NCBI GenBank assembly: GCA_039916065.1
Contig: JBDSME010000642.1
Location: 1 to 39,057, forward strand
From: Polyangia bacterium
GTDB taxonomy: Bacteria > Myxococcota_A > Polyangia > Fen-1088
Direction of reading: 5' to 3'
Length of the DNA: 39,057 nucleotides
Positions 1 through 39,057 of the stretch are shown piece by piece (positions within the stretch are counted from its first letter, which is position 1; every line of letters begins with the position of its first letter). Below the pieces are notes generated by a model that searched no databases, was not told the origin of the DNA, and saw only the letters and a list, made by a program, of their open reading frames with translations. Made by a program: the position numbers and the translations under genes.

Positions 1-447
1 GGCTACGGCGGAATCTCCACGCTGATACCCACCCCCGCGCTCAACGGCGATCCTCACATCATCCTGCTGCACATTGGAGCCAATGAGGTCTTCACCAAGG
101 ACCGAGAGACCATGTCGACGCGCCTGGACGCGCTGGTCGAGAAGATCGCGAAGAATGCGCCGAGCGCCCTGATTGTACTCGCGCAGATCACGCCAGTGGG
201 AACCAGCAACAACGGGCACACCAAGGCCCAGGTGGACGCAGCCAACGCGGCACAGATGCAGTTCAACAGCAAGATCCCGGGGATGATCCAGGCGCACGCC
301 GCAAAAGGCCAGCACATCATAGGGGTGGATATGAGCAAGATGCCCTTGAGCGGCCTCGGCACCGCCACCGTCCATCCCAACGACCAGGGCTACGCGTACA
401 TGGCCGGCATCTGGTACGCAGGAATCAAGGACCTCTTACCAAAGTAA
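1..447 (+). CDS. SGNH/GDSL-family hydrolase, C-terminal part (5' end cut by window edge)
   Basis: Frame 1 is open from nt 1. The translation contains ...HIILLHIGANEV... and a C-terminal ...TVHPNDQGYAYMA..., resembling SGNH blocks III and V. Stop TAA at 445-447. Confidence 0.55.
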   Translation, partial: GYGGISTLIPTPALNGDPHIILLHIGANEVFTKDRETMSTRLDALVEKIAKNAPSALIVLAQITPVGTSNNGHTKAQVDAANAAQMQFNSKIPGMIQAHAAKGQHIIGVDMSKMPLSGLGTATVHPNDQGYAYMAGIWYAGIKDLLPK

Positions 448-452
448 CGGGC

Positions 453-600
453 GCGCGACCGGAACGCGGCGCTCGCGTCGCCGCGAGGACCTCCACCTCG
501 CCCGACGAAAGTGGGGAGAACCCGACGCGCGACCGGAACGCGGCGTTCGCGTTGCCGCGAGGACCTTCACCTCGCCCCACGAAAGTGGGGAGAGCAAGAT
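453..600. repeat. Tandem duplication, 2 x 74 bp (453-526 and 527-600), each unit ending in a CTCGCCC(C)-GAAA-GTGGGGAGA hairpin
   Basis: Direct comparison: gcgcgaccggaacgcggcg(c/t)tcgcgt(c/t)gccgcgaggacc(t/-)tcacctcgccc... occurs twice with period 74. Hairpins lie at 497-520 and 571-594. Confidence 0.85.
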
Positions 601-718
601 TCAAGTCCCTGCGGCCGCAGGTCGGCGGGTGAGGGGACGGCGCTGCGATCAGCCGTTCGCCCCTCCCCTTTGCCCATCGTTATCCTCTCCCGCTTCCACC
701 ACCGGCGCGAACAAACAG
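565..718 (+). repeat. Structured ~150-bp dispersed repeat element, copy A (intergenic, between convergent genes)
   Basis: cttcacctcgccccacgaaagtggggagagcaa...ggcgggtgaggggacggcg...cccctc...atcctctccc...acaaacag aligns with the reverse complement of 14690-14834. It contains a GNRA-looped hairpin (571-594) and a second gagggg...cccctc inverted repeat (630-668). Confidence 0.8.
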
Positions 719-799
719 CCTCGGCAGGACACGCAGCGGCTTCACCCATTTCGACGGCGAGCCATCGCGCGAGCGGCGAAGCCGCTCTGGCCCCTCAGC

Positions 800-3700
800 T
801 CATTTCTGCAGTTCGAGGGTCGCGGCCTGGATGCTGTCCGGGGTCATGGTCCCCACCCGCCAGGGCGGCATCCTGGTATCGCGCGGTGCTTTGAGGCGGG
901 CGATGGCCAGGTCCTTTTCCATCCGCGGCATCTGGTCCAGCTTCTTGATGTTAAACGCGCTGCGCGGAAGGTCGGGGTTCGAGCGACCGTCGTGACACCG
1001 AGAGCACATCTGCAAAAGCACCGTACGGCCGTCCGCCCCGGGCTTGGGCACAAATCCCAGCTTCTCAGCGGCGTCCTGCGAAAAGATTTGCCGGATGTCC
1101 ATCAGGGCATCGCGCGACGCCGCGCCCCCCACAACGTCCTGGTATGACTTGGATGCCGCCACCCGTTTTGCCTCGTCGGAGACATCGGGGCGTGGGTAGG
1201 GAACAGCGATGGCGTCTCCCCTGAGAGTGACGTCGAAGCGCGCCTGCCAGGTGGCGCTGGTGGAGCCACTGGCGGCCTCCGCGGCGATGGTGCCGTCGAA
1301 AGGGTTGGGCTGGTTGCCAAACCCCGAGGCGCGGATCAACGCCTCCAGTTGCGCGCCGCTCCCCTCGCCGAGGGCATTGGCGATCACGCTGATGGGCACG
1401 CCACCATATTGCTTGTCCCCGCCGTGCGTCTGAGTGAACTGGGCCAGGAGGATGCGGTCGGAGTCGGTCCGTTGCACAAAACGCTGCGGAAACCAGTGCA
1501 GCCAGGGGCTGCTGAGTTCCTGCATGCGCAAGATACGTTTGGTGCCGAATCCATTCGGCTGGTGACAGGACTGACAGTCGAACGACGTCTTCTCCAGATC
1601 GTGCTGGTCGTAGACGCTGTAGGCCGTCCAGTTGTGTTCGATATCCTCGGTCAGCAGGTCGGCCAACCCGCAGGTGCCGTTGTAGCTACAGTCCTGCTCG
1701 AAGCTGACCACGTAGAAATTAAAATCGTCGCTGCTGTCGTCCCGGCTCACCACTTCCACGAACTGTTCGCCGCGCACAAACCCCACCGCGGTGAGGCTGG
1801 GCGGATTCTGCAGGTTCTCGTCGACACGCGGGAAAATGATGATGCGAGGGTTCAGCGCCGAAACGCTCATCGAAACCAGCGAGGTGGAGTTACCGGTGAG
1901 CGCGAAGGCCCGGTTCTGGTCGAGACCCACCAGCTTCAGCAGGGCCTCCATATCGGGAAGGTCGGGGCGCTGGCCACTGGCGCACATTGCCTTGAAGAAG
2001 TTGTCGCCGCGCGTCGTCGCGCAAAGTGCGGCGTACTTGTCCTGGCGGGTACCAAGTTGGGCCAGCTCCGGATCGGGCGACACCACCGGGGGGAGCTTCG
2101 ACCAGTCGACGGAGTTGCCGCTACTGGGGAGGCACCCCCCTTCTCCGGTTACCAACCCGGCCACCGCGGCGGCGAGCCACCATCCTCGGCCCCGCGCACC
2201 CGGTGCGGCGGACGCTGCGTTCGATCCCGGTATCCTCGCCGGTATCCTCCGTCGCCGGTGCGCCCATCCCATCAATGCCGCCAGCAAGGACAGCACACCC
2301 AACGCGGCACCGGACTGCATCTCCGACGCTGGAACGTCACAGGCACAGCTGCCCATGGTTCCGTTCACCGGCACCAGGTTTTCGTGGCTCCCCGCGTCCG
2401 GCCCGGTCGGCTCCTGAACACCGCCGTCGGGAGTCGCCGCCGCAGGTTCGAAGGGCAGCGGTCTGATGGGCATCTCACTGTCCAGTTGCAACATGTACGC
2501 AACAAGCTGGTCGATCTCCTGCGGCGTGAGGGAGCTGACGAATCCATGCAGGTCCTTGGAATTCGTGGCGGTCAGGACATCACGCAAGGTGGCGGCGGAA
2601 CCATCGTGAAGATAAGGAGCGGTCTCCCAGACACCGAGAAGCGTCGGGGTGTCGATCCCGGTCAGCGAACCACCCCCGCGCTTGCCAGAGCCGGGGTTGA
2701 GGGTGCCGACATCGTGGAGCTGTCCCCGGACGCTGTCGGTGAAGTCGCTGCCGCCATGACAAAAACCGCACCCCAGCTTGGCAAACACGGCCTTCCCGGC
2801 AATGGCGTCCGCGGTCATGCTGCCGTCGGGGTTGCGAAAGGGGCTGGGGCTGACGTGGTCGAAGGTGTTCACAAAAGCGGCCAGCGCGTCCAGGTCCTTG
2901 CTGACGCCCGCCTTCTTGTCACCGAGCGGATCCTTGCGCGTACCCTTGGCGAAATCGTCGTCGCTCATCAAACCGGATCCCACGAACAGGTTTCGTATCT
3001 GCTCCTCGAAGTCCTGGATCTCGTCGAAGTCGCCGCTCCACAGTACGTTGCCCTGCCCCATTCCGCGCCGCCCCATCAAGGCGGTGGTGTTGCGGAGGCC
3101 CTCGCCTCGGCTGGTGAAGTCCCACACCCGACCGTCCCCGTCGCCGTCAAAGTGGCAACTGGCACAGCTCAGGTACCCTTCCTTGGTCATCCGGCCATCC
3201 GCCGAGTTGAAGAAGAGCTGTTTGCCGAGCAGCACTTCCGGAAGGAGTTTTTCTTTTTCGACGGTGGAGATCCCCTCACCCAACGGCTTGCTGATCCCAT
3301 CCGATGAGTCAAGGATGGCGGCGACGTCGTAGACCATCAGCTTGCGGGTGAGTGACCCGTTGACGAACAGCCGATTCTTGGGGCCCAACACTAAACCGCG
3401 CGGTGCCAGACCAGCCTCCTTCATCGCGGTGTAGAGGACTCCAGTATAGGCGTCGCGCACCTCGACCAGGTTTGAACCGATGACGCTGACGAAGGCTAAG
3501 TCCCCCATGGGACTGAACTCGACGTGCCCCGGCAGGTTGCGGTCGTCGAGGTCGATCCGACCGGACATATAAACCTTGCCAGCCAGCGTGGCATCGCTCA
3601 GAGGGGTCAGATTCTCCTGCCCGGTGGCCAGGTCGATGACCCCGAGCATCGGCCGCACGGTATTGTCCTGGCTGAGCGGCTGCATGTCGCGCAACGTGCC

Positions 3701-4690
3701 GCGAAAGATGTTGTCCTTCTTGCCGGTGACCCATGCCTGCTTGCCGTCGGGGGAGAGGCCGACCGAGAAGAGATAGTTGGGCAAGCCGCGCCCCTTTTGA
3801 TCGGTATCCATGGTGGTGGTGTCGGGCGCCAAGTTGATGCGCTTGACGAGCTTCATCGAAGCCGCGTCCACTTGCACGACCTCGCCCCCAGCATCGGACG
3901 AGATGAACCTGGTCACGTACACGTCCTTGCCGTCCTGCGACACCGTCACCCCCCGCGGTCGGGGGCCGACATCCAGCTCGGCCAGCACCATCCCGGTGGT
4001 GGGATTCAGCTTGAGCAACTTGCCGACCGCCATCAGCGTGACGTAGGCGGCGTCACCGGTCGGACTCACGGCAAGGCCAATCGGCTGCGACGCGTAGGGA
4101 AGGCGGAAGCCCCGCTCTACCACCATCTTGTCCGGATCGACGACAGCGATCGCGTAATCGTCGCGGTGCAGGACCCAGAGCTTGTTGTCGGGAGCCAGAG
4201 CCAGCGCCTCCGGATCGTGATACACCGCCAGCTCGCCGACCTTCTTCAGGGTCATCGGGTCGACCGCGGTTATGGAGTCGTTGTCCCGGTTGACATTGTA
4301 AATCCGATTCCGCGGCTGATCGTAGACGATGTCGGTCGACACATTGGCGCGACGTGGCAACGTCGGATAGTGGACCGTGTGGGTGAACGTGTCGCCCCCC
4401 CGAACGATCCCGTCTTCCTTGACGTTGATGGTGACCGAGTAGTGGCCGGGACGAGTATAGGTGTGTGATTTCGAGGGAAGGTCAGGTTCGTAGTCATCCT
4501 CTGCGCCGGTTACGAATGTGTACGAGTATGTGACGGCGCCGACCGCGCCGGACACCACGGCTCGAAACTCGACGGCCTCACCAACCAAAGACGGCGCAGG
4601 CTTGGGGAACGCGACGGTCAGCGCCGCGGCCGGCGCCGACCAACCGATGGCGACAGCCACAACGCCCACAAAATACCAGCGTTTCTGCAT
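800..4690 (-). CDS. Exported multidomain redox protein. Order: signal peptide, PKD-like domain, YVTN-type beta-propeller repeats, di-haem cytochrome c peroxidase-like module, internal MYXO-CTERM-like segment, second module with two CxxCH motifs
   Basis: ATG at 4690 is preceded by GGAGG. Repeats such as DPMTLKKVGELAV / AVSPTGDAAYVT / VTVSQDGKDVYVT are present. CxxCH motifs: CASCH (3152-3166), CGFCH (2756-2770) with downstream APYLHDGS, CQSCH (1562-1576) and CSRCH (992-1006). The frame is open with no stop across the junction. Confidence 0.75.
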   Translation of the reverse strand: MQKRWYFVGVVAVAIGWSAPAAALTVAFPKPAPSLVGEAVEFRAVVSGAVGAVTYSYTFVTGAEDDYEPDLPSKSHTYTRPGHYSVTINVKEDGIVRGGDTFTHTVHYPTLPRRANVSTDIVYDQPRNRIYNVNRDNDSITAVDPMTLKKVGELAVYHDPEALALAPDNKLWVLHRDDYAIAVVDPDKMVVERGFRLPYASQPIGLAVSPTGDAAYVTLMAVGKLLKLNPTTGMVLAELDVGPRPRGVTVSQDGKDVYVTRFISSDAGGEVVQVDAASMKLVKRINLAPDTTTMDTDQKGRGLPNYLFSVGLSPDGKQAWVTGKKDNIFRGTLRDMQPLSQDNTVRPMLGVIDLATGQENLTPLSDATLAGKVYMSGRIDLDDRNLPGHVEFSPMGDLAFVSVIGSNLVEVRDAYTGVLYTAMKEAGLAPRGLVLGPKNRLFVNGSLTRKLMVYDVAAILDSSDGISKPLGEGISTVEKEKLLPEVLLGKQLFFNSADGRMTKEGYLSCASCHFDGDGDGRVWDFTSRGEGLRNTTALMGRRGMGQGNVLWSGDFDEIQDFEEQIRNLFVGSGLMSDDDFAKGTRKDPLGDKKAGVSKDLDALAAFVNTFDHVSPSPFRNPDGSMTADAIAGKAVFAKLGCGFCHGGSDFTDSVRGQLHDVGTLNPGSGKRGGGSLTGIDTPTLLGVWETAPYLHDGSAATLRDVLTATNSKDLHGFVSSLTPQEIDQLVAYMLQLDSEMPIRPLPFEPAAATPDGGVQEPTGPDAGSHENLVPVNGTMGSCACDVPASEMQSGAALGVLSLLAALMGWAHRRRRIPARIPGSNAASAAPGARGRGWWLAAAVAGLVTGEGGCLPSSGNSVDWSKLPPVVSPDPELAQLGTRQDKYAALCATTRGDNFFKAMCASGQRPDLPDMEALLKLVGLDQNRAFALTGNSTSLVSMSVSALNPRIIIFPRVDENLQNPPSLTAVGFVRGEQFVEVVSRDDSSDDFNFYVVSFEQDCSYNGTCGLADLLTEDIEHNWTAYSVYDQHDLEKTSFDCQSCHQPNGFGTKRILRMQELSSPWLHWFPQRFVQRTDSDRILLAQFTQTHGGDKQYGGVPISVIANALGEGSGAQLEALIRASGFGNQPNPFDGTIAAEAASGSTSATWQARFDVTLRGDAIAVPYPRPDVSDEAKRVAASKSYQDVVGGAASRDALMDIRQIFSQDAAEKLGFVPKPGADGRTVLLQMCSRCHDGRSNPDLPRSAFNIKKLDQMPRMEKDLAIARLKAPRDTRMPPWRVGTMTPDSIQAATLELQK
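2246..2353 (-). other. Internal MYXO-CTERM-like segment (GSCACDV...hydrophobic helix...HRRRR) in the middle of the 1296-codon ORF
   Basis: Translation is GSCACDVPASEMQSGAALGVLSLLAALMGWAHRRRR, with RRRR at 2246-2257. It is followed by a Pro/Ala/Arg-rich stretch and a lipoprotein-signal-like WWLAAAVAGLVTGEGGC. Confidence 0.6.
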
Positions 4691-4755
4691 AGCTCTCGCC
4701 TCCGGACGTTAGCAGGCTATTTCAGGAAGAGGGCCCGCCAAACGTTCACAGCACA

Positions 4756-6492
4756 TCACTCGGTCGTGAACGTCGACTTGAACTCCTGAGCGATTGGATT
4801 GCCGACCAGGTCGGTCATTCCTCCGGCGGGCAAGATGACCTCGTAGGTCGTCTTGGGCTGGAGGGGCTCGTCAGGCGAGAAGTGGACGACGGTGTAGTTC
4901 AGACCCCATTTTCCGGCGATGGGCTGGCCACCCATGGGGCGCACGATCAGACTGGCCTGATTCACGGTCGCCAGCTCGATGTGGTCGGAGAACGAGATCC
5001 CGATGCGCGACTTCACATTCTGCCCCGTGGACTTGTCCCTGGGGATGATGGTGTCGACCACCGGCGGCTTCTTGTCCGGATCCGCCGCATGTACTGCAAT
5101 CACACCACCAGAGTAGGGCGCCTGATCGTCGCAGAGGACCAGGAGGTTCCCGATCGGAATCATGAACTGGTCGTCGATTCCGCCAACGTTCACCCGACCC
5201 CAGATCCTGTTGACGATGGACATCTTCTTCATATCGGACATGTCAATCTTGGAAGCTCCCGGATTGGGTCGCAGGTGGCCCAGGAACACATTGTCATCAC
5301 CGAAGCCAAGGTACTCGCTGGCGGCCGTGTCAAGCTGGGCGACCGGGGTGTTGGCGGTTCCGATCTTGGCCGGATCGGTCAACACGTCCCAGGCGCGGAG
5401 GGGCGACTGCAAGAAGGCGTAGTGCCGGTAGAACCCACCGATGTAACCCTTGCCCGTGCTCAGGGTAGCCAGTGTGATCGGATTGAGCGGATCGCTGATG
5501 TCCATGGTGGCGATGCCGCCATTTTCCTTCGGCGTGGTGAGCACCAGGATGTTGCCGATTGCGTACACCGGTCCAGCATTGACGCCACCGAACTGCGAGT
5601 TGGGTATGCGCTTGATCAGGGTAACGTTGTTGGGATCGTGGGCGTCGAGGATGGCGAGGCCGGTGTTGGTCGCGCCTACGTAGATGTAATTGCCCTGCCA
5701 GGAAACGCCCCACACCGCCTCGGTGAAGTCGCCGTAGGCAACGCCAGGCAGTTCCACGGTTTTCACATGGACGGGCTTGGCCGCGTCGGTGATGTTCCAG
5801 ATGTGAACGCCTTTGCCGGCGGTGCCGGCATAGTACAGGCTGTCACCGTACTTGCCGTAAGTGATCTGCTGTGACTCGGACTCGCCTTCCCGCTTGGGGC
5901 CGCCCTTGGGATCGCGATCCGGAGCCACAATATAGGAGAGCTGCTTGGGATGGGCGGGGTCGGAGATGTCGTAGGTCCAGATGTCTTCGTCCCCGTTCAG
6001 CCGCAGATAACCATTCACGAACCCGGGCTGGTTCATGTTGTGGCGGTCATTCATGGTCGGGGAGACCAGGCCCTTGGCCCATTCGGCCCGGGGAAGGTTG
6101 ATCATGCTCGCGGGGTAGGCCTGGCTGGGCGCTTTGCCCTTCGGCCGGGAGAACGCCCCGATGACCGGCGCGCCGCCGGCCGCAGGAGAACCCCCGGAGC
6201 CAGAGGCCGCGCCGCCGGTGCCGGTGCCGACCGGGCCGCCGCCGGTCGCGGTCGTCGACGAGCCACCGCTGCCCTCATCGGCGCCTCCACTCCCAGTGCC
6301 GACCGAGCCGCCGGAGTCCGACGAGGAGGTGCCGCCGGTGCTGACCGAGCCGCCGCTACCGGTTCCGACGCTGCCCCCGGTCGTCGCCACACGGCCGCCG
6401 CTTCCCGCTGCGCCGGGCGTGGGGGCCGGCGCACAGGCCGAAAGGAGAACCGCCAGAGAGAGGGCACTAACAGGAAGGGTCCGTGCATTCAT
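4756..6492 (-). CDS. Exported LVIVD-repeat (beta-propeller) protein with Gly/Ser/Thr-rich linker and C-terminal Ig-like (SbsA/Big_5-like) domain
   Basis: Signal/lipoprotein-like N-terminus (LLSAC). Repeated motifs: YDISDPAHPKQL, WNITDAAKPVHV, AILDAHDPNNVTL, ATMDISDPLNPITL. GGAG lies 9 nt upstream of the ATG at 6492. Confidence 0.65.
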   Translation of the reverse strand: MNARTLPVSALSLAVLLSACAPAPTPGAAGSGGRVATTGGSVGTGSGGSVSTGGTSSSDSGGSVGTGSGGADEGSGGSSTTATGGGPVGTGTGGAASGSGGSPAAGGAPVIGAFSRPKGKAPSQAYPASMINLPRAEWAKGLVSPTMNDRHNMNQPGFVNGYLRLNGDEDIWTYDISDPAHPKQLSYIVAPDRDPKGGPKREGESESQQITYGKYGDSLYYAGTAGKGVHIWNITDAAKPVHVKTVELPGVAYGDFTEAVWGVSWQGNYIYVGATNTGLAILDAHDPNNVTLIKRIPNSQFGGVNAGPVYAIGNILVLTTPKENGGIATMDISDPLNPITLATLSTGKGYIGGFYRHYAFLQSPLRAWDVLTDPAKIGTANTPVAQLDTAASEYLGFGDDNVFLGHLRPNPGASKIDMSDMKKMSIVNRIWGRVNVGGIDDQFMIPIGNLLVLCDDQAPYSGGVIAVHAADPDKKPPVVDTIIPRDKSTGQNVKSRIGISFSDHIELATVNQASLIVRPMGGQPIAGKWGLNYTVVHFSPDEPLQPKTTYEVILPAGGMTDLVGNPIAQEFKSTFTTE

Positions 6493-6899
6493 GGCGTTCA
6501 GCTCCTACGAAGTTTTGGGGAACGGAGAGAGAATAAACTATCAAAGCGGAATCCATCCTAGAATTTCCATTCCAGGCCATGGCCGATGATTTTACGTGTG
6601 TGAATGAGGGGCACTCATCTATCTATGGGATGTCGCTACACTGAGAAGAGTGTTGCTGCGGCGCCTAAACCAGTCCTTACCGCCGCGACATGTACTTTCA
6701 CCCTCCGGCGTCGCGACCTTGGTAAGATAATGCACGAGAAACGGCTATCGGGCCAACCTCCTGCAAACGCCGTTAGGAATATCGCTACGTGCAATCTATG
6801 CTCCTACATGAACCTACGTTGCCTGGGTCGCGAACCGTGTAGATGGATGGAGGGTTCGAGAACGAGTTCCGGTACTCGCATTACAGCGCGGGCGTCCAG

Positions 6900-7655
6900 C
6901 TAGTCGGCAGGTTCGAACTCGATCGCCAGCTCCACGCGCCGATTGGCTTCACGGCCGGCGGGGGTGCTGTTGTTGCCGAGCGGGCGGGTGGATCCGAAGC
7001 CGGCTGCGCTCAGCATCTTGCCATCGATGCCGTGGGCGTGCTGCAAGAAGCTGGCTACCGCCGCGGCGCGTGACGATGACAGGTCCCAGTTGTCGCGATA
7101 GCGCTTGCTGCTGACGGTACTCTCGTCGGTGTGTCCCTCGATGCGGATGGGCATGCCCAGTGCGCCCATCTCGGCGCCGATCACGTCCAGCACCGGAATC
7201 ATTTCCGGACGAATGGCCGCCTGATTGGCGTCGAAGAAGTGTGACGCGGACAGGCGAACGGCCAGGTGATCGTGATCGCTCTCGATCTGGACGTGAGTCT
7301 CGGGACGGGATTGCAGGAAACGGCGGAGCCGGCGCTCGATTTTGCGCCGGAGCTGCTCCGCCTGCTCTTCCTTGCGGGTGCGGGGCCGCTGCTCGGTGCC
7401 GGTGGGGTTGGACTTGCACCGGCCACCCTCGGTCGGGGGGCCTTCGAACCGATTGCGGTACTCGATGCCGCCCGTGCCCTTGAAGTGCATGGCGAACTTG
7501 ATGGACGTAACCACTTGTACCAGCTTCTTCTGATCGACGCGGCTGGTGGCGTAGAGCACCACGAAGAACGCGAACAGCAGGGTGATGAAGTCGGCGTACG
7601 ACACCAACCACCGCTCGTGATTCTCGTGCTCTTCGTGGTGTTGGCGTTTGGCCAT
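6900..7655 (-). CDS. motB: Flagellar stator protein MotB (OmpA-like C-terminal domain)
   Basis: N-terminal HERWLVSYADFITLLFAFFVVLYA carries the conserved Asp. The C-terminal IRIEGHTD...NWDLSSSRAAAV...NRRVEL is an OmpA/MotB peptidoglycan-binding domain. Confidence 0.9.
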   Translation of the reverse strand: MAKRQHHEEHENHERWLVSYADFITLLFAFFVVLYATSRVDQKKLVQVVTSIKFAMHFKGTGGIEYRNRFEGPPTEGGRCKSNPTGTEQRPRTRKEEQAEQLRRKIERRLRRFLQSRPETHVQIESDHDHLAVRLSASHFFDANQAAIRPEMIPVLDVIGAEMGALGMPIRIEGHTDESTVSSKRYRDNWDLSSSRAAAVASFLQHAHGIDGKMLSAAGFGSTRPLGNNSTPAGREANRRVELAIEFEPAD

Positions 7656-7698
7656 GTGCGTGTGGGGATGGGGGCTGGGCGGCGCGAGCGCGGCGACG

Positions 7699-8469
7699 TC
7701 AGTGTTTCTCGTCGGCCTTCGGCCCGTGGTGACCGGCGTAGGAGGCGAGCTTCTCTTCCAGCACGCGCGGATTGAGACCGGCCTGGATGGACAGCACGCC
7801 CTCCGCGATCAAGGTCTTGCGGTCGCGTTCCAGCGCCAGCTTCCGTTTCAGCTTGTTGGCCACCGGCAAGAACAGCAGGTTGGCCGCGCCCACGCCATAG
7901 ACCGTGGCCACGAAGGCGGTGGCGATACCGCCGCCCAGCTTCGAGGGATCGGACAGGTTTTCCATGACGTGAATCAGCCCCAGCACGGCGCCGAGGATGC
8001 CCACCGTCGGGGCGAAACCGCCCGCCGACTCCCAGACCTTCGCCGCCACGGAACCGGTGTCGAACTCGTGATGAATCTCTGCCTCCAGTGAGTCGCGCGC
8101 GATGGCCGCATCGACGCCGTCCACCAGAAAGCTCACCGCCCTCTTGAGAAATGGCTCCTTGATCTCCGTCAGCTTCTGCTCCAGCGCCAGCACGCCTTCT
8201 CGTCGCGCGACGGCCGCCAGCTCCACGATCTGCTTGATCAGCTCGGGGGCGTCACTCTTCTTGTTGGTGAAGGCCATCTTGCCCATCTTCAGCCCGCGCA
8301 TGAAGTCGGGCATGGGAAAGGCCACCGCGCAGGCCCCGATGGTGCCGCCGATGACGATGATGGCCGCCGTGGCTTGAGCCAGCGAGCTGGCGTGACCGCC
8401 CTCGATCGCCTGCCCGCCCAGGATGCAGGCGAGGGCGAAGACGATGCCACCTATCGACGTGATATCCAT
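7699..8469 (-). CDS. motA: Flagellar stator protein MotA/PomA family
   Basis: 256 aa with four predicted TM segments. The C-terminal ...GGFAPTVGILGAVLGLIHVM...ATAFVATVYGVGAANLLFLPVANKL is the typical MotA/ExbB channel motif. It lies immediately upstream of motB. Confidence 0.9.
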   Translation of the reverse strand: MDITSIGGIVFALACILGGQAIEGGHASSLAQATAAIIVIGGTIGACAVAFPMPDFMRGLKMGKMAFTNKKSDAPELIKQIVELAAVARREGVLALEQKLTEIKEPFLKRAVSFLVDGVDAAIARDSLEAEIHHEFDTGSVAAKVWESAGGFAPTVGILGAVLGLIHVMENLSDPSKLGGGIATAFVATVYGVGAANLLFLPVANKLKRKLALERDRKTLIAEGVLSIQAGLNPRVLEEKLASYAGHHGPKADEKH

Positions 8470-8475
8470 GTACTG

Positions 8476-8808
8476 CTACGAGTCCTTCCCGTCGCTGGGG
8501 TCCGACGCCCGCCCGACGCCCCGTGGTATCAGTGGCGCCGGTTGCGGCGGTTGCGCCGCTTGTACGTACCTGGCCGACTCGGCCAGGCTGGCGGCGATGT
8601 CTTGAACGTCCCCGCGCACGCCCGGCCCCTGCATCACGCGGTGTCGATAAGCGATGGCGCGCGCCACCACCTCCTCGACGCCTTCCTTGACCATGATCCG
8701 ATCGCCGGTGGTCAGGGTGAGCACGGTATCGGGAATCTTCTCGACGGTAAGGATGAGATCGCTGTTCACGACCACCTCCGATCCGTCAAATCGCGTCAAG
8801 AAGATCAT
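8476..8808 (-). CDS. flbD: Flagellar protein FlbD (SwrD-like) with C-terminal extension
   Basis: MIFLTRFDGSEVVVNSDLILTVEKIPDTVLTLTTGDRIMVKEGVEEVV matches the FlbD family. I place the start at the internal ATG 8806-8808; the alternative is ATG 8818-8820. The rest of the ORF-track entry, up to 9105, is Arg-rich and does not look coding. Confidence 0.8.
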   Translation of the reverse strand: MIFLTRFDGSEVVVNSDLILTVEKIPDTVLTLTTGDRIMVKEGVEEVVARAIAYRHRVMQGPGVRGDVQDIAASLAESARYVQAAQPPQPAPLIPRGVGRASDPSDGKDS

Positions 8809-9109
8809 GCGGTTGTCCATTCCGTCCCCTGCCCTATCGACAGGACTGCTGTTTTGCCTGAGGGAAAGTCCTCCTCGGACGCGCCGGTCGAGGTTGCGAC
8901 CGGCGCGCCGAGAAAGGTCCGGGCCTGCGAACGTTCCGACACGTCCGTTTGTCCGATTTGTCCGATTGTCACCATGTTCAACGGTGCCACCCGCCGCCCC
9001 TCCGTCAGGCGAAGGAAACCGGCACGCGCACCGAGCGCGTTCTTTCGATATCCCGGGCGCCGACCTCCACGTGCCCGTGCACCTGTATGTCGACACCCAC
9101 ACCACGTCA

Positions 9110-9129
9110 GGCCAGCAGTTGCGCTGGCC
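9110..9129 (-). terminator. Candidate hairpin (7-bp stem GGCCAGC/GCTGGCC, 6-nt loop) 6 nt downstream of the flgE stop
   Basis: Inverted repeat is seen directly. It is followed on the minus strand by a G/T-rich tract (tgacgtggtgtgggtgt), not a clean U-tract. Confidence 0.3.
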
Positions 9130-9135
9130 CAGACG

Positions 9136-10464
9136 CTATCGTTTCAGGTTCATCAACTCGGCCAGCAGCTGATCGGCCGTGCTGATGGTCTTGGCGTTCG
9201 CCTGATAGTTGCGCTGGGCGGTGATCATCTTGATGAACTCGTTCGACAGATCGACGTTCGAGTTCTCGAGTGCTCCCGCCACCACGCCGCCGCGACCACC
9301 CGCACCGGCCTTGCCGAGGGTGGCGTTGCCGGAGCTGGTCGTCTCCGCGAACAGGTTGCCGCCCGCGCGCTCCATCTGGTCGGCGGCGCCGACCAACGCC
9401 ACGGTCAGCTGGCCGATGACCCGGCTCTGCCCGTTGGTGAAGGCGCCCTGCACCTTTCCTTCCTTGTCGATGCTGATGTTCGACAGCACGCCCGAACCGT
9501 AGCCGTTCTGCGCCACCGACGTGGCGCCGCTGTTGCTGGAGAACTGGGTGATCCCCAGCAGACCGGTGCCGGTGAAGGGGGCCACCGCTCCGGTGGGATC
9601 GCCGAAGTTGAACGTCAGGGGCTGAGCCTGCTGGGCGTTGAGGGGGTTGAACGTGTTCGAGGCGGGTGCCGGAGCAGCCTGCAGCGAGCCGTCCAGATTG
9701 AAGGTGAGAGATCCCGTCTGGATCTCGGTGGGCGTCTTGGGAACGCCACCGGTCAGTCCACCTCCGTCGGCCATTGCGTGATAGTCCCACTGCGCTTCGC
9801 CGGTGGCCGCATTTCCCGTCTTGCGGAAGTACACGTCGACCTGGTGTTGCTTGCCCAGCGAGTCGTAAACGGTGACGCTGGTGGCGAAGTTGGAGGTGAT
9901 GCCCGGGTTCAAGGGATCCCAAGCCGCCGCCAGCACGGTGTTGCCGGCATCGAGGTTCGCCTTCACGGTGACGGTGCTAGTCTTGAAGGCAGGCGACGCG
10001 GAGTCGCCTAGCTTCAGGTCGCCGGGTGAGGGGGCGACGGCGCCGGTGGGATCGGCGGAGTAGCCCTGGATGCGCAGGCCTTCCTGATTGACCAGGTAGC
10101 CGGTCTTGTCCATCGAGAACTGTCCGGCGCGGGTGTAGAACTGCCCTTGCCGCCCATTGTGCGAGCCCTTGGCGACGAAGAACCCGCCGCCGTCGAGCGC
10201 CAGATCCGTGGCCACGCCGGTGTTGTTGAGCGCGCCCTGGGTGAGGATCTTTTGCACGCTCATCAACTCGGCGCCCAGGCCGACCTGCGAGACCACGCCG
10301 CCGGCGCCCAGCATCTGCTGCGCCATGGCGTTGGAGAAGTCGGCCCGGCTGGCCTTGAAGCCGACCGTGTTGGAGTTGGCGATGTTGTCGCCGATGACCG
10401 AGAGATCCGTGCTGCTTTGTTCGAGACCGGTCTGACCTGTGTACAGTGATGATACGAGACTCAT
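9136..10464 (-). CDS. flgE: Flagellar hook protein FlgE
   Basis: The N-terminal SLYTGQTGLEQSSTDLSVIGDNIANSNTVGFK and the C-terminal LENSNVDLSNEFIKMITAQRNYQANAKTISTADQLL are the conserved rod/hook terminal domains. Confidence 0.95.
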   Translation of the reverse strand: MSLVSSLYTGQTGLEQSSTDLSVIGDNIANSNTVGFKASRADFSNAMAQQMLGAGGVVSQVGLGAELMSVQKILTQGALNNTGVATDLALDGGGFFVAKGSHNGRQGQFYTRAGQFSMDKTGYLVNQEGLRIQGYSADPTGAVAPSPGDLKLGDSASPAFKTSTVTVKANLDAGNTVLAAAWDPLNPGITSNFATSVTVYDSLGKQHQVDVYFRKTGNAATGEAQWDYHAMADGGGLTGGVPKTPTEIQTGSLTFNLDGSLQAAPAPASNTFNPLNAQQAQPLTFNFGDPTGAVAPFTGTGLLGITQFSSNSGATSVAQNGYGSGVLSNISIDKEGKVQGAFTNGQSRVIGQLTVALVGAADQMERAGGNLFAETTSSGNATLGKAGAGGRGGVVAGALENSNVDLSNEFIKMITAQRNYQANAKTISTADQLLAELMNLKR

Positions 10465-11153
10465 GGGGTGGATTTCCTTTCGTTGATTGAGGTGACGTCG
10501 GACATCTTGATGAGGCTGCCGCCGCCGCCCACTTTGAGGACGGGGAGTCCGCCTTCGAAGGCGACTCCCGTGACGGTGCCGGAGTTGCGGAGGCTGATGG
10601 GGACACCGGTCTTGTCGGCGAAGGCGGCCGCCTGAAAGGTGTAGCTGCCTGCCGGAGCCATGACGCCGCTCTCGTCGCGGCCATCCCAGTTCACGGCCAC
10701 GTCGCCGGCGGCCTGGGCGCCGAGCTGTAGCGTGCGGACGGTGTTGCCGCCGGGACCGACGACCATCACCGAGACGGTGTCGGCGGGGCTGGTCAAGCTG
10801 GCGGTGGCTGATGCGCCAGACTTGCCGTCCACCTGCACGGCGCTCCCGCGATAAGAGACATCCTTGCCGATGAACGACGCGGCCTGGGTCTGGTTGGCGG
10901 TCGCCTGACCGATGAGCAAGGTGTCCAGGCGGCTGACGGTGTTCTGCTGCTGTTCCAGCGCAGAGAACTGCGCGAGCTGTGCCACGAACTGCGACGAGTC
11001 CTGAGGCTTGGTGGGATCCTGGTTGGCGAGCTGCGCGACTAGCAGCTTCAAGAACTCGTCCTTCCCAAGCTTGTTGGACCCCTGGCGCGTTTCAGTGGAC
11101 GGCGGGAGGGCGTCCTTGGGGGAGGTGAGATCGAGGATGGGAGCGGTGGCCAT
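10461..11153 (-). CDS. flgD: Flagellar hook assembly/capping protein FlgD
   Basis: LGKDEFLKLLVAQLANQDPTKPQDSSQFVAQLAQFSALEQ is the FlgD N-domain. An Ig-like C-domain follows (VNWDGRDESGVMAPAGSYTF). Its stop overlaps the flgE start. Confidence 0.9.
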   Translation of the reverse strand: MATAPILDLTSPKDALPPSTETRQGSNKLGKDEFLKLLVAQLANQDPTKPQDSSQFVAQLAQFSALEQQQNTVSRLDTLLIGQATANQTQAASFIGKDVSYRGSAVQVDGKSGASATASLTSPADTVSVMVVGPGGNTVRTLQLGAQAAGDVAVNWDGRDESGVMAPAGSYTFQAAAFADKTGVPISLRNSGTVTGVAFEGGLPVLKVGGGGSLIKMSDVTSINERKSTP

Positions 11154-11165
11154 GGTGATGTTCTC

Positions 11166-14100
11166 CTAGGCGGTGACGTGGAATCCGCGACGGCGGCGGG
11201 GACCCGCCTGGGTATCGTTGACGGTGGTGCGGCCAGCGCCGGAAGCGGAAGCCGAAGAAGCGGTCGACCCGGTCGGCGGTTCGCGGTCCGGCCAGCGATC
11301 GCCGGGCTCGGAGTGGCGGTGGCCCCCGCCACCACCGAGCTGGGATCCCGTGTGGGACGAGGTGCCGGCGCCACCAGGGGCGTGACCGGAAGCAGGGCCA
11401 CCACCAGCTGAGTTGTCAGGGCCCGACGACGCAGCCGACGAAGAACCTGACGAAGCCTGGCTGCCCGAGGAGGAACGCGTTGCCGATTCGAAGGTCCCAA
11501 GTGAAATCCCCTCGCCGGCGAGCGCGGCGCGGACCTCGTTCGATCGGATGTCCAGGGTGCGTGAGGCGGCGCCGTCGAACCGCACGTCAACGACGCCGTC
11601 GTGGACCATCAAGTGCAGCGAGAGATCGCCGTCCTTCGCGGTCTCCAGCCGGACGTGGGCGTTCTTGCCCAGCGCCGTGGCATGAAGGGACGGATCGTCG
11701 GCGGCCAGCTCCATCAGGGGACGGGTGCCCGGGGGCCCCTGCTGGATCAGCGAACCCATGGCCCGGGGATCCAGGGCGACCGCCGGCTGAGCGGCCGACA
11801 GCCCGGCGGCGCCCGCGAAGGCTATTTCGGCGACGGTCTTGTCCACGACCGGAGCGGCAGCGCGCGCAATCTCCGCGGTAGCCGCGCTGGACGAGGCCGA
11901 ATGCTGGCCCCGCTGGCGGTCATCCGACGACGCAGATGAGCCGGATGAAGCGGCAGACGAAGCGGCAGTGGCAGCAGGCAACCGCGATAGCCAAGACGTA
12001 TCGGAAGAGGAGTCCGAAAAGACGGACCTCGCGCTGGCAGAAGGACCCCCGGCGTCAGCGCCGGGCAGCAATGCTGACGGGGACGGGCCGGCCAGGGAAG
12101 CGCCGGTGGCGGTGTGAGAAACGGTCGCAGCAGGCAGCGAGGGCGACGGCCCCCCTGGGAATACCAGCGGCCATGGACCGGCATAGGCGATACGACCGCG
12201 CGGCTGCAACTCGACCGCCGCTGAAGAGGCCGGCGCCGCGTTCTTGCCCTCTTCATGGCCCGCGGAGGATGCTTCGCGCGAAGGAGCGGATGCGGCCTTC
12301 ATGAAACGAGGAACGACGGGGGCACCCGGGCGCGATCCCGGCGCGGATGTCTGCGCGAGAATGAAGCGCTGATTCGCGGAAGGAGACGCCTTATCGGTGC
12401 GCGGAGCCGTGTCGAAGAGATTGTGTGATGATACAGAGACGCCAGCGTTGCTCGGCTCCGCAGGGAGCAGCCGGTGGTGCAACTCGAGAACCGCCGCTCG
12501 GACACGGCGACTCTCGAGAGCACGCGGAGGCAGCGGCGACGCCGGCAGCGCGGTAGGGATCGTCGCCGGTGGCATGGTGAGCGCGGACGGCGGCGGCGTT
12601 ATCGACGGAAGCGGCGCGGAGGTGCTGGGGACGGCGCGGACAGGGATCCGGAGTTGGGGAGTGACGGTCGGCGGTGTGCCTGGTGCCATGGGGTGGGCCA
12701 GGGTCTTCGCCGCGACCGGCGCGCCCGACCCGGACCGCCACGGGGAGGCTTGAGGGTTCGGCTGCTTCGACTCGGCGGTCGGCAACGGGGTGTCGCCAGC
12801 GTGAACCGCGGCACCGTGCAGTGAAGGCGCGACGGGCGCGGCGGAAGCTGTCTCGGCGGATTTCGCCGGGGGCGTCTCCGTCAGTTGAGATGACCGGTCC
12901 TGGTGATGGTCGCGATTGTCGGCAGCATGGAGGGCTTGCCCAACGACGGGCTCTTTTTTGGCCGGTTTGGCGTGGGAGCCGGGACCGAATGGCCGTGTCG
13001 GGATCCCCACGACGGCGGCGCCTTGATGAGCGCCGGTCGGGTGGCCCTGGTCCTGGGATGCGAACGGATGCGTCTTGGCGACCGGTAATGGCGTGGCTGT
13101 GTGAGCCTGACGCCGACTCTCGATTGCCACCTCCGCATGGGAAGTGGCCGAAACCGGCGGATTGAGCCGCGACACCACGCGCGGAGCGGAAACCGGCGCC
13201 GCTGCAGAAGCGGGGGTCGAGGGGACGGGCGGCGTCGCGAAGGATGCTGCCGCAGGTTTCGCCGCGAAAAGCCCTTGCGCAGGCGGCCGATCAGACATCC
13301 CGGGAACGCGCGGTGCAGACGGCGTCACCGCGGGTTCGGGTGCCGCTAACGTCGCATGGCGCTGATGGCGAGTCTGCTCGGAAGTCTGAGCGGAAGTCGG
13401 AGCGGAAGTCTGAGCGGAAATCTGATCGGAAGTCGGAGGGGGCTCAACTGCTGGCCGCCGGTCGGTGCCCAACATCGACTGCTCACCCGACTGCTCACCA
13501 GGCGGTTTGCTCCTGGGAGAAGCGCTGACCACAGCGCCCATCGGATCCTTGGTCGGATGCGCAGCCTTGGCCGGCGCGGATGCCTCGGATACGGCTGACG
13601 AGGACGTGCCCCGCGGCCGCACAGCATCACCCGAACGACGGCTCATCTCGGCGCTGGGATGTTGCACCTTGGCCGCTGATGCGGTTGTGACTGACATGGC
13701 CTCAGCGCGCGGAGATCCGGTGATCATCTCCGGTCTGGTGGCCATTGCCCCTGCGGCGGCGGCCGATGGATGCGACACCCCGGCGGGTTCTCTCGCGGGC
13801 AATGCCGATGACAGCAGGGAGGTGGCGTCAGGTTGAGACGAAGAGGCGCTGACAGAATCCGCGGTCGGCTGGTCATGAGATCCATCGTCGCGCTGTCCTG
13901 CCCCTGCCTCGGTGGAGGACGGAACCGAGCCTGGAGCCGTGTCGGCGTTACGCCCCAACAGGGGGGGCAAGGGCAACGAAACATGGTCGCCGCGCTCAAG
14001 TGCCGGTAGGGGCCCATGGGCAGTGGCGGTCTTCCATCGACCGGGAGGTACCGGCATCGAAGGGCTGGCGGATTTCTCGGCGGTTAGCGTGCGGATGACC

Positions 14101-15608
14101 TCAGCCACGCGCGCTTCGGTGCGACGGTTCAACTCGGACCGTGTGATCTTCTGTCCAGCAGAACGCACGCTGGACCCGCGTTGCTCGGCGCCTGGTCGCT
14201 CAGCCTGTTTGTCGGCGAGCGCGCGCTGTTGAGTGGTCGTGCCAGCGGCATGGGGCCAGACGACCGGCTGACCGGCAGACAAGGACAATGGCAAGGGCAA
14301 GGCGATGCCGGCCGCTGGCAGCACGGACGTCTTGGAAGAAGCCGGCGACGGGGGGGACGATGACATCACAGCCGGTGTCGACAGCGGCGCCGGCTGTGAC
14401 GCTGTTGCTGTCGCGGCTTGCGTCGACGAGATCTTCGACGCGCGCGTCGGTGCTTGCTCCGGCGCCGCTGGCGCCAAGTCCGGGACCAAGTCCGGGACCA
14501 AGTCCGGAGCGGCCCCGGGGGCCCCCCGATCGGCGGCTGCGTCTCCTCTTTGGGCGCTCGTGCTCCTTCCCACTGCCACCAGCGCAGGGATGGCGATCGC
14601 CGTCCGCGGCGGTACCGCTGGCCCTTGGACGGCCGGGGTGGCGCTCTCGGCGGGGAGAGCATTGTCGAGACCGCCGTGCGCCATACCGACACTGTTTGTC
14701 CTCGCCCCGCGGAAGCGGGGAGAGGATAAAGGTGAGGGGTCCACGCTTGATCGCGGCGCCGTCCCCTCACCCGCCGGCCTACGGCCCATAGTAGGAGATC
14801 GTTGCTCTCCCCACTTACGTGGGGCGAGGTGAAGCGGCGGGCTCCCAGCGGCTCGCGTTGCCTCAGGGACAATCGCCACAGCGGCGGATCGTGCTTGCAC
14901 CTGTGGCAGAAGAAGGGGTACCTGCCCGTTCGGCGGCGATGCCGCGAATCCGGGCTGCGAATGCGTGGCCACAATTCCTGAAGTAGCCGACATGTCCGAG
15001 ACTGCCGACATTGGCGACATTGCAGTCACCGCCCCGGTGGTCACAGGGACCTGATCCAAGACAGGCGCCGTGATCTCCATCGATTCCAGCGCTTGCGTGT
15101 CCAGCGTTTGCGCCGGGACATCGTGGTCTTCGTGCGTAGCCAGGTCAGTGACCAGCTCGCCATCCACGTCGGCGTCCAGCTCCTCTGGCAACTTCTGAAG
15201 AAGCTTGTCGGCCGCGTGCTCGGTGCCCGATTGTGCGTGAACCAGTCCGGCCGCCATGACGTCTGCGAAGCGCGGTCGCGGCTGAGAGCCAGCGCCTGAA
15301 TGGACGGCGAACCCTCCTTCAGCGGACTCGCCCTGGTGCGGCTTCGATGACGGCGCGATGCCGCTCAGCGGCTGGTGCTCGCCGTGACGGGTTTGCGACG
15401 CGTGGGACGAAGTCTCGTGCTGCACCCCTATCCCTTCTGCACTTCCGGTGCCGTGCCCGGCAGCGTGGTCCTGCCACGCACTTGACGCGACGGAGGCCTC
15501 GTCGAGCTCGGGCGACGCAGCGTGGTCGATCGACAGAGCGGCCTCGCGGGCGGTCGCCCGGTCGCTGACCGCGCCAAGGCCGCGGAGGAAATCGGAACCC
15601 GTTTTCAT
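11166..15608 (-). CDS. fliK: Flagellar hook-length control protein FliK, exceptionally long (1480 codons), mostly Pro/Ala/Ser/Thr-rich low complexity
   Basis: The C-terminal ...AHVRLETAKDGDLSLHLMVHDGVVDVRFDGAASRTLDIRSNEVRAALAGEGISLGTFE is a Flg_hook/FliK C-domain with very high GC3. The ATG at 15608 overlaps the upstream stop (ATGA) and is preceded by GAGG. The position between the ylxF-like gene and flgD is canonical. Confidence 0.75.
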   Translation of the reverse strand: MKTGSDFLRGLGAVSDRATAREAALSIDHAASPELDEASVASSAWQDHAAGHGTGSAEGIGVQHETSSHASQTRHGEHQPLSGIAPSSKPHQGESAEGGFAVHSGAGSQPRPRFADVMAAGLVHAQSGTEHAADKLLQKLPEELDADVDGELVTDLATHEDHDVPAQTLDTQALESMEITAPVLDQVPVTTGAVTAMSPMSAVSDMSATSGIVATHSQPGFAASPPNGQVPLLLPQVQARSAAVAIVPEATRAAGSPPLHLAPRKWGEQRSPTMGRRPAGEGTAPRSSVDPSPLSSPRFRGARTNSVGMAHGGLDNALPAESATPAVQGPAVPPRTAIAIPALVAVGRSTSAQRGDAAADRGAPGAAPDLVPDLVPDLAPAAPEQAPTRASKISSTQAATATASQPAPLSTPAVMSSSPPSPASSKTSVLPAAGIALPLPLSLSAGQPVVWPHAAGTTTQQRALADKQAERPGAEQRGSSVRSAGQKITRSELNRRTEARVAEVIRTLTAEKSASPSMPVPPGRWKTATAHGPLPALERGDHVSLPLPPLLGRNADTAPGSVPSSTEAGAGQRDDGSHDQPTADSVSASSSQPDATSLLSSALPAREPAGVSHPSAAAAGAMATRPEMITGSPRAEAMSVTTASAAKVQHPSAEMSRRSGDAVRPRGTSSSAVSEASAPAKAAHPTKDPMGAVVSASPRSKPPGEQSGEQSMLGTDRRPAVEPPPTSDQISAQTSAPTSAQTSEQTRHQRHATLAAPEPAVTPSAPRVPGMSDRPPAQGLFAAKPAAASFATPPVPSTPASAAAPVSAPRVVSRLNPPVSATSHAEVAIESRRQAHTATPLPVAKTHPFASQDQGHPTGAHQGAAVVGIPTRPFGPGSHAKPAKKEPVVGQALHAADNRDHHQDRSSQLTETPPAKSAETASAAPVAPSLHGAAVHAGDTPLPTAESKQPNPQASPWRSGSGAPVAAKTLAHPMAPGTPPTVTPQLRIPVRAVPSTSAPLPSITPPPSALTMPPATIPTALPASPLPPRALESRRVRAAVLELHHRLLPAEPSNAGVSVSSHNLFDTAPRTDKASPSANQRFILAQTSAPGSRPGAPVVPRFMKAASAPSREASSAGHEEGKNAAPASSAAVELQPRGRIAYAGPWPLVFPGGPSPSLPAATVSHTATGASLAGPSPSALLPGADAGGPSASARSVFSDSSSDTSWLSRLPAATAASSAASSGSSASSDDRQRGQHSASSSAATAEIARAAAPVVDKTVAEIAFAGAAGLSAAQPAVALDPRAMGSLIQQGPPGTRPLMELAADDPSLHATALGKNAHVRLETAKDGDLSLHLMVHDGVVDVRFDGAASRTLDIRSNEVRAALAGEGISLGTFESATRSSSGSQASSGSSSAASSGPDNSAGGGPASGHAPGGAGTSSHTGSQLGGGGGHRHSEPGDRWPDREPPTGSTASSASASGAGRTTVNDTQAGPRRRRGFHVTA
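13377..13436. repeat. 12-bp tandem repeat x5 (consensus AGCGGAAGTCTG) inside fliK
   Basis: The five units are ctcggaagtctg, agcggaagtcgg, agcggaagtctg, agcggaaatctg, atcggaagtcgg. On the minus strand they encode ...SAQTSAPTSAQTSEQT..., with GC3 lower than the fliK C-domain. Confidence 0.85.
14690..14834 (-). repeat. Structured ~150-bp dispersed repeat element, copy B, embedded in frame in fliK
   Basis: Its reverse complement aligns with 565-718. Hairpins lie at 14805-14828 (ctctccccac-ttac-gtggggcgag) and 14701-14724 (ctcgccccgc-ggaa-gcggggagag), with a palindrome ggtgagggg...cccctcacc at 14731-14771. Both copies translate as LHLAPRKWGEQ...GEGTA.RS.V.PSPL. Confidence 0.8.
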
Positions 15609-16513
15609 CTTTTCGCCTCGGCGGGAAGGGGACGCATCGCAATCTGGGTGGCCAACTCGGCCGCGGTGTCGGGCTTCATCGCCCCCATGATCTTTCCGGC
15701 ATCAACCGGGGGCATTCGCTGCAGCACCGTCGCCGCAAGACGCTTTTCCAGGCGGGTGACGATGGGGGCCGCCTGCTCTGGTTTGATTCCGCGCAGAGCC
15801 TTCGCCAGCACGTCCAGCGGGTTCTTCGCCGGCTTGCCGCCAGGGGCCGCCGCGCCACCGCCGGGACCAGCGGCGCCGTCGCCCCCGTCCTGGGTGAGCA
15901 TCGCCTCGAGCTTCGCCGTCTCTTCGTGCAATGAAACGCGTGCCTTGGTCACCTCTTGCAACATCTGCTCGAGCTTCATCCGCGAGGGAGCCATGGGGTC
16001 GAGCGCTACGGCCCCGCCCTCGCGATGTATCTCTTCACGGAGTCCGGCGATGGTGAGGGGCGGTGGCGAGGCCGGCGATCCGCCCTCGGCCACGTTCGCC
16101 GGAACCTCCGCTGAGCTTTCTGATTTGATGGCCGCGCGCGGCTTCGAACGGGCCTTGGTCTTCCCCTGCCCGGCAGCGGATGCCCCCGCCGGCTCGCTGT
16201 CAGGGGTCTCGGCCGCTGGCGCTTTGCCGGTGGTGGCGGCCGCGGTGTTGCCTGGCTTGCTGGCTTCGGGCTTGTCGGATTTCTTTGAAGCCGTGTCCTT
16301 GATATCCGGCTTGGCCGGCTTGACCGACTCGGCCGGCTTGGCGACCTCTGTCTTGCCGCTGTCTTTCTCACCGGGGGCGGATGGCGCTGCCGCGGCGGGT
16401 GCCCCCTCCTTGGCCGACAAGTCGTTCGGGGCCATACAGAGGAAGACAAATGACGCGGCGGCAACGCCGCGCCACCGCCACCATCCCGCGAGCGGAGAAG
16501 GCGTTCTAACCAC
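15605..16513 (-). CDS. YlxF/MotE-like flagellar protein: N-terminal membrane anchor, Lys/Ala/Pro-rich spacer, short coiled coil, C-terminal MgtE_N-like domain
   Basis: The C-terminal ...ALRGIKPEQAAPIVTRLEKRLAATVLQRMPPVDAGKIMGAMKPDTAAELATQIA resembles MgtE_N/FliG-like repeats. Its position between fliI and fliK matches B. subtilis ylxF. I prefer the GTG at 16511-16513, which overlaps the fliI stop, over the track start at 16591. The start remains uncertain. Confidence 0.65.
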   Translation of the reverse strand: MVRTPSPLAGWWRWRGVAAASFVFLCMAPNDLSAKEGAPAAAAPSAPGEKDSGKTEVAKPAESVKPAKPDIKDTASKKSDKPEASKPGNTAAATTGKAPAAETPDSEPAGASAAGQGKTKARSKPRAAIKSESSAEVPANVAEGGSPASPPPLTIAGLREEIHREGGAVALDPMAPSRMKLEQMLQEVTKARVSLHEETAKLEAMLTQDGGDGAAGPGGGAAAPGGKPAKNPLDVLAKALRGIKPEQAAPIVTRLEKRLAATVLQRMPPVDAGKIMGAMKPDTAAELATQIAMRPLPAEAKR

Positions 16514-17990
16514 GATAGGCCTCCCCCGCCACGCTGGCGATGCCCACCGAGGACTGGGCCGCGGTGAGGGCGGCCGTGGGTGCGCCCCCACCCTCCAGCG
16601 CGCGCTTCAATCCGTCCAGCGTGCTTTGCAGCGAATGACGTTCGTGCGGCGTCTGTTGAAAGAGCGCCCGGATCATGTGCACGCTGCGCAGGGCGCGATC
16701 GACGCGCGGATTCGAACCGGCGACGTACGCTCCCACTTCGATCAAGTCGGCCGACTCGCGGTAGGTGGCAAGCACCTCGCGCGCCTCCATGGCAAGCTGG
16801 CGGTGCTCGGGGGTCACCACGTCCGACATGACGCGGCTGATGCTGGACAGGACGTCGACCGCCGGAAAATGCCCGCCGTCCGCCAGCTTTCGTGACAGCA
16901 CGATGTGGCCGTCCACCGCGGCGCGAACCGCGTCGACGAAGGGATCCGACAGATCGTCGCCCTCCGCCAGGCAGGTGTACATGGCGGTGATGCTGCCGTC
17001 GCCCGCGTCATTGCCAGCCCGTTCCACCAGGCGCGGCAAGGCGGCGAACACCGAAGGCGGATACCCGCGCGAGGTGGGCGGCTCTCCGGCGGCCAGGCCG
17101 ATCTCACGCTGGGCCATCGCGACCCGTGACAAGGAATCGATGAGGAGCAGCACGCGCTTGCCGCGCTCGCGAAAATATTCAGCGACGGCCGTGGCCGCTA
17201 CGGCGGCGCGCACGCGCACCAACGGGGGCTCATCAGCGGTGGCCACCACCACCACGGTGCGCGCCAGGCCCGTCGGTCCCAGATCGCGCTCCACGAATTC
17301 GCGGACCTCGCGACCACGCTCGCCCACCAGCCCCACCACGATCACGTCCACGGCGGCGCCGCGCGCCAGCATCCCCATCAGCACGCTCTTGCCGATGCCG
17401 GGGCCCGCCATGATCCCCACGCGCTGCCCCTCGCCGCAGGTGAGGCAAGCGTCGAGAGATCGAATGCCCAGCACCAGCGGCCGCGAGATGCGCCGGCGGG
17501 TCATCGCGTGCGGAGGGGCCGCGTAGAGTGGCACCCGCCGCGACAGCTCGGGCGGTGGTCCACCATCGACGGGACGCATGGCCGCATCGACCACGCGGCC
17601 CAGCAGCGCCTCTCCCACCGGGATATCGGCGCCCGCGCCGCGCACGTACACCGCGCACCCCTCGCCCACCCCGGCCACATCGCCGAACGGCATCAACAGG
17701 GCTCGGTTCTTCGCGAAGCCAACCACCTCGGCCATCAGCGTCTTGCGCGGTCCGAGCCGGATCTCGCAAGCGGTTCCCACCGCCACCGCGGGCATGGTCG
17801 CCTCCACGATGATTCCCGCCACCCGGGTCACCTTGCCGGCTATGGGCAGCGGTTCGGCGTCGCCGAGCGCCTTGGTGAAACGGGCCAGCAGAGATCGGTC
17901 GGCCCTGTCAGGCCAAGGAGCCGGCGCGGCGCCGCCAGGAACAGATGCGGTCACCCCCAGCGGATCGGACTTGTCGGCCACGTCACTCAT
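16506..17990 (-). CDS. fliI: Flagellum-specific ATP synthase FliI
   Basis: Walker A GPGIGKSVLMG, Walker B RVLLLIDSLSR, and F1/T3SS ATPase-like sequence throughout. Its ATG overlaps the fliH stop (ATGA). Confidence 0.95.
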   Translation of the reverse strand: MSDVADKSDPLGVTASVPGGAAPAPWPDRADRSLLARFTKALGDAEPLPIAGKVTRVAGIIVEATMPAVAVGTACEIRLGPRKTLMAEVVGFAKNRALLMPFGDVAGVGEGCAVYVRGAGADIPVGEALLGRVVDAAMRPVDGGPPPELSRRVPLYAAPPHAMTRRRISRPLVLGIRSLDACLTCGEGQRVGIMAGPGIGKSVLMGMLARGAAVDVIVVGLVGERGREVREFVERDLGPTGLARTVVVVATADEPPLVRVRAAVAATAVAEYFRERGKRVLLLIDSLSRVAMAQREIGLAAGEPPTSRGYPPSVFAALPRLVERAGNDAGDGSITAMYTCLAEGDDLSDPFVDAVRAAVDGHIVLSRKLADGGHFPAVDVLSSISRVMSDVVTPEHRQLAMEAREVLATYRESADLIEVGAYVAGSNPRVDRALRSVHMIRALFQQTPHERHSLQSTLDGLKRALEGGGAPTAALTAAQSSVGIASVAGEAYRG

Positions 17991-18676
17991 GTGGCGTCGG
18001 AGCCGTGGCCGTTGATCACGCTGGAAAGCACGCGACGTATCTCTTCAAGGCGTGTGCCAAGCCGGCCATCGACCGTGGCCGCGTCAGATTCAACCAAGCA
18101 GTCGCCCGGCGTCAGATTCGTGTCGGGAAAGATCTCCACCTTGGCGATGCCCAGGTTGAATCCCATGTCGGTGCCAGCACCACCGCCACCGTGAGGACCT
18201 CCCGACGCCGCGCGCACCAGCTCCAGATCGCCAGGGGCCAGGTGAATGGTCACCCGGTGCTCCTCGGCCAGGCGGCGCACCGCCGACCGCACCAGCGCCC
18301 TGTGCGCCTCCACGTCGGTTTTCAGCTCCGCCTCGAGGATCCGCCGCGCCACCAGGCAGCCGATCTCGATGGCGGTCGAGGCCACCTCCGCACCAAGGCG
18401 GTCCGCGGTCAGGCGCAGCTCGGCGATGGCGCGTCCCAGACGCTCCGCCGCGTCATCGGTCATGTGGCTTGGGGGCGCGGGCAGCGGCGGCGCCAGCGAT
18501 TCCATGCCGTGTGCGCCTCCGTCCTCGCCGTCATCACCGACAGCGTGGAAGACCAGCTCGGCATCGCCGCCGTCGCCCCCGTCGCCGAACAGCCGGTGCT
18601 CCCCCTTTCCCGTGGAGCGGGTCATGAAGCTGGGGCTGCGGGCGCGGCGCCCGGTGGAGGCAGGCAGGGGAGGCAT
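17987..18676 (-). CDS. fliH: Flagellar export/assembly protein FliH
   Basis: Position between fliG and fliI. The C-terminal half (…VARRILEAELKTDVEAHRALVRSAVRRLAEEHRVTIHLAPGDLELV…DCLVESDAATVDGRLGTRLEEI) is FliH-like. I place the start at ATG 18674-18676, 4 nt after the fliG stop, rather than the longer track ORF. Confidence 0.8.
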   Translation of the reverse strand: MPPLPASTGRRARSPSFMTRSTGKGEHRLFGDGGDGGDAELVFHAVGDDGEDGGAHGMESLAPPLPAPPSHMTDDAAERLGRAIAELRLTADRLGAEVASTAIEIGCLVARRILEAELKTDVEAHRALVRSAVRRLAEEHRVTIHLAPGDLELVRAASGGPHGGGGAGTDMGFNLGIAKVEIFPDTNLTPGDCLVESDAATVDGRLGTRLEEIRRVLSSVINGHGSDAT

Positions 18677-18680
18677 AGCC

Positions 18681-19727
18681 CTACACCATCTTGTCGGCGG
18701 GGCCGACCACCGTGATGCGCCCCTGCTCTGCCAGCGTGAAGGCAATTTTTACCAGCTCGCTTTGCGCCAACTCCACGTCGGCCAGCTTGACCGGACCCAT
18801 GGCGCCGATGTCGTCGGACAACATCTGCGCCGCCCGGCTGGACATGTTCTTGAGGATCTTGTCCCTCACCGTGGTGGTGGCACCCTTCAGGGCCACCGCA
18901 AGACGGCTGGTGTCCACCTCGCGCAGGAAGGTCTGGACGTCGCGGTCCGAAAGGTTCGTCAGGTCCTGGAAGGTGAACAGCTTGGTCCGCAGCTCCGCCG
19001 CCAGCTCTGGATCGTCCTTCTCGATCTCCTGCACGGCCTCGGATTGCTGGGCCGCCGGCGTGCGACGCAACAGCTCGACCGCTGCACCCTTGCCGTCGAA
19101 GCGGCGCATGCCGCTGGACACAGCGGCGCGCAACTCGATGGACAGGGCGTTGCCCACCTCGCGCAGGACCTCCGGCGCCACCGCCTCCAGCGTGGCCAGC
19201 CGCCGCAGGATCTGCGGGCGCTGCGCCTCCGGGATCAGCTTCAGCACCAGGCCGGCGCGGGCAGGCTCCATCGCCCCCAGCACCAGCGCCACTGTCTGCG
19301 GCTGCTCCCGCGACAGGATCATCGCCAGGGCCTCCGGGTCGGCCAGGGCCACGGGCCCCAGCACCTCGTCGGCTTGTGGGGGCGGGGCCACGCCGTCGAA
19401 GGCACGGCGGGCCATGTCGGCGCCCAGCACCTGCGCCGCTACCGCGCGCAACATTCCATCGCCAGCGGCCGCGTCGCCACCGACCACATCCAGCGAATCC
19501 ACGAACGACCCCAGCGCCTGCGGCACGGCGTTGGGATTGCGGCGAATGTTGCGCGCCCCGATGGCGACGGCGCGCACCGTGGGTTCATCCAGGTGCTGGA
19601 AGACCGCCGCGGCCAGTTCTGGCCCCAGCCCCAGCAGCACGGCCGCCGCGCGCTGGGTGCCCGGGCCGGCGTCACGTCGGCCGGCGGCGCTGTTGGGATC
19701 GTTGGAATTCGGGGTCGGGTCGGCCAC
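18681..19727 (-). CDS. fliG: Flagellar motor switch protein FliG
   Basis: 348 aa with typical FliG N/M/C organisation (…AAVLLGLGPELAAAVFQHLDE…, …LSDRDVQTFLREVDTSRLAVALKGA…MSSRAAQML…). Confidence 0.95.
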   Translation of the reverse strand: MADPTPNSNDPNSAAGRRDAGPGTQRAAAVLLGLGPELAAAVFQHLDEPTVRAVAIGARNIRRNPNAVPQALGSFVDSLDVVGGDAAAGDGMLRAVAAQVLGADMARRAFDGVAPPPQADEVLGPVALADPEALAMILSREQPQTVALVLGAMEPARAGLVLKLIPEAQRPQILRRLATLEAVAPEVLREVGNALSIELRAAVSSGMRRFDGKGAAVELLRRTPAAQQSEAVQEIEKDDPELAAELRTKLFTFQDLTNLSDRDVQTFLREVDTSRLAVALKGATTTVRDKILKNMSSRAAQMLSDDIGAMGPVKLADVELAQSELVKIAFTLAEQGRITVVGPADKMV

Positions 19728-19730
19728 GTT

Positions 19731-21320
19731 CTAGCTCCTCTGCTCGCTGTCGGTGTTGATCCAGGCCTTCAACAGGTGGGCGGCCCGGGCGGGATCGTTG
19801 CGCGCCAGCTCTCGGGCGCGATCACGCACTCCCACGTTGGGGTCGCCCTGCCCGGCCGCGATGGCGGCGGTGGGACGCATCGAGCCCAGCGCGGGATCGC
19901 CGCCCATCATGGCCTCCAGCTCCCCCACCCGCGCCCCGGGACGCAGCATCCCCATGCTGGACGCGGAGGCTGACGAGGCCAGACCCCGCATCTTCGAGAT
20001 TGCCAGCGCCGCGATGATCAACAGGATCACACCGCCGACGAGCTGCGCGATGCGCATGATGCGCGGCGAGTCCAGGAACGACAGCTTGGTCTCGGGCGGT
20101 TCGACAGGACGGCTGAACGCGGAGGCCGAGATCTGGAACTGGTCTCCGCGCGCGGCGTCGAATCCCACGGCGCTCTTGGCCAGCGCCTCCAGGCGCTTCA
20201 GCTCGGCTTCGGGGCGCGACTTGCCGCCAGGAGTATCCAGCAACACCGCCACCGACAGCTTCTTCAGCCGCGAGCCGCGCGTGATGGTGTGGGTGACGGT
20301 CTTGGTGATCTCGTAGTTCTTGGTCTCGTCCTCGCGGGCGTTGGTGCCACGGTTGGCCCCGCCACCGCCGCCGGGCACGCCCGCCAGCGGCTGATTGGCC
20401 GCAGCACCCGCCACACCCGCGGGACCGGAGGCGTCCTGCTGGCTCTGCTCGGTGGTCTTGTGCTCGCTGCGCACCGCCGAGCCCTCGGGATCGTAAGAAT
20501 CGTTGGTGGTCTCGACTTCGCTGGTGTCGAAGGAAGCGCTGACCTTCGCCACCACGGCGCCCTGCCCCATGGCGGGCTCCAGGAGATCGACGATGCGCTG
20601 CTCGAACGCATGCTCCACGTCGCGCTGCTCGCTGGCGGCCTTGCCGGCGGCGGAGGTATCTCCGGCCAGCACCGTGCCCCGTCCATCCACGATGGTCACC
20701 GCTTCGGGCGACAGACCCGTGACCGCGGAGGCCACCAGGTGGCGCACCCCGGCGATCTCCTTGTCCGCCATCACCCGTCCGGGCTGCAGGTTCAGCGCAA
20801 CGCCGGCCGACGCCTTGCGATCCTCGTCGCGGTACAGCCCCTTCTCGGGAAGGGTGATGTGCACGCGCGCCGAACGCACCGATGCCAGGCGCGAGATGGT
20901 CCGCCCCAGCTCGCCCTCGATGGCGCGCCGCAGGTTCACCTTCTGAGTGAACTCCGACACGCCCAGATCGCCGCGATCGAAGATCTCGAAGCCGACCCCG
21001 CCACCGCGCGGAAGCCCGGCAGCGGCCAACAGGAGACGCGCGTCATAGACCTGGGAGGCCGGGACCGACAGCGCCGTCCCTCCCGCGTCGATCTTGAAGG
21101 CAATCTTGGCCGACTTGAGGTGTGCGGCCGCCTCGGCTGAATCTTCCGCGGACAGGTTGGTGAACGCGTACTCCCAGGCGCCGTTGTTTCCGCCTAGCTG
21201 GGTCACCGCCATGATCACCGCCAGAACGGCCAGACCGGCGAAGGCCCCGAACTTGATCGACGGGGGCAGCGACGCCAGTCGTCTGGGCAATTCGCGCAGT
21301 TGATTGAAGAGCGGTTCCAT
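19731..21320 (-). CDS. fliF: Flagellar MS-ring protein FliF
   Basis: 529 aa with an N-terminal TM segment, YscJ/FliF ring-building motifs (…VPASQVYDARLLLAAAGLP…FEIFD…) and a C-terminal TM segment. Confidence 0.95.
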   Translation of the reverse strand: MEPLFNQLRELPRRLASLPPSIKFGAFAGLAVLAVIMAVTQLGGNNGAWEYAFTNLSAEDSAEAAAHLKSAKIAFKIDAGGTALSVPASQVYDARLLLAAAGLPRGGGVGFEIFDRGDLGVSEFTQKVNLRRAIEGELGRTISRLASVRSARVHITLPEKGLYRDEDRKASAGVALNLQPGRVMADKEIAGVRHLVASAVTGLSPEAVTIVDGRGTVLAGDTSAAGKAASEQRDVEHAFEQRIVDLLEPAMGQGAVVAKVSASFDTSEVETTNDSYDPEGSAVRSEHKTTEQSQQDASGPAGVAGAAANQPLAGVPGGGGGANRGTNAREDETKNYEITKTVTHTITRGSRLKKLSVAVLLDTPGGKSRPEAELKRLEALAKSAVGFDAARGDQFQISASAFSRPVEPPETKLSFLDSPRIMRIAQLVGGVILLIIAALAISKMRGLASSASASSMGMLRPGARVGELEAMMGGDPALGSMRPTAAIAAGQGDPNVGVRDRARELARNDPARAAHLLKAWINTDSEQRS

Positions 21321-21376
21321 CGAGCAGTCCTTTCAGTGACCAGAGCGTCAAATTCAGTTCGGTTGTCCCGTTCGTG

Positions 21377-21694
21377 TCAGACGCTCATCCGCATGATTTC
21401 CTGGTAGGCGTCGATCAACTTGTTGCGCACCTTCATGGCCAGACGCATCGATACGTCCGCCTTCTCCAGCGCCAGCGACATTTCGTGCAGGTTGCCCCCG
21501 CCCATGGCCACTTTCTCGGCCTGGACATCGGCGTCGACTTGCATCTGATCGACCTTCTGCAGGGCGCCGCCCAGGGTCTCGGCAAAGCCGCTGCCCGACG
21601 CGCTCTTCAAGCTGCGGTCGACCTGGCCCACGCTGTCCGACTGCAACTGCTCTGCGCCGGCACTCCCGATCGAACGCATGGTCTCGATGCTCAT
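21377..21694 (-). CDS. fliE: Flagellar hook-basal body protein FliE
   Basis: 105 aa. C-terminal …NLHEMSLALEKADVSMRLAMKVRNKLIDAYQEIMRM is typical of FliE. Confidence 0.9.
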   Translation of the reverse strand: MSIETMRSIGSAGAEQLQSDSVGQVDRSLKSASGSGFAETLGGALQKVDQMQVDADVQAEKVAMGGGNLHEMSLALEKADVSMRLAMKVRNKLIDAYQEIMRMSV

Positions 21695-21728
21695 GACGGA
21701 TCCCTTTCTCCTTCAGCGCGCGCCCCGG

Positions 21729-22160
21729 TCATCGCGCGATGTCCAGCCCGCGCTGGGCCATGGTTTTCAAGGTCTCGACGGCGGTGGCGTTTGCCTCGTA
21801 GCTGCGCGACGCGGACATCAGATTCACCACCTCGTGCACGGGATTGACGTTGGGAAAGGTCACGAACCCCTCCGGATCGGCGTCGGGATGGCCCGGGCTG
21901 TAGACCCGCCGCCCCGGCGTCTGGTCGGCCACCACAGCGGAGATCTCCGCCTTCATCACCGGATTGCTCATGGCCTGGGCCTCGCCAAGCTCCCTGGGAA
22001 AAGCCACCGCCTGGATCACCGGATCCAGCCGCTTGTAAGGGCCTCCCTCGGCGGTACGGGTGGTCTCCGCATTGGCCAGGTTCGAGGTGGCGAGGTTGAC
22101 CCGGGTGCGCTCGACGCCCAGGCCGGCGCCACTGATTCGCAAGGCGGTCAGAAAGTCCAT
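21729..22160 (-). CDS. flgC: Flagellar basal-body rod protein FlgC
   Basis: MDFLTALRISGAGLGVERTRVNLATSNLANAETT… plus the C-terminal …VVNLMSASRSYEANATAVETLKTMAQRGLDI. Confidence 0.95.
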   Translation of the reverse strand: MDFLTALRISGAGLGVERTRVNLATSNLANAETTRTAEGGPYKRLDPVIQAVAFPRELGEAQAMSNPVMKAEISAVVADQTPGRRVYSPGHPDADPEGFVTFPNVNPVHEVVNLMSASRSYEANATAVETLKTMAQRGLDIAR

Positions 22161-22162
22161 GA

Positions 22163-22600
22163 CTAGCTCCCTCCGTCGGAGACGACATAGCGCAGGATGG
22201 CCAGCTTCTTGCCGGCGGCGCGCGCGCTGGCGCCGTACTGAAGGGAATTTTCCGCCAGCCCCGCCATGGTCCGATCCAGATCGACCTGGTTGCCGTCGAT
22301 GCTGGGGCTGTTGCCCGCGCCATCGCGCACCAGCGTGGTGGCTGCCGTGGTGGCGCTCGATTCGTTCAGGTTGCCGGAGGCCGCGCCGTTCACGCCCAGA
22401 TGGCGTTCATCGGTGGCGGCCATGACACCGGCGTTTGCTTCCTGCTGCGCCGCCGCCATCGCTTGCGAAAAGTCCAGCTCCTTGGGACGGTAGGCGGGTG
22501 TATCCGCGTTGGCGATGTTCCCCGCCAGCACGTTGTGCTCGACCAGGCGAACGTCCAGCGACTGCTGCAGCCGCGTCAGAGTTGTGTCGAAAAGTTTCAT
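22163..22600 (-). CDS. flgB: Flagellar basal-body rod protein FlgB
   Basis: MKLFDTTLTRLQQSLDVRLVEHNVLAGNIANADTPAYRPK… The ATG at 22598-22600 is preceded by GGAGG (22606-22610) with a 5-nt spacer. The track's upstream extension to 22624 would overlap the promoter. Confidence 0.9.
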   Translation of the reverse strand: MKLFDTTLTRLQQSLDVRLVEHNVLAGNIANADTPAYRPKELDFSQAMAAAQQEANAGVMAATDERHLGVNGAASGNLNESSATTAATTLVRDGAGNSPSIDGNQVDLDRTMAGLAENSLQYGASARAAGKKLAILRYVVSDGGS

Positions 22601-22624
22601 GCAGACCTCCGTGGTGACCCTCAC

Positions 22625-22640
22625 TGCGAGGGTCGTGCCA
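22625..22640 (-). promoter_or_regulatory. Sigma54-type -24/-12 promoter of the flgB operon: TGGCAC-gaccc-TCGCA
   Basis: Minus-strand sequence is tggcacgaccctcgca. The -24 hexamer matches 6/6, GG-N10-GC spacing is exact, and the -12 element is TCGCA against TTGCA. The predicted +1 is near 22614, just 5' of the flgB SD. The site is 51 nt downstream of a sigma54-activator gene. Confidence 0.6.
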
Positions 22641-22690
22641 GCGTCGGAGATCTGGCGCGCGTCGACGGCCCGGTCATCCCTGCCCGGCAG

Positions 22691-23860
22691 CTATTGCCCG
22701 GCGGCAACGGCTGCCGACCGAAAGGCGCGCAGCTTGTTGCGAAGCGTGCGCAGGCTGATGCCGAGCCGGCGCGCCGCGCGCGTGCGATTGCCACACTCCA
22801 GCCGCAGTGCCTCCCCGATTGCCAGCCGCTCCAGCGTGGCCAGTTCGGTGGGCCAGCCCGCGGGAAACCGCGGATCCCCGGGGAGGGTCACCTCCGACGG
22901 AGAGTTCGCACCTTCTCGCACGCTCGACGCCGCGGAATCCTCTTCACTGACACCGTCGCTGGTGGTGGTCCACTGCGCGCGTCCCGCCCAGTCGGCCGCG
23001 CCCCCTCCGCCGCGCAGGATTCCTGCCGGCAGGTCCAGATGGTTCAGCTCCAGCACTGGCTCACGGCAGCGCACCAGCGCGCGTTCCAGGATGTTGCCCA
23101 GCTCGCGCACGTTGCCGGGGAAGTTGTAGGCGGCGAGCGCCCGCACGGCGTTGGCGCCCAGCCCCGGCGCCTGGCGCCCCAACGATTGCGCCAGCACCCG
23201 CACCAGCTCGTCCGCCAGGGCGGGGATGTCCTGGCGGCGGTCGCGCAGGGGCGGAAGCTGAATCGGAAAGACATTCAGCCGGTAGTAAAGATCGCCGCGG
23301 AACTCCTTGCGGTCCACCATCTCAAGCAACGACCGGTTGGAGGTGGCGATCACCCGTACGTCGACCGGAATGGGGCGGGTGCCTCCGATGCGATCGATCT
23401 CGCGCTCTTGCAGGACGCGCAGCAACTTCGCCTGCAGCGCCAGCGGCAGCTCCGAGATCTCGTCCAGCAGCAGCGTTCCGCCGTCGGCCTGCTCGATGCG
23501 CCCGATCCGGCGTTGATTGGCCCCGGTGAACGCGCCACGCTCGTGGCCGAAGAGCTCTCCTTCCAGCAGCGCCGCCGGCAGGGCCGCGCAGTTCACCGCC
23601 ACCCAGGGCAAGTCGGCGCGCGGCGAGCAGCGGTGGATGTGGCGCGCCAGGATTTCCTTGCCCGTGCCGCTCTCCCCCAGGATCAGCACCGTGGTGGAGG
23701 CCACAGCCACGTCCTCGGCCGCCGCCAGCACCTCGCGCATGGCGGGACTCTCACCGATGGGAAGCAAAGCCGATCGCGCCACCGACACCGTTTCGCGGCC
23801 CGCGGCCTGCGCCGCCGCGGAACCGGGCCGGACCGGTGAGCGACCAAGAGCCCCGTTCAC
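22691..23860 (-). CDS. Sigma54-dependent transcriptional activator (AAA+ domain plus Fis-type HTH) lacking an N-terminal sensory/receiver domain (EBP1)
   Basis: GESGTGKE Walker A begins about 60 aa from the start. GAFTGA lies at 23519-23536, followed by DVRVIATSN, the GNVRELGN motif and a C-terminal [23 protein letters not shown]. Its GTG start overlaps the upstream stop (GTGA). Confidence 0.9.
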
Positions 23861-25758
23861 CGTGGGGCCTCGGCGTTCTTTTCGACGTTCTGGTCAAAGT
23901 TCTTGGCCAGCGCCGCGGAGCCATCAGATGACCGATCAGGTTTGGTGGTGGCAGCACTGGGACCACGCTCGGCACCACCGGATGGCGATCGCGTCGACCG
24001 CGTTCCTGGTGCCGCGGCCGAGGAATCGCCGGCGCCCGCGCTGCCTCCCCCGGAGCCGGGTGACTGTCCGCGGGCATCGCGGGTTCCGTTCAGTACGCTG
24101 CGCGCCCGCTCCGCGAGCTCGCGCGCACGCTTCAGCTCGTTGACCGTGGACCGAAATTCAACGTCGATGGCCGCCTGTTGGGCGGGAGAGACCTCATCCT
24201 GGGCGGCGGCGGCGGCCAGCGCCTGGAATACGGCATTCCAGCGCGCACCCTGGAGGGCCCCGGCGGACGCAGCGGACGCCGAACTGCCGGCGGCTGACTT
24301 GCCGGAACCGTCGCTGGAACCGGCGGCACCACTCCGCCTGGTGCGCTTGAGCTCACTCGGGGGGAGCCGGCTCTGAGCGTACTCGACCACGATGCGCGCC
24401 CGCGCCCAGTTGTCTCCGTCCAGGAAAGTCTCCGCAGCCAGCAGCAAGTGGTCTGAGAGCTGAGCGTCAGGAACCTGCGGCGCCATCGCCGCCAGCAAAT
24501 TGCCGCCGAAGGCGGGGGCACCCAGGCGCGAGGCCAGCGGCGCCGCCGCCTGCGCCAGGTCCACCGCCATCGGTCCTTTGTCCCACCCGACCAGGGCAAG
24601 ATAAGTCTCCACGAGCTGCTCCAGATATTCCCGCTCCGGGCCTTCCAGCGGCGGCTTCTTCGGCGTGCCGGACTTTCCTTCGCTGCCGCCGCTGCCGCCG
24701 GTGCCGCCGCTGGCCAGCCAGCGCGGGTTGACCGCAGCGTCGGCCGCGCGCATCGCCGCGATCAGGATGCGCCGGCACAGCAACTCACCGTCTTCGCGGC
24801 AGACGCTTGCCGCGCCATGCGCCTTCACCTGACGGGCGATCACCTGTGCCGCTGACGGCAACCGCCCCGCGTAAGCCTCGGCACGCGCCGCCCGAATGGT
24901 GGTTTCGGCACGCAGCGGTTCGGGCATCCCCGTCGTGTCGAAGGCACGCAGCACCTGCTGCGTGGTGGTCAGACAGCGGCCATCAAGCTCACACAACCGC
25001 GCGTCGGCGACCCGGCCGAACATCCCGAAGGAGCCAGCGCGACGGTACCAGCCCGCGGCGGTGATGGGGTCGCCGGTGGCGATGGCCAGGTCACCCAGGC
25101 GAACGCAGGCCATCTGGCGTGCGGTGGTGTCCAGGGCCTGCCGAAAGTGCCCGGCGGCCTCCAGCAAGTGTCCGCCCTTCAGCTCGCACTCGCCGCGCGC
25201 CGCCGGCGACTTGCCGGGACAGCTTTGCCCAAGGCCCACCCGCCAGGGGTCGTAGTGGTACGCGGGAGGAGCATCAGGGCCGGGCCGCCACGGCAAGCCG
25301 CGCAGCTCGTTGATGTCCAGATAGGTTTCGTTGCGTTCGTGAGTGAGCTGGGTCTCGATCCGCGCGCTGCGACAGGTCAACTCGACCACGCCGTACTTCA
25401 GCGCCACCTGGGGACAGAGAAAGCCGGCGTGTTTGAGGACGCGCGCCAGCAGCAGCGCCGCGCTGTCACCTTTACCCGGAGTCAGGCGGATCCGCCGCAC
25501 CAGCGCATCCGTGGAGAGCACGATGGGGCTGCGCGTCCGCGGCAGCGGGATCCGCTCCGTGGTGGCGGAGATGGTCATCCGCAGCAAGCCCTGGGAAGGA
25601 CCGTCTCCTTCCTTGGTGGGCCGCCCGGACCGCACAACTGTACTGGCGGGTGCGGAATTGTCCGCCACCGCCGCGGCCGCTACACGCACCGGCGCCGTTC
25701 CATGGCCCGCCAGGGCCACTCCAGGTATCAGCGCCAGAATTGCGACGTTCCACACCAC
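23857..25758 (-). CDS. Exported protein of unknown function, 633 aa: signal peptide, Cys-containing N-domain, helical/TPR-like middle, Gly/Ser-rich low-complexity tail
   Basis: The N-terminal [20 protein letters not shown] is signal-like. I recognise no family signature. The gene is translationally coupled to EBP1 and lies 39 nt downstream of EBP2. It has a GTG start, so the 5' end is uncertain. Confidence 0.6.
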
Positions 25759-25772
25759 GATGTTCCGGGAAC

Positions 25773-25788
25773 TGCACCCACCGTGCCG
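25773..25788 (-). promoter_or_regulatory. Candidate sigma54-type promoter: CGGCAC-ggtgg-GTGCA
   Basis: The minus strand reads cggcacggtgggtgca with exact GG-N10-GC spacing, in the 39-nt gap between EBP2 and the 633-aa ORF. Caveat: the predicted +1 (~25762) leaves only about 4 nt before the annotated GTG start. Confidence 0.3.
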
Positions 25789-25797
25789 CCGTTCACG

Positions 25798-27285
25798 TCA
25801 CGAGCGTGGCGCGAACGGTGAAGATGGCGCGGAGAACGCCGGCTGATCGTCGCCGACCCCGCGCGCGGCGCCTGCAGAGTCGATCGTCTGACCTTCGGGC
25901 GCTCGACCTTCGAGCGTCAGACCATCGGGGCCCTCGTCGGGGCGATCAGAGGCCCGGCGGCGAAGCTTTTCCACCAGCGTGGTCCGTCCCATGCCCAGCA
26001 ACTTCGCCGCTTCCTTCTTGTTGCTGCCTGTCTGGACCAGCGCCGCGTTGATGTAGCGGTTCTCCAACTCGCGCAGCATGGTGGGCAGGTCAATGGGAAA
26101 CTGCAGGATGGGCGTGGGCGTGTTGCCAGTGCCGTTGGGCGCCGGCGCGTTCGCCAGGTGCGCCGCACGCACCTGAGCGGCCATGTCGGACAGTGAGGCC
26201 AGCGACGCCAGCGACGCCACACCGGGCTCGTTCGTGTCGAGGCTGCCCGGGACAGCAGCGTCGGCGACCAGCGTCGGCTCCGCGGCCGGGAACGACGACG
26301 GGGGCGGCGACGACGCGTCCATCGTCAGTGAGCCCGGCGACCGCTCCAGCAACTCGGCCGGCCATCCCGATTCCCAGCCCGCATCGACGTGGACGTCGGT
26401 AGGCGCGGCGCCGGTATCGACCATCACGGGCGGCGGTGGCATGTCCATGGCCGCGGGGGCGAACAGACTGTTCTCCAGGGCGTCCAGGTGCGGAGCCCGG
26501 ATGCCCAGGGGAAGGTCGGACATGCGAATGACCTCCCCTTCCGCACAGACTGACACGCGCTCGACCAGATTCTCCAACTCGCGCACATTGCCCATCCAGT
26601 CATACGAGGACAGGCATTGCATCACGGCAGCCTCGATCGGGCGCGTTTCGCCGCGGCGGGACCAAAAGAAATGAAACAGGGGACCGATGTCGCCGCGCCG
26701 CTCGCGCAGCGCGGGCAGGCGAACCGGACACACATGGAGCCGGTAATAAAGATCGCTGCGAAATCGTCCGGCCCGGACTTCGTCGGCCAGGTTGCGGTTG
26801 GTGGCGGCGATCAGCCGAAAGTTGGCCGCCACCGATTCGGAGCTGCCGATGGGCTCGTAGGACCGCTCCTGCAACAGGCGCAAGAGCTTCACCTGGAGGG
26901 ACAGCGGCAACTCGCCGATCTCGTCGAGAAACAGCGTGCCCCCCTCGGCCATGGCCACCCGCCCCTTGCGGGAGGAGGCAGCCCCGGTGAAGGCTCCCTT
27001 CACATATCCGAACAGCTCGCTCTCCAGGAGCGTCTCGGGGATGGCGCCGCAGTTCACCGGAACGAACCCGCGGGCCTGCCGCGGGCTGTGGGTATGAATG
27101 AAGCGGGCGAAGACCTCCTTGCCGGTCCCCGTCTCACCGGTGAGCAGGACGGTGGCATCGCTGGCCGCCACGCGGGCGCAGGTCCGCTTGGTATCGACCA
27201 GAGGGCTTTGCGGTCCGTGAACCAGACCGAAGGCGCCCGCTGACGAGGTCGACACCTGGTTCATCGTCGTCGCGGAAAACGCCAC
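25798..27285 (-). CDS. Sigma54-dependent transcriptional activator (AAA+ domain, long Pro/Ala-rich linker, Fis-type HTH) lacking an N-terminal sensory/receiver domain (EBP2)
   Basis: GETGTGKE Walker A begins about 50 aa from the start. GAFTGA lies at 26980-26997, followed by NFRLIATNR, GNVRELEN and a C-terminal NKKEAAKLLGMGRTTLVEKL HTH. GTG at 27285 has AGGAGG 9 nt upstream; an alternative ATG lies at 27264. Confidence 0.9.
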   Translation of the reverse strand: MAFSATTMNQVSTSSAGAFGLVHGPQSPLVDTKRTCARVAASDATVLLTGETGTGKEVFARFIHTHSPRQARGFVPVNCGAIPETLLESELFGYVKGAFTGAASSRKGRVAMAEGGTLFLDEIGELPLSLQVKLLRLLQERSYEPIGSSESVAANFRLIAATNRNLADEVRAGRFRSDLYYRLHVCPVRLPALRERRGDIGPLFHFFWSRRGETRPIEAAVMQCLSSYDWMGNVRELENLVERVSVCAEGEVIRMSDLPLGIRAPHLDALENSLFAPAAMDMPPPPVMVDTGAAPTDVHVDAGWESGWPAELLERSPGSLTMDASSPPPSSFPAAEPTLVADAAVPGSLDTNEPGVASLASLASLSDMAAQVRAAHLANAPAPNGTGNTPTPILQFPIDLPTMLRELENRYINAALVQTGSNKKEAAKLLGMGRTTLVEKLRRRASDRPDEGPDGLTLEGRAPEGQTIDSAGAARGVGDDQPAFSAPSSPFAPRS

Positions 27286-27304
27286 CGAGCCGGTCCTCCT
27301 TCAA

Positions 27305-27320
27305 AGCAAGTCATGTTCCT
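27305..27320 (-). promoter_or_regulatory. Weak candidate sigma54-type promoter upstream of EBP2: AGGAAC-atgac-TTGCT
   Basis: GG-N10-GC spacing is exact, the -12 element matches 5/5 and the -24 element 4/6. The predicted +1 would fall inside the SD assigned to the GTG start, so it fits only the ATG 27264 start. Confidence 0.2.
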
Positions 27321-27438
27321 GGCCATCGACCGCCCGGCCGTTTTCTTAAGGCACACCGCCGGTTTTGTGGCGCGACGAGGCGGGATCCTGACGCGAAGAA
27401 TCGCCGCTCATTCACTACAGAACAGACCCGAGCAACCG

Positions 27439-29031
27439 ATGATCCTTTCCGTCGCGCGCGCCAGCGTGTACCCCCTCCCCATGGACGAATCTGCGCCCTC
27501 GAGGCTCGACCCATCAGCTGAGTCGTCGTCCGATCGGATTTCCGATCGGATTTCCGAGCGGATTTCCGAGCGGATTTCCGAACGCGTCTCGGAACGTCCG
27601 TTGCCACGGCCGCGGCGGGTACCTTTGCTGGGACGGTTGAGACTGCTCGGTGCTGGACGGTGGCATCACCCCATCCGCGATCGCCCGGCGGCCTGTTTCA
27701 TCGCGGTGCGCGGGCGCACCGGCGTGGGGAAGAGCACCATTGCCGCCAATCTGGCCGTGGCCCTGGCGGGATTGCGTTCGCGCGTGGTGCTGATCGACCT
27801 CGACCTCAGGCACCCCACCCAGCACCAGCTCTTCGGGATCGCCACGCCGGTGCACGGACTGAAGGCTCTGCTTCGCGAGCAGATCGACACCCTGGAGCAG
27901 GCGCTGACGCCGACGCCGGTGCGCAACCTCCACCTGGTCTCCGGTGATGGTGCGGTCCTGCCCAACGGGGCCGCCGCGGTGGAGCAGCAGCGACGCCTGC
28001 TGGCCCAGATCTGGGAGCTCGACGCGGATGTGGTGGTGGCTGACGTGGGGTCCGACTCTGGCGGCGAGCTGGTGGACCTGTTCGAGATGGGTGCCATTCG
28101 CGTGGTGGTCTCCGCTCCTGATTCCCGTTCCATCCGCCGCGGCTACAACTTCTTCAAGGAACAGGTGGTGCGCGAGATCGAACACGTCGCCGGCGGCACC
28201 TCCGAGGGAGCGCTGCTGGTGGGGGCGCTGAAATCGCCGCACGCGCGTCCCATGAATGAGCTGCTGGCGCGCCTGGGCGGCAAGCCAAACCTTCACGCCG
28301 CCACCCTGCAAGCCCTGCAGGGGTTCACCGGTCGCCTGATCGGGAACCGCATCCGCAACCACGCCGAGGCCGATCTGATGCACGCGGCGTCGCGCCTGCT
28401 GGCGGACTACCTGGGAATCAACGTGCCCGTGCTCGGCACCCTGGAAACCAGCCTGCAGATCGACGCCACGCGCATCTCTGGAAAGCCGCTGCTCCTCGGC
28501 GCCGGGATCGACCGCAACGTGCGTCTGTTTCATTCGATGGCCGCACAGCTCTTGACAGAGGGCGAGGAGTCAGAGGCGCCGCGCTGTGTGACTCGATCGG
28601 TCGCCCCCTCCCTCACCCCCTCCCTCTCCCCTGCCCCGACCGGCGCCGGCGCAACGGTGCGCGCGCCCGTGGTGCCGGACGCCGACGGCGCCGACCTGCC
28701 AAGCTCCCTCGGTGGCTACATGCGCCGTCACCCCCGCCATCCTGTGGACTGGCATGCCCAGTTCCGTTCGGATTCGGGAAAGGAGACTCCGGTGCGCGTT
28801 TTCGAGGTGTCGCAATCAGGCGCCTCCATCGAGACGCTCCCTGGTCTGGACAACGGCGACCAAGGCCTGCTCATCTTCTGGCAGGTGGCCCAGCAGCCGC
28901 AAGTGCGCGTCACCGTCAAGGATGCCCGCCGGCCCCTGGGGCGCGCCGGTCTGGAGTTCATCGACACAGGGTCCGAGGAGGTCGGCGCGCGCCTGGTGGA
29001 GCTGGCCGCGCACGAACGCAGCAATATGTAG
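27439..29031 (+). CDS. MinD/ParA/FleN(FlhG)-like P-loop ATPase fused to a C-terminal PilZ domain. Start uncertain: 27313, 27439, 27481 or in-frame TTG 27625/27637
   Basis: P-loop GRTGVGKST lies at 27712-27738, followed by VVLIDLDL and ADVVVADVG (ParA-type Walker A'/B). After a linker, the PilZ signatures RRHPR (28723-28737) and EVSQSG (28804-28821) occur. Confidence 0.75.
   Translation: MILSVARASVYPLPMDESAPSRLDPSAESSSDRISDRISERISERISERVSERPLPRPRRVPLLGRLRLLGAGRWHHPIRDRPAACFIAVRGRTGVGKSTIAANLAVALAGLRSRVVLIDLDLRHPTQHQLFGIATPVHGLKALLREQIDTLEQALTPTPVRNLHLVSGDGAVLPNGAAAVEQQRRLLAQIWELDADVVVADVGSDSGGELVDLFEMGAIRVVVSAPDSRSIRRGYNFFKEQVVREIEHVAGGTSEGALLVGALKSPHARPMNELLARLGGKPNLHAATLQALQGFTGRLIGNRIRNHAEADLMHAASRLLADYLGINVPVLGTLETSLQIDATRISGKPLLLGAGIDRNVRLFHSMAAQLLTEGEESEAPRCVTRSVAPSLTPSLSPAPTGAGATVRAPVVPDADGADLPSSLGGYMRRHPRHPVDWHAQFRSDSGKETPVRVFEVSQSGASIETLPGLDNGDQGLLIFWQVAQQPQVRVTVKDARRPLGRAGLEFIDTGSEEVGARLVELAAHERSNM
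27529..27600. repeat. 12-bp tandem repeat, 4 good and 2 degenerate units of near-palindromic TCCGA(T/G)CGGATT (rotated: TCGGATTTCCGA)
   Basis: Units are tccgatcggatt x2, tccgagcggatt x2, tccgaacgcgtc and tcggaacgtccg. If translated they give SDRISDRISERISERISERVSERP. GC3 is low for this genome, so the array may be non-coding leader or promoter DNA. Confidence 0.85.
27590..27605 (+). promoter_or_regulatory. Candidate sigma54-type promoter on the plus strand at the 3' edge of the 12-mer array: CGGAAC-gtccg-TTGCC
   Basis: GG-N10-GC spacing is exact (GG 27591-92, GC 27603-04). If this promoter is used, the ATPase-PilZ gene would start at an in-frame TTG (27625 or 27637), roughly 25-30 aa before the P-loop. 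Confidence 0.25.
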
Positions 29032-29090
29032 CAGCTCACGACGGCTCACGACGGCTCACCCCGTCTTCAGCGCGACAAGCCCGGACGAAT

Positions 29091-30170
29091 TCACTTCGCG
29101 GGGCAGCCGACGCGCGCCGTGGTGCTGACGGCCACGTCGTCGAACCACATCTTGCCGACGGAGGGGGCGTTGCCCGGCTGGGCGTTGTAGGCCCCGACCG
29201 CCAGATAGTTGAATTTCGGCGCTGTCCAGACGTTGGATCCGGAGCAGCCATCGCCCGACCCGTTCACCATTCGTGACAGCTGGGAATCGATGTAAAATCC
29301 CATCTGATTCTTCGGACCATCGTAGACCCACTCCCAGCACATCCACTTGTTGAGGGGAATATTCGTGCTCGGGGATGGACGGGCCCAGCAGTCGCTCCCG
29401 CTGGCATAGTAGTTCAGCAACACCTTTCCGGTTTGCTCGCCGACGTTGTACCAGGGCGTTTGGCCGTTGGTTGCGGAGGCGCGCACGAAATCCGTGTGCC
29501 CGGCGGGGAGGCTCTCGAAGTACATCATCACCCGACCGTAAATCGTGTTGTTGGGGAGCGGAAAAAGTGGGGCCCCCATCCGCTGCAGCCAGCCGCCGCG
29601 CTGCCCCGTCGCCATGGTGATTCCGAGCGCGTTCTTGCCGCTCGAGGCGTGGGTGGAGTCGATCGCCAAGGCCCCCCCGCTCTCCATCTTCACCCAGCCG
29701 TCCAGGTTTCCATCCTCGAAGTCGTCGCAAAAAACAGCCGTACTGGGACAATTGGCCGAGGGAGCCTGGCCCCCCGCCCCAACCATTCCTGCCGTGCCCG
29801 CCGTGCCGCCAGATCCTCCCGAGCGCCCCCCGCCGGGCATTCCCCCCGCTGGTGCCCCGCCAACACCAGCGCCGCCGGTGCCGGTATCAGCGCCCCCGCT
29901 GCCGGCGGACACACCGCCGCTTCCCGCGGGAGCACCGCCCGATGACACCGCGTCACCACCCGAGCCCGACGCGGTCTCGCCCCCGCTTGCGCTGCGGCCC
30001 CCCGTGGCGGTTCCCGCGCCGCCTGTTTCGTGACCAGTGGTGCTGGAGCCTCCAGTACCGCTGCTCACCATCTCAGGGGGAGCACAGCCCCCGAAGAGCA
30101 CGGAAAGGCTGAATACCGCCGTACCCGCGACCGCAGCAATTCCCGGGCACCAGACCGATAAATTGGACAT
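29091..30170 (-). CDS. Lipoprotein with Gly/Ser/Thr-rich linker and a C-terminal concanavalin-A-like (LamG / polysaccharide-lyase-like) beta-sandwich domain. The function call is tentative.
   Basis: The N-terminal …SLSVLFGGC is a lipobox. The C-domain CDDFEDGNLDGWVKMESGGALAIDSTHASSGKNAL…MWFDDVAV resembles LamG/glucanase-fold proteins. I use the ATG at 30168-30170; the track begins one codon earlier at a GTG. Confidence 0.55.
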   Translation of the reverse strand: MSNLSVWCPGIAAVAGTAVFSLSVLFGGCAPPEMVSSGTGGSSTTGHETGGAGTATGGRSASGGETASGSGGDAVSSGGAPAGSGGVSAGSGGADTGTGGAGVGGAPAGGMPGGGRSGGSGGTAGTAGMVGAGGQAPSANCPSTAVFCDDFEDGNLDGWVKMESGGALAIDSTHASSGKNALGITMATGQRGGWLQRMGAPLFPLPNNTIYGRVMMYFESLPAGHTDFVRASATNGQTPWYNVGEQTGKVLLNYYASGSDCWARPSPSTNIPLNKWMCWEWVYDGPKNQMGFYIDSQLSRMVNGSGDGCSGSNVWTAPKFNYLAVGAYNAQPGNAPSVGKMWFDDVAVSTTARVGCPAK

Positions 30171-30176
30171 CACGCA

Positions 30177-31289
30177 CTAAGGGAATGACGGAGGCGCAAC
30201 CTTTTCGGATTTCTTGCGAGCAGAACCGAGGTGCCACCGGCGCCGACGCCGCGCCAGGAGGAAGGTGGCCAGCATGCCCGCGCCGATCGCGCCCCCGCTG
30301 CCCACGGTGTCGGTCGGGCTCGTTCCGCCAAGCGAGCAACCGCTCGGACTGTCGCCCGACGCGCTATTGCCCGCTTTTCCACCGGTCGAGCCGACGGCAC
30401 CACCGGTGGCTGACGGGGAGCCGCCGCCCGTTGCCAGGCCGCCGCTGCCCTGAGCGCCGCCAGTCTCCATGACCGGTGCGGCGGCTCCGCCGGAGCCGTC
30501 GCCGGTGCTGCCGGGCGCGCCGCCAGTCCCCTCGACGGTGCCGCCATCGGACGTTCCGGAGCGCCCTGCCGTGCCGGCGCCCGCCCCGCCGCCGCCCCCG
30601 GTCCCCGCACCCCCTCCTCCGTTGCCACCCGAGCCCGCGGCCGGCCCGTCGCCGGAACCACCATCCAGCATCGCGATTCCGCCGGCGGGGACGTAGGTGC
30701 TGCCGGCCGCCACGAGGGTCACGATGACGTGAAGGTCGGTGGGCATGTAGAGCGCGGAGGTAGCGGCGCCGACATTCTCAGGCGCCACCTTCACGTTCTT
30801 GGTGTCCTTGAGCAGCAGGGCGACCTTGACGATTCCCTTGTCCCACGGGATGGGCCCGGGCTTGTAGAACCGGGAAAAGGGCGTGTCCCATTCGTACAGG
30901 CCGGTGGTCTTGTACGGTTTCGAGATGTCCACGCAGCCGTAGTTCTGCGTGGCCTCGAAGCACACCTGAAAACAGGTATCCGTCGTGGTATTCGGCTTGG
31001 TTTTCACCTCCAGCCGGACGTGCGCCGAACCATTCGAGTAATCGGCTGGAGAGACCAAGTTTTTGGGCGTCCCTGCTGCCGGGCTGACGCGGTAGTGCGA
31101 GTCCATCGTCGTGGTCGCTGAGTGCGTGTAGACCACGTCGGCAACGACGATCTGGACGGCCTGGGCCGAACGGCCGGTGGTGAGGACGGTCCCCAGGATT
31201 GTCCCGATGACTCCCGCTGTCATCCAAGAGCGGGATTTCCAAGAAGTGGCGGATTTCCAGGAAAGTCGCTTCCTTTGCACGGTCAGCAT
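30177..31289 (-). CDS. Exported protein of unknown function with a Gly-rich linker and MYXO-CTERM-like tail (SGCS…AGMLATFLLARRRRR) followed by 19 extra residues
   Basis: The signal-like MTAGVIGTILGTVLTTGRSAQA gives an alternative start at ATG 31223. The Cys codon lies at 30336-30338 and RRRRR at 30237-30251. The gene ends 6 nt upstream of the next gene. Confidence 0.6.
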   Translation of the reverse strand: MLTVQRKRLSWKSATSWKSRSWMTAGVIGTILGTVLTTGRSAQAVQIVVADVVYTHSATTTMDSHYRVSPAAGTPKNLVSPADYSNGSAHVRLEVKTKPNTTTDTCFQVCFEATQNYGCVDISKPYKTTGLYEWDTPFSRFYKPGPIPWDKGIVKVALLLKDTKNVKVAPENVGAATSALYMPTDLHVIVTLVAAGSTYVPAGGIAMLDGGSGDGPAAGSGGNGGGGAGTGGGGGAGAGTAGRSGTSDGGTVEGTGGAPGSTGDGSGGAAAPVMETGGAQGSGGLATGGGSPSATGGAVGSTGGKAGNSASGDSPSGCSLGGTSPTDTVGSGGAIGAGMLATFLLARRRRRWHLGSARKKSEKVAPPSFP

Positions 31290-31314
31290 GTTACCGTTAA
31301 CTTCTGCCGAATTG

Positions 31315-31403
31315 GGAAGTTTTCCTCATCGCCTGACTTTTTACGGATCTGGAAAGTTTTCATCGTCGACCTGCCCTTTCCTGCCCTGAGAAGTTTCTCA
31401 TTG
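31315..31403. repeat. Three imperfect ~16-bp direct repeats (GGAAGTTTTCCTCATCG / GGAAAGTTTTCATCGTCG / GAGAAGTTTCTCATTG) spaced 36-37 bp apart in an AT-rich divergent intergenic region
   Basis: Seen directly at 31315-31331, 31351-31368 and 31388-31403. Each contains a GGAA/GAGAA…TTCC/TTCTC near-palindrome. Confidence 0.7.
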
Positions 31404-31420
31404 ACCGGAAATTACAAGTC

Positions 31421-31443
31421 GGGAATCGGAAATCGGAAATCGG
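31421..31443. repeat. Heptamer tandem repeat, GGAAATC about x3
   Basis: The sequence is gggaatcggaaatcggaaatcgg. Confidence 0.8.
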
Positions 31444-31523
31444 CCGCCCTTAACTCAAACTCCTGGCGACGACGGACGAAAATAGAACAGGGACCGATCT
31501 ACGAGCCGCGGAGGCCATTCAAA

Positions 31524-33314
31524 ATGAGGCGCAGCGACTTTTTTCTATCGTGCCGCGGCATCGCCCAGGCGACCGGAGGGTTCGCCTTGTGGGCGCTGCT
31601 CTCGTCCTGCACGGGGGTTGTGAGCCCCATCGGGGGATCCCCCGCCAGCCAGGGACCGCCCGGAGGCGGGGGCGGCGTCCCCGGCCAGCAACCCACCGGA
31701 AATCCTCTGCCCCCCAAAGGTGGCAATGTTGGCACTGGTGGTTCCGCGGGAGATACGTCCCCCCCGACGTTGCCGTCCGCGACGCCCGTCGCTCTGAATT
31801 GCACCGCGCCGGCCATGGGGGTGTCTCCCCTCCGGCGTCTCAGCCATCGGGAGTACGACAACGCGATCGCCGATTTGCTTGGCGACAAGAGTCACCCCTC
31901 CGCGATGTTCCCGGAAGATACCGAGATCGGCCTGTTCGATAACTCGGCGGCGGCGCAAACGGTTCCCGTGCTCCTGGCGGGCCAGTACCTCGACAGCGCG
32001 GTCCGCCTCGCCAATGTTGCTGCCAACCTGCCCACGCTGGTCGGGTGTGATTTCGCCGGTACCGCCGGTGCCACCTGCGCCCGCACGTTCATCGGGCGCT
32101 TCGGGCGGCGCGCCTTTCGCCGCCCCGTCACGGCGGACGAGACCACGCGGCTGGGGGCCATCTTCGACAAGGCAGGGGCCGCCGACAAGGCGGTGGGCAT
32201 TCGCGCTGTCATTGCCGCCTTGCTCGCCTCGCCGCACTTCATCTACCGCCCCGAATTTGGCACCGCCGATACGACCATTCCCGGCACGCACCGCTTGACT
32301 CAATTCGAACAGGCCTCTCGTCTGGCATCCCTGCTGTGGGCGGCGGGCCCGGACGACATGCTCCTCGACGAGGCCCAGGCAGGCCGTCTCGCCACGCGTG
32401 AGCAGATCGCTACTCAAGCGCGGCGAATGCTGTCCGACCCGCGGGCGCGGGCGGCCACAACGGCTTTCTACGATCAATGGTTGGGGCTGAAGATGCTCGA
32501 CGTGGCCACCAAGGACACGGCGGTATACAAGTTCGACGACGCGTTGCAGACGGCGATGCGCGAGGAAACGGAACGCTTCATCGACAACGTCATCTGGACC
32601 GACGACGCCAAGCTTTCAACACTGCTGGGCGCTCCCTACTCGTTCTTGAACGCACCGCTGGCCACCTTGTACGGCGTGCAGGGGGTAACCAGCGCCACCA
32701 CATATACCAAGGTGATGCTGGATCCGGCGCAGCGCGCAGGCTTGTTGACGCAGGCAAGCTTCCTGACGGCGTTCGCCCGGCCCGACAACAGCTCGCCGGT
32801 CAAGCGCGGCAACTGGATCCGCAGGCGGCTGCTCTGCGGAGACCTGCCCGATCCCCCGAACAACGTCCCCCAGTTGCCCGAGATCATGGCCGGTGTCTCC
32901 AACCGCGACCGGTTCGCCATGCATGTTAGCGCTCCGGCTTGCGCACCCTGCCATTCTCAGATCGATGGCCTGGGATTCGGCCTGGAAGCCTACGACGGCA
33001 TTGGCCGTTACCGAACCGAAGACCGGGGCCTCAAGGTCGATGCGGCGGGGGTCATTTCCCAGACCGTGGATATCAACGGAGCCTACAACGGGGCCATGGA
33101 GCTGTCGGCGCTCCTCGGTCGCAGTACGCAGGTGCGTGACTGCGTTCCAACCCAGTGGCTTCGCTACGCTCTGGCGCGCCGAGAGGGCGCCGACGACGAC
33201 TGCGCCCTGAAGACGGTGCGTGAGGCCTTCACGGCGTCCGGTGGCAATCTGAAGGAGCTCATGGTGACCCTGACGCAGACCGATGCGTTCATGAACTACA
33301 AGCCGGCCAACTAG
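31524..33314 (+). CDS. DUF1585/1587/1588/1592/1595-family protein (planctomycete-type PSD/PSCyt modules), lipoprotein-like N-terminus
   Basis: I place the start at MRRSDFFLSCRG…LLSSC. Family-typical strings are present: RRLSHREYDNAIADLLGD, FIGRFGRRAFRRPVT, FYDQWLGL, LLTQASFLTAFARPDNSSPVKRGNWIRRRLLC and CAPCHSQIDGLGFGLEAYDGIGRYR. The track's 5' extension to 31122 overlaps the divergent gene and the intergenic DNA. Confidence 0.7.
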   Translation: MRRSDFFLSCRGIAQATGGFALWALLSSCTGVVSPIGGSPASQGPPGGGGGVPGQQPTGNPLPPKGGNVGTGGSAGDTSPPTLPSATPVALNCTAPAMGVSPLRRLSHREYDNAIADLLGDKSHPSAMFPEDTEIGLFDNSAAAQTVPVLLAGQYLDSAVRLANVAANLPTLVGCDFAGTAGATCARTFIGRFGRRAFRRPVTADETTRLGAIFDKAGAADKAVGIRAVIAALLASPHFIYRPEFGTADTTIPGTHRLTQFEQASRLASLLWAAGPDDMLLDEAQAGRLATREQIATQARRMLSDPRARAATTAFYDQWLGLKMLDVATKDTAVYKFDDALQTAMREETERFIDNVIWTDDAKLSTLLGAPYSFLNAPLATLYGVQGVTSATTYTKVMLDPAQRAGLLTQASFLTAFARPDNSSPVKRGNWIRRRLLCGDLPDPPNNVPQLPEIMAGVSNRDRFAMHVSAPACAPCHSQIDGLGFGLEAYDGIGRYRTEDRGLKVDAAGVISQTVDINGAYNGAMELSALLGRSTQVRDCVPTQWLRYALARREGADDDCALKTVREAFTASGGNLKELMVTLTQTDAFMNYKPAN

Positions 33315-33356
33315 GCAACCTGCAACTTGGCAACTGGCAACTTGGTAACTGGCACC
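33314..33356. repeat. Six tandem 7-8-bp units, consensus (T)TGGCAAC, in the 62-bp spacer between the DUF1592-family and DUF1552 genes
   Basis: The units are ggcaacc, tgcaact, tggcaac, tggcaact, tggtaac, tggcacc. Confidence 0.85.
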
Positions 33357-33376
33357 TCGGAACCGGATAGAAGGTA

Positions 33377-34696
33377 ATGCCCATGAACAAACAATGGCTG
33401 GCTTCGAGACGCGCTCTGCTGGGAATACTCGGGGCTGGTGGCGCCGCGGCAATGTTTCCCTTCCGAAAAGCGGTCGCTGCGCCTCCCACCCGGTTCATCG
33501 TCGTCCACGTCCCGGAGGGAATGTGGACGAGCGCCAAGCGGCCCGAGGCGGGCGCAACCACCCTCGGACCCATCTTTGGGCCGCTCGACCCGTATCGTTC
33601 GCAGATCACCGTGCTGAACAACCTGAACATGCAGTCGCGCGACCATGGCCCTGGGGGCGACGGGCACAAACGCGGCGTGCCCCACATGTTGACCTGCATC
33701 GAGATGGCGGACACCAACAATGCTGGTGGACCGTCTATAGACCAGCGCATCGCCCAGTCCATCGGCGCCGGCCTGAAATTCGACTCACTCCAGTTCGGAG
33801 TGCGAATTATTTACGGTGACACCAATTCGAAGTGTATCTGGTCGGCGCCGTCGCGGGTGGTTCCTTCCATGCAGAGCCCCTTTGATGCCTACAAGCGCAT
33901 CTTCGGCGACGCCGTCATGCCGGCGCCGGCCCCCGGCGGTGGAACGGCCACGCCGCCCTTCGATATGAAGAAGAGCGCCATGGACTTTGCGCTCGCTGAC
34001 CTGACCTCCTTGCGTACGCGGTTGCCGGTCAGCGATCGCGATCGGCTGGATTCGTACCAGGACTCCCTGCGGGACATCGAGAAACGCCTGTCCACCGTGG
34101 CGCCACCGGTAACCACGGGCGGCGCTTGCGCCGCGCCGACGTTGTCGGCGGCAATCGACGTCAAGAATGTCGCGAACTATCCAACCATCGGCAAGCTGCA
34201 GATGGATCTGATGGTGGCGGCGCTGCAATGCGGTCTCACGCGGGTGGCCAGTCTGCAGTGGGGAAACTCCAACGACCAGTGCACCTATCCGTGGCTGGGC
34301 ATCAATGCGCTCGGTCACGACCTGGCGCACAACAATGGGAACGTGGACTCCTCGGGCTCGAAAAAGCAGATGGTGTTCAACTGGTATGCGCAGCAGTTCG
34401 CGTACCTGCTGGGCAAACTGCAGGGCACGGCGGAGGGCACGGGGACCATGCTCGACAATACCGTCATCCTGTGGGTGTCGGAGTTCAGCGATGGCAACGC
34501 CCATCGGGCGGACAAGCTGCTCTGGCTGCTGATGGGAAACGCCAACGGATACTTCAAGCAGGGACGAGTTCTGGATATGGGGGGGCGTTCCGTCAGCGAT
34601 CTGCACGTCTCGTTGTTGAACGCGTTCGGGATCCAGGACAAGACCTTTGGCAATCCGGCCTATTGCAAGGGACCGCTGACCGCATTGCAGGGTTGA
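33377..34696 (+). CDS. DUF1552-family protein with twin-arginine-type signal
   Basis: MPMNKQWLASRRALLGILGAGGAAAMF is Tat-like. RFIVVHVPEGMW, GHDLAHNNG and VILWVSEFSDGNAH are typical of DUF1552 proteins, which pair with DUF1592-family genes. Confidence 0.7.
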   Translation: MPMNKQWLASRRALLGILGAGGAAAMFPFRKAVAAPPTRFIVVHVPEGMWTSAKRPEAGATTLGPIFGPLDPYRSQITVLNNLNMQSRDHGPGGDGHKRGVPHMLTCIEMADTNNAGGPSIDQRIAQSIGAGLKFDSLQFGVRIIYGDTNSKCIWSAPSRVVPSMQSPFDAYKRIFGDAVMPAPAPGGGTATPPFDMKKSAMDFALADLTSLRTRLPVSDRDRLDSYQDSLRDIEKRLSTVAPPVTTGGACAAPTLSAAIDVKNVANYPTIGKLQMDLMVAALQCGLTRVASLQWGNSNDQCTYPWLGINALGHDLAHNNGNVDSSGSKKQMVFNWYAQQFAYLLGKLQGTAEGTGTMLDNTVILWVSEFSDGNAHRADKLLWLLMGNANGYFKQGRVLDMGGRSVSDLHVSLLNAFGIQDKTFGNPAYCKGPLTALQG

Positions 34697-34877
34697 ACTC
34701 CGCTCAGCTGGCAGCGCATTGCGGCGCCCCTGAAACCACGGTCTCCTCGCTCGCCGCCGATGTTCGCACCCGGGAGAGTCGGCGCGGCCAGTCTCGTTCC
34801 CTCGCGCCGCCTGCTCCAACCTTCGCTTGACCCGGGGGAATCCCCTCTTATTCTTGGCCCCGCGGGGGAATCACAAG

Positions 34878-37175
34878 ATGAGCGGCGCAAGAACCTGGAA
34901 GGAAGAACTGGGCCCGGAAATCCCCGAGGCCTGGGGGCGGGAGATCGACATCTTCGAGACGCAGATCGAGCTGCGCAAGAAGGGGAAGATAGAGGAAAAA
35001 TTGTTCGCGGAGACCCGCCTGCGGCGCGGGGCCTACGGACAGCGCTACGACAACGGCCAGCGGCACGACGGTCAAACCACCCAGACTCTGGTCTACCCGT
35101 CGGCGGAAAACACCAAGGGCCCCATGACCCTGTGGGACGCGCCCGGCATGCATCGGATCAAGATTCCGTTCGGCGCGCTCACCGCCGATCAGCTCGATGT
35201 GCTGTCCGAGCTGGCCGAAGAATATTCGGACCGCATCCTGCACGTCACCACCCGGCAGGACATCCAGCTTCACTTCGTTCACATCGACGACACGCCTGAC
35301 CTGATGCGCCGCCTGGCCGCCACTGGCATCACCACCCGCGAAGCGTGCGGCAACACCGTCCGCAACGTCACCGCCTGCCCCATGGCCGGCGTTTGCCAGA
35401 CCCAGGCCTTCGACGTCACTCCCTACGCCAACGCCATCACGTTCTTCTTGCTGGGGCACGACGACACCCAGAACTTCGGCCGTAAGTTCAAGGTCGCCTT
35501 TTCGGGATGCAAGGACAACCCCTGCGGCCTGACCAACTTCCATGACATGGGGCTGATCGCCCGCACCCGCGTGGAAAACGGCGAGGTTCGACGCGGTTTC
35601 GAACTGTACGTGGGCGGCGGCCTGGGCGCCGTGCCGCAGAACGCGCAGCTCTTTGATGACTTCCTCCGCGAGGAGGAGATGTTGCCAATCGCGCAGGCGA
35701 TGAGCCGGGTGTTCGCGCGGCTCGGCGAGAAGACCAACCGCGCCAAGGCCCGCCTGAAGTTCCTGGTGAAGAAGCTGGGGCTGGAGGAGTTCAAGCGCCT
35801 GGTGCTGGAGGAGCGCGCGGCGTTGCGGCCCGATCCCCGCTGGACCGCCTTTCTCACCAACCTGCACGTCACCGACGAGGAGCCGGTGCGCCGCCCTGGC
35901 AAGCTGCCGCCCGGTCCCTACCCCGACGGTTTCGAACGCTGGCGGGCGAGCAACGTGATCCCGCAGCGACAGGCCGGCTACGTGATGGCGGTGCTGACGC
36001 TGCCGCTCGGCGATCTCACGTCGGATCAGGGGCGAGCGCTGGCGGAGATCGCCCGGCGCTTCAGCGGTGATGCCATCCGCACCACCGCCGATCAGAACAT
36101 GATGCTGCGCTGGGTGAGCGAAGCCGATCTGCCCGCCCTGTACACGGCGTTGCGCGGGGCTGCCCTGGCGAGCGCGGGCGCCGGCACCATCACCGACATC
36201 ACCGCTTGCCCCGGCACCGACACCTGCAAGCTGGGGATCTCATCGTCCCGGGCCCTGGCGGCGGAGCTGGGACGGCAGCTGGTGGACACCGGACTCGGTG
36301 ACGATCCCCAGGCGCGCGGTCTGCACATCAAGGCCAGCGGCTGCTTCAACGCCTGCGGCCAGCACCACGTCGCCGACATCGGCTTCCTCGGTGTCAGCCG
36401 CAACGTCAACGGACGGCGCGTCCCGCATTTCCAGCTGGTGGTGGGCGGTCAGTGGACCAACAACGGCGGTTCTTACGGGCTGGCGATCGGGGCCGTCCCC
36501 TCCAAGCGCGTTCCCGAGGTGGTGAAGCGGCTGACGGCGCGTTATTCCGCCGAAAAGCAAGACGGGGAGGGTTTCTCCGCGTTCGTGAACCGCATCGGCA
36601 AGAAGTCCATCCGTGCCCTGGTCGAGGAGATGCAGGTGCTGCCCAGCTATGATCAGGACCGGAGCTTCTATTCGGACTGGGGCGATCCGCGCGAGTACAC
36701 CATAGACGACATGGGCGTGGGCGAATGCGCCGGCGAGGTGGTCCCCATCGTGGAGATGGGCCTGGCGGCCAGCGAGCGCGAGATTTTCGAGGCGCAGATT
36801 CTGGTGGATGAGGGAAATCCCAGCGGGGCGGTGAAGCGTGCTTACAGCGCCATGCTGGAGGCAGCCCGGTCGCTCACCCGTGAGAAAAGTCCCAATCTGA
36901 GCAGCGATCCGGACGAGGTGGTCGCTGAGTTTCGCAAGCACTTCTACGATACCCAGCTCTTCTTCGACCCCTATGCCGGGGGCAAGTTCGCCCAGTATTT
37001 CTTCCGGGTTCACGAGGAGCACCAGAACGCCCAGACTCCGGAGGCGGTACATCAGCTCATCGAGGAGGCCACGCTGTTCGTGGACGCCGCCCACCAGTGC
37101 TACGCCCGTCTGGGCAGCGCGCTGGGCGCCCCCGCGGTGAGCCCCCTCGCCGCAGCCAGCCCGCCCTCCCCCTAG
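34878..37175 (+). CDS. Sulfite/nitrite reductase haemoprotein (sirohaem-[4Fe-4S], ferredoxin-dependent type) with a C-terminal helical extension of about 200 aa
   Basis: Duplicated NiR/SiR half-domains. The Cys cluster is ITACPGTDTC…SGCFNACGQHH. I prefer the start MSGARTWKEEL… at 34878; the track ORF begins at 34827. Confidence 0.85.
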   Translation: MSGARTWKEELGPEIPEAWGREIDIFETQIELRKKGKIEEKLFAETRLRRGAYGQRYDNGQRHDGQTTQTLVYPSAENTKGPMTLWDAPGMHRIKIPFGALTADQLDVLSELAEEYSDRILHVTTRQDIQLHFVHIDDTPDLMRRLAATGITTREACGNTVRNVTACPMAGVCQTQAFDVTPYANAITFFLLGHDDTQNFGRKFKVAFSGCKDNPCGLTNFHDMGLIARTRVENGEVRRGFELYVGGGLGAVPQNAQLFDDFLREEEMLPIAQAMSRVFARLGEKTNRAKARLKFLVKKLGLEEFKRLVLEERAALRPDPRWTAFLTNLHVTDEEPVRRPGKLPPGPYPDGFERWRASNVIPQRQAGYVMAVLTLPLGDLTSDQGRALAEIARRFSGDAIRTTADQNMMLRWVSEADLPALYTALRGAALASAGAGTITDITACPGTDTCKLGISSSRALAAELGRQLVDTGLGDDPQARGLHIKASGCFNACGQHHVADIGFLGVSRNVNGRRVPHFQLVVGGQWTNNGGSYGLAIGAVPSKRVPEVVKRLTARYSAEKQDGEGFSAFVNRIGKKSIRALVEEMQVLPSYDQDRSFYSDWGDPREYTIDDMGVGECAGEVVPIVEMGLAASEREIFEAQILVDEGNPSGAVKRAYSAMLEAARSLTREKSPNLSSDPDEVVAEFRKHFYDTQLFFDPYAGGKFAQYFFRVHEEHQNAQTPEAVHQLIEEATLFVDAAHQCYARLGSALGAPAVSPLAAASPPSP

Positions 37176-37193
37176 CGACTGAGCGACCAACGC

Positions 37194-37808
37194 ATGCAAG
37201 CATATAAACTCCAGGTCAAGATCTTCGCGGTCCCCTCGACTGGCCCGACGCCGTCGCTGGAAACGTTCATCCCGGTGCTCCACCGCTGGATCAAGGATCA
37301 CGTGCTGCGAGAGCTGATGATCGACGTGGCGAACTACGCCCATGTCCCCGATGGCCCGGGCGTGGTGTTGATCGGGCATGGCAGCGACACCTTCATCGAC
37401 GAGACAGGGGGGCGCCGCGGCGTGATGCACAGCCGCAAGCGGGAGGCGCCCGCGCCCGAGGAACGGCTGGGCGATGCCTTCCGCCGTGCCCTGCACGCGG
37501 CGATGCTCCTGGAGACGGAGCCCGCCCTGGCCGGGACGGTGCGGTTTTCGCCGAACGAGTTCCTGTTCCGCATCAACGATCGCTTGCTGGCGCCCAACAC
37601 CGACCAGACCTTCGCGGCGATGAAGGCAGAGCTCGACACGCTGGCGGCCCGTATGTTTGAAGGTCCTTACGAGTTGGGGCGGGTGGGCGATGCCAAGAGC
37701 CTGTTCAGCGTGAAGCTTGTTTCGCCGGCCCCCAGCACGCTGGCAACGCTACTCAGCCGCCTGGGCGGTCCGCCCGCGGCGTCGCAGGCGGCGCCCGTCC
37801 CCAAGTAG
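37194..37808 (+). CDS. Hypothetical protein, 204 aa, 18 nt downstream of the sulfite reductase gene
   Basis: Clean ORF with high GC3. I recognise no signature. Confidence 0.55.
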   Translation: MQAYKLQVKIFAVPSTGPTPSLETFIPVLHRWIKDHVLRELMIDVANYAHVPDGPGVVLIGHGSDTFIDETGGRRGVMHSRKREAPAPEERLGDAFRRALHAAMLLETEPALAGTVRFSPNEFLFRINDRLLAPNTDQTFAAMKAELDTLAARMFEGPYELGRVGDAKSLFSVKLVSPAPSTLATLLSRLGGPPAASQAAPVPK

Positions 37809-37816
37809 TGTTGAGG

Positions 37817-38245
37817 TCAGTTTAGAACGCTGCCGTCCTCGTCTTCCGACTGGACGATCTGCAGCGTGTCCGCCGCGATGGGCGCGGCCTGGTGGTGTGC
37901 CAGCTTCCAGCCCCCCTGCTCCCGCACGAACACGTTGGTGGCGATGAGAACGTCATCGGCGACCTGCTCCTCGCAGACCACGAACGCCGACTCGCCCAGC
38001 ACGTGGACCGAGGCGTTGCCGCACGTCACATCGGGGGAGTTTTCACTGCCCAAGATGGAACGCCAGCTCGCGATCACCAGGTCACGCCCGCGCAGCACGT
38101 TCCACCCCGGATGAATACACGCCACCGCCACCCCCCGCGCCCACAAAGACTCCATACCCGGCATGTCCCGGGACGCGAATGCCTTGTAGAAAGCCTGGTT
38201 CGCGGCCAGAACATCCCGGGCGACTCCGCGCGCGCGTTCCGTCAT
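37817..38245 (-). CDS. SnoaL-like / NTF2-fold (DUF4440-like) protein
   Basis: …ANQAFYKAFASRDMPGMESLWA…ACIHPGWNVLRGRDLVIASW…NVFVREQGGWKLAHHQA is typical of the NTF2-like family. Confidence 0.7.
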   Translation of the reverse strand: MTERARGVARDVLAANQAFYKAFASRDMPGMESLWARGVAVACIHPGWNVLRGRDLVIASWRSILGSENSPDVTCGNASVHVLGESAFVVCEEQVADDVLIATNVFVREQGGWKLAHHQAAPIAADTLQIVQSEDEDGSVLN

Positions 38246-38302
38246 TCGCTCTCCTCCTATCCCTTCGCCTTCATCTTAACATTTCGCGATAACCTTGCCT
38301 GA

Positions 38303-38995
38303 ATGGACTCCTCGGCCCCGACCATCACCATCACTCCTTCGGGACGCCTCGACCTCCCCGTTTCCCACGGCCGCCTGGAAGCCCTGCTGAAGGAGCCCGC
38401 CAGCCGGACGCCGCGTCGCGCCGCCGTGGTCTGCCACCCCCACCCCAAAGGGGGTGGCACCATGAACAACAACGTGGTCTACCGAATGGCCAAGGCGCTG
38501 GAGGAGAGTGGCGCGGCCGTGCTTCGCTTCAACTTCCGCGGCGTGGGGCGTTCCACCGGTGAATACGGGGAGGGCGTCTCGGAGGCGGAGGATGCGCGCA
38601 CCGCCGTGGACTTCATGGCGGCACGGTACCCCACCCTGCCGCTGTGGATGGCCGGCTTCTCTTTCGGGGCGCGGGTGGGAATGGGCGTGGGCATCGAGGA
38701 CCCGCGCGTCTCCAAATTGCTCGGTGTGGGCCTGGCCGTGCGCATGTTCGACCTCGGCTACCTGCACCGCCCGCGCGGCGGAAAGCCGTTCGCCATCATC
38801 CAGGCCACCAACGACGAATACGGCGACCAGCGCGACATCGAACCCTTCGTGGAACAGATCCCTGAACCGCGGCGCCTCTGGCTGGTCGACGATGCCACCC
38901 ACCTGTTCCCCGAACGCCTCGACCCGCTGGAGGCCACCCTGAACGAAGCCATCCAGTGGCTCGACACCTTCCCCGAACCGACCGCCCCGCCCTGA
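38303..38995 (+). CDS. Alpha/beta hydrolase (COG2945-like)
   Basis: …AAVVCHPHPKGGGTMNNNVV…LRFNFRGVGRSTGEY…LWMAGFSFGA (nucleophile elbow GFSFG)…ATNDEYG…. Confidence 0.75.
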   Translation: MDSSAPTITITPSGRLDLPVSHGRLEALLKEPASRTPRRAAVVCHPHPKGGGTMNNNVVYRMAKALEESGAAVLRFNFRGVGRSTGEYGEGVSEAEDARTAVDFMAARYPTLPLWMAGFSFGARVGMGVGIEDPRVSKLLGVGLAVRMFDLGYLHRPRGGKPFAIIQATNDEYGDQRDIEPFVEQIPEPRRLWLVDDATHLFPERLDPLEATLNEAIQWLDTFPEPTAPP

Positions 38996-39057
38996 CCGCT
39001 CGCCGAACTATCTTCGATCGGTCGGCGAGGAGCCGTTCACGAACAGGCGTCCACCAC

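Follow-up and report, generated by a model that had tools for sequence, protein, structure and literature searches.

In an uncultured myxobacterium (class Polyangia, Myxococcota), three genes, EBP2, X and EBP1, stand at the head of the flagellar gene cluster. Our analysis of the window, a stretch of 39,057 nucleotides, supports that the early flagellar (flgB) operon has here a conserved regulatory head made of sensor-less sigma54 enhancer-binding proteins (EBPs). Three conserved promoter-like elements suggest a transcriptional cascade. On balance, we consider it probable that this cascade runs from EBP2 to X-EBP1 and from there to flgB, with X as a periplasmic flagellar component rather than an input. 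A new protein family, X, is added to what appears to be a variant of known flagellar regulation.

Gene order and domain content of the operon head

EBP2 (25798..27285), X (23857..25758), EBP1 (22691..23860) and flgB (22163..22600) are all encoded on the (-) strand. X starts 39 nt past the EBP2 stop, and EBP1 is translationally coupled to X: the stop of X and the start of EBP1 overlap in the sequence GTGA, and the same 4-nt overlap is found in the gene calls of locus L001. Both arrangements had been described in a first-pass annotation of this DNA and were verified here, as were its coordinates and sequence features in general. Pfam identifies flgB as the first gene of an operon that extends to 6900 in the order flgB-flgC-fliE-fliF-fliG-fliH-fliI-...-flgD-flgE-flbD-motA-motB. 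Its start is probably the ATG at 22600 and not 22624, as homologue alignments start at ORF residue 9 and GGAGG lies 6 nt upstream of this ATG. Neither rpoN nor fliA was found within the window.

In Pfam searches, EBP1 (389 aa) comprises Sigma54_activat (35-201, E 4e-69), AAA_lid_14 (206-276) and HTH_8 (340-380), and EBP2 (495 aa) comprises Sigma54_activat (27-188, E 3e-68), the lid (194-266), a long linker and HTH_8 (404-443). Walker A and GAFTGA motifs were read directly in both translations (GETGTGKE and GAFTGA in EBP2). The earlier observation that both EBPs lack a sensor module was confirmed, only the AAA+ sigma54-interaction domain, the lid and the Fis-type HTH being found. Both ORFs open at the first start codon downstream of an in-frame stop. 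Since the space between EBP2 and the divergent gene is only ~195 nt and EBP1 directly adjoins X, a hidden REC, GAF, PAS or FHA domain is impossible, and no receiver domain exists upstream. Orthologous EBP gene calls elsewhere (358-415 aa) contain the same three domains and nothing more. AGGAGG precedes the GTG start of EBP2 by 9 nt, and the N-terminus MA(L/I/F)(S/P) is common to its orthologues. The best NCBIfam match of EBP1 is Caulobacter FlbD, at profile positions 121-443 of 454, i.e., with the receiver left out, and at a score of 357 bits that lies under the 750-bit family cut-off. EBP1 and EBP2 are 49% identical across the AAA+ core, and therefore show no sign of recent duplication.

The locus was compared in 17 genomes, one GTDB species each, and in metagenome contigs. 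The order EBP-X-flgB is kept in every locus examined, down to an X identity of ~33-38%, even though its upstream neighbours and the orientation of fliH/fliI vary. An EBP2-type gene is found upstream of X wherever the left flank of the locus is available. The conserved unit is EBP-X-flgB and not the EBP-X-EBP triad that had been proposed as a module: EBP1 is missing in L002, L006, L007, L017, L020 and the P0215 contig, and only a remnant is left in L018. Since such lineages exist, EBP2 alone can be sufficient, so that any role of EBP1 is a putative one. The wider proposal of a conserved flagellar control module holds for the sensor-less EBP head of the flgB operon, but not for X as its input.

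Promoter-like elements and the proposed cascade

A sigma28 (FliA)-type promoter-like element, TTAAG-N14-GTCGAT, lies at 27325..27349 (-), 64 nt upstream of the EBP2 start, and is the sole exact match in the window. The motif T[ATC]AAG-N14-15-[GT][CT]CGAT has 18 occurrences across 765 kb of loci; 15 are near EBP2, one per locus and 30-74 nt upstream of it. The known sigma28 consensus is TAAA-N15-GCCGATAA, and on this basis sigma28 is the presumed user of the element. A sigma28-type promoter atop a flagellar hierarchy is unusual; alternatively, the motif could be bound by a transcription factor or belong to a feedback loop.

The sigma54 promoter P_X (CGGCACGGTGGGTGCA, 25773..25788, (-)) is situated within the 39-nt gap between EBP2 and X. 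Its motif, CGGCA[CT]-N5-[GC]TGCA, was found in 16/16 loci with separated EBP2 and X, the distant L002 and L020 included, and is conserved amid otherwise unconserved intergenic DNA, at 9 to 274 nt from the EBP2 stop and with an internal spacer that is variable too. P_X is absent only in L006 and L007, in which the EBP2 stop and the X start overlap. In the L009-L011 clade, GGAG and then a start codon follow downstream of P_X; in the clade to which the window belongs, the leader from P_X would be only ~4 nt long and without a Shine-Dalgarno sequence. The sigma54 promoter that had been reported for flgB is present immediately upstream of this gene (TGGCACGACCCTCGCA, 22625..22640, (-)), and the motif YGGCA[CT]G-N4-T[CG]GCA is found just upstream of flgB in 18/18 flgB-containing loci, whether EBP1 is present or not. 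No sigma70-like promoters or intrinsic terminators were found in the gaps, and no EBP-binding sites were identifiable upstream of either sigma54 promoter.

From these elements we infer the pairing of EBPs with promoters. The conserved sigma28-type promoter would drive EBP2, and EBP2, being sensor-less, would activate P_X. This would yield a bicistronic, translationally coupled X-EBP1 message, and EBP1, singly or with EBP2, would activate the sigma54 promoter before flgB. The EBPs might be controlled mainly via the amount of EBP made, and a cytoplasmic partner encoded alongside may add control (an FlhG-like ATPase-PilZ protein here, an FHA-only protein in other lineages). PspF and HrpR/HrpS, which consist of AAA+ and HTH and lack a regulatory domain at the N-terminus, are controlled in trans or by expression level. 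The window EBPs share this architecture, with a flagellar regulon here, and no PspA-like or HrpV-like gene was found in the locus.

Among known systems, FleQ->FleT of Rhodobacter (Cereibacter) sphaeroides comes closest. In its Fla1 system, FleQ activates fleT-fliEFGHIJ, a sigma54-dependent early flagellar operon with fleT as second EBP gene inside, and a FleQ/FleT hetero-oligomer is then formed (PMC7277832). There, a master EBP and sigma54 act on an operon that heads early flagellar genes and holds a second EBP, and both EBPs then serve further sigma54 flagellar promoters; the same is proposed here for the window. However, both window EBPs have an HTH, a periplasmic TPR protein comes first in the second-tier unit, a sigma28-type element precedes the master EBP, and some members of the lineage do without the second EBP. 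For the window EBPs, hetero-oligomerisation as in FleQ/FleT would be a candidate mechanism.

The exported protein X

X is a real gene and encodes a 633-aa exported protein of a new family. The first-pass annotation had recognised no family, and indeed there is no family match in Pfam or NCBIfam and synteny with flgB is conserved; a generic TPR-like signal is, however, present. The X family profile matches consensus TPR proteins in PDB at E 3e-21, and relatives give sub-threshold TPR matches in Pfam. The family proteins have 445-633 aa. There are 76 close clusters, and at E<=1e-3 the family comprises 401 clusters of 50% identity. Wherever a member carries a taxonomic label, it is a Polyangia/Myxococcales MAG; no cultured member is known, and no members were found outside a flagellar cluster.

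On the (-) strand, the signal peptide of X (~25708-25758) is followed by an N-terminal alpha/beta domain (~25303-25593) with a conserved linker next to it, a TPR-like solenoid (~24067-25206) and a disordered tail (23860-24066). A hydrophobic N-terminal segment is found in 194/205 members. Because its h-region is short and an AXA motif comes next, it is not a membrane anchor, which settles the earlier choice between signal peptide and anchor in favour of export with a family-conserved signal peptide. Eight Cys are conserved in at least 194 of the 205 members, and the median member has no other Cys. Single losses are rare and losses come as sequential pairs, Cys 255+261 being lost together in 8 sequences and 319+327 in 4 or 5. 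Four sequential disulfides are predicted from these paired losses, and, judged by the shared signal peptide and the pairwise lost cysteines, X is almost certainly periplasmic and Sec-exported. The AF2 model (pLDDT 81.4 overall, >90 in the core) allows the predicted fold class, an N-terminal alpha/beta domain plus a TPR-like solenoid, to be assigned with confidence. With Foldseek, X gave generic TPR matches only, and the N-terminal domain alone, which we regard as lineage-specific, had no match in PDB. No homology to known flagellar proteins was found in Pfam, NCBIfam, PDB profile or Foldseek searches. Location, fold class and gene position suggest a structural role, most probably as an early-expressed periplasmic flagellar component, e.g., a motor scaffold or assembly factor.

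The periplasmic TPR proteins PflA and PflB act as motor scaffolds, PflA being the spoke of the Campylobacter/Helicobacter motor scaffold (PMC12222027; PDB 9hmf). X has a layout like that of PflA (signal peptide, small N-terminal domain, linker, long TPR solenoid), and both are periplasmic and flagellum-associated, X by prediction and gene position. However, X has no sequence similarity to PflA, about half the repeats and four predicted disulfides, and its N-terminal domain is alpha/beta without a PDB match, whereas that of PflA is a beta-sandwich. Foldseek aligned X with PflA (9hmf_K) at E 1.6e-3 and TM 0.24, and designed or generic TPR proteins match at least as well. X also resembles cysteine-bridged alpha/alpha repeat proteins in its export, its helical repeats and its predicted local disulfides. 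Sel1-like repeat proteins (Helicobacter Hcp, Vibrio MotX) are exported and have helical repeats held by local disulfides, and MotX is part of the flagellar stator ring. No Sel1 or MotX profile matched X in Pfam or NCBIfam, and the sole Sel1 match in PDB was at E 4.5.

Possible inputs to the EBPs and alternative roles of X

It had been proposed that X is an envelope-side input. X would then be the sensor of an assembly checkpoint, and its periplasmic state (e.g., binding of the nascent rod or ring) would be relayed across the membrane to the EBPs. This proposal is not supported by our data and we regard it as unlikely, although several observations speak for it: an EBP gene is found directly upstream of X in all loci with an available left flank, translational coupling between X and an EBP is frequent (with EBP1 in the window and L001, with EBP2 in L006 and L007), and some trans input is expected because the EBPs have no sensors. 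FliX, the partner of FlbD, is small and cytoplasmic in action, whereas X is an exported TPR protein (445-633 aa in the family). EBP1 is closest to FlbD in its AAA+ and HTH, and in both systems a non-kinase trans factor would be expected to set EBP activity; in Caulobacter, FliX binds FlbD and sets its activity (PMC3930126). However, FlbD has a receiver domain that EBP1 lacks and the EBP1 score stays below the family cut-off. X, extracytoplasmic and by prediction disulfide-bonded, cannot touch the EBPs, its N-terminus provides no anchor, and no conserved gene for a membrane-spanning relay is encoded in the locus. Since it has its own conserved sigma54 promoter, X looks like an EBP target, an output of the system, rather than an input. 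A regulatory relationship might nonetheless explain the tight EBP-X linkage. Moreover, X members appear to be from a single lineage, and therefore part of the gene-order conservation may be inherited. The same distribution, together with the lack of similarity to known flagellar proteins, would fit a periplasmic TPR protein of general function, as chaperone or envelope factor, that lies beside flgB merely by inherited gene order. We consider this very improbable: the exact place of X between EBP and flgB is kept across 30-40% sequence divergence while surrounding genes rearrange, its conserved promoter is of the same sigma54 type as that of flgB, and its members were found only in flagellar clusters.

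For the proposed cascade from EBP2 via X-EBP1 to flgB, the ATPase-PilZ protein beside EBP2 (or the FHA-only protein in other lineages) is a more plausible trans partner than X. This candidate trans-regulator of the cytoplasm, a MinD/ParA (FlhG-like) P-loop ATPase with C-terminal PilZ, is encoded at 27481..29031 (+), outside the arrangement first described and divergently from EBP2, its probable start at ATG 27481 being suggested by ATGGACGA, which is conserved in L003-L005. Pfam assigns ParA/CbiA to the N-terminal part and PilZ to the C-terminal 123 aa (E 1.1e-5, 26.1 bits, cut-off 22.5), and the motifs RxxxR (RRHPR) and xSxxG (VSQSG) can be read in the sequence. It is tempting to speculate that this protein binds the AAA+ domain of EBP2 as FleN does with FleQ, and that PilZ senses c-di-GMP, but this reading is tentative. 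Most loci of the clade to which the window belongs have the gene divergently beside EBP2 (L001/L012, L003-L008, L011, L014, L016, L019), in other lineages the FHA-only protein is found at the same position beside a Pkinase-HDOD gene, several relatives are named FlhG in IMG, and FleN (5j1j) and FlhG (4rz2) are among the PDB matches with the longest aligned stretch. However, these reach just ~28 bits, less than BY-kinase P-loops, the signature lysine is missing from the variant Walker A (GRTGVGKS), and FlhG-type proteins also govern flagellar number and placement with EBPs untouched. FleN is well established as antiactivator of an EBP for flagellar genes, and in Pseudomonas FleQ/FleN (Vibrio FlrA/FlhG) a MinD-type ATPase gene likewise goes with a flagellar master EBP, with c-di-GMP as possible input (PMC8528422). 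Pseudomonas FleQ is itself a c-di-GMP binder and carries a FleQ domain at its N-terminus, whereas the window EBP has no N-terminal domain and PilZ is fused to the ATPase. Possible, but in our view doubtful, is also that EBP1 and EBP2 do not act sequentially and that a heteromer of both, as in FleQ/FleT or HrpR/HrpS, is the true activator of the flgB promoter. Two sensor-less EBPs share one locus, EBP1 lies like fleT in a sigma54-dependent unit heading early flagellar genes, and the identical flgB promoter consensus with or without EBP1 fits EBP2 always participating. FleT is not known to have a DNA-binding domain, whereas EBP1 and EBP2 each retain HTH_8 with differing recognition-helix sequences; in addition, their AAA+ cores are only 49% identical and EBP1 is dispensable in several lineages. 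Control by the ATPase-PilZ protein, in contrast, would be in keeping with the cascade.

Sensor-less activators and the conserved head of the flagellar operon

The minus strand of the window (G+C 64-71%) carries one long string of flagellar genes that runs down to position 6900. It is headed by the gene for the enhancer-binding protein (EBP) EBP2 (25798-27285), followed by those for the 633-aa exported protein X (23857-25758) and the second activator EBP1 (22691-23860), and then by flgB, flgC, fliE, fliF, fliG, fliH and fliI in this order. A 328-aa protein, a 1480-aa protein, flgD, flgE, flbD, motA and motB complete the string on the same strand. The start of flgB is most likely the ATG at 22600, judged by homologue alignments and by the GGAGG before the start codon. 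Both EBPs contain the sigma54 activation domain (PF00158, E 4e-69 for EBP1 and 3e-68 for EBP2), and their translations show Walker A, GAFTGA and Walker B (LLDEI/FLDEI). A C-terminal Fis-type HTH_8 domain (PF02954) was detected in each with E ~1.7e-10. The domain set of both consists of Sigma54_activat, AAA_lid_14 and HTH_8 only, in agreement with the first-pass annotation, which had described two activators without a sensory module. The AAA+ domain begins at residue 35 of EBP1 and residue 27 of EBP2, and orthologues on other contigs (358-415 aa) have the same three domains. A sensor domain hidden 5' of the annotated starts can be ruled out. In both ORFs the annotated start is already the first one possible downstream of an in-frame stop, EBP2 is separated from the divergent gene by ~195 nt, and the start of EBP1 overlaps the stop of X as GTGA, as had been proposed, which leaves too little space for a receiver, GAF, PAS or FHA domain. 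EBP1 and EBP2 are thus members of the sensor-less EBP subgroup of the PspF/HrpRS type.

FlbD (NCBIfam NF050807) was the best family match of EBP1; however, with 357 bits for EBP1 and 268 bits for EBP2, both stay under the equivalog cut-off of 750 bits, and EBP1 aligns to profile positions 121-443 only, i.e. without the receiver. As they also lack an N-terminal receiver domain, neither protein was assigned to FlbD. Together with this sub-cut-off match, the AAA+ core identity of 49% and the differing HTH recognition helices indicate that EBP1 and EBP2 are not recent duplicates and that they probably bind different sites. A search for shared palindromes or k-mers as EBP-binding sites upstream of the two sigma54 promoters returned GC-rich noise only.

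Gene order was compared among related loci, 17 from GTDB species representatives and metagenome contigs, by BLASTP of stop-to-stop ORFs with the window proteins. In every locus X is immediately followed by flgB-flgC-fliE-fliF-fliG, even where the member is only 33-38% identical to X of the window, and a sensor-less EBP of the EBP2 type directly precedes X wherever the left flank is available. EBP1 is patchy: it is present in the window, L001/L012, L003-L005, L008-L011, L013-L016 and L019, reduced to a C-terminal remnant in L018, and missing from L002, L006, L007, L017, L020 and the P0215 contig. The ubiquitous EBP-X-flgB order and the patchy occurrence of EBP1 argue that EBP-X-flgB is the ancestral conserved unit and that the EBP-X-EBP triad is a derived state.

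Promoter elements and a putative two-tier cascade

Putative sigma54 promoters were accepted as GG-N10-GC in a TGGCAC-N5-TTGCW-like context kept at orthologous positions. The predicted promoter of flgB, P_flgB (22625-22640, minus strand, TGGCACGACCCTCGCA), recurs as YGGCA[CT]G-N4-T[CG]GCA in 18/18 loci that cover flgB, both those that have EBP1 and those that lack it. A second one, P_X (25773-25788, minus strand, CGGCACGGTGGGTGCA), is predicted in the 39-nt gap between EBP2 and X. Since sigma54-type matches in the window alone are at chance level (10 observed vs 11.7 expected), P_X draws its credibility from conservation across loci and not from the count in a single window: it is found as CGGCA[CT]-N5-[GC]TGCA in all 16 loci in which EBP2 and X are separated, at 9 to 274 nt from the EBP2 stop and with a spacer inside the motif that also varies. 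Loci of the L009-L011 clade have GGAG and then the start codon after P_X. P_X is absent only from L006 and L007, which have no EBP1 and in which the EBP2 stop overlaps the X start as GTGA or TGATG (L006, ~9870; L007, ~9857); in these lineages X would be co-expressed with EBP2. In the clade of the window, a transcript from the predicted P_X start would have a leader of ~4 nt, and no Shine-Dalgarno sequence precedes the GTG GTG of X (25755-25788, minus strand); in other clades a suitably spaced GGAG precedes X. Upstream of X in L001 (9914-9979; L012 is the same contig), three tandem 22-nt units occur, each carrying the sigma54 promoter motif CGGCACGGTCGCTGC.

The textbook consensus for the -35 and -10 elements of sigma28 (FliA) promoters is TAAA-N15-GCCGATAA, and it is matched by an element upstream of EBP2 (27325-27349, minus strand, TTAAGAAAACGGCCGGGCGGTCGAT; TTAAG-N14-GTCGAT). 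In 765 kb of loci the motif T[ATC]AAG-N14-15-[GT][CT]CGAT occurred 18 times, and 15 of these occurrences fall 30-74 nt ahead of EBP2, each in a different locus. We infer that FliA may use this element; fliA is not among the genes of the window. A sigma54-like AGGAAC-N5-TTGCT upstream of EBP2 was discarded, because in L004 and L005 the loss of 1 nt disrupts its GG-GC spacing. Sigma70-like promoters and intrinsic terminators were not found in the gaps.

With three conserved predicted promoter elements in series, EBP1 inside a predicted sigma54 unit and no sensor domains in either activator, a transcriptional cascade from EBP2 via P_X and EBP1 to P_flgB is the simplest reading and, as judged from the sequence, the most likely one. 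The putative sigma28-type promoter would drive EBP2, EBP2 would act on P_X to produce the X-EBP1 message, and EBP1, with or without EBP2, would act on P_flgB, so that the early structural genes are expressed. The idea of the first-pass annotation that sensor-less EBPs form a flagellar control module here stands. Among known systems, Fla1 of R. sphaeroides comes closest; there, FleQ and sigma54 activate fleT-fliEFGHIJ, and FleQ/FleT then activate the class III genes (PMC7277832). As with FleQ/FleT, the gene of the second EBP (EBP1) is part of a predicted sigma54 unit heading early flagellar genes: the conserved predicted promoter precedes X-EBP1, and flgB-fliI come after EBP1.

Current models are not overturned by these data; known themes are extended to a new lineage. 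Two-EBP flagellar hierarchies and sensor-less EBPs are already known, and to our knowledge flagellated Myxococcota are known from metagenomes only. That uncultured Myxococcota carry flagellar genes was already noted in earlier work (bioRxiv 10.1101/2021.07.06.451402). New are the combination of two sensor-less EBPs, an optional second EBP and a sigma28-type element on top, as well as the X family and an FlhG-like ATPase-PilZ fusion. The head of the early flagellar operon in flagellated Myxococcota is thereby defined, with three testable promoter predictions and what would be a two-tier sigma54 cascade made wholly of sensor-less activators.

Protein X as a putative periplasmic flagellar component

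X had been regarded as a protein without a recognisable family, and it indeed gave no match in Pfam or NCBIfam. Membership in a known family was also sought by PDB profile search and Foldseek of the full model, and was rejected, since only generic TPR matches were returned. A word-indexed search retrieved 76 clusters, every one annotated as hypothetical; the taxon-labelled ones are Myxococcales or Polyangia MAGs, and one was binned as Burkholderiaceae. When 1.84 billion representatives were searched exhaustively with an HMM, 401 clusters passed E<=1e-3 and 196 passed E<=1e-30, with a typical length of ~445 aa. An N-terminal hydrophobic segment is present in 194/205 members, and AXA-type sites are seen in the alignment. 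Eight Cys residues are each kept in at least 194 of the 205 members, and the median member has no further Cys. Single losses are rare, and Cys residues disappear in sequential pairs (255 and 261 jointly in 8 sequences, 319 and 327 in 4 or 5), which argues for local disulfides and thus for an extracytoplasmic location. Taken together, the alignment indicates that X is a Sec-exported, disulfide-bonded periplasmic protein. In P0077 and P0081, two stretches each match the X-family profile, consistent with two tandem X modules. In P0141 an X module is joined to a Sigma54_activat domain, probably by a frameshift or a gene-call fusion across the overlapping X-EBP1 junction.

The AF2 model of X computed with the family alignment reached a mean pLDDT of 81.4 (core >90). 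A disordered stretch after the signal peptide is followed by an alpha/beta domain (residues 55-151), a linker of strongly conserved sequence (...CPG), a helical repeat solenoid of stacked helix pairs (residues 184-563) and a disordered tail. The family profile matched consensus TPR proteins in the PDB with E 3e-21, TPR_2 and TPR_16 matches occur in relatives, and Foldseek of the model against the PDB returned TPR proteins only; the solenoid is accordingly assigned to the TPR/alpha-alpha type. Among the Foldseek matches, PflA of the Campylobacter motor scaffold (chain 9hmf_K) ranked 5th, behind designed TPR proteins (E 1.6e-3, TM 0.24, rmsd 34). PflA consists of a signal peptide, a beta-sandwich, a linker and 16 TPRs (PMC12222027), and X is similar to it in layout and location. 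However, the N-terminal domain of PflA is a beta-sandwich that binds PflB, whereas that of X, modelled alone, is alpha/beta (pLDDT 85.5) and had no significant match in the PDB (best E 0.11, 9hmf outside the top 50). The PDB profile search with the X family did not find PflA either. X thus resembles PflA but does not qualify as a member of its family.

As X appears to be controlled by sigma54, is exported and folds in the manner of a scaffold, we regard it as a probable periplasmic component of the flagellum that is expressed early. The X family is a sizeable, uncharacterised group of disulfide-bonded periplasmic TPR proteins linked to flgB, and provides a candidate new motor or assembly component, as PflA/PflB were for Campylobacter.

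Candidate inputs to the EBPs

How sensor-less EBPs are controlled may have more than one answer: their expression level is one, a trans-acting cytoplasmic partner another. The first-pass annotation had proposed X as an envelope-side input. The analysis lends this no support: X is periplasmic, is itself a predicted sigma54 target and has no conserved relay protein nearby. The adjacency of EBP and X persists through considerable divergence, and X is often translationally coupled to an EBP; this leaves the proposal a small share of the probability. It is similarly improbable, though tempting to speculate, that a new kind of flagellar assembly checkpoint has X as its periplasmic arm. On binding a nascent periplasmic structure, X would signal via the MS-ring/export gate or a membrane protein to the sensor-less EBPs, and to this checkpoint the ATPase-PilZ protein would add a cytoplasmic c-di-GMP input. 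Such a checkpoint, if true, would explain EBP-X adjacency and the frequent coupling throughout the lineage.

For the sensor-less EBPs, the best candidate for a trans-acting partner is the FlhG-like ATPase-PilZ protein encoded divergently from EBP2 (27481-29031, plus strand). The gene upstream of EBP2 varies among loci, and this MinD/ParA-type ATPase with a C-terminal PilZ domain occupies the position in the clade of the window. PilZ (PF07238) scored 26.1 bits against a cut-off of 22.5 bits; the RxxxR motif is RRHPR, and the [DN]xSxxG motif reads EVSQSG, with E replacing D/N. By score and motifs, the C-terminus is predicted to be a PilZ-type c-di-GMP receptor domain. The Walker A motif is GRTGVGKS, in which the signature Lys of the deviant Walker A (KGGxGK[ST]) is replaced. 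FleN and FlhG structures are among the PDB matches, but these are weak (FleN 5j1j, E 8e-6, 28 bits) and rank below BY-kinase P-loops, and no FlhG model was matched in NCBIfam. Homologues are confined to the lineage of the window, and IMG often names relatives FlhG. FleN, which binds FleQ at its AAA+ domain, is a well-established antiactivator (PMC8528422). Potentially, the fusion provides a c-di-GMP route to flagellar gene expression or flagellar number. In L002 (3820-8648) and L020 (2056-5068), which are without EBP1, an FHA-only protein is encoded directly upstream of the EBP, where the ATPase-PilZ gene would be, and a Pkinase-HDOD gene lies nearby. An FHA-only protein in this position, with a Ser/Thr kinase nearby, suggests that different cytoplasmic inputs might be plugged into one EBP across lineages.

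Within the ATPase-PilZ gene, four to five tandem 12-nt units TCCGAKCGGATT (27529-27590) contain the palindrome TCCGATCGGA and give rise to SDRI/SERI repeats within the N-terminal extension of the protein. No related locus has this repeat, which falls in the 5' coding region of the gene and was therefore dismissed as a set of enhancer sites.

An Rfam search of the window found no family. The flagellar region is flanked by a gene for a 1296-aa multi-haem cytochrome c/PKD protein (800-4690, minus strand) and by a DUF1592/DUF1588/DUF1552 (PSD/PSCyt) gene pair (31122-34696, plus strand), both of which appear unrelated to the EBP-X-EBP finding. The slot between the fliJ-position gene and flgD is the normal place of fliK (hook-length control); here it holds the 1480-aa ORF (11166-15608, minus strand), which had no match in Pfam or NCBIfam and is conserved in other loci only over ~80 C-terminal residues (1296-1375). 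The 328-aa protein (15605-16591, minus strand) follows fliI, a position kept in related loci, and has sub-threshold matches only, to MgtE_N and FliG_M at its C-terminus; a relationship to the E-ring proteins FlbB/MotE/FlgY (for a review see PMC13023049) is possible.

What the first reader, a model, noticed from the sequence alone, without database searches (positions are those of the whole stretch)
27439..29031. MinD/FleN-like ATPase fused to a PilZ domain, divergent from the flagellar EBP genes
Seen in sequence: a ParA/MinD-type ATPase core (P-loop GRTGVGKST at 27712-27738, then VVLIDLDL and VVVADVG) is joined by a Pro/Ser/Thr-rich linker to a C-terminal PilZ-like domain. That domain has RRHPR (28723-28737) and EVSQSG (28804-28821), corresponding to the RxxxR and (D/N)xSxxG c-di-GMP-binding motifs with Glu in the first position. 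The deviant Walker A is itself unusual: the signature Lys of KGGxGK[ST] is Arg and the following Gly is Thr. Established knowledge: in Pseudomonas the MinD-like ATPase FleN binds the sigma54 activator FleQ and modulates it, and c-di-GMP is sensed by FleQ itself. FlhG/FleN homologues control flagellar number. PilZ proteins such as YcgR and MotI act on the motor. Inference: c-di-GMP sensing may sit on the FleN-like partner rather than on the EBP. That would fit the neighbouring EBPs having no sensory domain. The altered signature lysine raises the question of whether ATP-dependent dimerisation is retained.
Basis: partly seen in the sequence, partly recalled or inferred. Interest (0 to 1): 0.7.

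Follow-up and report, generated by a model that had tools for sequence, protein, structure and literature searches.

The report
FlhG-like ATPase fused to PilZ
This is a real gene in a flagellated myxobacterium that joins a flagellar FlhG/FleN-type regulator to a sensor domain for the signalling molecule c-di-GMP; the fusion is common but unstudied in this phylum, and this branch has lost a residue normally needed for the regulator's ATP switch.

Summary
One uninterrupted ORF encodes three parts: a MinD/ParA-fold ATPase, a disordered Pro/Ser/Thr linker, and a C-terminal PilZ domain. The likely start is 27481, not 27439; the stop ends at 29031.

By predicted fold the ATPase is closest to FlhG and FleN. 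The PilZ domain passes Pfam's cut-off when scanned alone, and its top 41 solved-structure matches are all PilZ domains. Its c-di-GMP motifs RRxxxR and [D/E]xSxxG are invariant or nearly so across 44 relatives.

The fusion is not an artefact, and it is not rare. At least 66 protein clusters (50% identity) carry it, and the named ones are mostly from Myxococcota. Most of these keep the canonical GGGKGGVGKS P-loop.

The window's protein belongs to a derived subclade with three distinguishing features:
- It has lost the signature lysine (0 of 43 sequences keep it).
- It gained an N-terminal extension with a conserved GRWHxP motif.
- In all seven lineages checked it sits divergently next to a receiver-less sigma-54 activator that heads the flgB–fliI operon.

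Best reading, inferred and not shown: a c-di-GMP-sensing, FleN-like partner of that activator. No description of this fusion was found in the literature searched.

The parts
27481..29031 (+). Gene for the FlhG/FleN-like ATPase-PilZ fusion (516 aa from the likely start; the ORF is open from 27313; the stop codon ends at 29031)
   Evidence: ORF. The start is inferred from homologue N-termini. Family of 44 full-length relatives at 35-91% identity.
27481..27687 (+). Subclade-specific N-terminal extension (residues 1-69), predicted disordered. It carries the motifs MDxLxRxRFDxS and [S/P]RAxxLxR[V/L].
   Evidence: pLDDT below 50; motif conservation. KGG-type relatives match the family profile only from position ~40, so they lack at least its first ~40 residues.
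27529..27581 (+). 12-nt tandem repeat (4.4 copies) encoding SDRI/SERI repeats. This is a private insertion in the N-terminal extension.
   Evidence: Tandem Repeats Finder. Not seen in any homologue whose called N-terminus covers this region.
27655..27672 (+). GRWHHP, the near-invariant subclade motif GRWHxP, lying in a predicted disordered stretch just before strand beta-1
   Evidence: G59, R60, W61, H62 and P64 are at least 90% conserved; variants listed.
27688..28566 (+). MinD/ParA-fold ATPase domain (residues 70-362)
   Evidence: Pfam ParA and CbiA. AlphaFold2 pLDDT mostly above 90. Best solved-structure matches are FlhG 4RZ3 (E 1.8e-11) and FleN 5J1J, 8P53_A, 7EJW.
27712..27738 (+). Walker A GRTGVGKST. 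This is an ordinary GxxGxGK[ST] P-loop, with Arg at the signature-lysine position.
   Evidence: the signature position is never K in 43 relatives. The P-loop K84, S85 and T86 are conserved.
27796..27804 (+). Switch I / Walker A' DLD (D106, D108)
   Evidence: D108 is invariant and D106 is at least 90% conserved. The context DLDLRxPTQH resembles the DxDxR of tyrosine kinases, but the Arg is not conserved.
28030..28050 (+). Walker B VVVADVG (D188)
   Evidence: D188 is invariant.
28567..28707 (+). Pro/Ser/Thr-rich disordered linker (residues ~363-409)
   Evidence: pLDDT below 50 for residues 365-399. Length and sequence vary among relatives.
28708..29028 (+). PilZ domain (six-stranded barrel plus C-terminal helix)
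   Evidence: Pfam PF07238 at 26.3 bits against a 22.5-bit cut-off. AlphaFold2 and Foldseek: top 41 matches are all PilZ domains.
28723..28737 (+). RRHPR, the RxxxR c-di-GMP-binding motif
   Evidence: R415 and R419 are invariant and R416 is at least 90% conserved in the family. Two Arg four residues apart in this motif (residues 22 and 26 of the 123-aa query) are also invariant when KGG-type fusions are added.
28804..28821 (+). EVSQSG, the [D/N]xSxxG motif with Glu in first position
   Evidence: S444 and G447 are invariant. The first position is E (29) or D (15) in the family.
27286..27480 (.). Divergent intergenic region with DNA blocks conserved across six loci: TCATG-N7/8-GCCATCG-N~17-TTTCTTAAG, and GGCGCGGCGAGCCGCGATCCTGACGG
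   Evidence: No Rfam match. Function unknown.
25798..27285 (-). EBP1: a sigma-54 activator (AAA+ domain plus Fis-type HTH) with no receiver or sensory domain. It is the conserved divergent partner.
   Evidence: Pfam. The best solved relative is FleQ (8P53_C, E 1e-75). Adjacent to the fusion gene in all seven lineages checked.
23857..25758 (-). 633-aa protein of unknown family lying between the two activators. Its position is conserved in relatives.
   Evidence: No Pfam or NCBIfam match. Counterparts of 479-611 aa occupy the same position.
22691..23860 (-). EBP2: a second receiver-less sigma-54 activator
   Evidence: Pfam. Best NCBIfam match is FlbD, below its cut-off. Present in L088, L093 and L094; absent in L001 and L003.
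6900..22624 (-). Flagellar gene row: flgB, flgC, fliE, fliF, fliG, fliH, fliI, an ORF in the fliJ position, a 1480-aa ORF, flgD, flgE, flbD, motA, motB
   Evidence: Pfam; ORFs.

Best explanation
**What it is (high confidence, about 0.85).** A flagellum-associated member of the FlhG/FleN branch of MinD/ParA-type P-loop proteins. In Myxococcota this branch acquired a C-terminal PilZ domain that looks competent to bind c-di-GMP.

**How it most likely works (inferred, about 0.45).** It acts as a FleN-like partner of the adjacent receiver-less sigma-54 activator EBP1, and possibly EBP2. It sets how strongly the flgB-to-motB early flagellar operon is transcribed, using c-di-GMP as the input. These activators have no sensory domain and lack most of FleQ's c-di-GMP contacts, so the second-messenger sensor sits on the ATPase partner instead.

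**Proposed switch.** The RRxxxR motif lies at the end of a ~45-residue flexible linker. In other PilZ proteins, c-di-GMP binding wraps the RxxxR linker around the ligand and clamps the neighbouring domain against the PilZ barrel. Here that would change which surface of the ATPase domain is exposed: its dimer face or its activator-binding face. The signature lysine has been lost throughout this subclade while the P-loop Lys, switch-I Asp and Walker B Asp are kept. The protein therefore probably still binds ATP but no longer relies on the usual lysine-assisted ATP 'sandwich' dimer, and c-di-GMP may have taken over part of that switching role. High c-di-GMP would then shut down flagellar gene expression.

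**Shown here.** Domain identities, motif conservation, loss of the lysine, conserved gene neighbourhood, and the activators' lack of sensory domains.

**Inferred.** c-di-GMP binding, ATP binding, contact with the activator, and the direction of the effect.
For: **Fold.** The closest solved structures are FlhG (4RZ3, 4RZ2) and FleN (5J1J, 8P53_A, 7EJW), with target TM-scores of 0.76-0.84.

**PilZ.** It passes the Pfam cut-off. The top 41 structure matches are all PilZ domains. R415, R419, S444 and G447 are invariant in 44 relatives, and also when KGG-type fusions are included.

**Gene neighbourhood.** The gene is divergently adjacent to a receiver-less sigma-54 activator heading flgB-flgC-fliE-fliF-fliG-fliH-fliI in the window and in L001/2, L003/4, L088/9, L093 and L094. 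These relatives are 41-57% identical to the window protein.

**The activator.** EBP1's best solved relative is FleQ (E 1e-75). EBP1 lacks the REC domain and the REC-to-AAA+ linker that carry FleQ R138 and R144, and has F where FleQ has E330 and N186 (residue list in PMC10723142).

**Precedent for a monomeric partner.** FleN can bind FleQ as a monomer, and dimerisation is the inhibitory step (PMC10723142).

**Catalytic residues.** K84, S85, T86, D106, D108 and D188 are conserved, while the signature position is never K.

**Domain packing.** The whole-protein model has pTM 0.77 despite ~100 disordered residues. This suggests the two domains are placed confidently against each other; it is an inference, as no error map was available.
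Against: - No binding or interaction has been measured.
- In Pseudomonas, fleN is not next to fleQ, so adjacency here is not a family trait and could reflect shared regulation only.
- A stable FleQ-FleN complex needs the FleQ receiver domain, which EBP1 lacks.
- EBP1's match to FleQ (E 1e-75) is barely better than its match to ZraR (4e-74) or NtrC-type proteins.
- The sister KGG-type fusions sit next to flagellin/fliD/fliS genes, or in one case outside flagellar loci, and not next to activators. The ancestral role of the fusion was therefore probably not activator control.
- The first residue of the second PilZ motif is Glu in about two thirds of the subclade rather than the textbook Asp/Asn.
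- PilZ is not listed by Pfam for the whole protein.
Confidence: 0.45

Rival explanations
1. **FlhG-type assembly factor with a c-di-GMP input.** The protein works at the basal body rather than on transcription. Like FlhG it would bind C-ring proteins (FliM/FliN/FliG) and control flagellar number or placement. Alternatively its PilZ domain would engage MotA or FliG as a brake, as in YcgR and MotI. In this reading, adjacency to the activator reflects co-expression only.
For: - FlhG is the top fold match.
- Sister KGG-type fusions and PilZ-less relatives lie beside flagellin-fliD-fliS or motAB genes.
- MotI and YcgR are among the PilZ structure matches.
- The gene sits beside the operon that encodes FliG and MotAB.
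Against: - There is no recognisable C-terminal amphipathic membrane-targeting helix; the ATPase domain is followed by the linker and PilZ.
- There is no DQAxxLR motif at the N-terminus.
- No flhF or flhA lies in the 39-kb window.
- There is no YcgR-type N-terminal PilZN domain.
- The EBP-adjacent position is specific to this subclade and strictly conserved (seven of seven lineages).
Confidence: 0.25
2. **Degenerate ATPase used as a scaffold.** Having lost the signature lysine, the P-loop domain no longer cycles. The protein would be a c-di-GMP receptor or adaptor whose target is not the flagellar activator. Candidates include the conserved 480-633-aa unknown protein in the same locus, or a polarity factor.
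For: - The signature lysine is lost in 43 of 43 sequences and the position is variable.
- The switch-I context is altered.
- A conserved short motif, GRWHxP, lies in a disordered N-terminal extension, which is typical of a docking peptide.
- One KGG-type fusion, P0181, lies in a non-flagellar neighbourhood.
Against: - The P-loop Lys/Ser/Thr, both switch-I Asp residues and the Walker B Asp remain invariant or nearly so. This argues for retained nucleotide binding.
- The flagellar neighbourhood is conserved in every member of the subclade that was examined.
Confidence: 0.15
3. **Bacterial tyrosine (BY) autokinase-like enzyme.** The P-loop domain is really of the CapB/Wzc type and phosphorylates tyrosines.
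For: - The best sequence-only matches to solved structures are CapB, Wzc and BceF (E ~1e-9, residues 74-169).
- The best NCBIfam matches are tyrosine autokinase models.
- The Walker A GxxGxGKS and the DLDLRxP context resemble the BY-kinase A and A' motifs.
Against: - The matches cover only ~95 residues and lie far below the NCBIfam cut-offs (52 vs 108 bits).
- The Arg of DxDxR is not conserved in the family.
- There is no C-terminal tyrosine cluster.
- No BY-kinase appears among the top 50 fold matches, which are FlhG, FleN, MinD, Soj and NifH.
- KGG-type FlhG-like proteins match over ~275 residues at 33-36% identity, and a distance tree nests the subclade inside them.
Confidence: 0.03
4. **Assembly or frameshift artefact** joining two separate genes.
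For: None beyond the low-complexity linker and a 12-nt tandem repeat near the 5' end.
Against: The same continuous two-domain ORF is found on more than 40 independent contigs from different studies, and in at least 66 clusters at 50% identity.
Confidence: 0.01

Closest known systems
FleN, the antiactivator of FleQ (Pseudomonas aeruginosa; PDB 5J1J, 7EJW, 8P53, 8PB9)
   Same: MinD/ParA fold, with target TM-scores of 0.76-0.84. It is linked to a sigma-54 flagellar master activator whose AAA+ domain is the best solved relative of EBP1. c-di-GMP is an input to the same regulatory pair.
   Different: - FleN has the KGGxGK signature and works through an ATP sandwich dimer; this protein has no signature lysine.
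- In Pseudomonas c-di-GMP binds FleQ, not FleN; here the PilZ domain is on the ATPase and the activator lacks R138, R144 and E330.
- FleQ has a receiver domain needed for a stable complex; EBP1 has none.
- fleN is not adjacent to fleQ.
FlhG (YlxH/MinD2) of Geobacillus, Bacillus, Vibrio, Shewanella and Campylobacter (PDB 4RZ2, 4RZ3)
   Same: Best fold match (E 1.8e-11). Encoded among flagellar genes. JGI names many family members 'FlhG'.
   Different: There is no C-terminal amphipathic membrane-targeting helix, no DQAxxLR FlhF-activating motif, and no flhF or flhA nearby. A PilZ domain and an N-terminal GRWHxP extension have been added, and the signature lysine is lost.
KGG-type FlhG-like-PilZ fusions of Myxococcota (e.g. 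P0171, 'PilZ domain-containing protein [Myxococcales bacterium]'; P0203; P0146)
   Same: Same two-domain architecture and the same PilZ motifs. A distance tree nests the window's subclade inside them.
   Different: They keep GGGKGGVGKS, lack the N-terminal extension, and sit next to flagellin-fliD-fliS-fliT-HDOD genes or elsewhere rather than next to a sigma-54 activator. They are uncharacterised too.
YcgR, MotI (DgrA), FlgZ and MotL: PilZ proteins that act on the flagellar motor
   Same: A PilZ domain with RxxxR and DxSxxG motifs. They couple c-di-GMP to flagellar function and are structure matches.
   Different: They are small stand-alone proteins or PilZN-PilZ proteins that bind MotA or FliG. 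None carries a P-loop ATPase.
BcsQ with BcsE and BcsA-PilZ (enterobacterial cellulose secretion)
   Same: A MinD-type ATPase working in one system with c-di-GMP receptors, including a PilZ domain. BcsQ is a fold match (6YAY).
   Different: The ATPase and PilZ are separate proteins, and the system is cellulose secretion rather than flagella.
Bacterial tyrosine kinases CapB, Wzc and Etk
   Same: An ordinary Walker A without the signature lysine, and a DxDxR-like switch. They are the best sequence-only matches to solved structures.
   Different: The similarity covers only ~95 residues. There is no tyrosine cluster, and they are not among the top fold matches.

Membership tests
MinD/ParA (SIMIBI) P-loop ATPases | Characteristic fold with P-loop, switch I Asp and Walker B Asp | tested here: met
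   Pfam ParA and CbiA pass their cut-offs. The fold matches FlhG, FleN, MinD, Soj and NifH. K84, S85, T86, D106, D108 and D188 are conserved.
MinD/ParA (SIMIBI) P-loop ATPases | Deviant Walker A KGGxxGK[ST] with a signature lysine | tested here: not met
   The window has RGRTGVGKST. The signature position is R/S/Q/P/A/N/M/G in 43 relatives and never K.
MinD/ParA (SIMIBI) P-loop ATPases | ATP-dependent sandwich dimerisation | not testable with these tools
   Needs SEC-MALS or a crystal structure with and without ATP.
FlhG/FleN | Closest relatives and fold are FlhG/FleN rather than MinD, Soj or Mrp | tested here: met
   Foldseek ranks 1-5 are FlhG and FleN. The nearest PilZ-less homologues are flagellar-locus MinD-like proteins that JGI names FlhG.
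FlhG/FleN | C-terminal amphipathic membrane-targeting helix | tested here: not met
   The last ATPase helix (residues 345-361) is followed by a disordered linker and PilZ. The only terminal helix is the PilZ domain's own.
FlhG/FleN | N-terminal DQAxxLR motif that activates FlhF | tested here: not met
   The N-termini read ...[S/P]RAxxLxR[V/L]...GRWHxP, with no DQA. The loose resemblance was not evaluated further.
FlhG/FleN | Encoded with flhA-flhF-(flhG)-fliA | tested here: not met
   No flhF, flhA or fliA in the 39-kb window or in the ±7-10-kb flanks examined in related loci. The rest of the genome was not available.
PilZ domain (PF07238) | Profile match above the curated cut-off | tested here: met
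   26.3 bits against 22.5 on the isolated domain. It is not listed when the whole protein is scanned. PF07238 is precomputed for about half of the relatives.
PilZ domain (PF07238) | RxxxR and [D/N]xSxxG c-di-GMP-binding motifs | tested here: met
   RRHPR and EVSQSG are present. R415, R419, S444 and G447 are invariant. The first position of the second motif is E or D, never N.
PilZ domain (PF07238) | Six-stranded beta-barrel with a C-terminal helix | tested here: met
   AlphaFold2 model with pLDDT 89; top 41 PDB matches are all PilZ domains.
PilZ domain (PF07238) | Binds c-di-GMP | not testable with these tools
   Requires ITC, MST or DRaCALA.
YcgR family | N-terminal PilZN (YcgR_N) domain before PilZ | tested here: not met
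   The N-terminal part is a ParA/CbiA ATPase.
Bacterial tyrosine (BY) kinases | Walker A, A' (DxDxR) and B (DxxP) motifs plus a C-terminal tyrosine cluster; profile match | tested here: not met
   NCBIfam tyrosine-kinase models score 39-52 bits against cut-offs of 108-1068. The A' Arg is not conserved. There is no tyrosine cluster. No BY-kinase is among the top 50 fold matches.
FleQ-type c-di-GMP-binding activator (tested on the neighbour EBP1) | REC domain, linker R138/R144, post-Walker-A R185, E330/R334 | tested here: not met
   There is no REC domain or linker; the AAA+ domain starts at residue ~27. R185 and R334 equivalents are present, but N186 and E330 are both replaced by F. Residue list from PMC10723142.

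The most novel reading that the evidence does not exclude
In this subclade, c-di-GMP binding to the fused PilZ domain has replaced the lysine-assisted ATP sandwich dimer as the conformational switch of a MinD/ParA-class regulator. A second messenger, rather than the ATPase cycle, would then decide when the protein silences a sensor-less sigma-54 flagellar master activator. That would be a swap of the controlling nucleotide within a SIMIBI protein, and a relocation of the FleQ-type c-di-GMP sensor onto its partner.
Probability: 0.15. Interest if true: 0.8.

Novelty: new variant of a known kind. Interest (0 to 1): 0.55.

Why it matters
Several mechanisms are known by which c-di-GMP turns off flagella. 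It can bind the master activator (FleQ, FlrA), or it can act through small PilZ brakes on the motor. A FlhG/FleN-type ATPase carrying its own PilZ domain would be a third route.

This subclade pairs that protein with an activator that has no sensor of its own. That makes a clean, testable case for how a signalling input can move from one partner of a regulatory pair to the other.

The family-wide loss of the signature lysine, with the rest of the nucleotide pocket kept, also gives a natural experiment on whether MinD/ParA-type proteins can work without the canonical ATP sandwich dimer.

The fusion is abundant in flagellated Myxococcota, members of a phylum best known for gliding, non-flagellated species. 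Databases label it only 'P-loop NTPase', 'FlhG' or 'PilZ domain-containing protein'.

Tried and rejected
**Led nowhere.**
It returned only distant MinD-like genes and no true family members, so it gave no species list.
2. I could not settle whether the window-type protein and a KGG-type FlhG-PilZ or a canonical FlhF/FlhG occur in the same genome. NCBI accessions of ten members come from different assemblies, and whole genomes could not be fetched.
3. A sigma-54 promoter scan (TGGCAC-N5-TTGC, up to 2 mismatches) found 38 hits against 48 expected by chance. The well-placed ones are leads only: 25774-25788 before the 633-aa gene, 22626-22640 before flgB, and 27306-27320 before EBP1. The last of these is not in register with the equivalent sequence in L001.
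4. Rfam found nothing in the conserved 5' intergenic region.
5. Searches of the held literature found no description of a FlhG-, MinD- or ParA-PilZ fusion. These included the Galperin and Chou PilZ survey preprint and the M. xanthus PilZ study. Subscription-only papers were not searchable.

**Considered and rejected.**
1. The conserved block upstream of 27481 as a coding N-terminal extension from the ATG at 27313. The frame is closed by stops in L003 and L094.
2. The tyrosine-kinase reading. See the rival explanations.
3. Arginine as a functional replacement for the signature lysine. Only 21 of 43 relatives have Arg there.


Full report
**1. The observation**

The region holds one uninterrupted ORF, 27313..29031 on the + strand, 572 aa. 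Full-length relatives begin with MD[DE]LxRxRFDxS. This aligns with MDESAPSRLDPS in the window, so the most likely start is M57 of the ORF at nt 27481, giving 516 aa. The database gene call (P0001, 464 aa) is probably too short.

- GRTGVGKST = residues 78-86 = 27712-27738
- RRHPR = residues 415-419 = 28723-28737
- EVSQSG = residues 442-447 = 28804-28821

Pfam finds ParA (PF10609, E 2.5e-10) and CbiA on the whole protein. It does not list PilZ there. When the last 117 residues are scanned alone, PilZ (PF07238) passes its gathering score (26.3 vs 22.5 bits, E 9.5e-6).

An AlphaFold2 model built on 44 relatives has mean pLDDT 80.8 and pTM 0.77. It shows:
- a well-ordered ATPase domain (residues 70-362)
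- a disordered linker (residues 365-399)
- a six-stranded barrel with a terminal helix (residues 420-515)
- a disordered N-terminal extension of about 69 residues

A separate model of the C-terminal 123 residues has pLDDT 89. Its top 41 matches among solved structures are all PilZ domains: Alg44, MapZ, BcsA, PlzD, MrkH, MotI and YcgR.

**2. Not an artefact, and not rare**

A word-indexed search found about 57 proteins of 345-527 aa, most of them full length (420-527 aa). They are 35-91% identical to the window protein across both domains. They come from independent metagenome and MAG contigs labelled Myxococcales or Polyangia.

A second search used the nearest PilZ-less relative (P0060) as query. 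An exhaustive profile search was also run over 1.84 billion cluster representatives. Together they show that this family is one branch of a much larger set:
- 561 clusters at 50% identity match at E ≤ 1e-30.
- Of the best 150 representatives, 100 are at least 400 aa long.
- At least 66 of those carry RxxxR...[D/N/E]xSxxG downstream of the ATPase.

Where a source gives a name, it is 'P-loop NTPase', 'AAA family ATPase', 'PilZ domain-containing protein' or 'FlhG'. The organisms named are Myxococcota, Polyangiales, Sandaracinaceae, or 'Deltaproteobacteria bacterium'.

**3. What distinguishes the window's branch**

Most fusions keep the canonical deviant Walker A, GGGKGGVGKS. The window's branch has an ordinary GxxGxGKST instead.

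The rest of the nucleotide pocket is conserved: K84, S85, T86, D106, D108 and D188.

A rough neighbour-joining tree of the ATPase domain (133 sequences, no support values) gives three results:
- All lysine-less proteins fall in one clade.
- That clade is nested inside the KGG-type fusions.
- PilZ-less forms such as P0060 are nested there too.

So the PilZ fusion came first, the lysine was lost once, and some lineages later lost PilZ. P0059 and P0060 still carry a tail, RQRAYARSSPNWP, that aligns with YMRRHPRHPVDW.

The branch also has an N-terminal extension of about 60 residues that KGG-type proteins lack. It contains a near-invariant GRWHxP motif in a stretch predicted to be disordered. The window's copy alone has a 12-nt tandem repeat (27529-27581) inserted there, encoding SDRI/SERI repeats.

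**4. Family placement**

Sequence-only comparison with solved structures and with NCBIfam points first to bacterial tyrosine kinases such as CapB and Wzc. These matches cover only about 95 residues around the P-loop and fall far below the curated cut-offs.

Fold comparison ranks FlhG (4RZ3, 4RZ2) and FleN (5J1J, 8P53_A, 7EJW) first. MinD, Soj and NifH-type proteins follow, and no tyrosine kinase appears in the top 50. KGG-type FlhG-like proteins match over about 275 residues at 33-36% identity.

I therefore place the ATPase in the FlhG/FleN branch by descent and fold. It fails three defining features of that branch:
- the signature lysine
- a C-terminal amphipathic membrane-targeting helix
- a DQAxxLR N-terminal motif

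It also has no flhF or flhA nearby.

**5. Gene neighbourhood**

On the minus strand the window carries, in order: EBP1 (25798-27285), a 633-aa unknown protein (23857-25758), EBP2 (22691-23860), then flgB, flgC, fliE, fliF, fliG, fliH and fliI. These are followed by an ORF in the fliJ position, a 1480-aa unknown ORF, flgD, flgE, flbD, motA and motB.

The fusion gene is transcribed divergently from EBP1 and is followed by a convergent, unrelated gene, so it is monocistronic.

The same divergent pairing with a sigma-54 activator heading the flgB-fliI row occurs in six further lineages at 41-57% identity: L001/L002, L003/L004, L088/L089, L093 and L094. The two-activator layout is present in the window, L088, L093 and L094.

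Both activators lack any N-terminal sensory domain.

By contrast, KGG-type fusions lie beside flagellin-fliD-fliS-fliT-HDOD genes (P0171, P0203), or in one case among housekeeping genes (P0181). The PilZ-less P0060 type lies upstream of motAB, with GGDEF and REC-EAL neighbours (the ORF layout in L008 looks the same).

**6. The activators and c-di-GMP**

EBP1's best solved relative is FleQ (E 1e-75), although ZraR and NtrC-type proteins score almost as well.

FleQ binds c-di-GMP through R138, R144, R185, R334 and E330 in cis, and R151 and E332 in trans (PMC10723142). EBP1 compares as follows:
- It has no REC domain and no REC-to-AAA+ linker, so R138 and R144 have no counterpart.
- It keeps the R185 and R334 equivalents, which also serve ATP hydrolysis.
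- It has F in place of N186 and E330.

Against a simple FleQ-FleN analogy, a stable FleQ-FleN complex requires the FleQ receiver domain. It does not require FleN dimerisation, and monomeric FleN still binds.

**7. Mechanism**

Most likely (about 0.45), the protein is a c-di-GMP-responsive, FleN-like modulator of EBP1, and perhaps EBP2. It would set transcription of the early flagellar operon.

The RRxxxR motif lies at the end of the flexible linker. In characterised PilZ proteins, ligand binding orders the RxxxR linker and clamps the adjacent domain to the barrel; this point rests on established knowledge of YcgR and PlzD-type proteins and was not tested here. That would re-expose or mask a surface of the ATPase domain. 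The lost signature lysine suggests that the ATP sandwich dimer is no longer the main switch.

The rival readings are:
- a basal-body FlhG-type role with a PilZ brake (0.25)
- a non-cycling scaffold with another target (0.15)
- a tyrosine kinase (0.03)
- an artefact (0.01)

**8. Novelty**

No description of a FlhG-, MinD- or ParA-PilZ fusion was found in the searchable literature. The parts and the logic are all known kinds, so I rate this a new variant of a known kind.

Noticed in passing
window 27286-27480 (compare L001 9824-10027, L003 9798-10000, L088 9853-10000, L093 6830-7000, L094 6907-7000): The divergent intergenic region keeps two DNA blocks across loci whose proteins are only 41-57% identical to the window's: TCATG-N7/8-GCCATCG-N~17-TTTCTTAAG, and GGCGCGGCGAGCCGCGATCCTGACGG (a GCGGC-GA-GCCGC palindrome in three loci). 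The blocks are not coding, because stops close the frame in L003 and L094. There is no Rfam match. On the minus strand the first block resembles a sigma-28-type TAAA-N15-GCCGATAA promoter pointing at EBP1.
   Followed up: partly
window 27529-27581: A 12-nt tandem repeat (4.4 copies, 97% matches) encodes SDRI/SERI repeats inside the N-terminal extension of the fusion protein. No homologue has it, so it is a recent in-frame expansion.
   Followed up: partly
window 11166-15608 (-): A 1480-aa ORF with no Pfam or NCBIfam match lies between the fliJ-position ORF and flgD, where a hook-length regulator (fliK) would normally sit. A counterpart of at least 1099 aa is seen at the edge of L003. It may be a giant, divergent FliK.
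   Followed up: no
window 23857-25758 (-): A 633-aa protein with a hydrophobic N-terminus and no family match is sandwiched between the two sigma-54 activators. Proteins of 479-611 aa occupy the same position in L001, L003, L088 and L094. It is a conserved, unnamed component of this flagellar regulatory locus.
   Followed up: partly
window 25798-27285 and 22691-23860 (-): These are two paralogous sigma-54 activators without receiver domains in one flagellar locus. The arrangement recalls FleQ/FleT of Rhodobacter (comparison from memory). EBP1 has a ~130-residue Pro/Ala-rich insert between the AAA+ and HTH domains. EBP1 starts at GTG 27285, with an AAGGAGGA ribosome-binding site 8 nt upstream.
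   Followed up: partly
window 25774-25788 (-), 22626-22640 (-), 27306-27320 (-): GG-N10-GC sigma-54-like elements lie just upstream of the 633-aa gene, flgB and EBP1. Window-wide, such matches are no more frequent than chance (38 found vs 48 expected).
   Followed up: partly
L005 4025-5200, L008 9890-11065: A PilZ-less, KGG-type FlhG-like protein (P0060, 391 aa) of Polyangiales sits directly upstream of motAB, with GGDEF and REC-EAL genes beside it. Its C-terminal tail, RQRAYARSSPNWP, aligns with the start of the PilZ domain and looks like a remnant of a lost PilZ.
   Followed up: partly
L003 12876-14264; L094 8801-15399: In one relative, an HD-GYP-like gene (HD_5 plus HD) lies 1.4 kb downstream of the fusion gene. 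In another, a WYL regulator and a type I CRISPR-Cas cassette with Cas8b, Cas6 and Cas3 (probably subtype I-B) follow it. The downstream neighbourhood is therefore not conserved.
   Followed up: no
window 15605-16591 (-) and 8476-9105 (-): The ORF in the fliJ position (328 aa) gives only weak MgtE_N and FliG_M-like matches. The FlbD ORF is 209 aa, with the FlbD domain at residues 100-158. That is much longer than a typical FlbD, so it may be a start-codon overcall or a real N-terminal extension.
   Followed up: no
window 31122-34696 (+): A DUF1592/1588/1595/1585/1587 protein is followed by a DUF1552 protein. This gene pair is typical of Planctomycetes (from memory) and here lies in a myxobacterial context, unrelated to the flagellar locus.
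   Followed up: no
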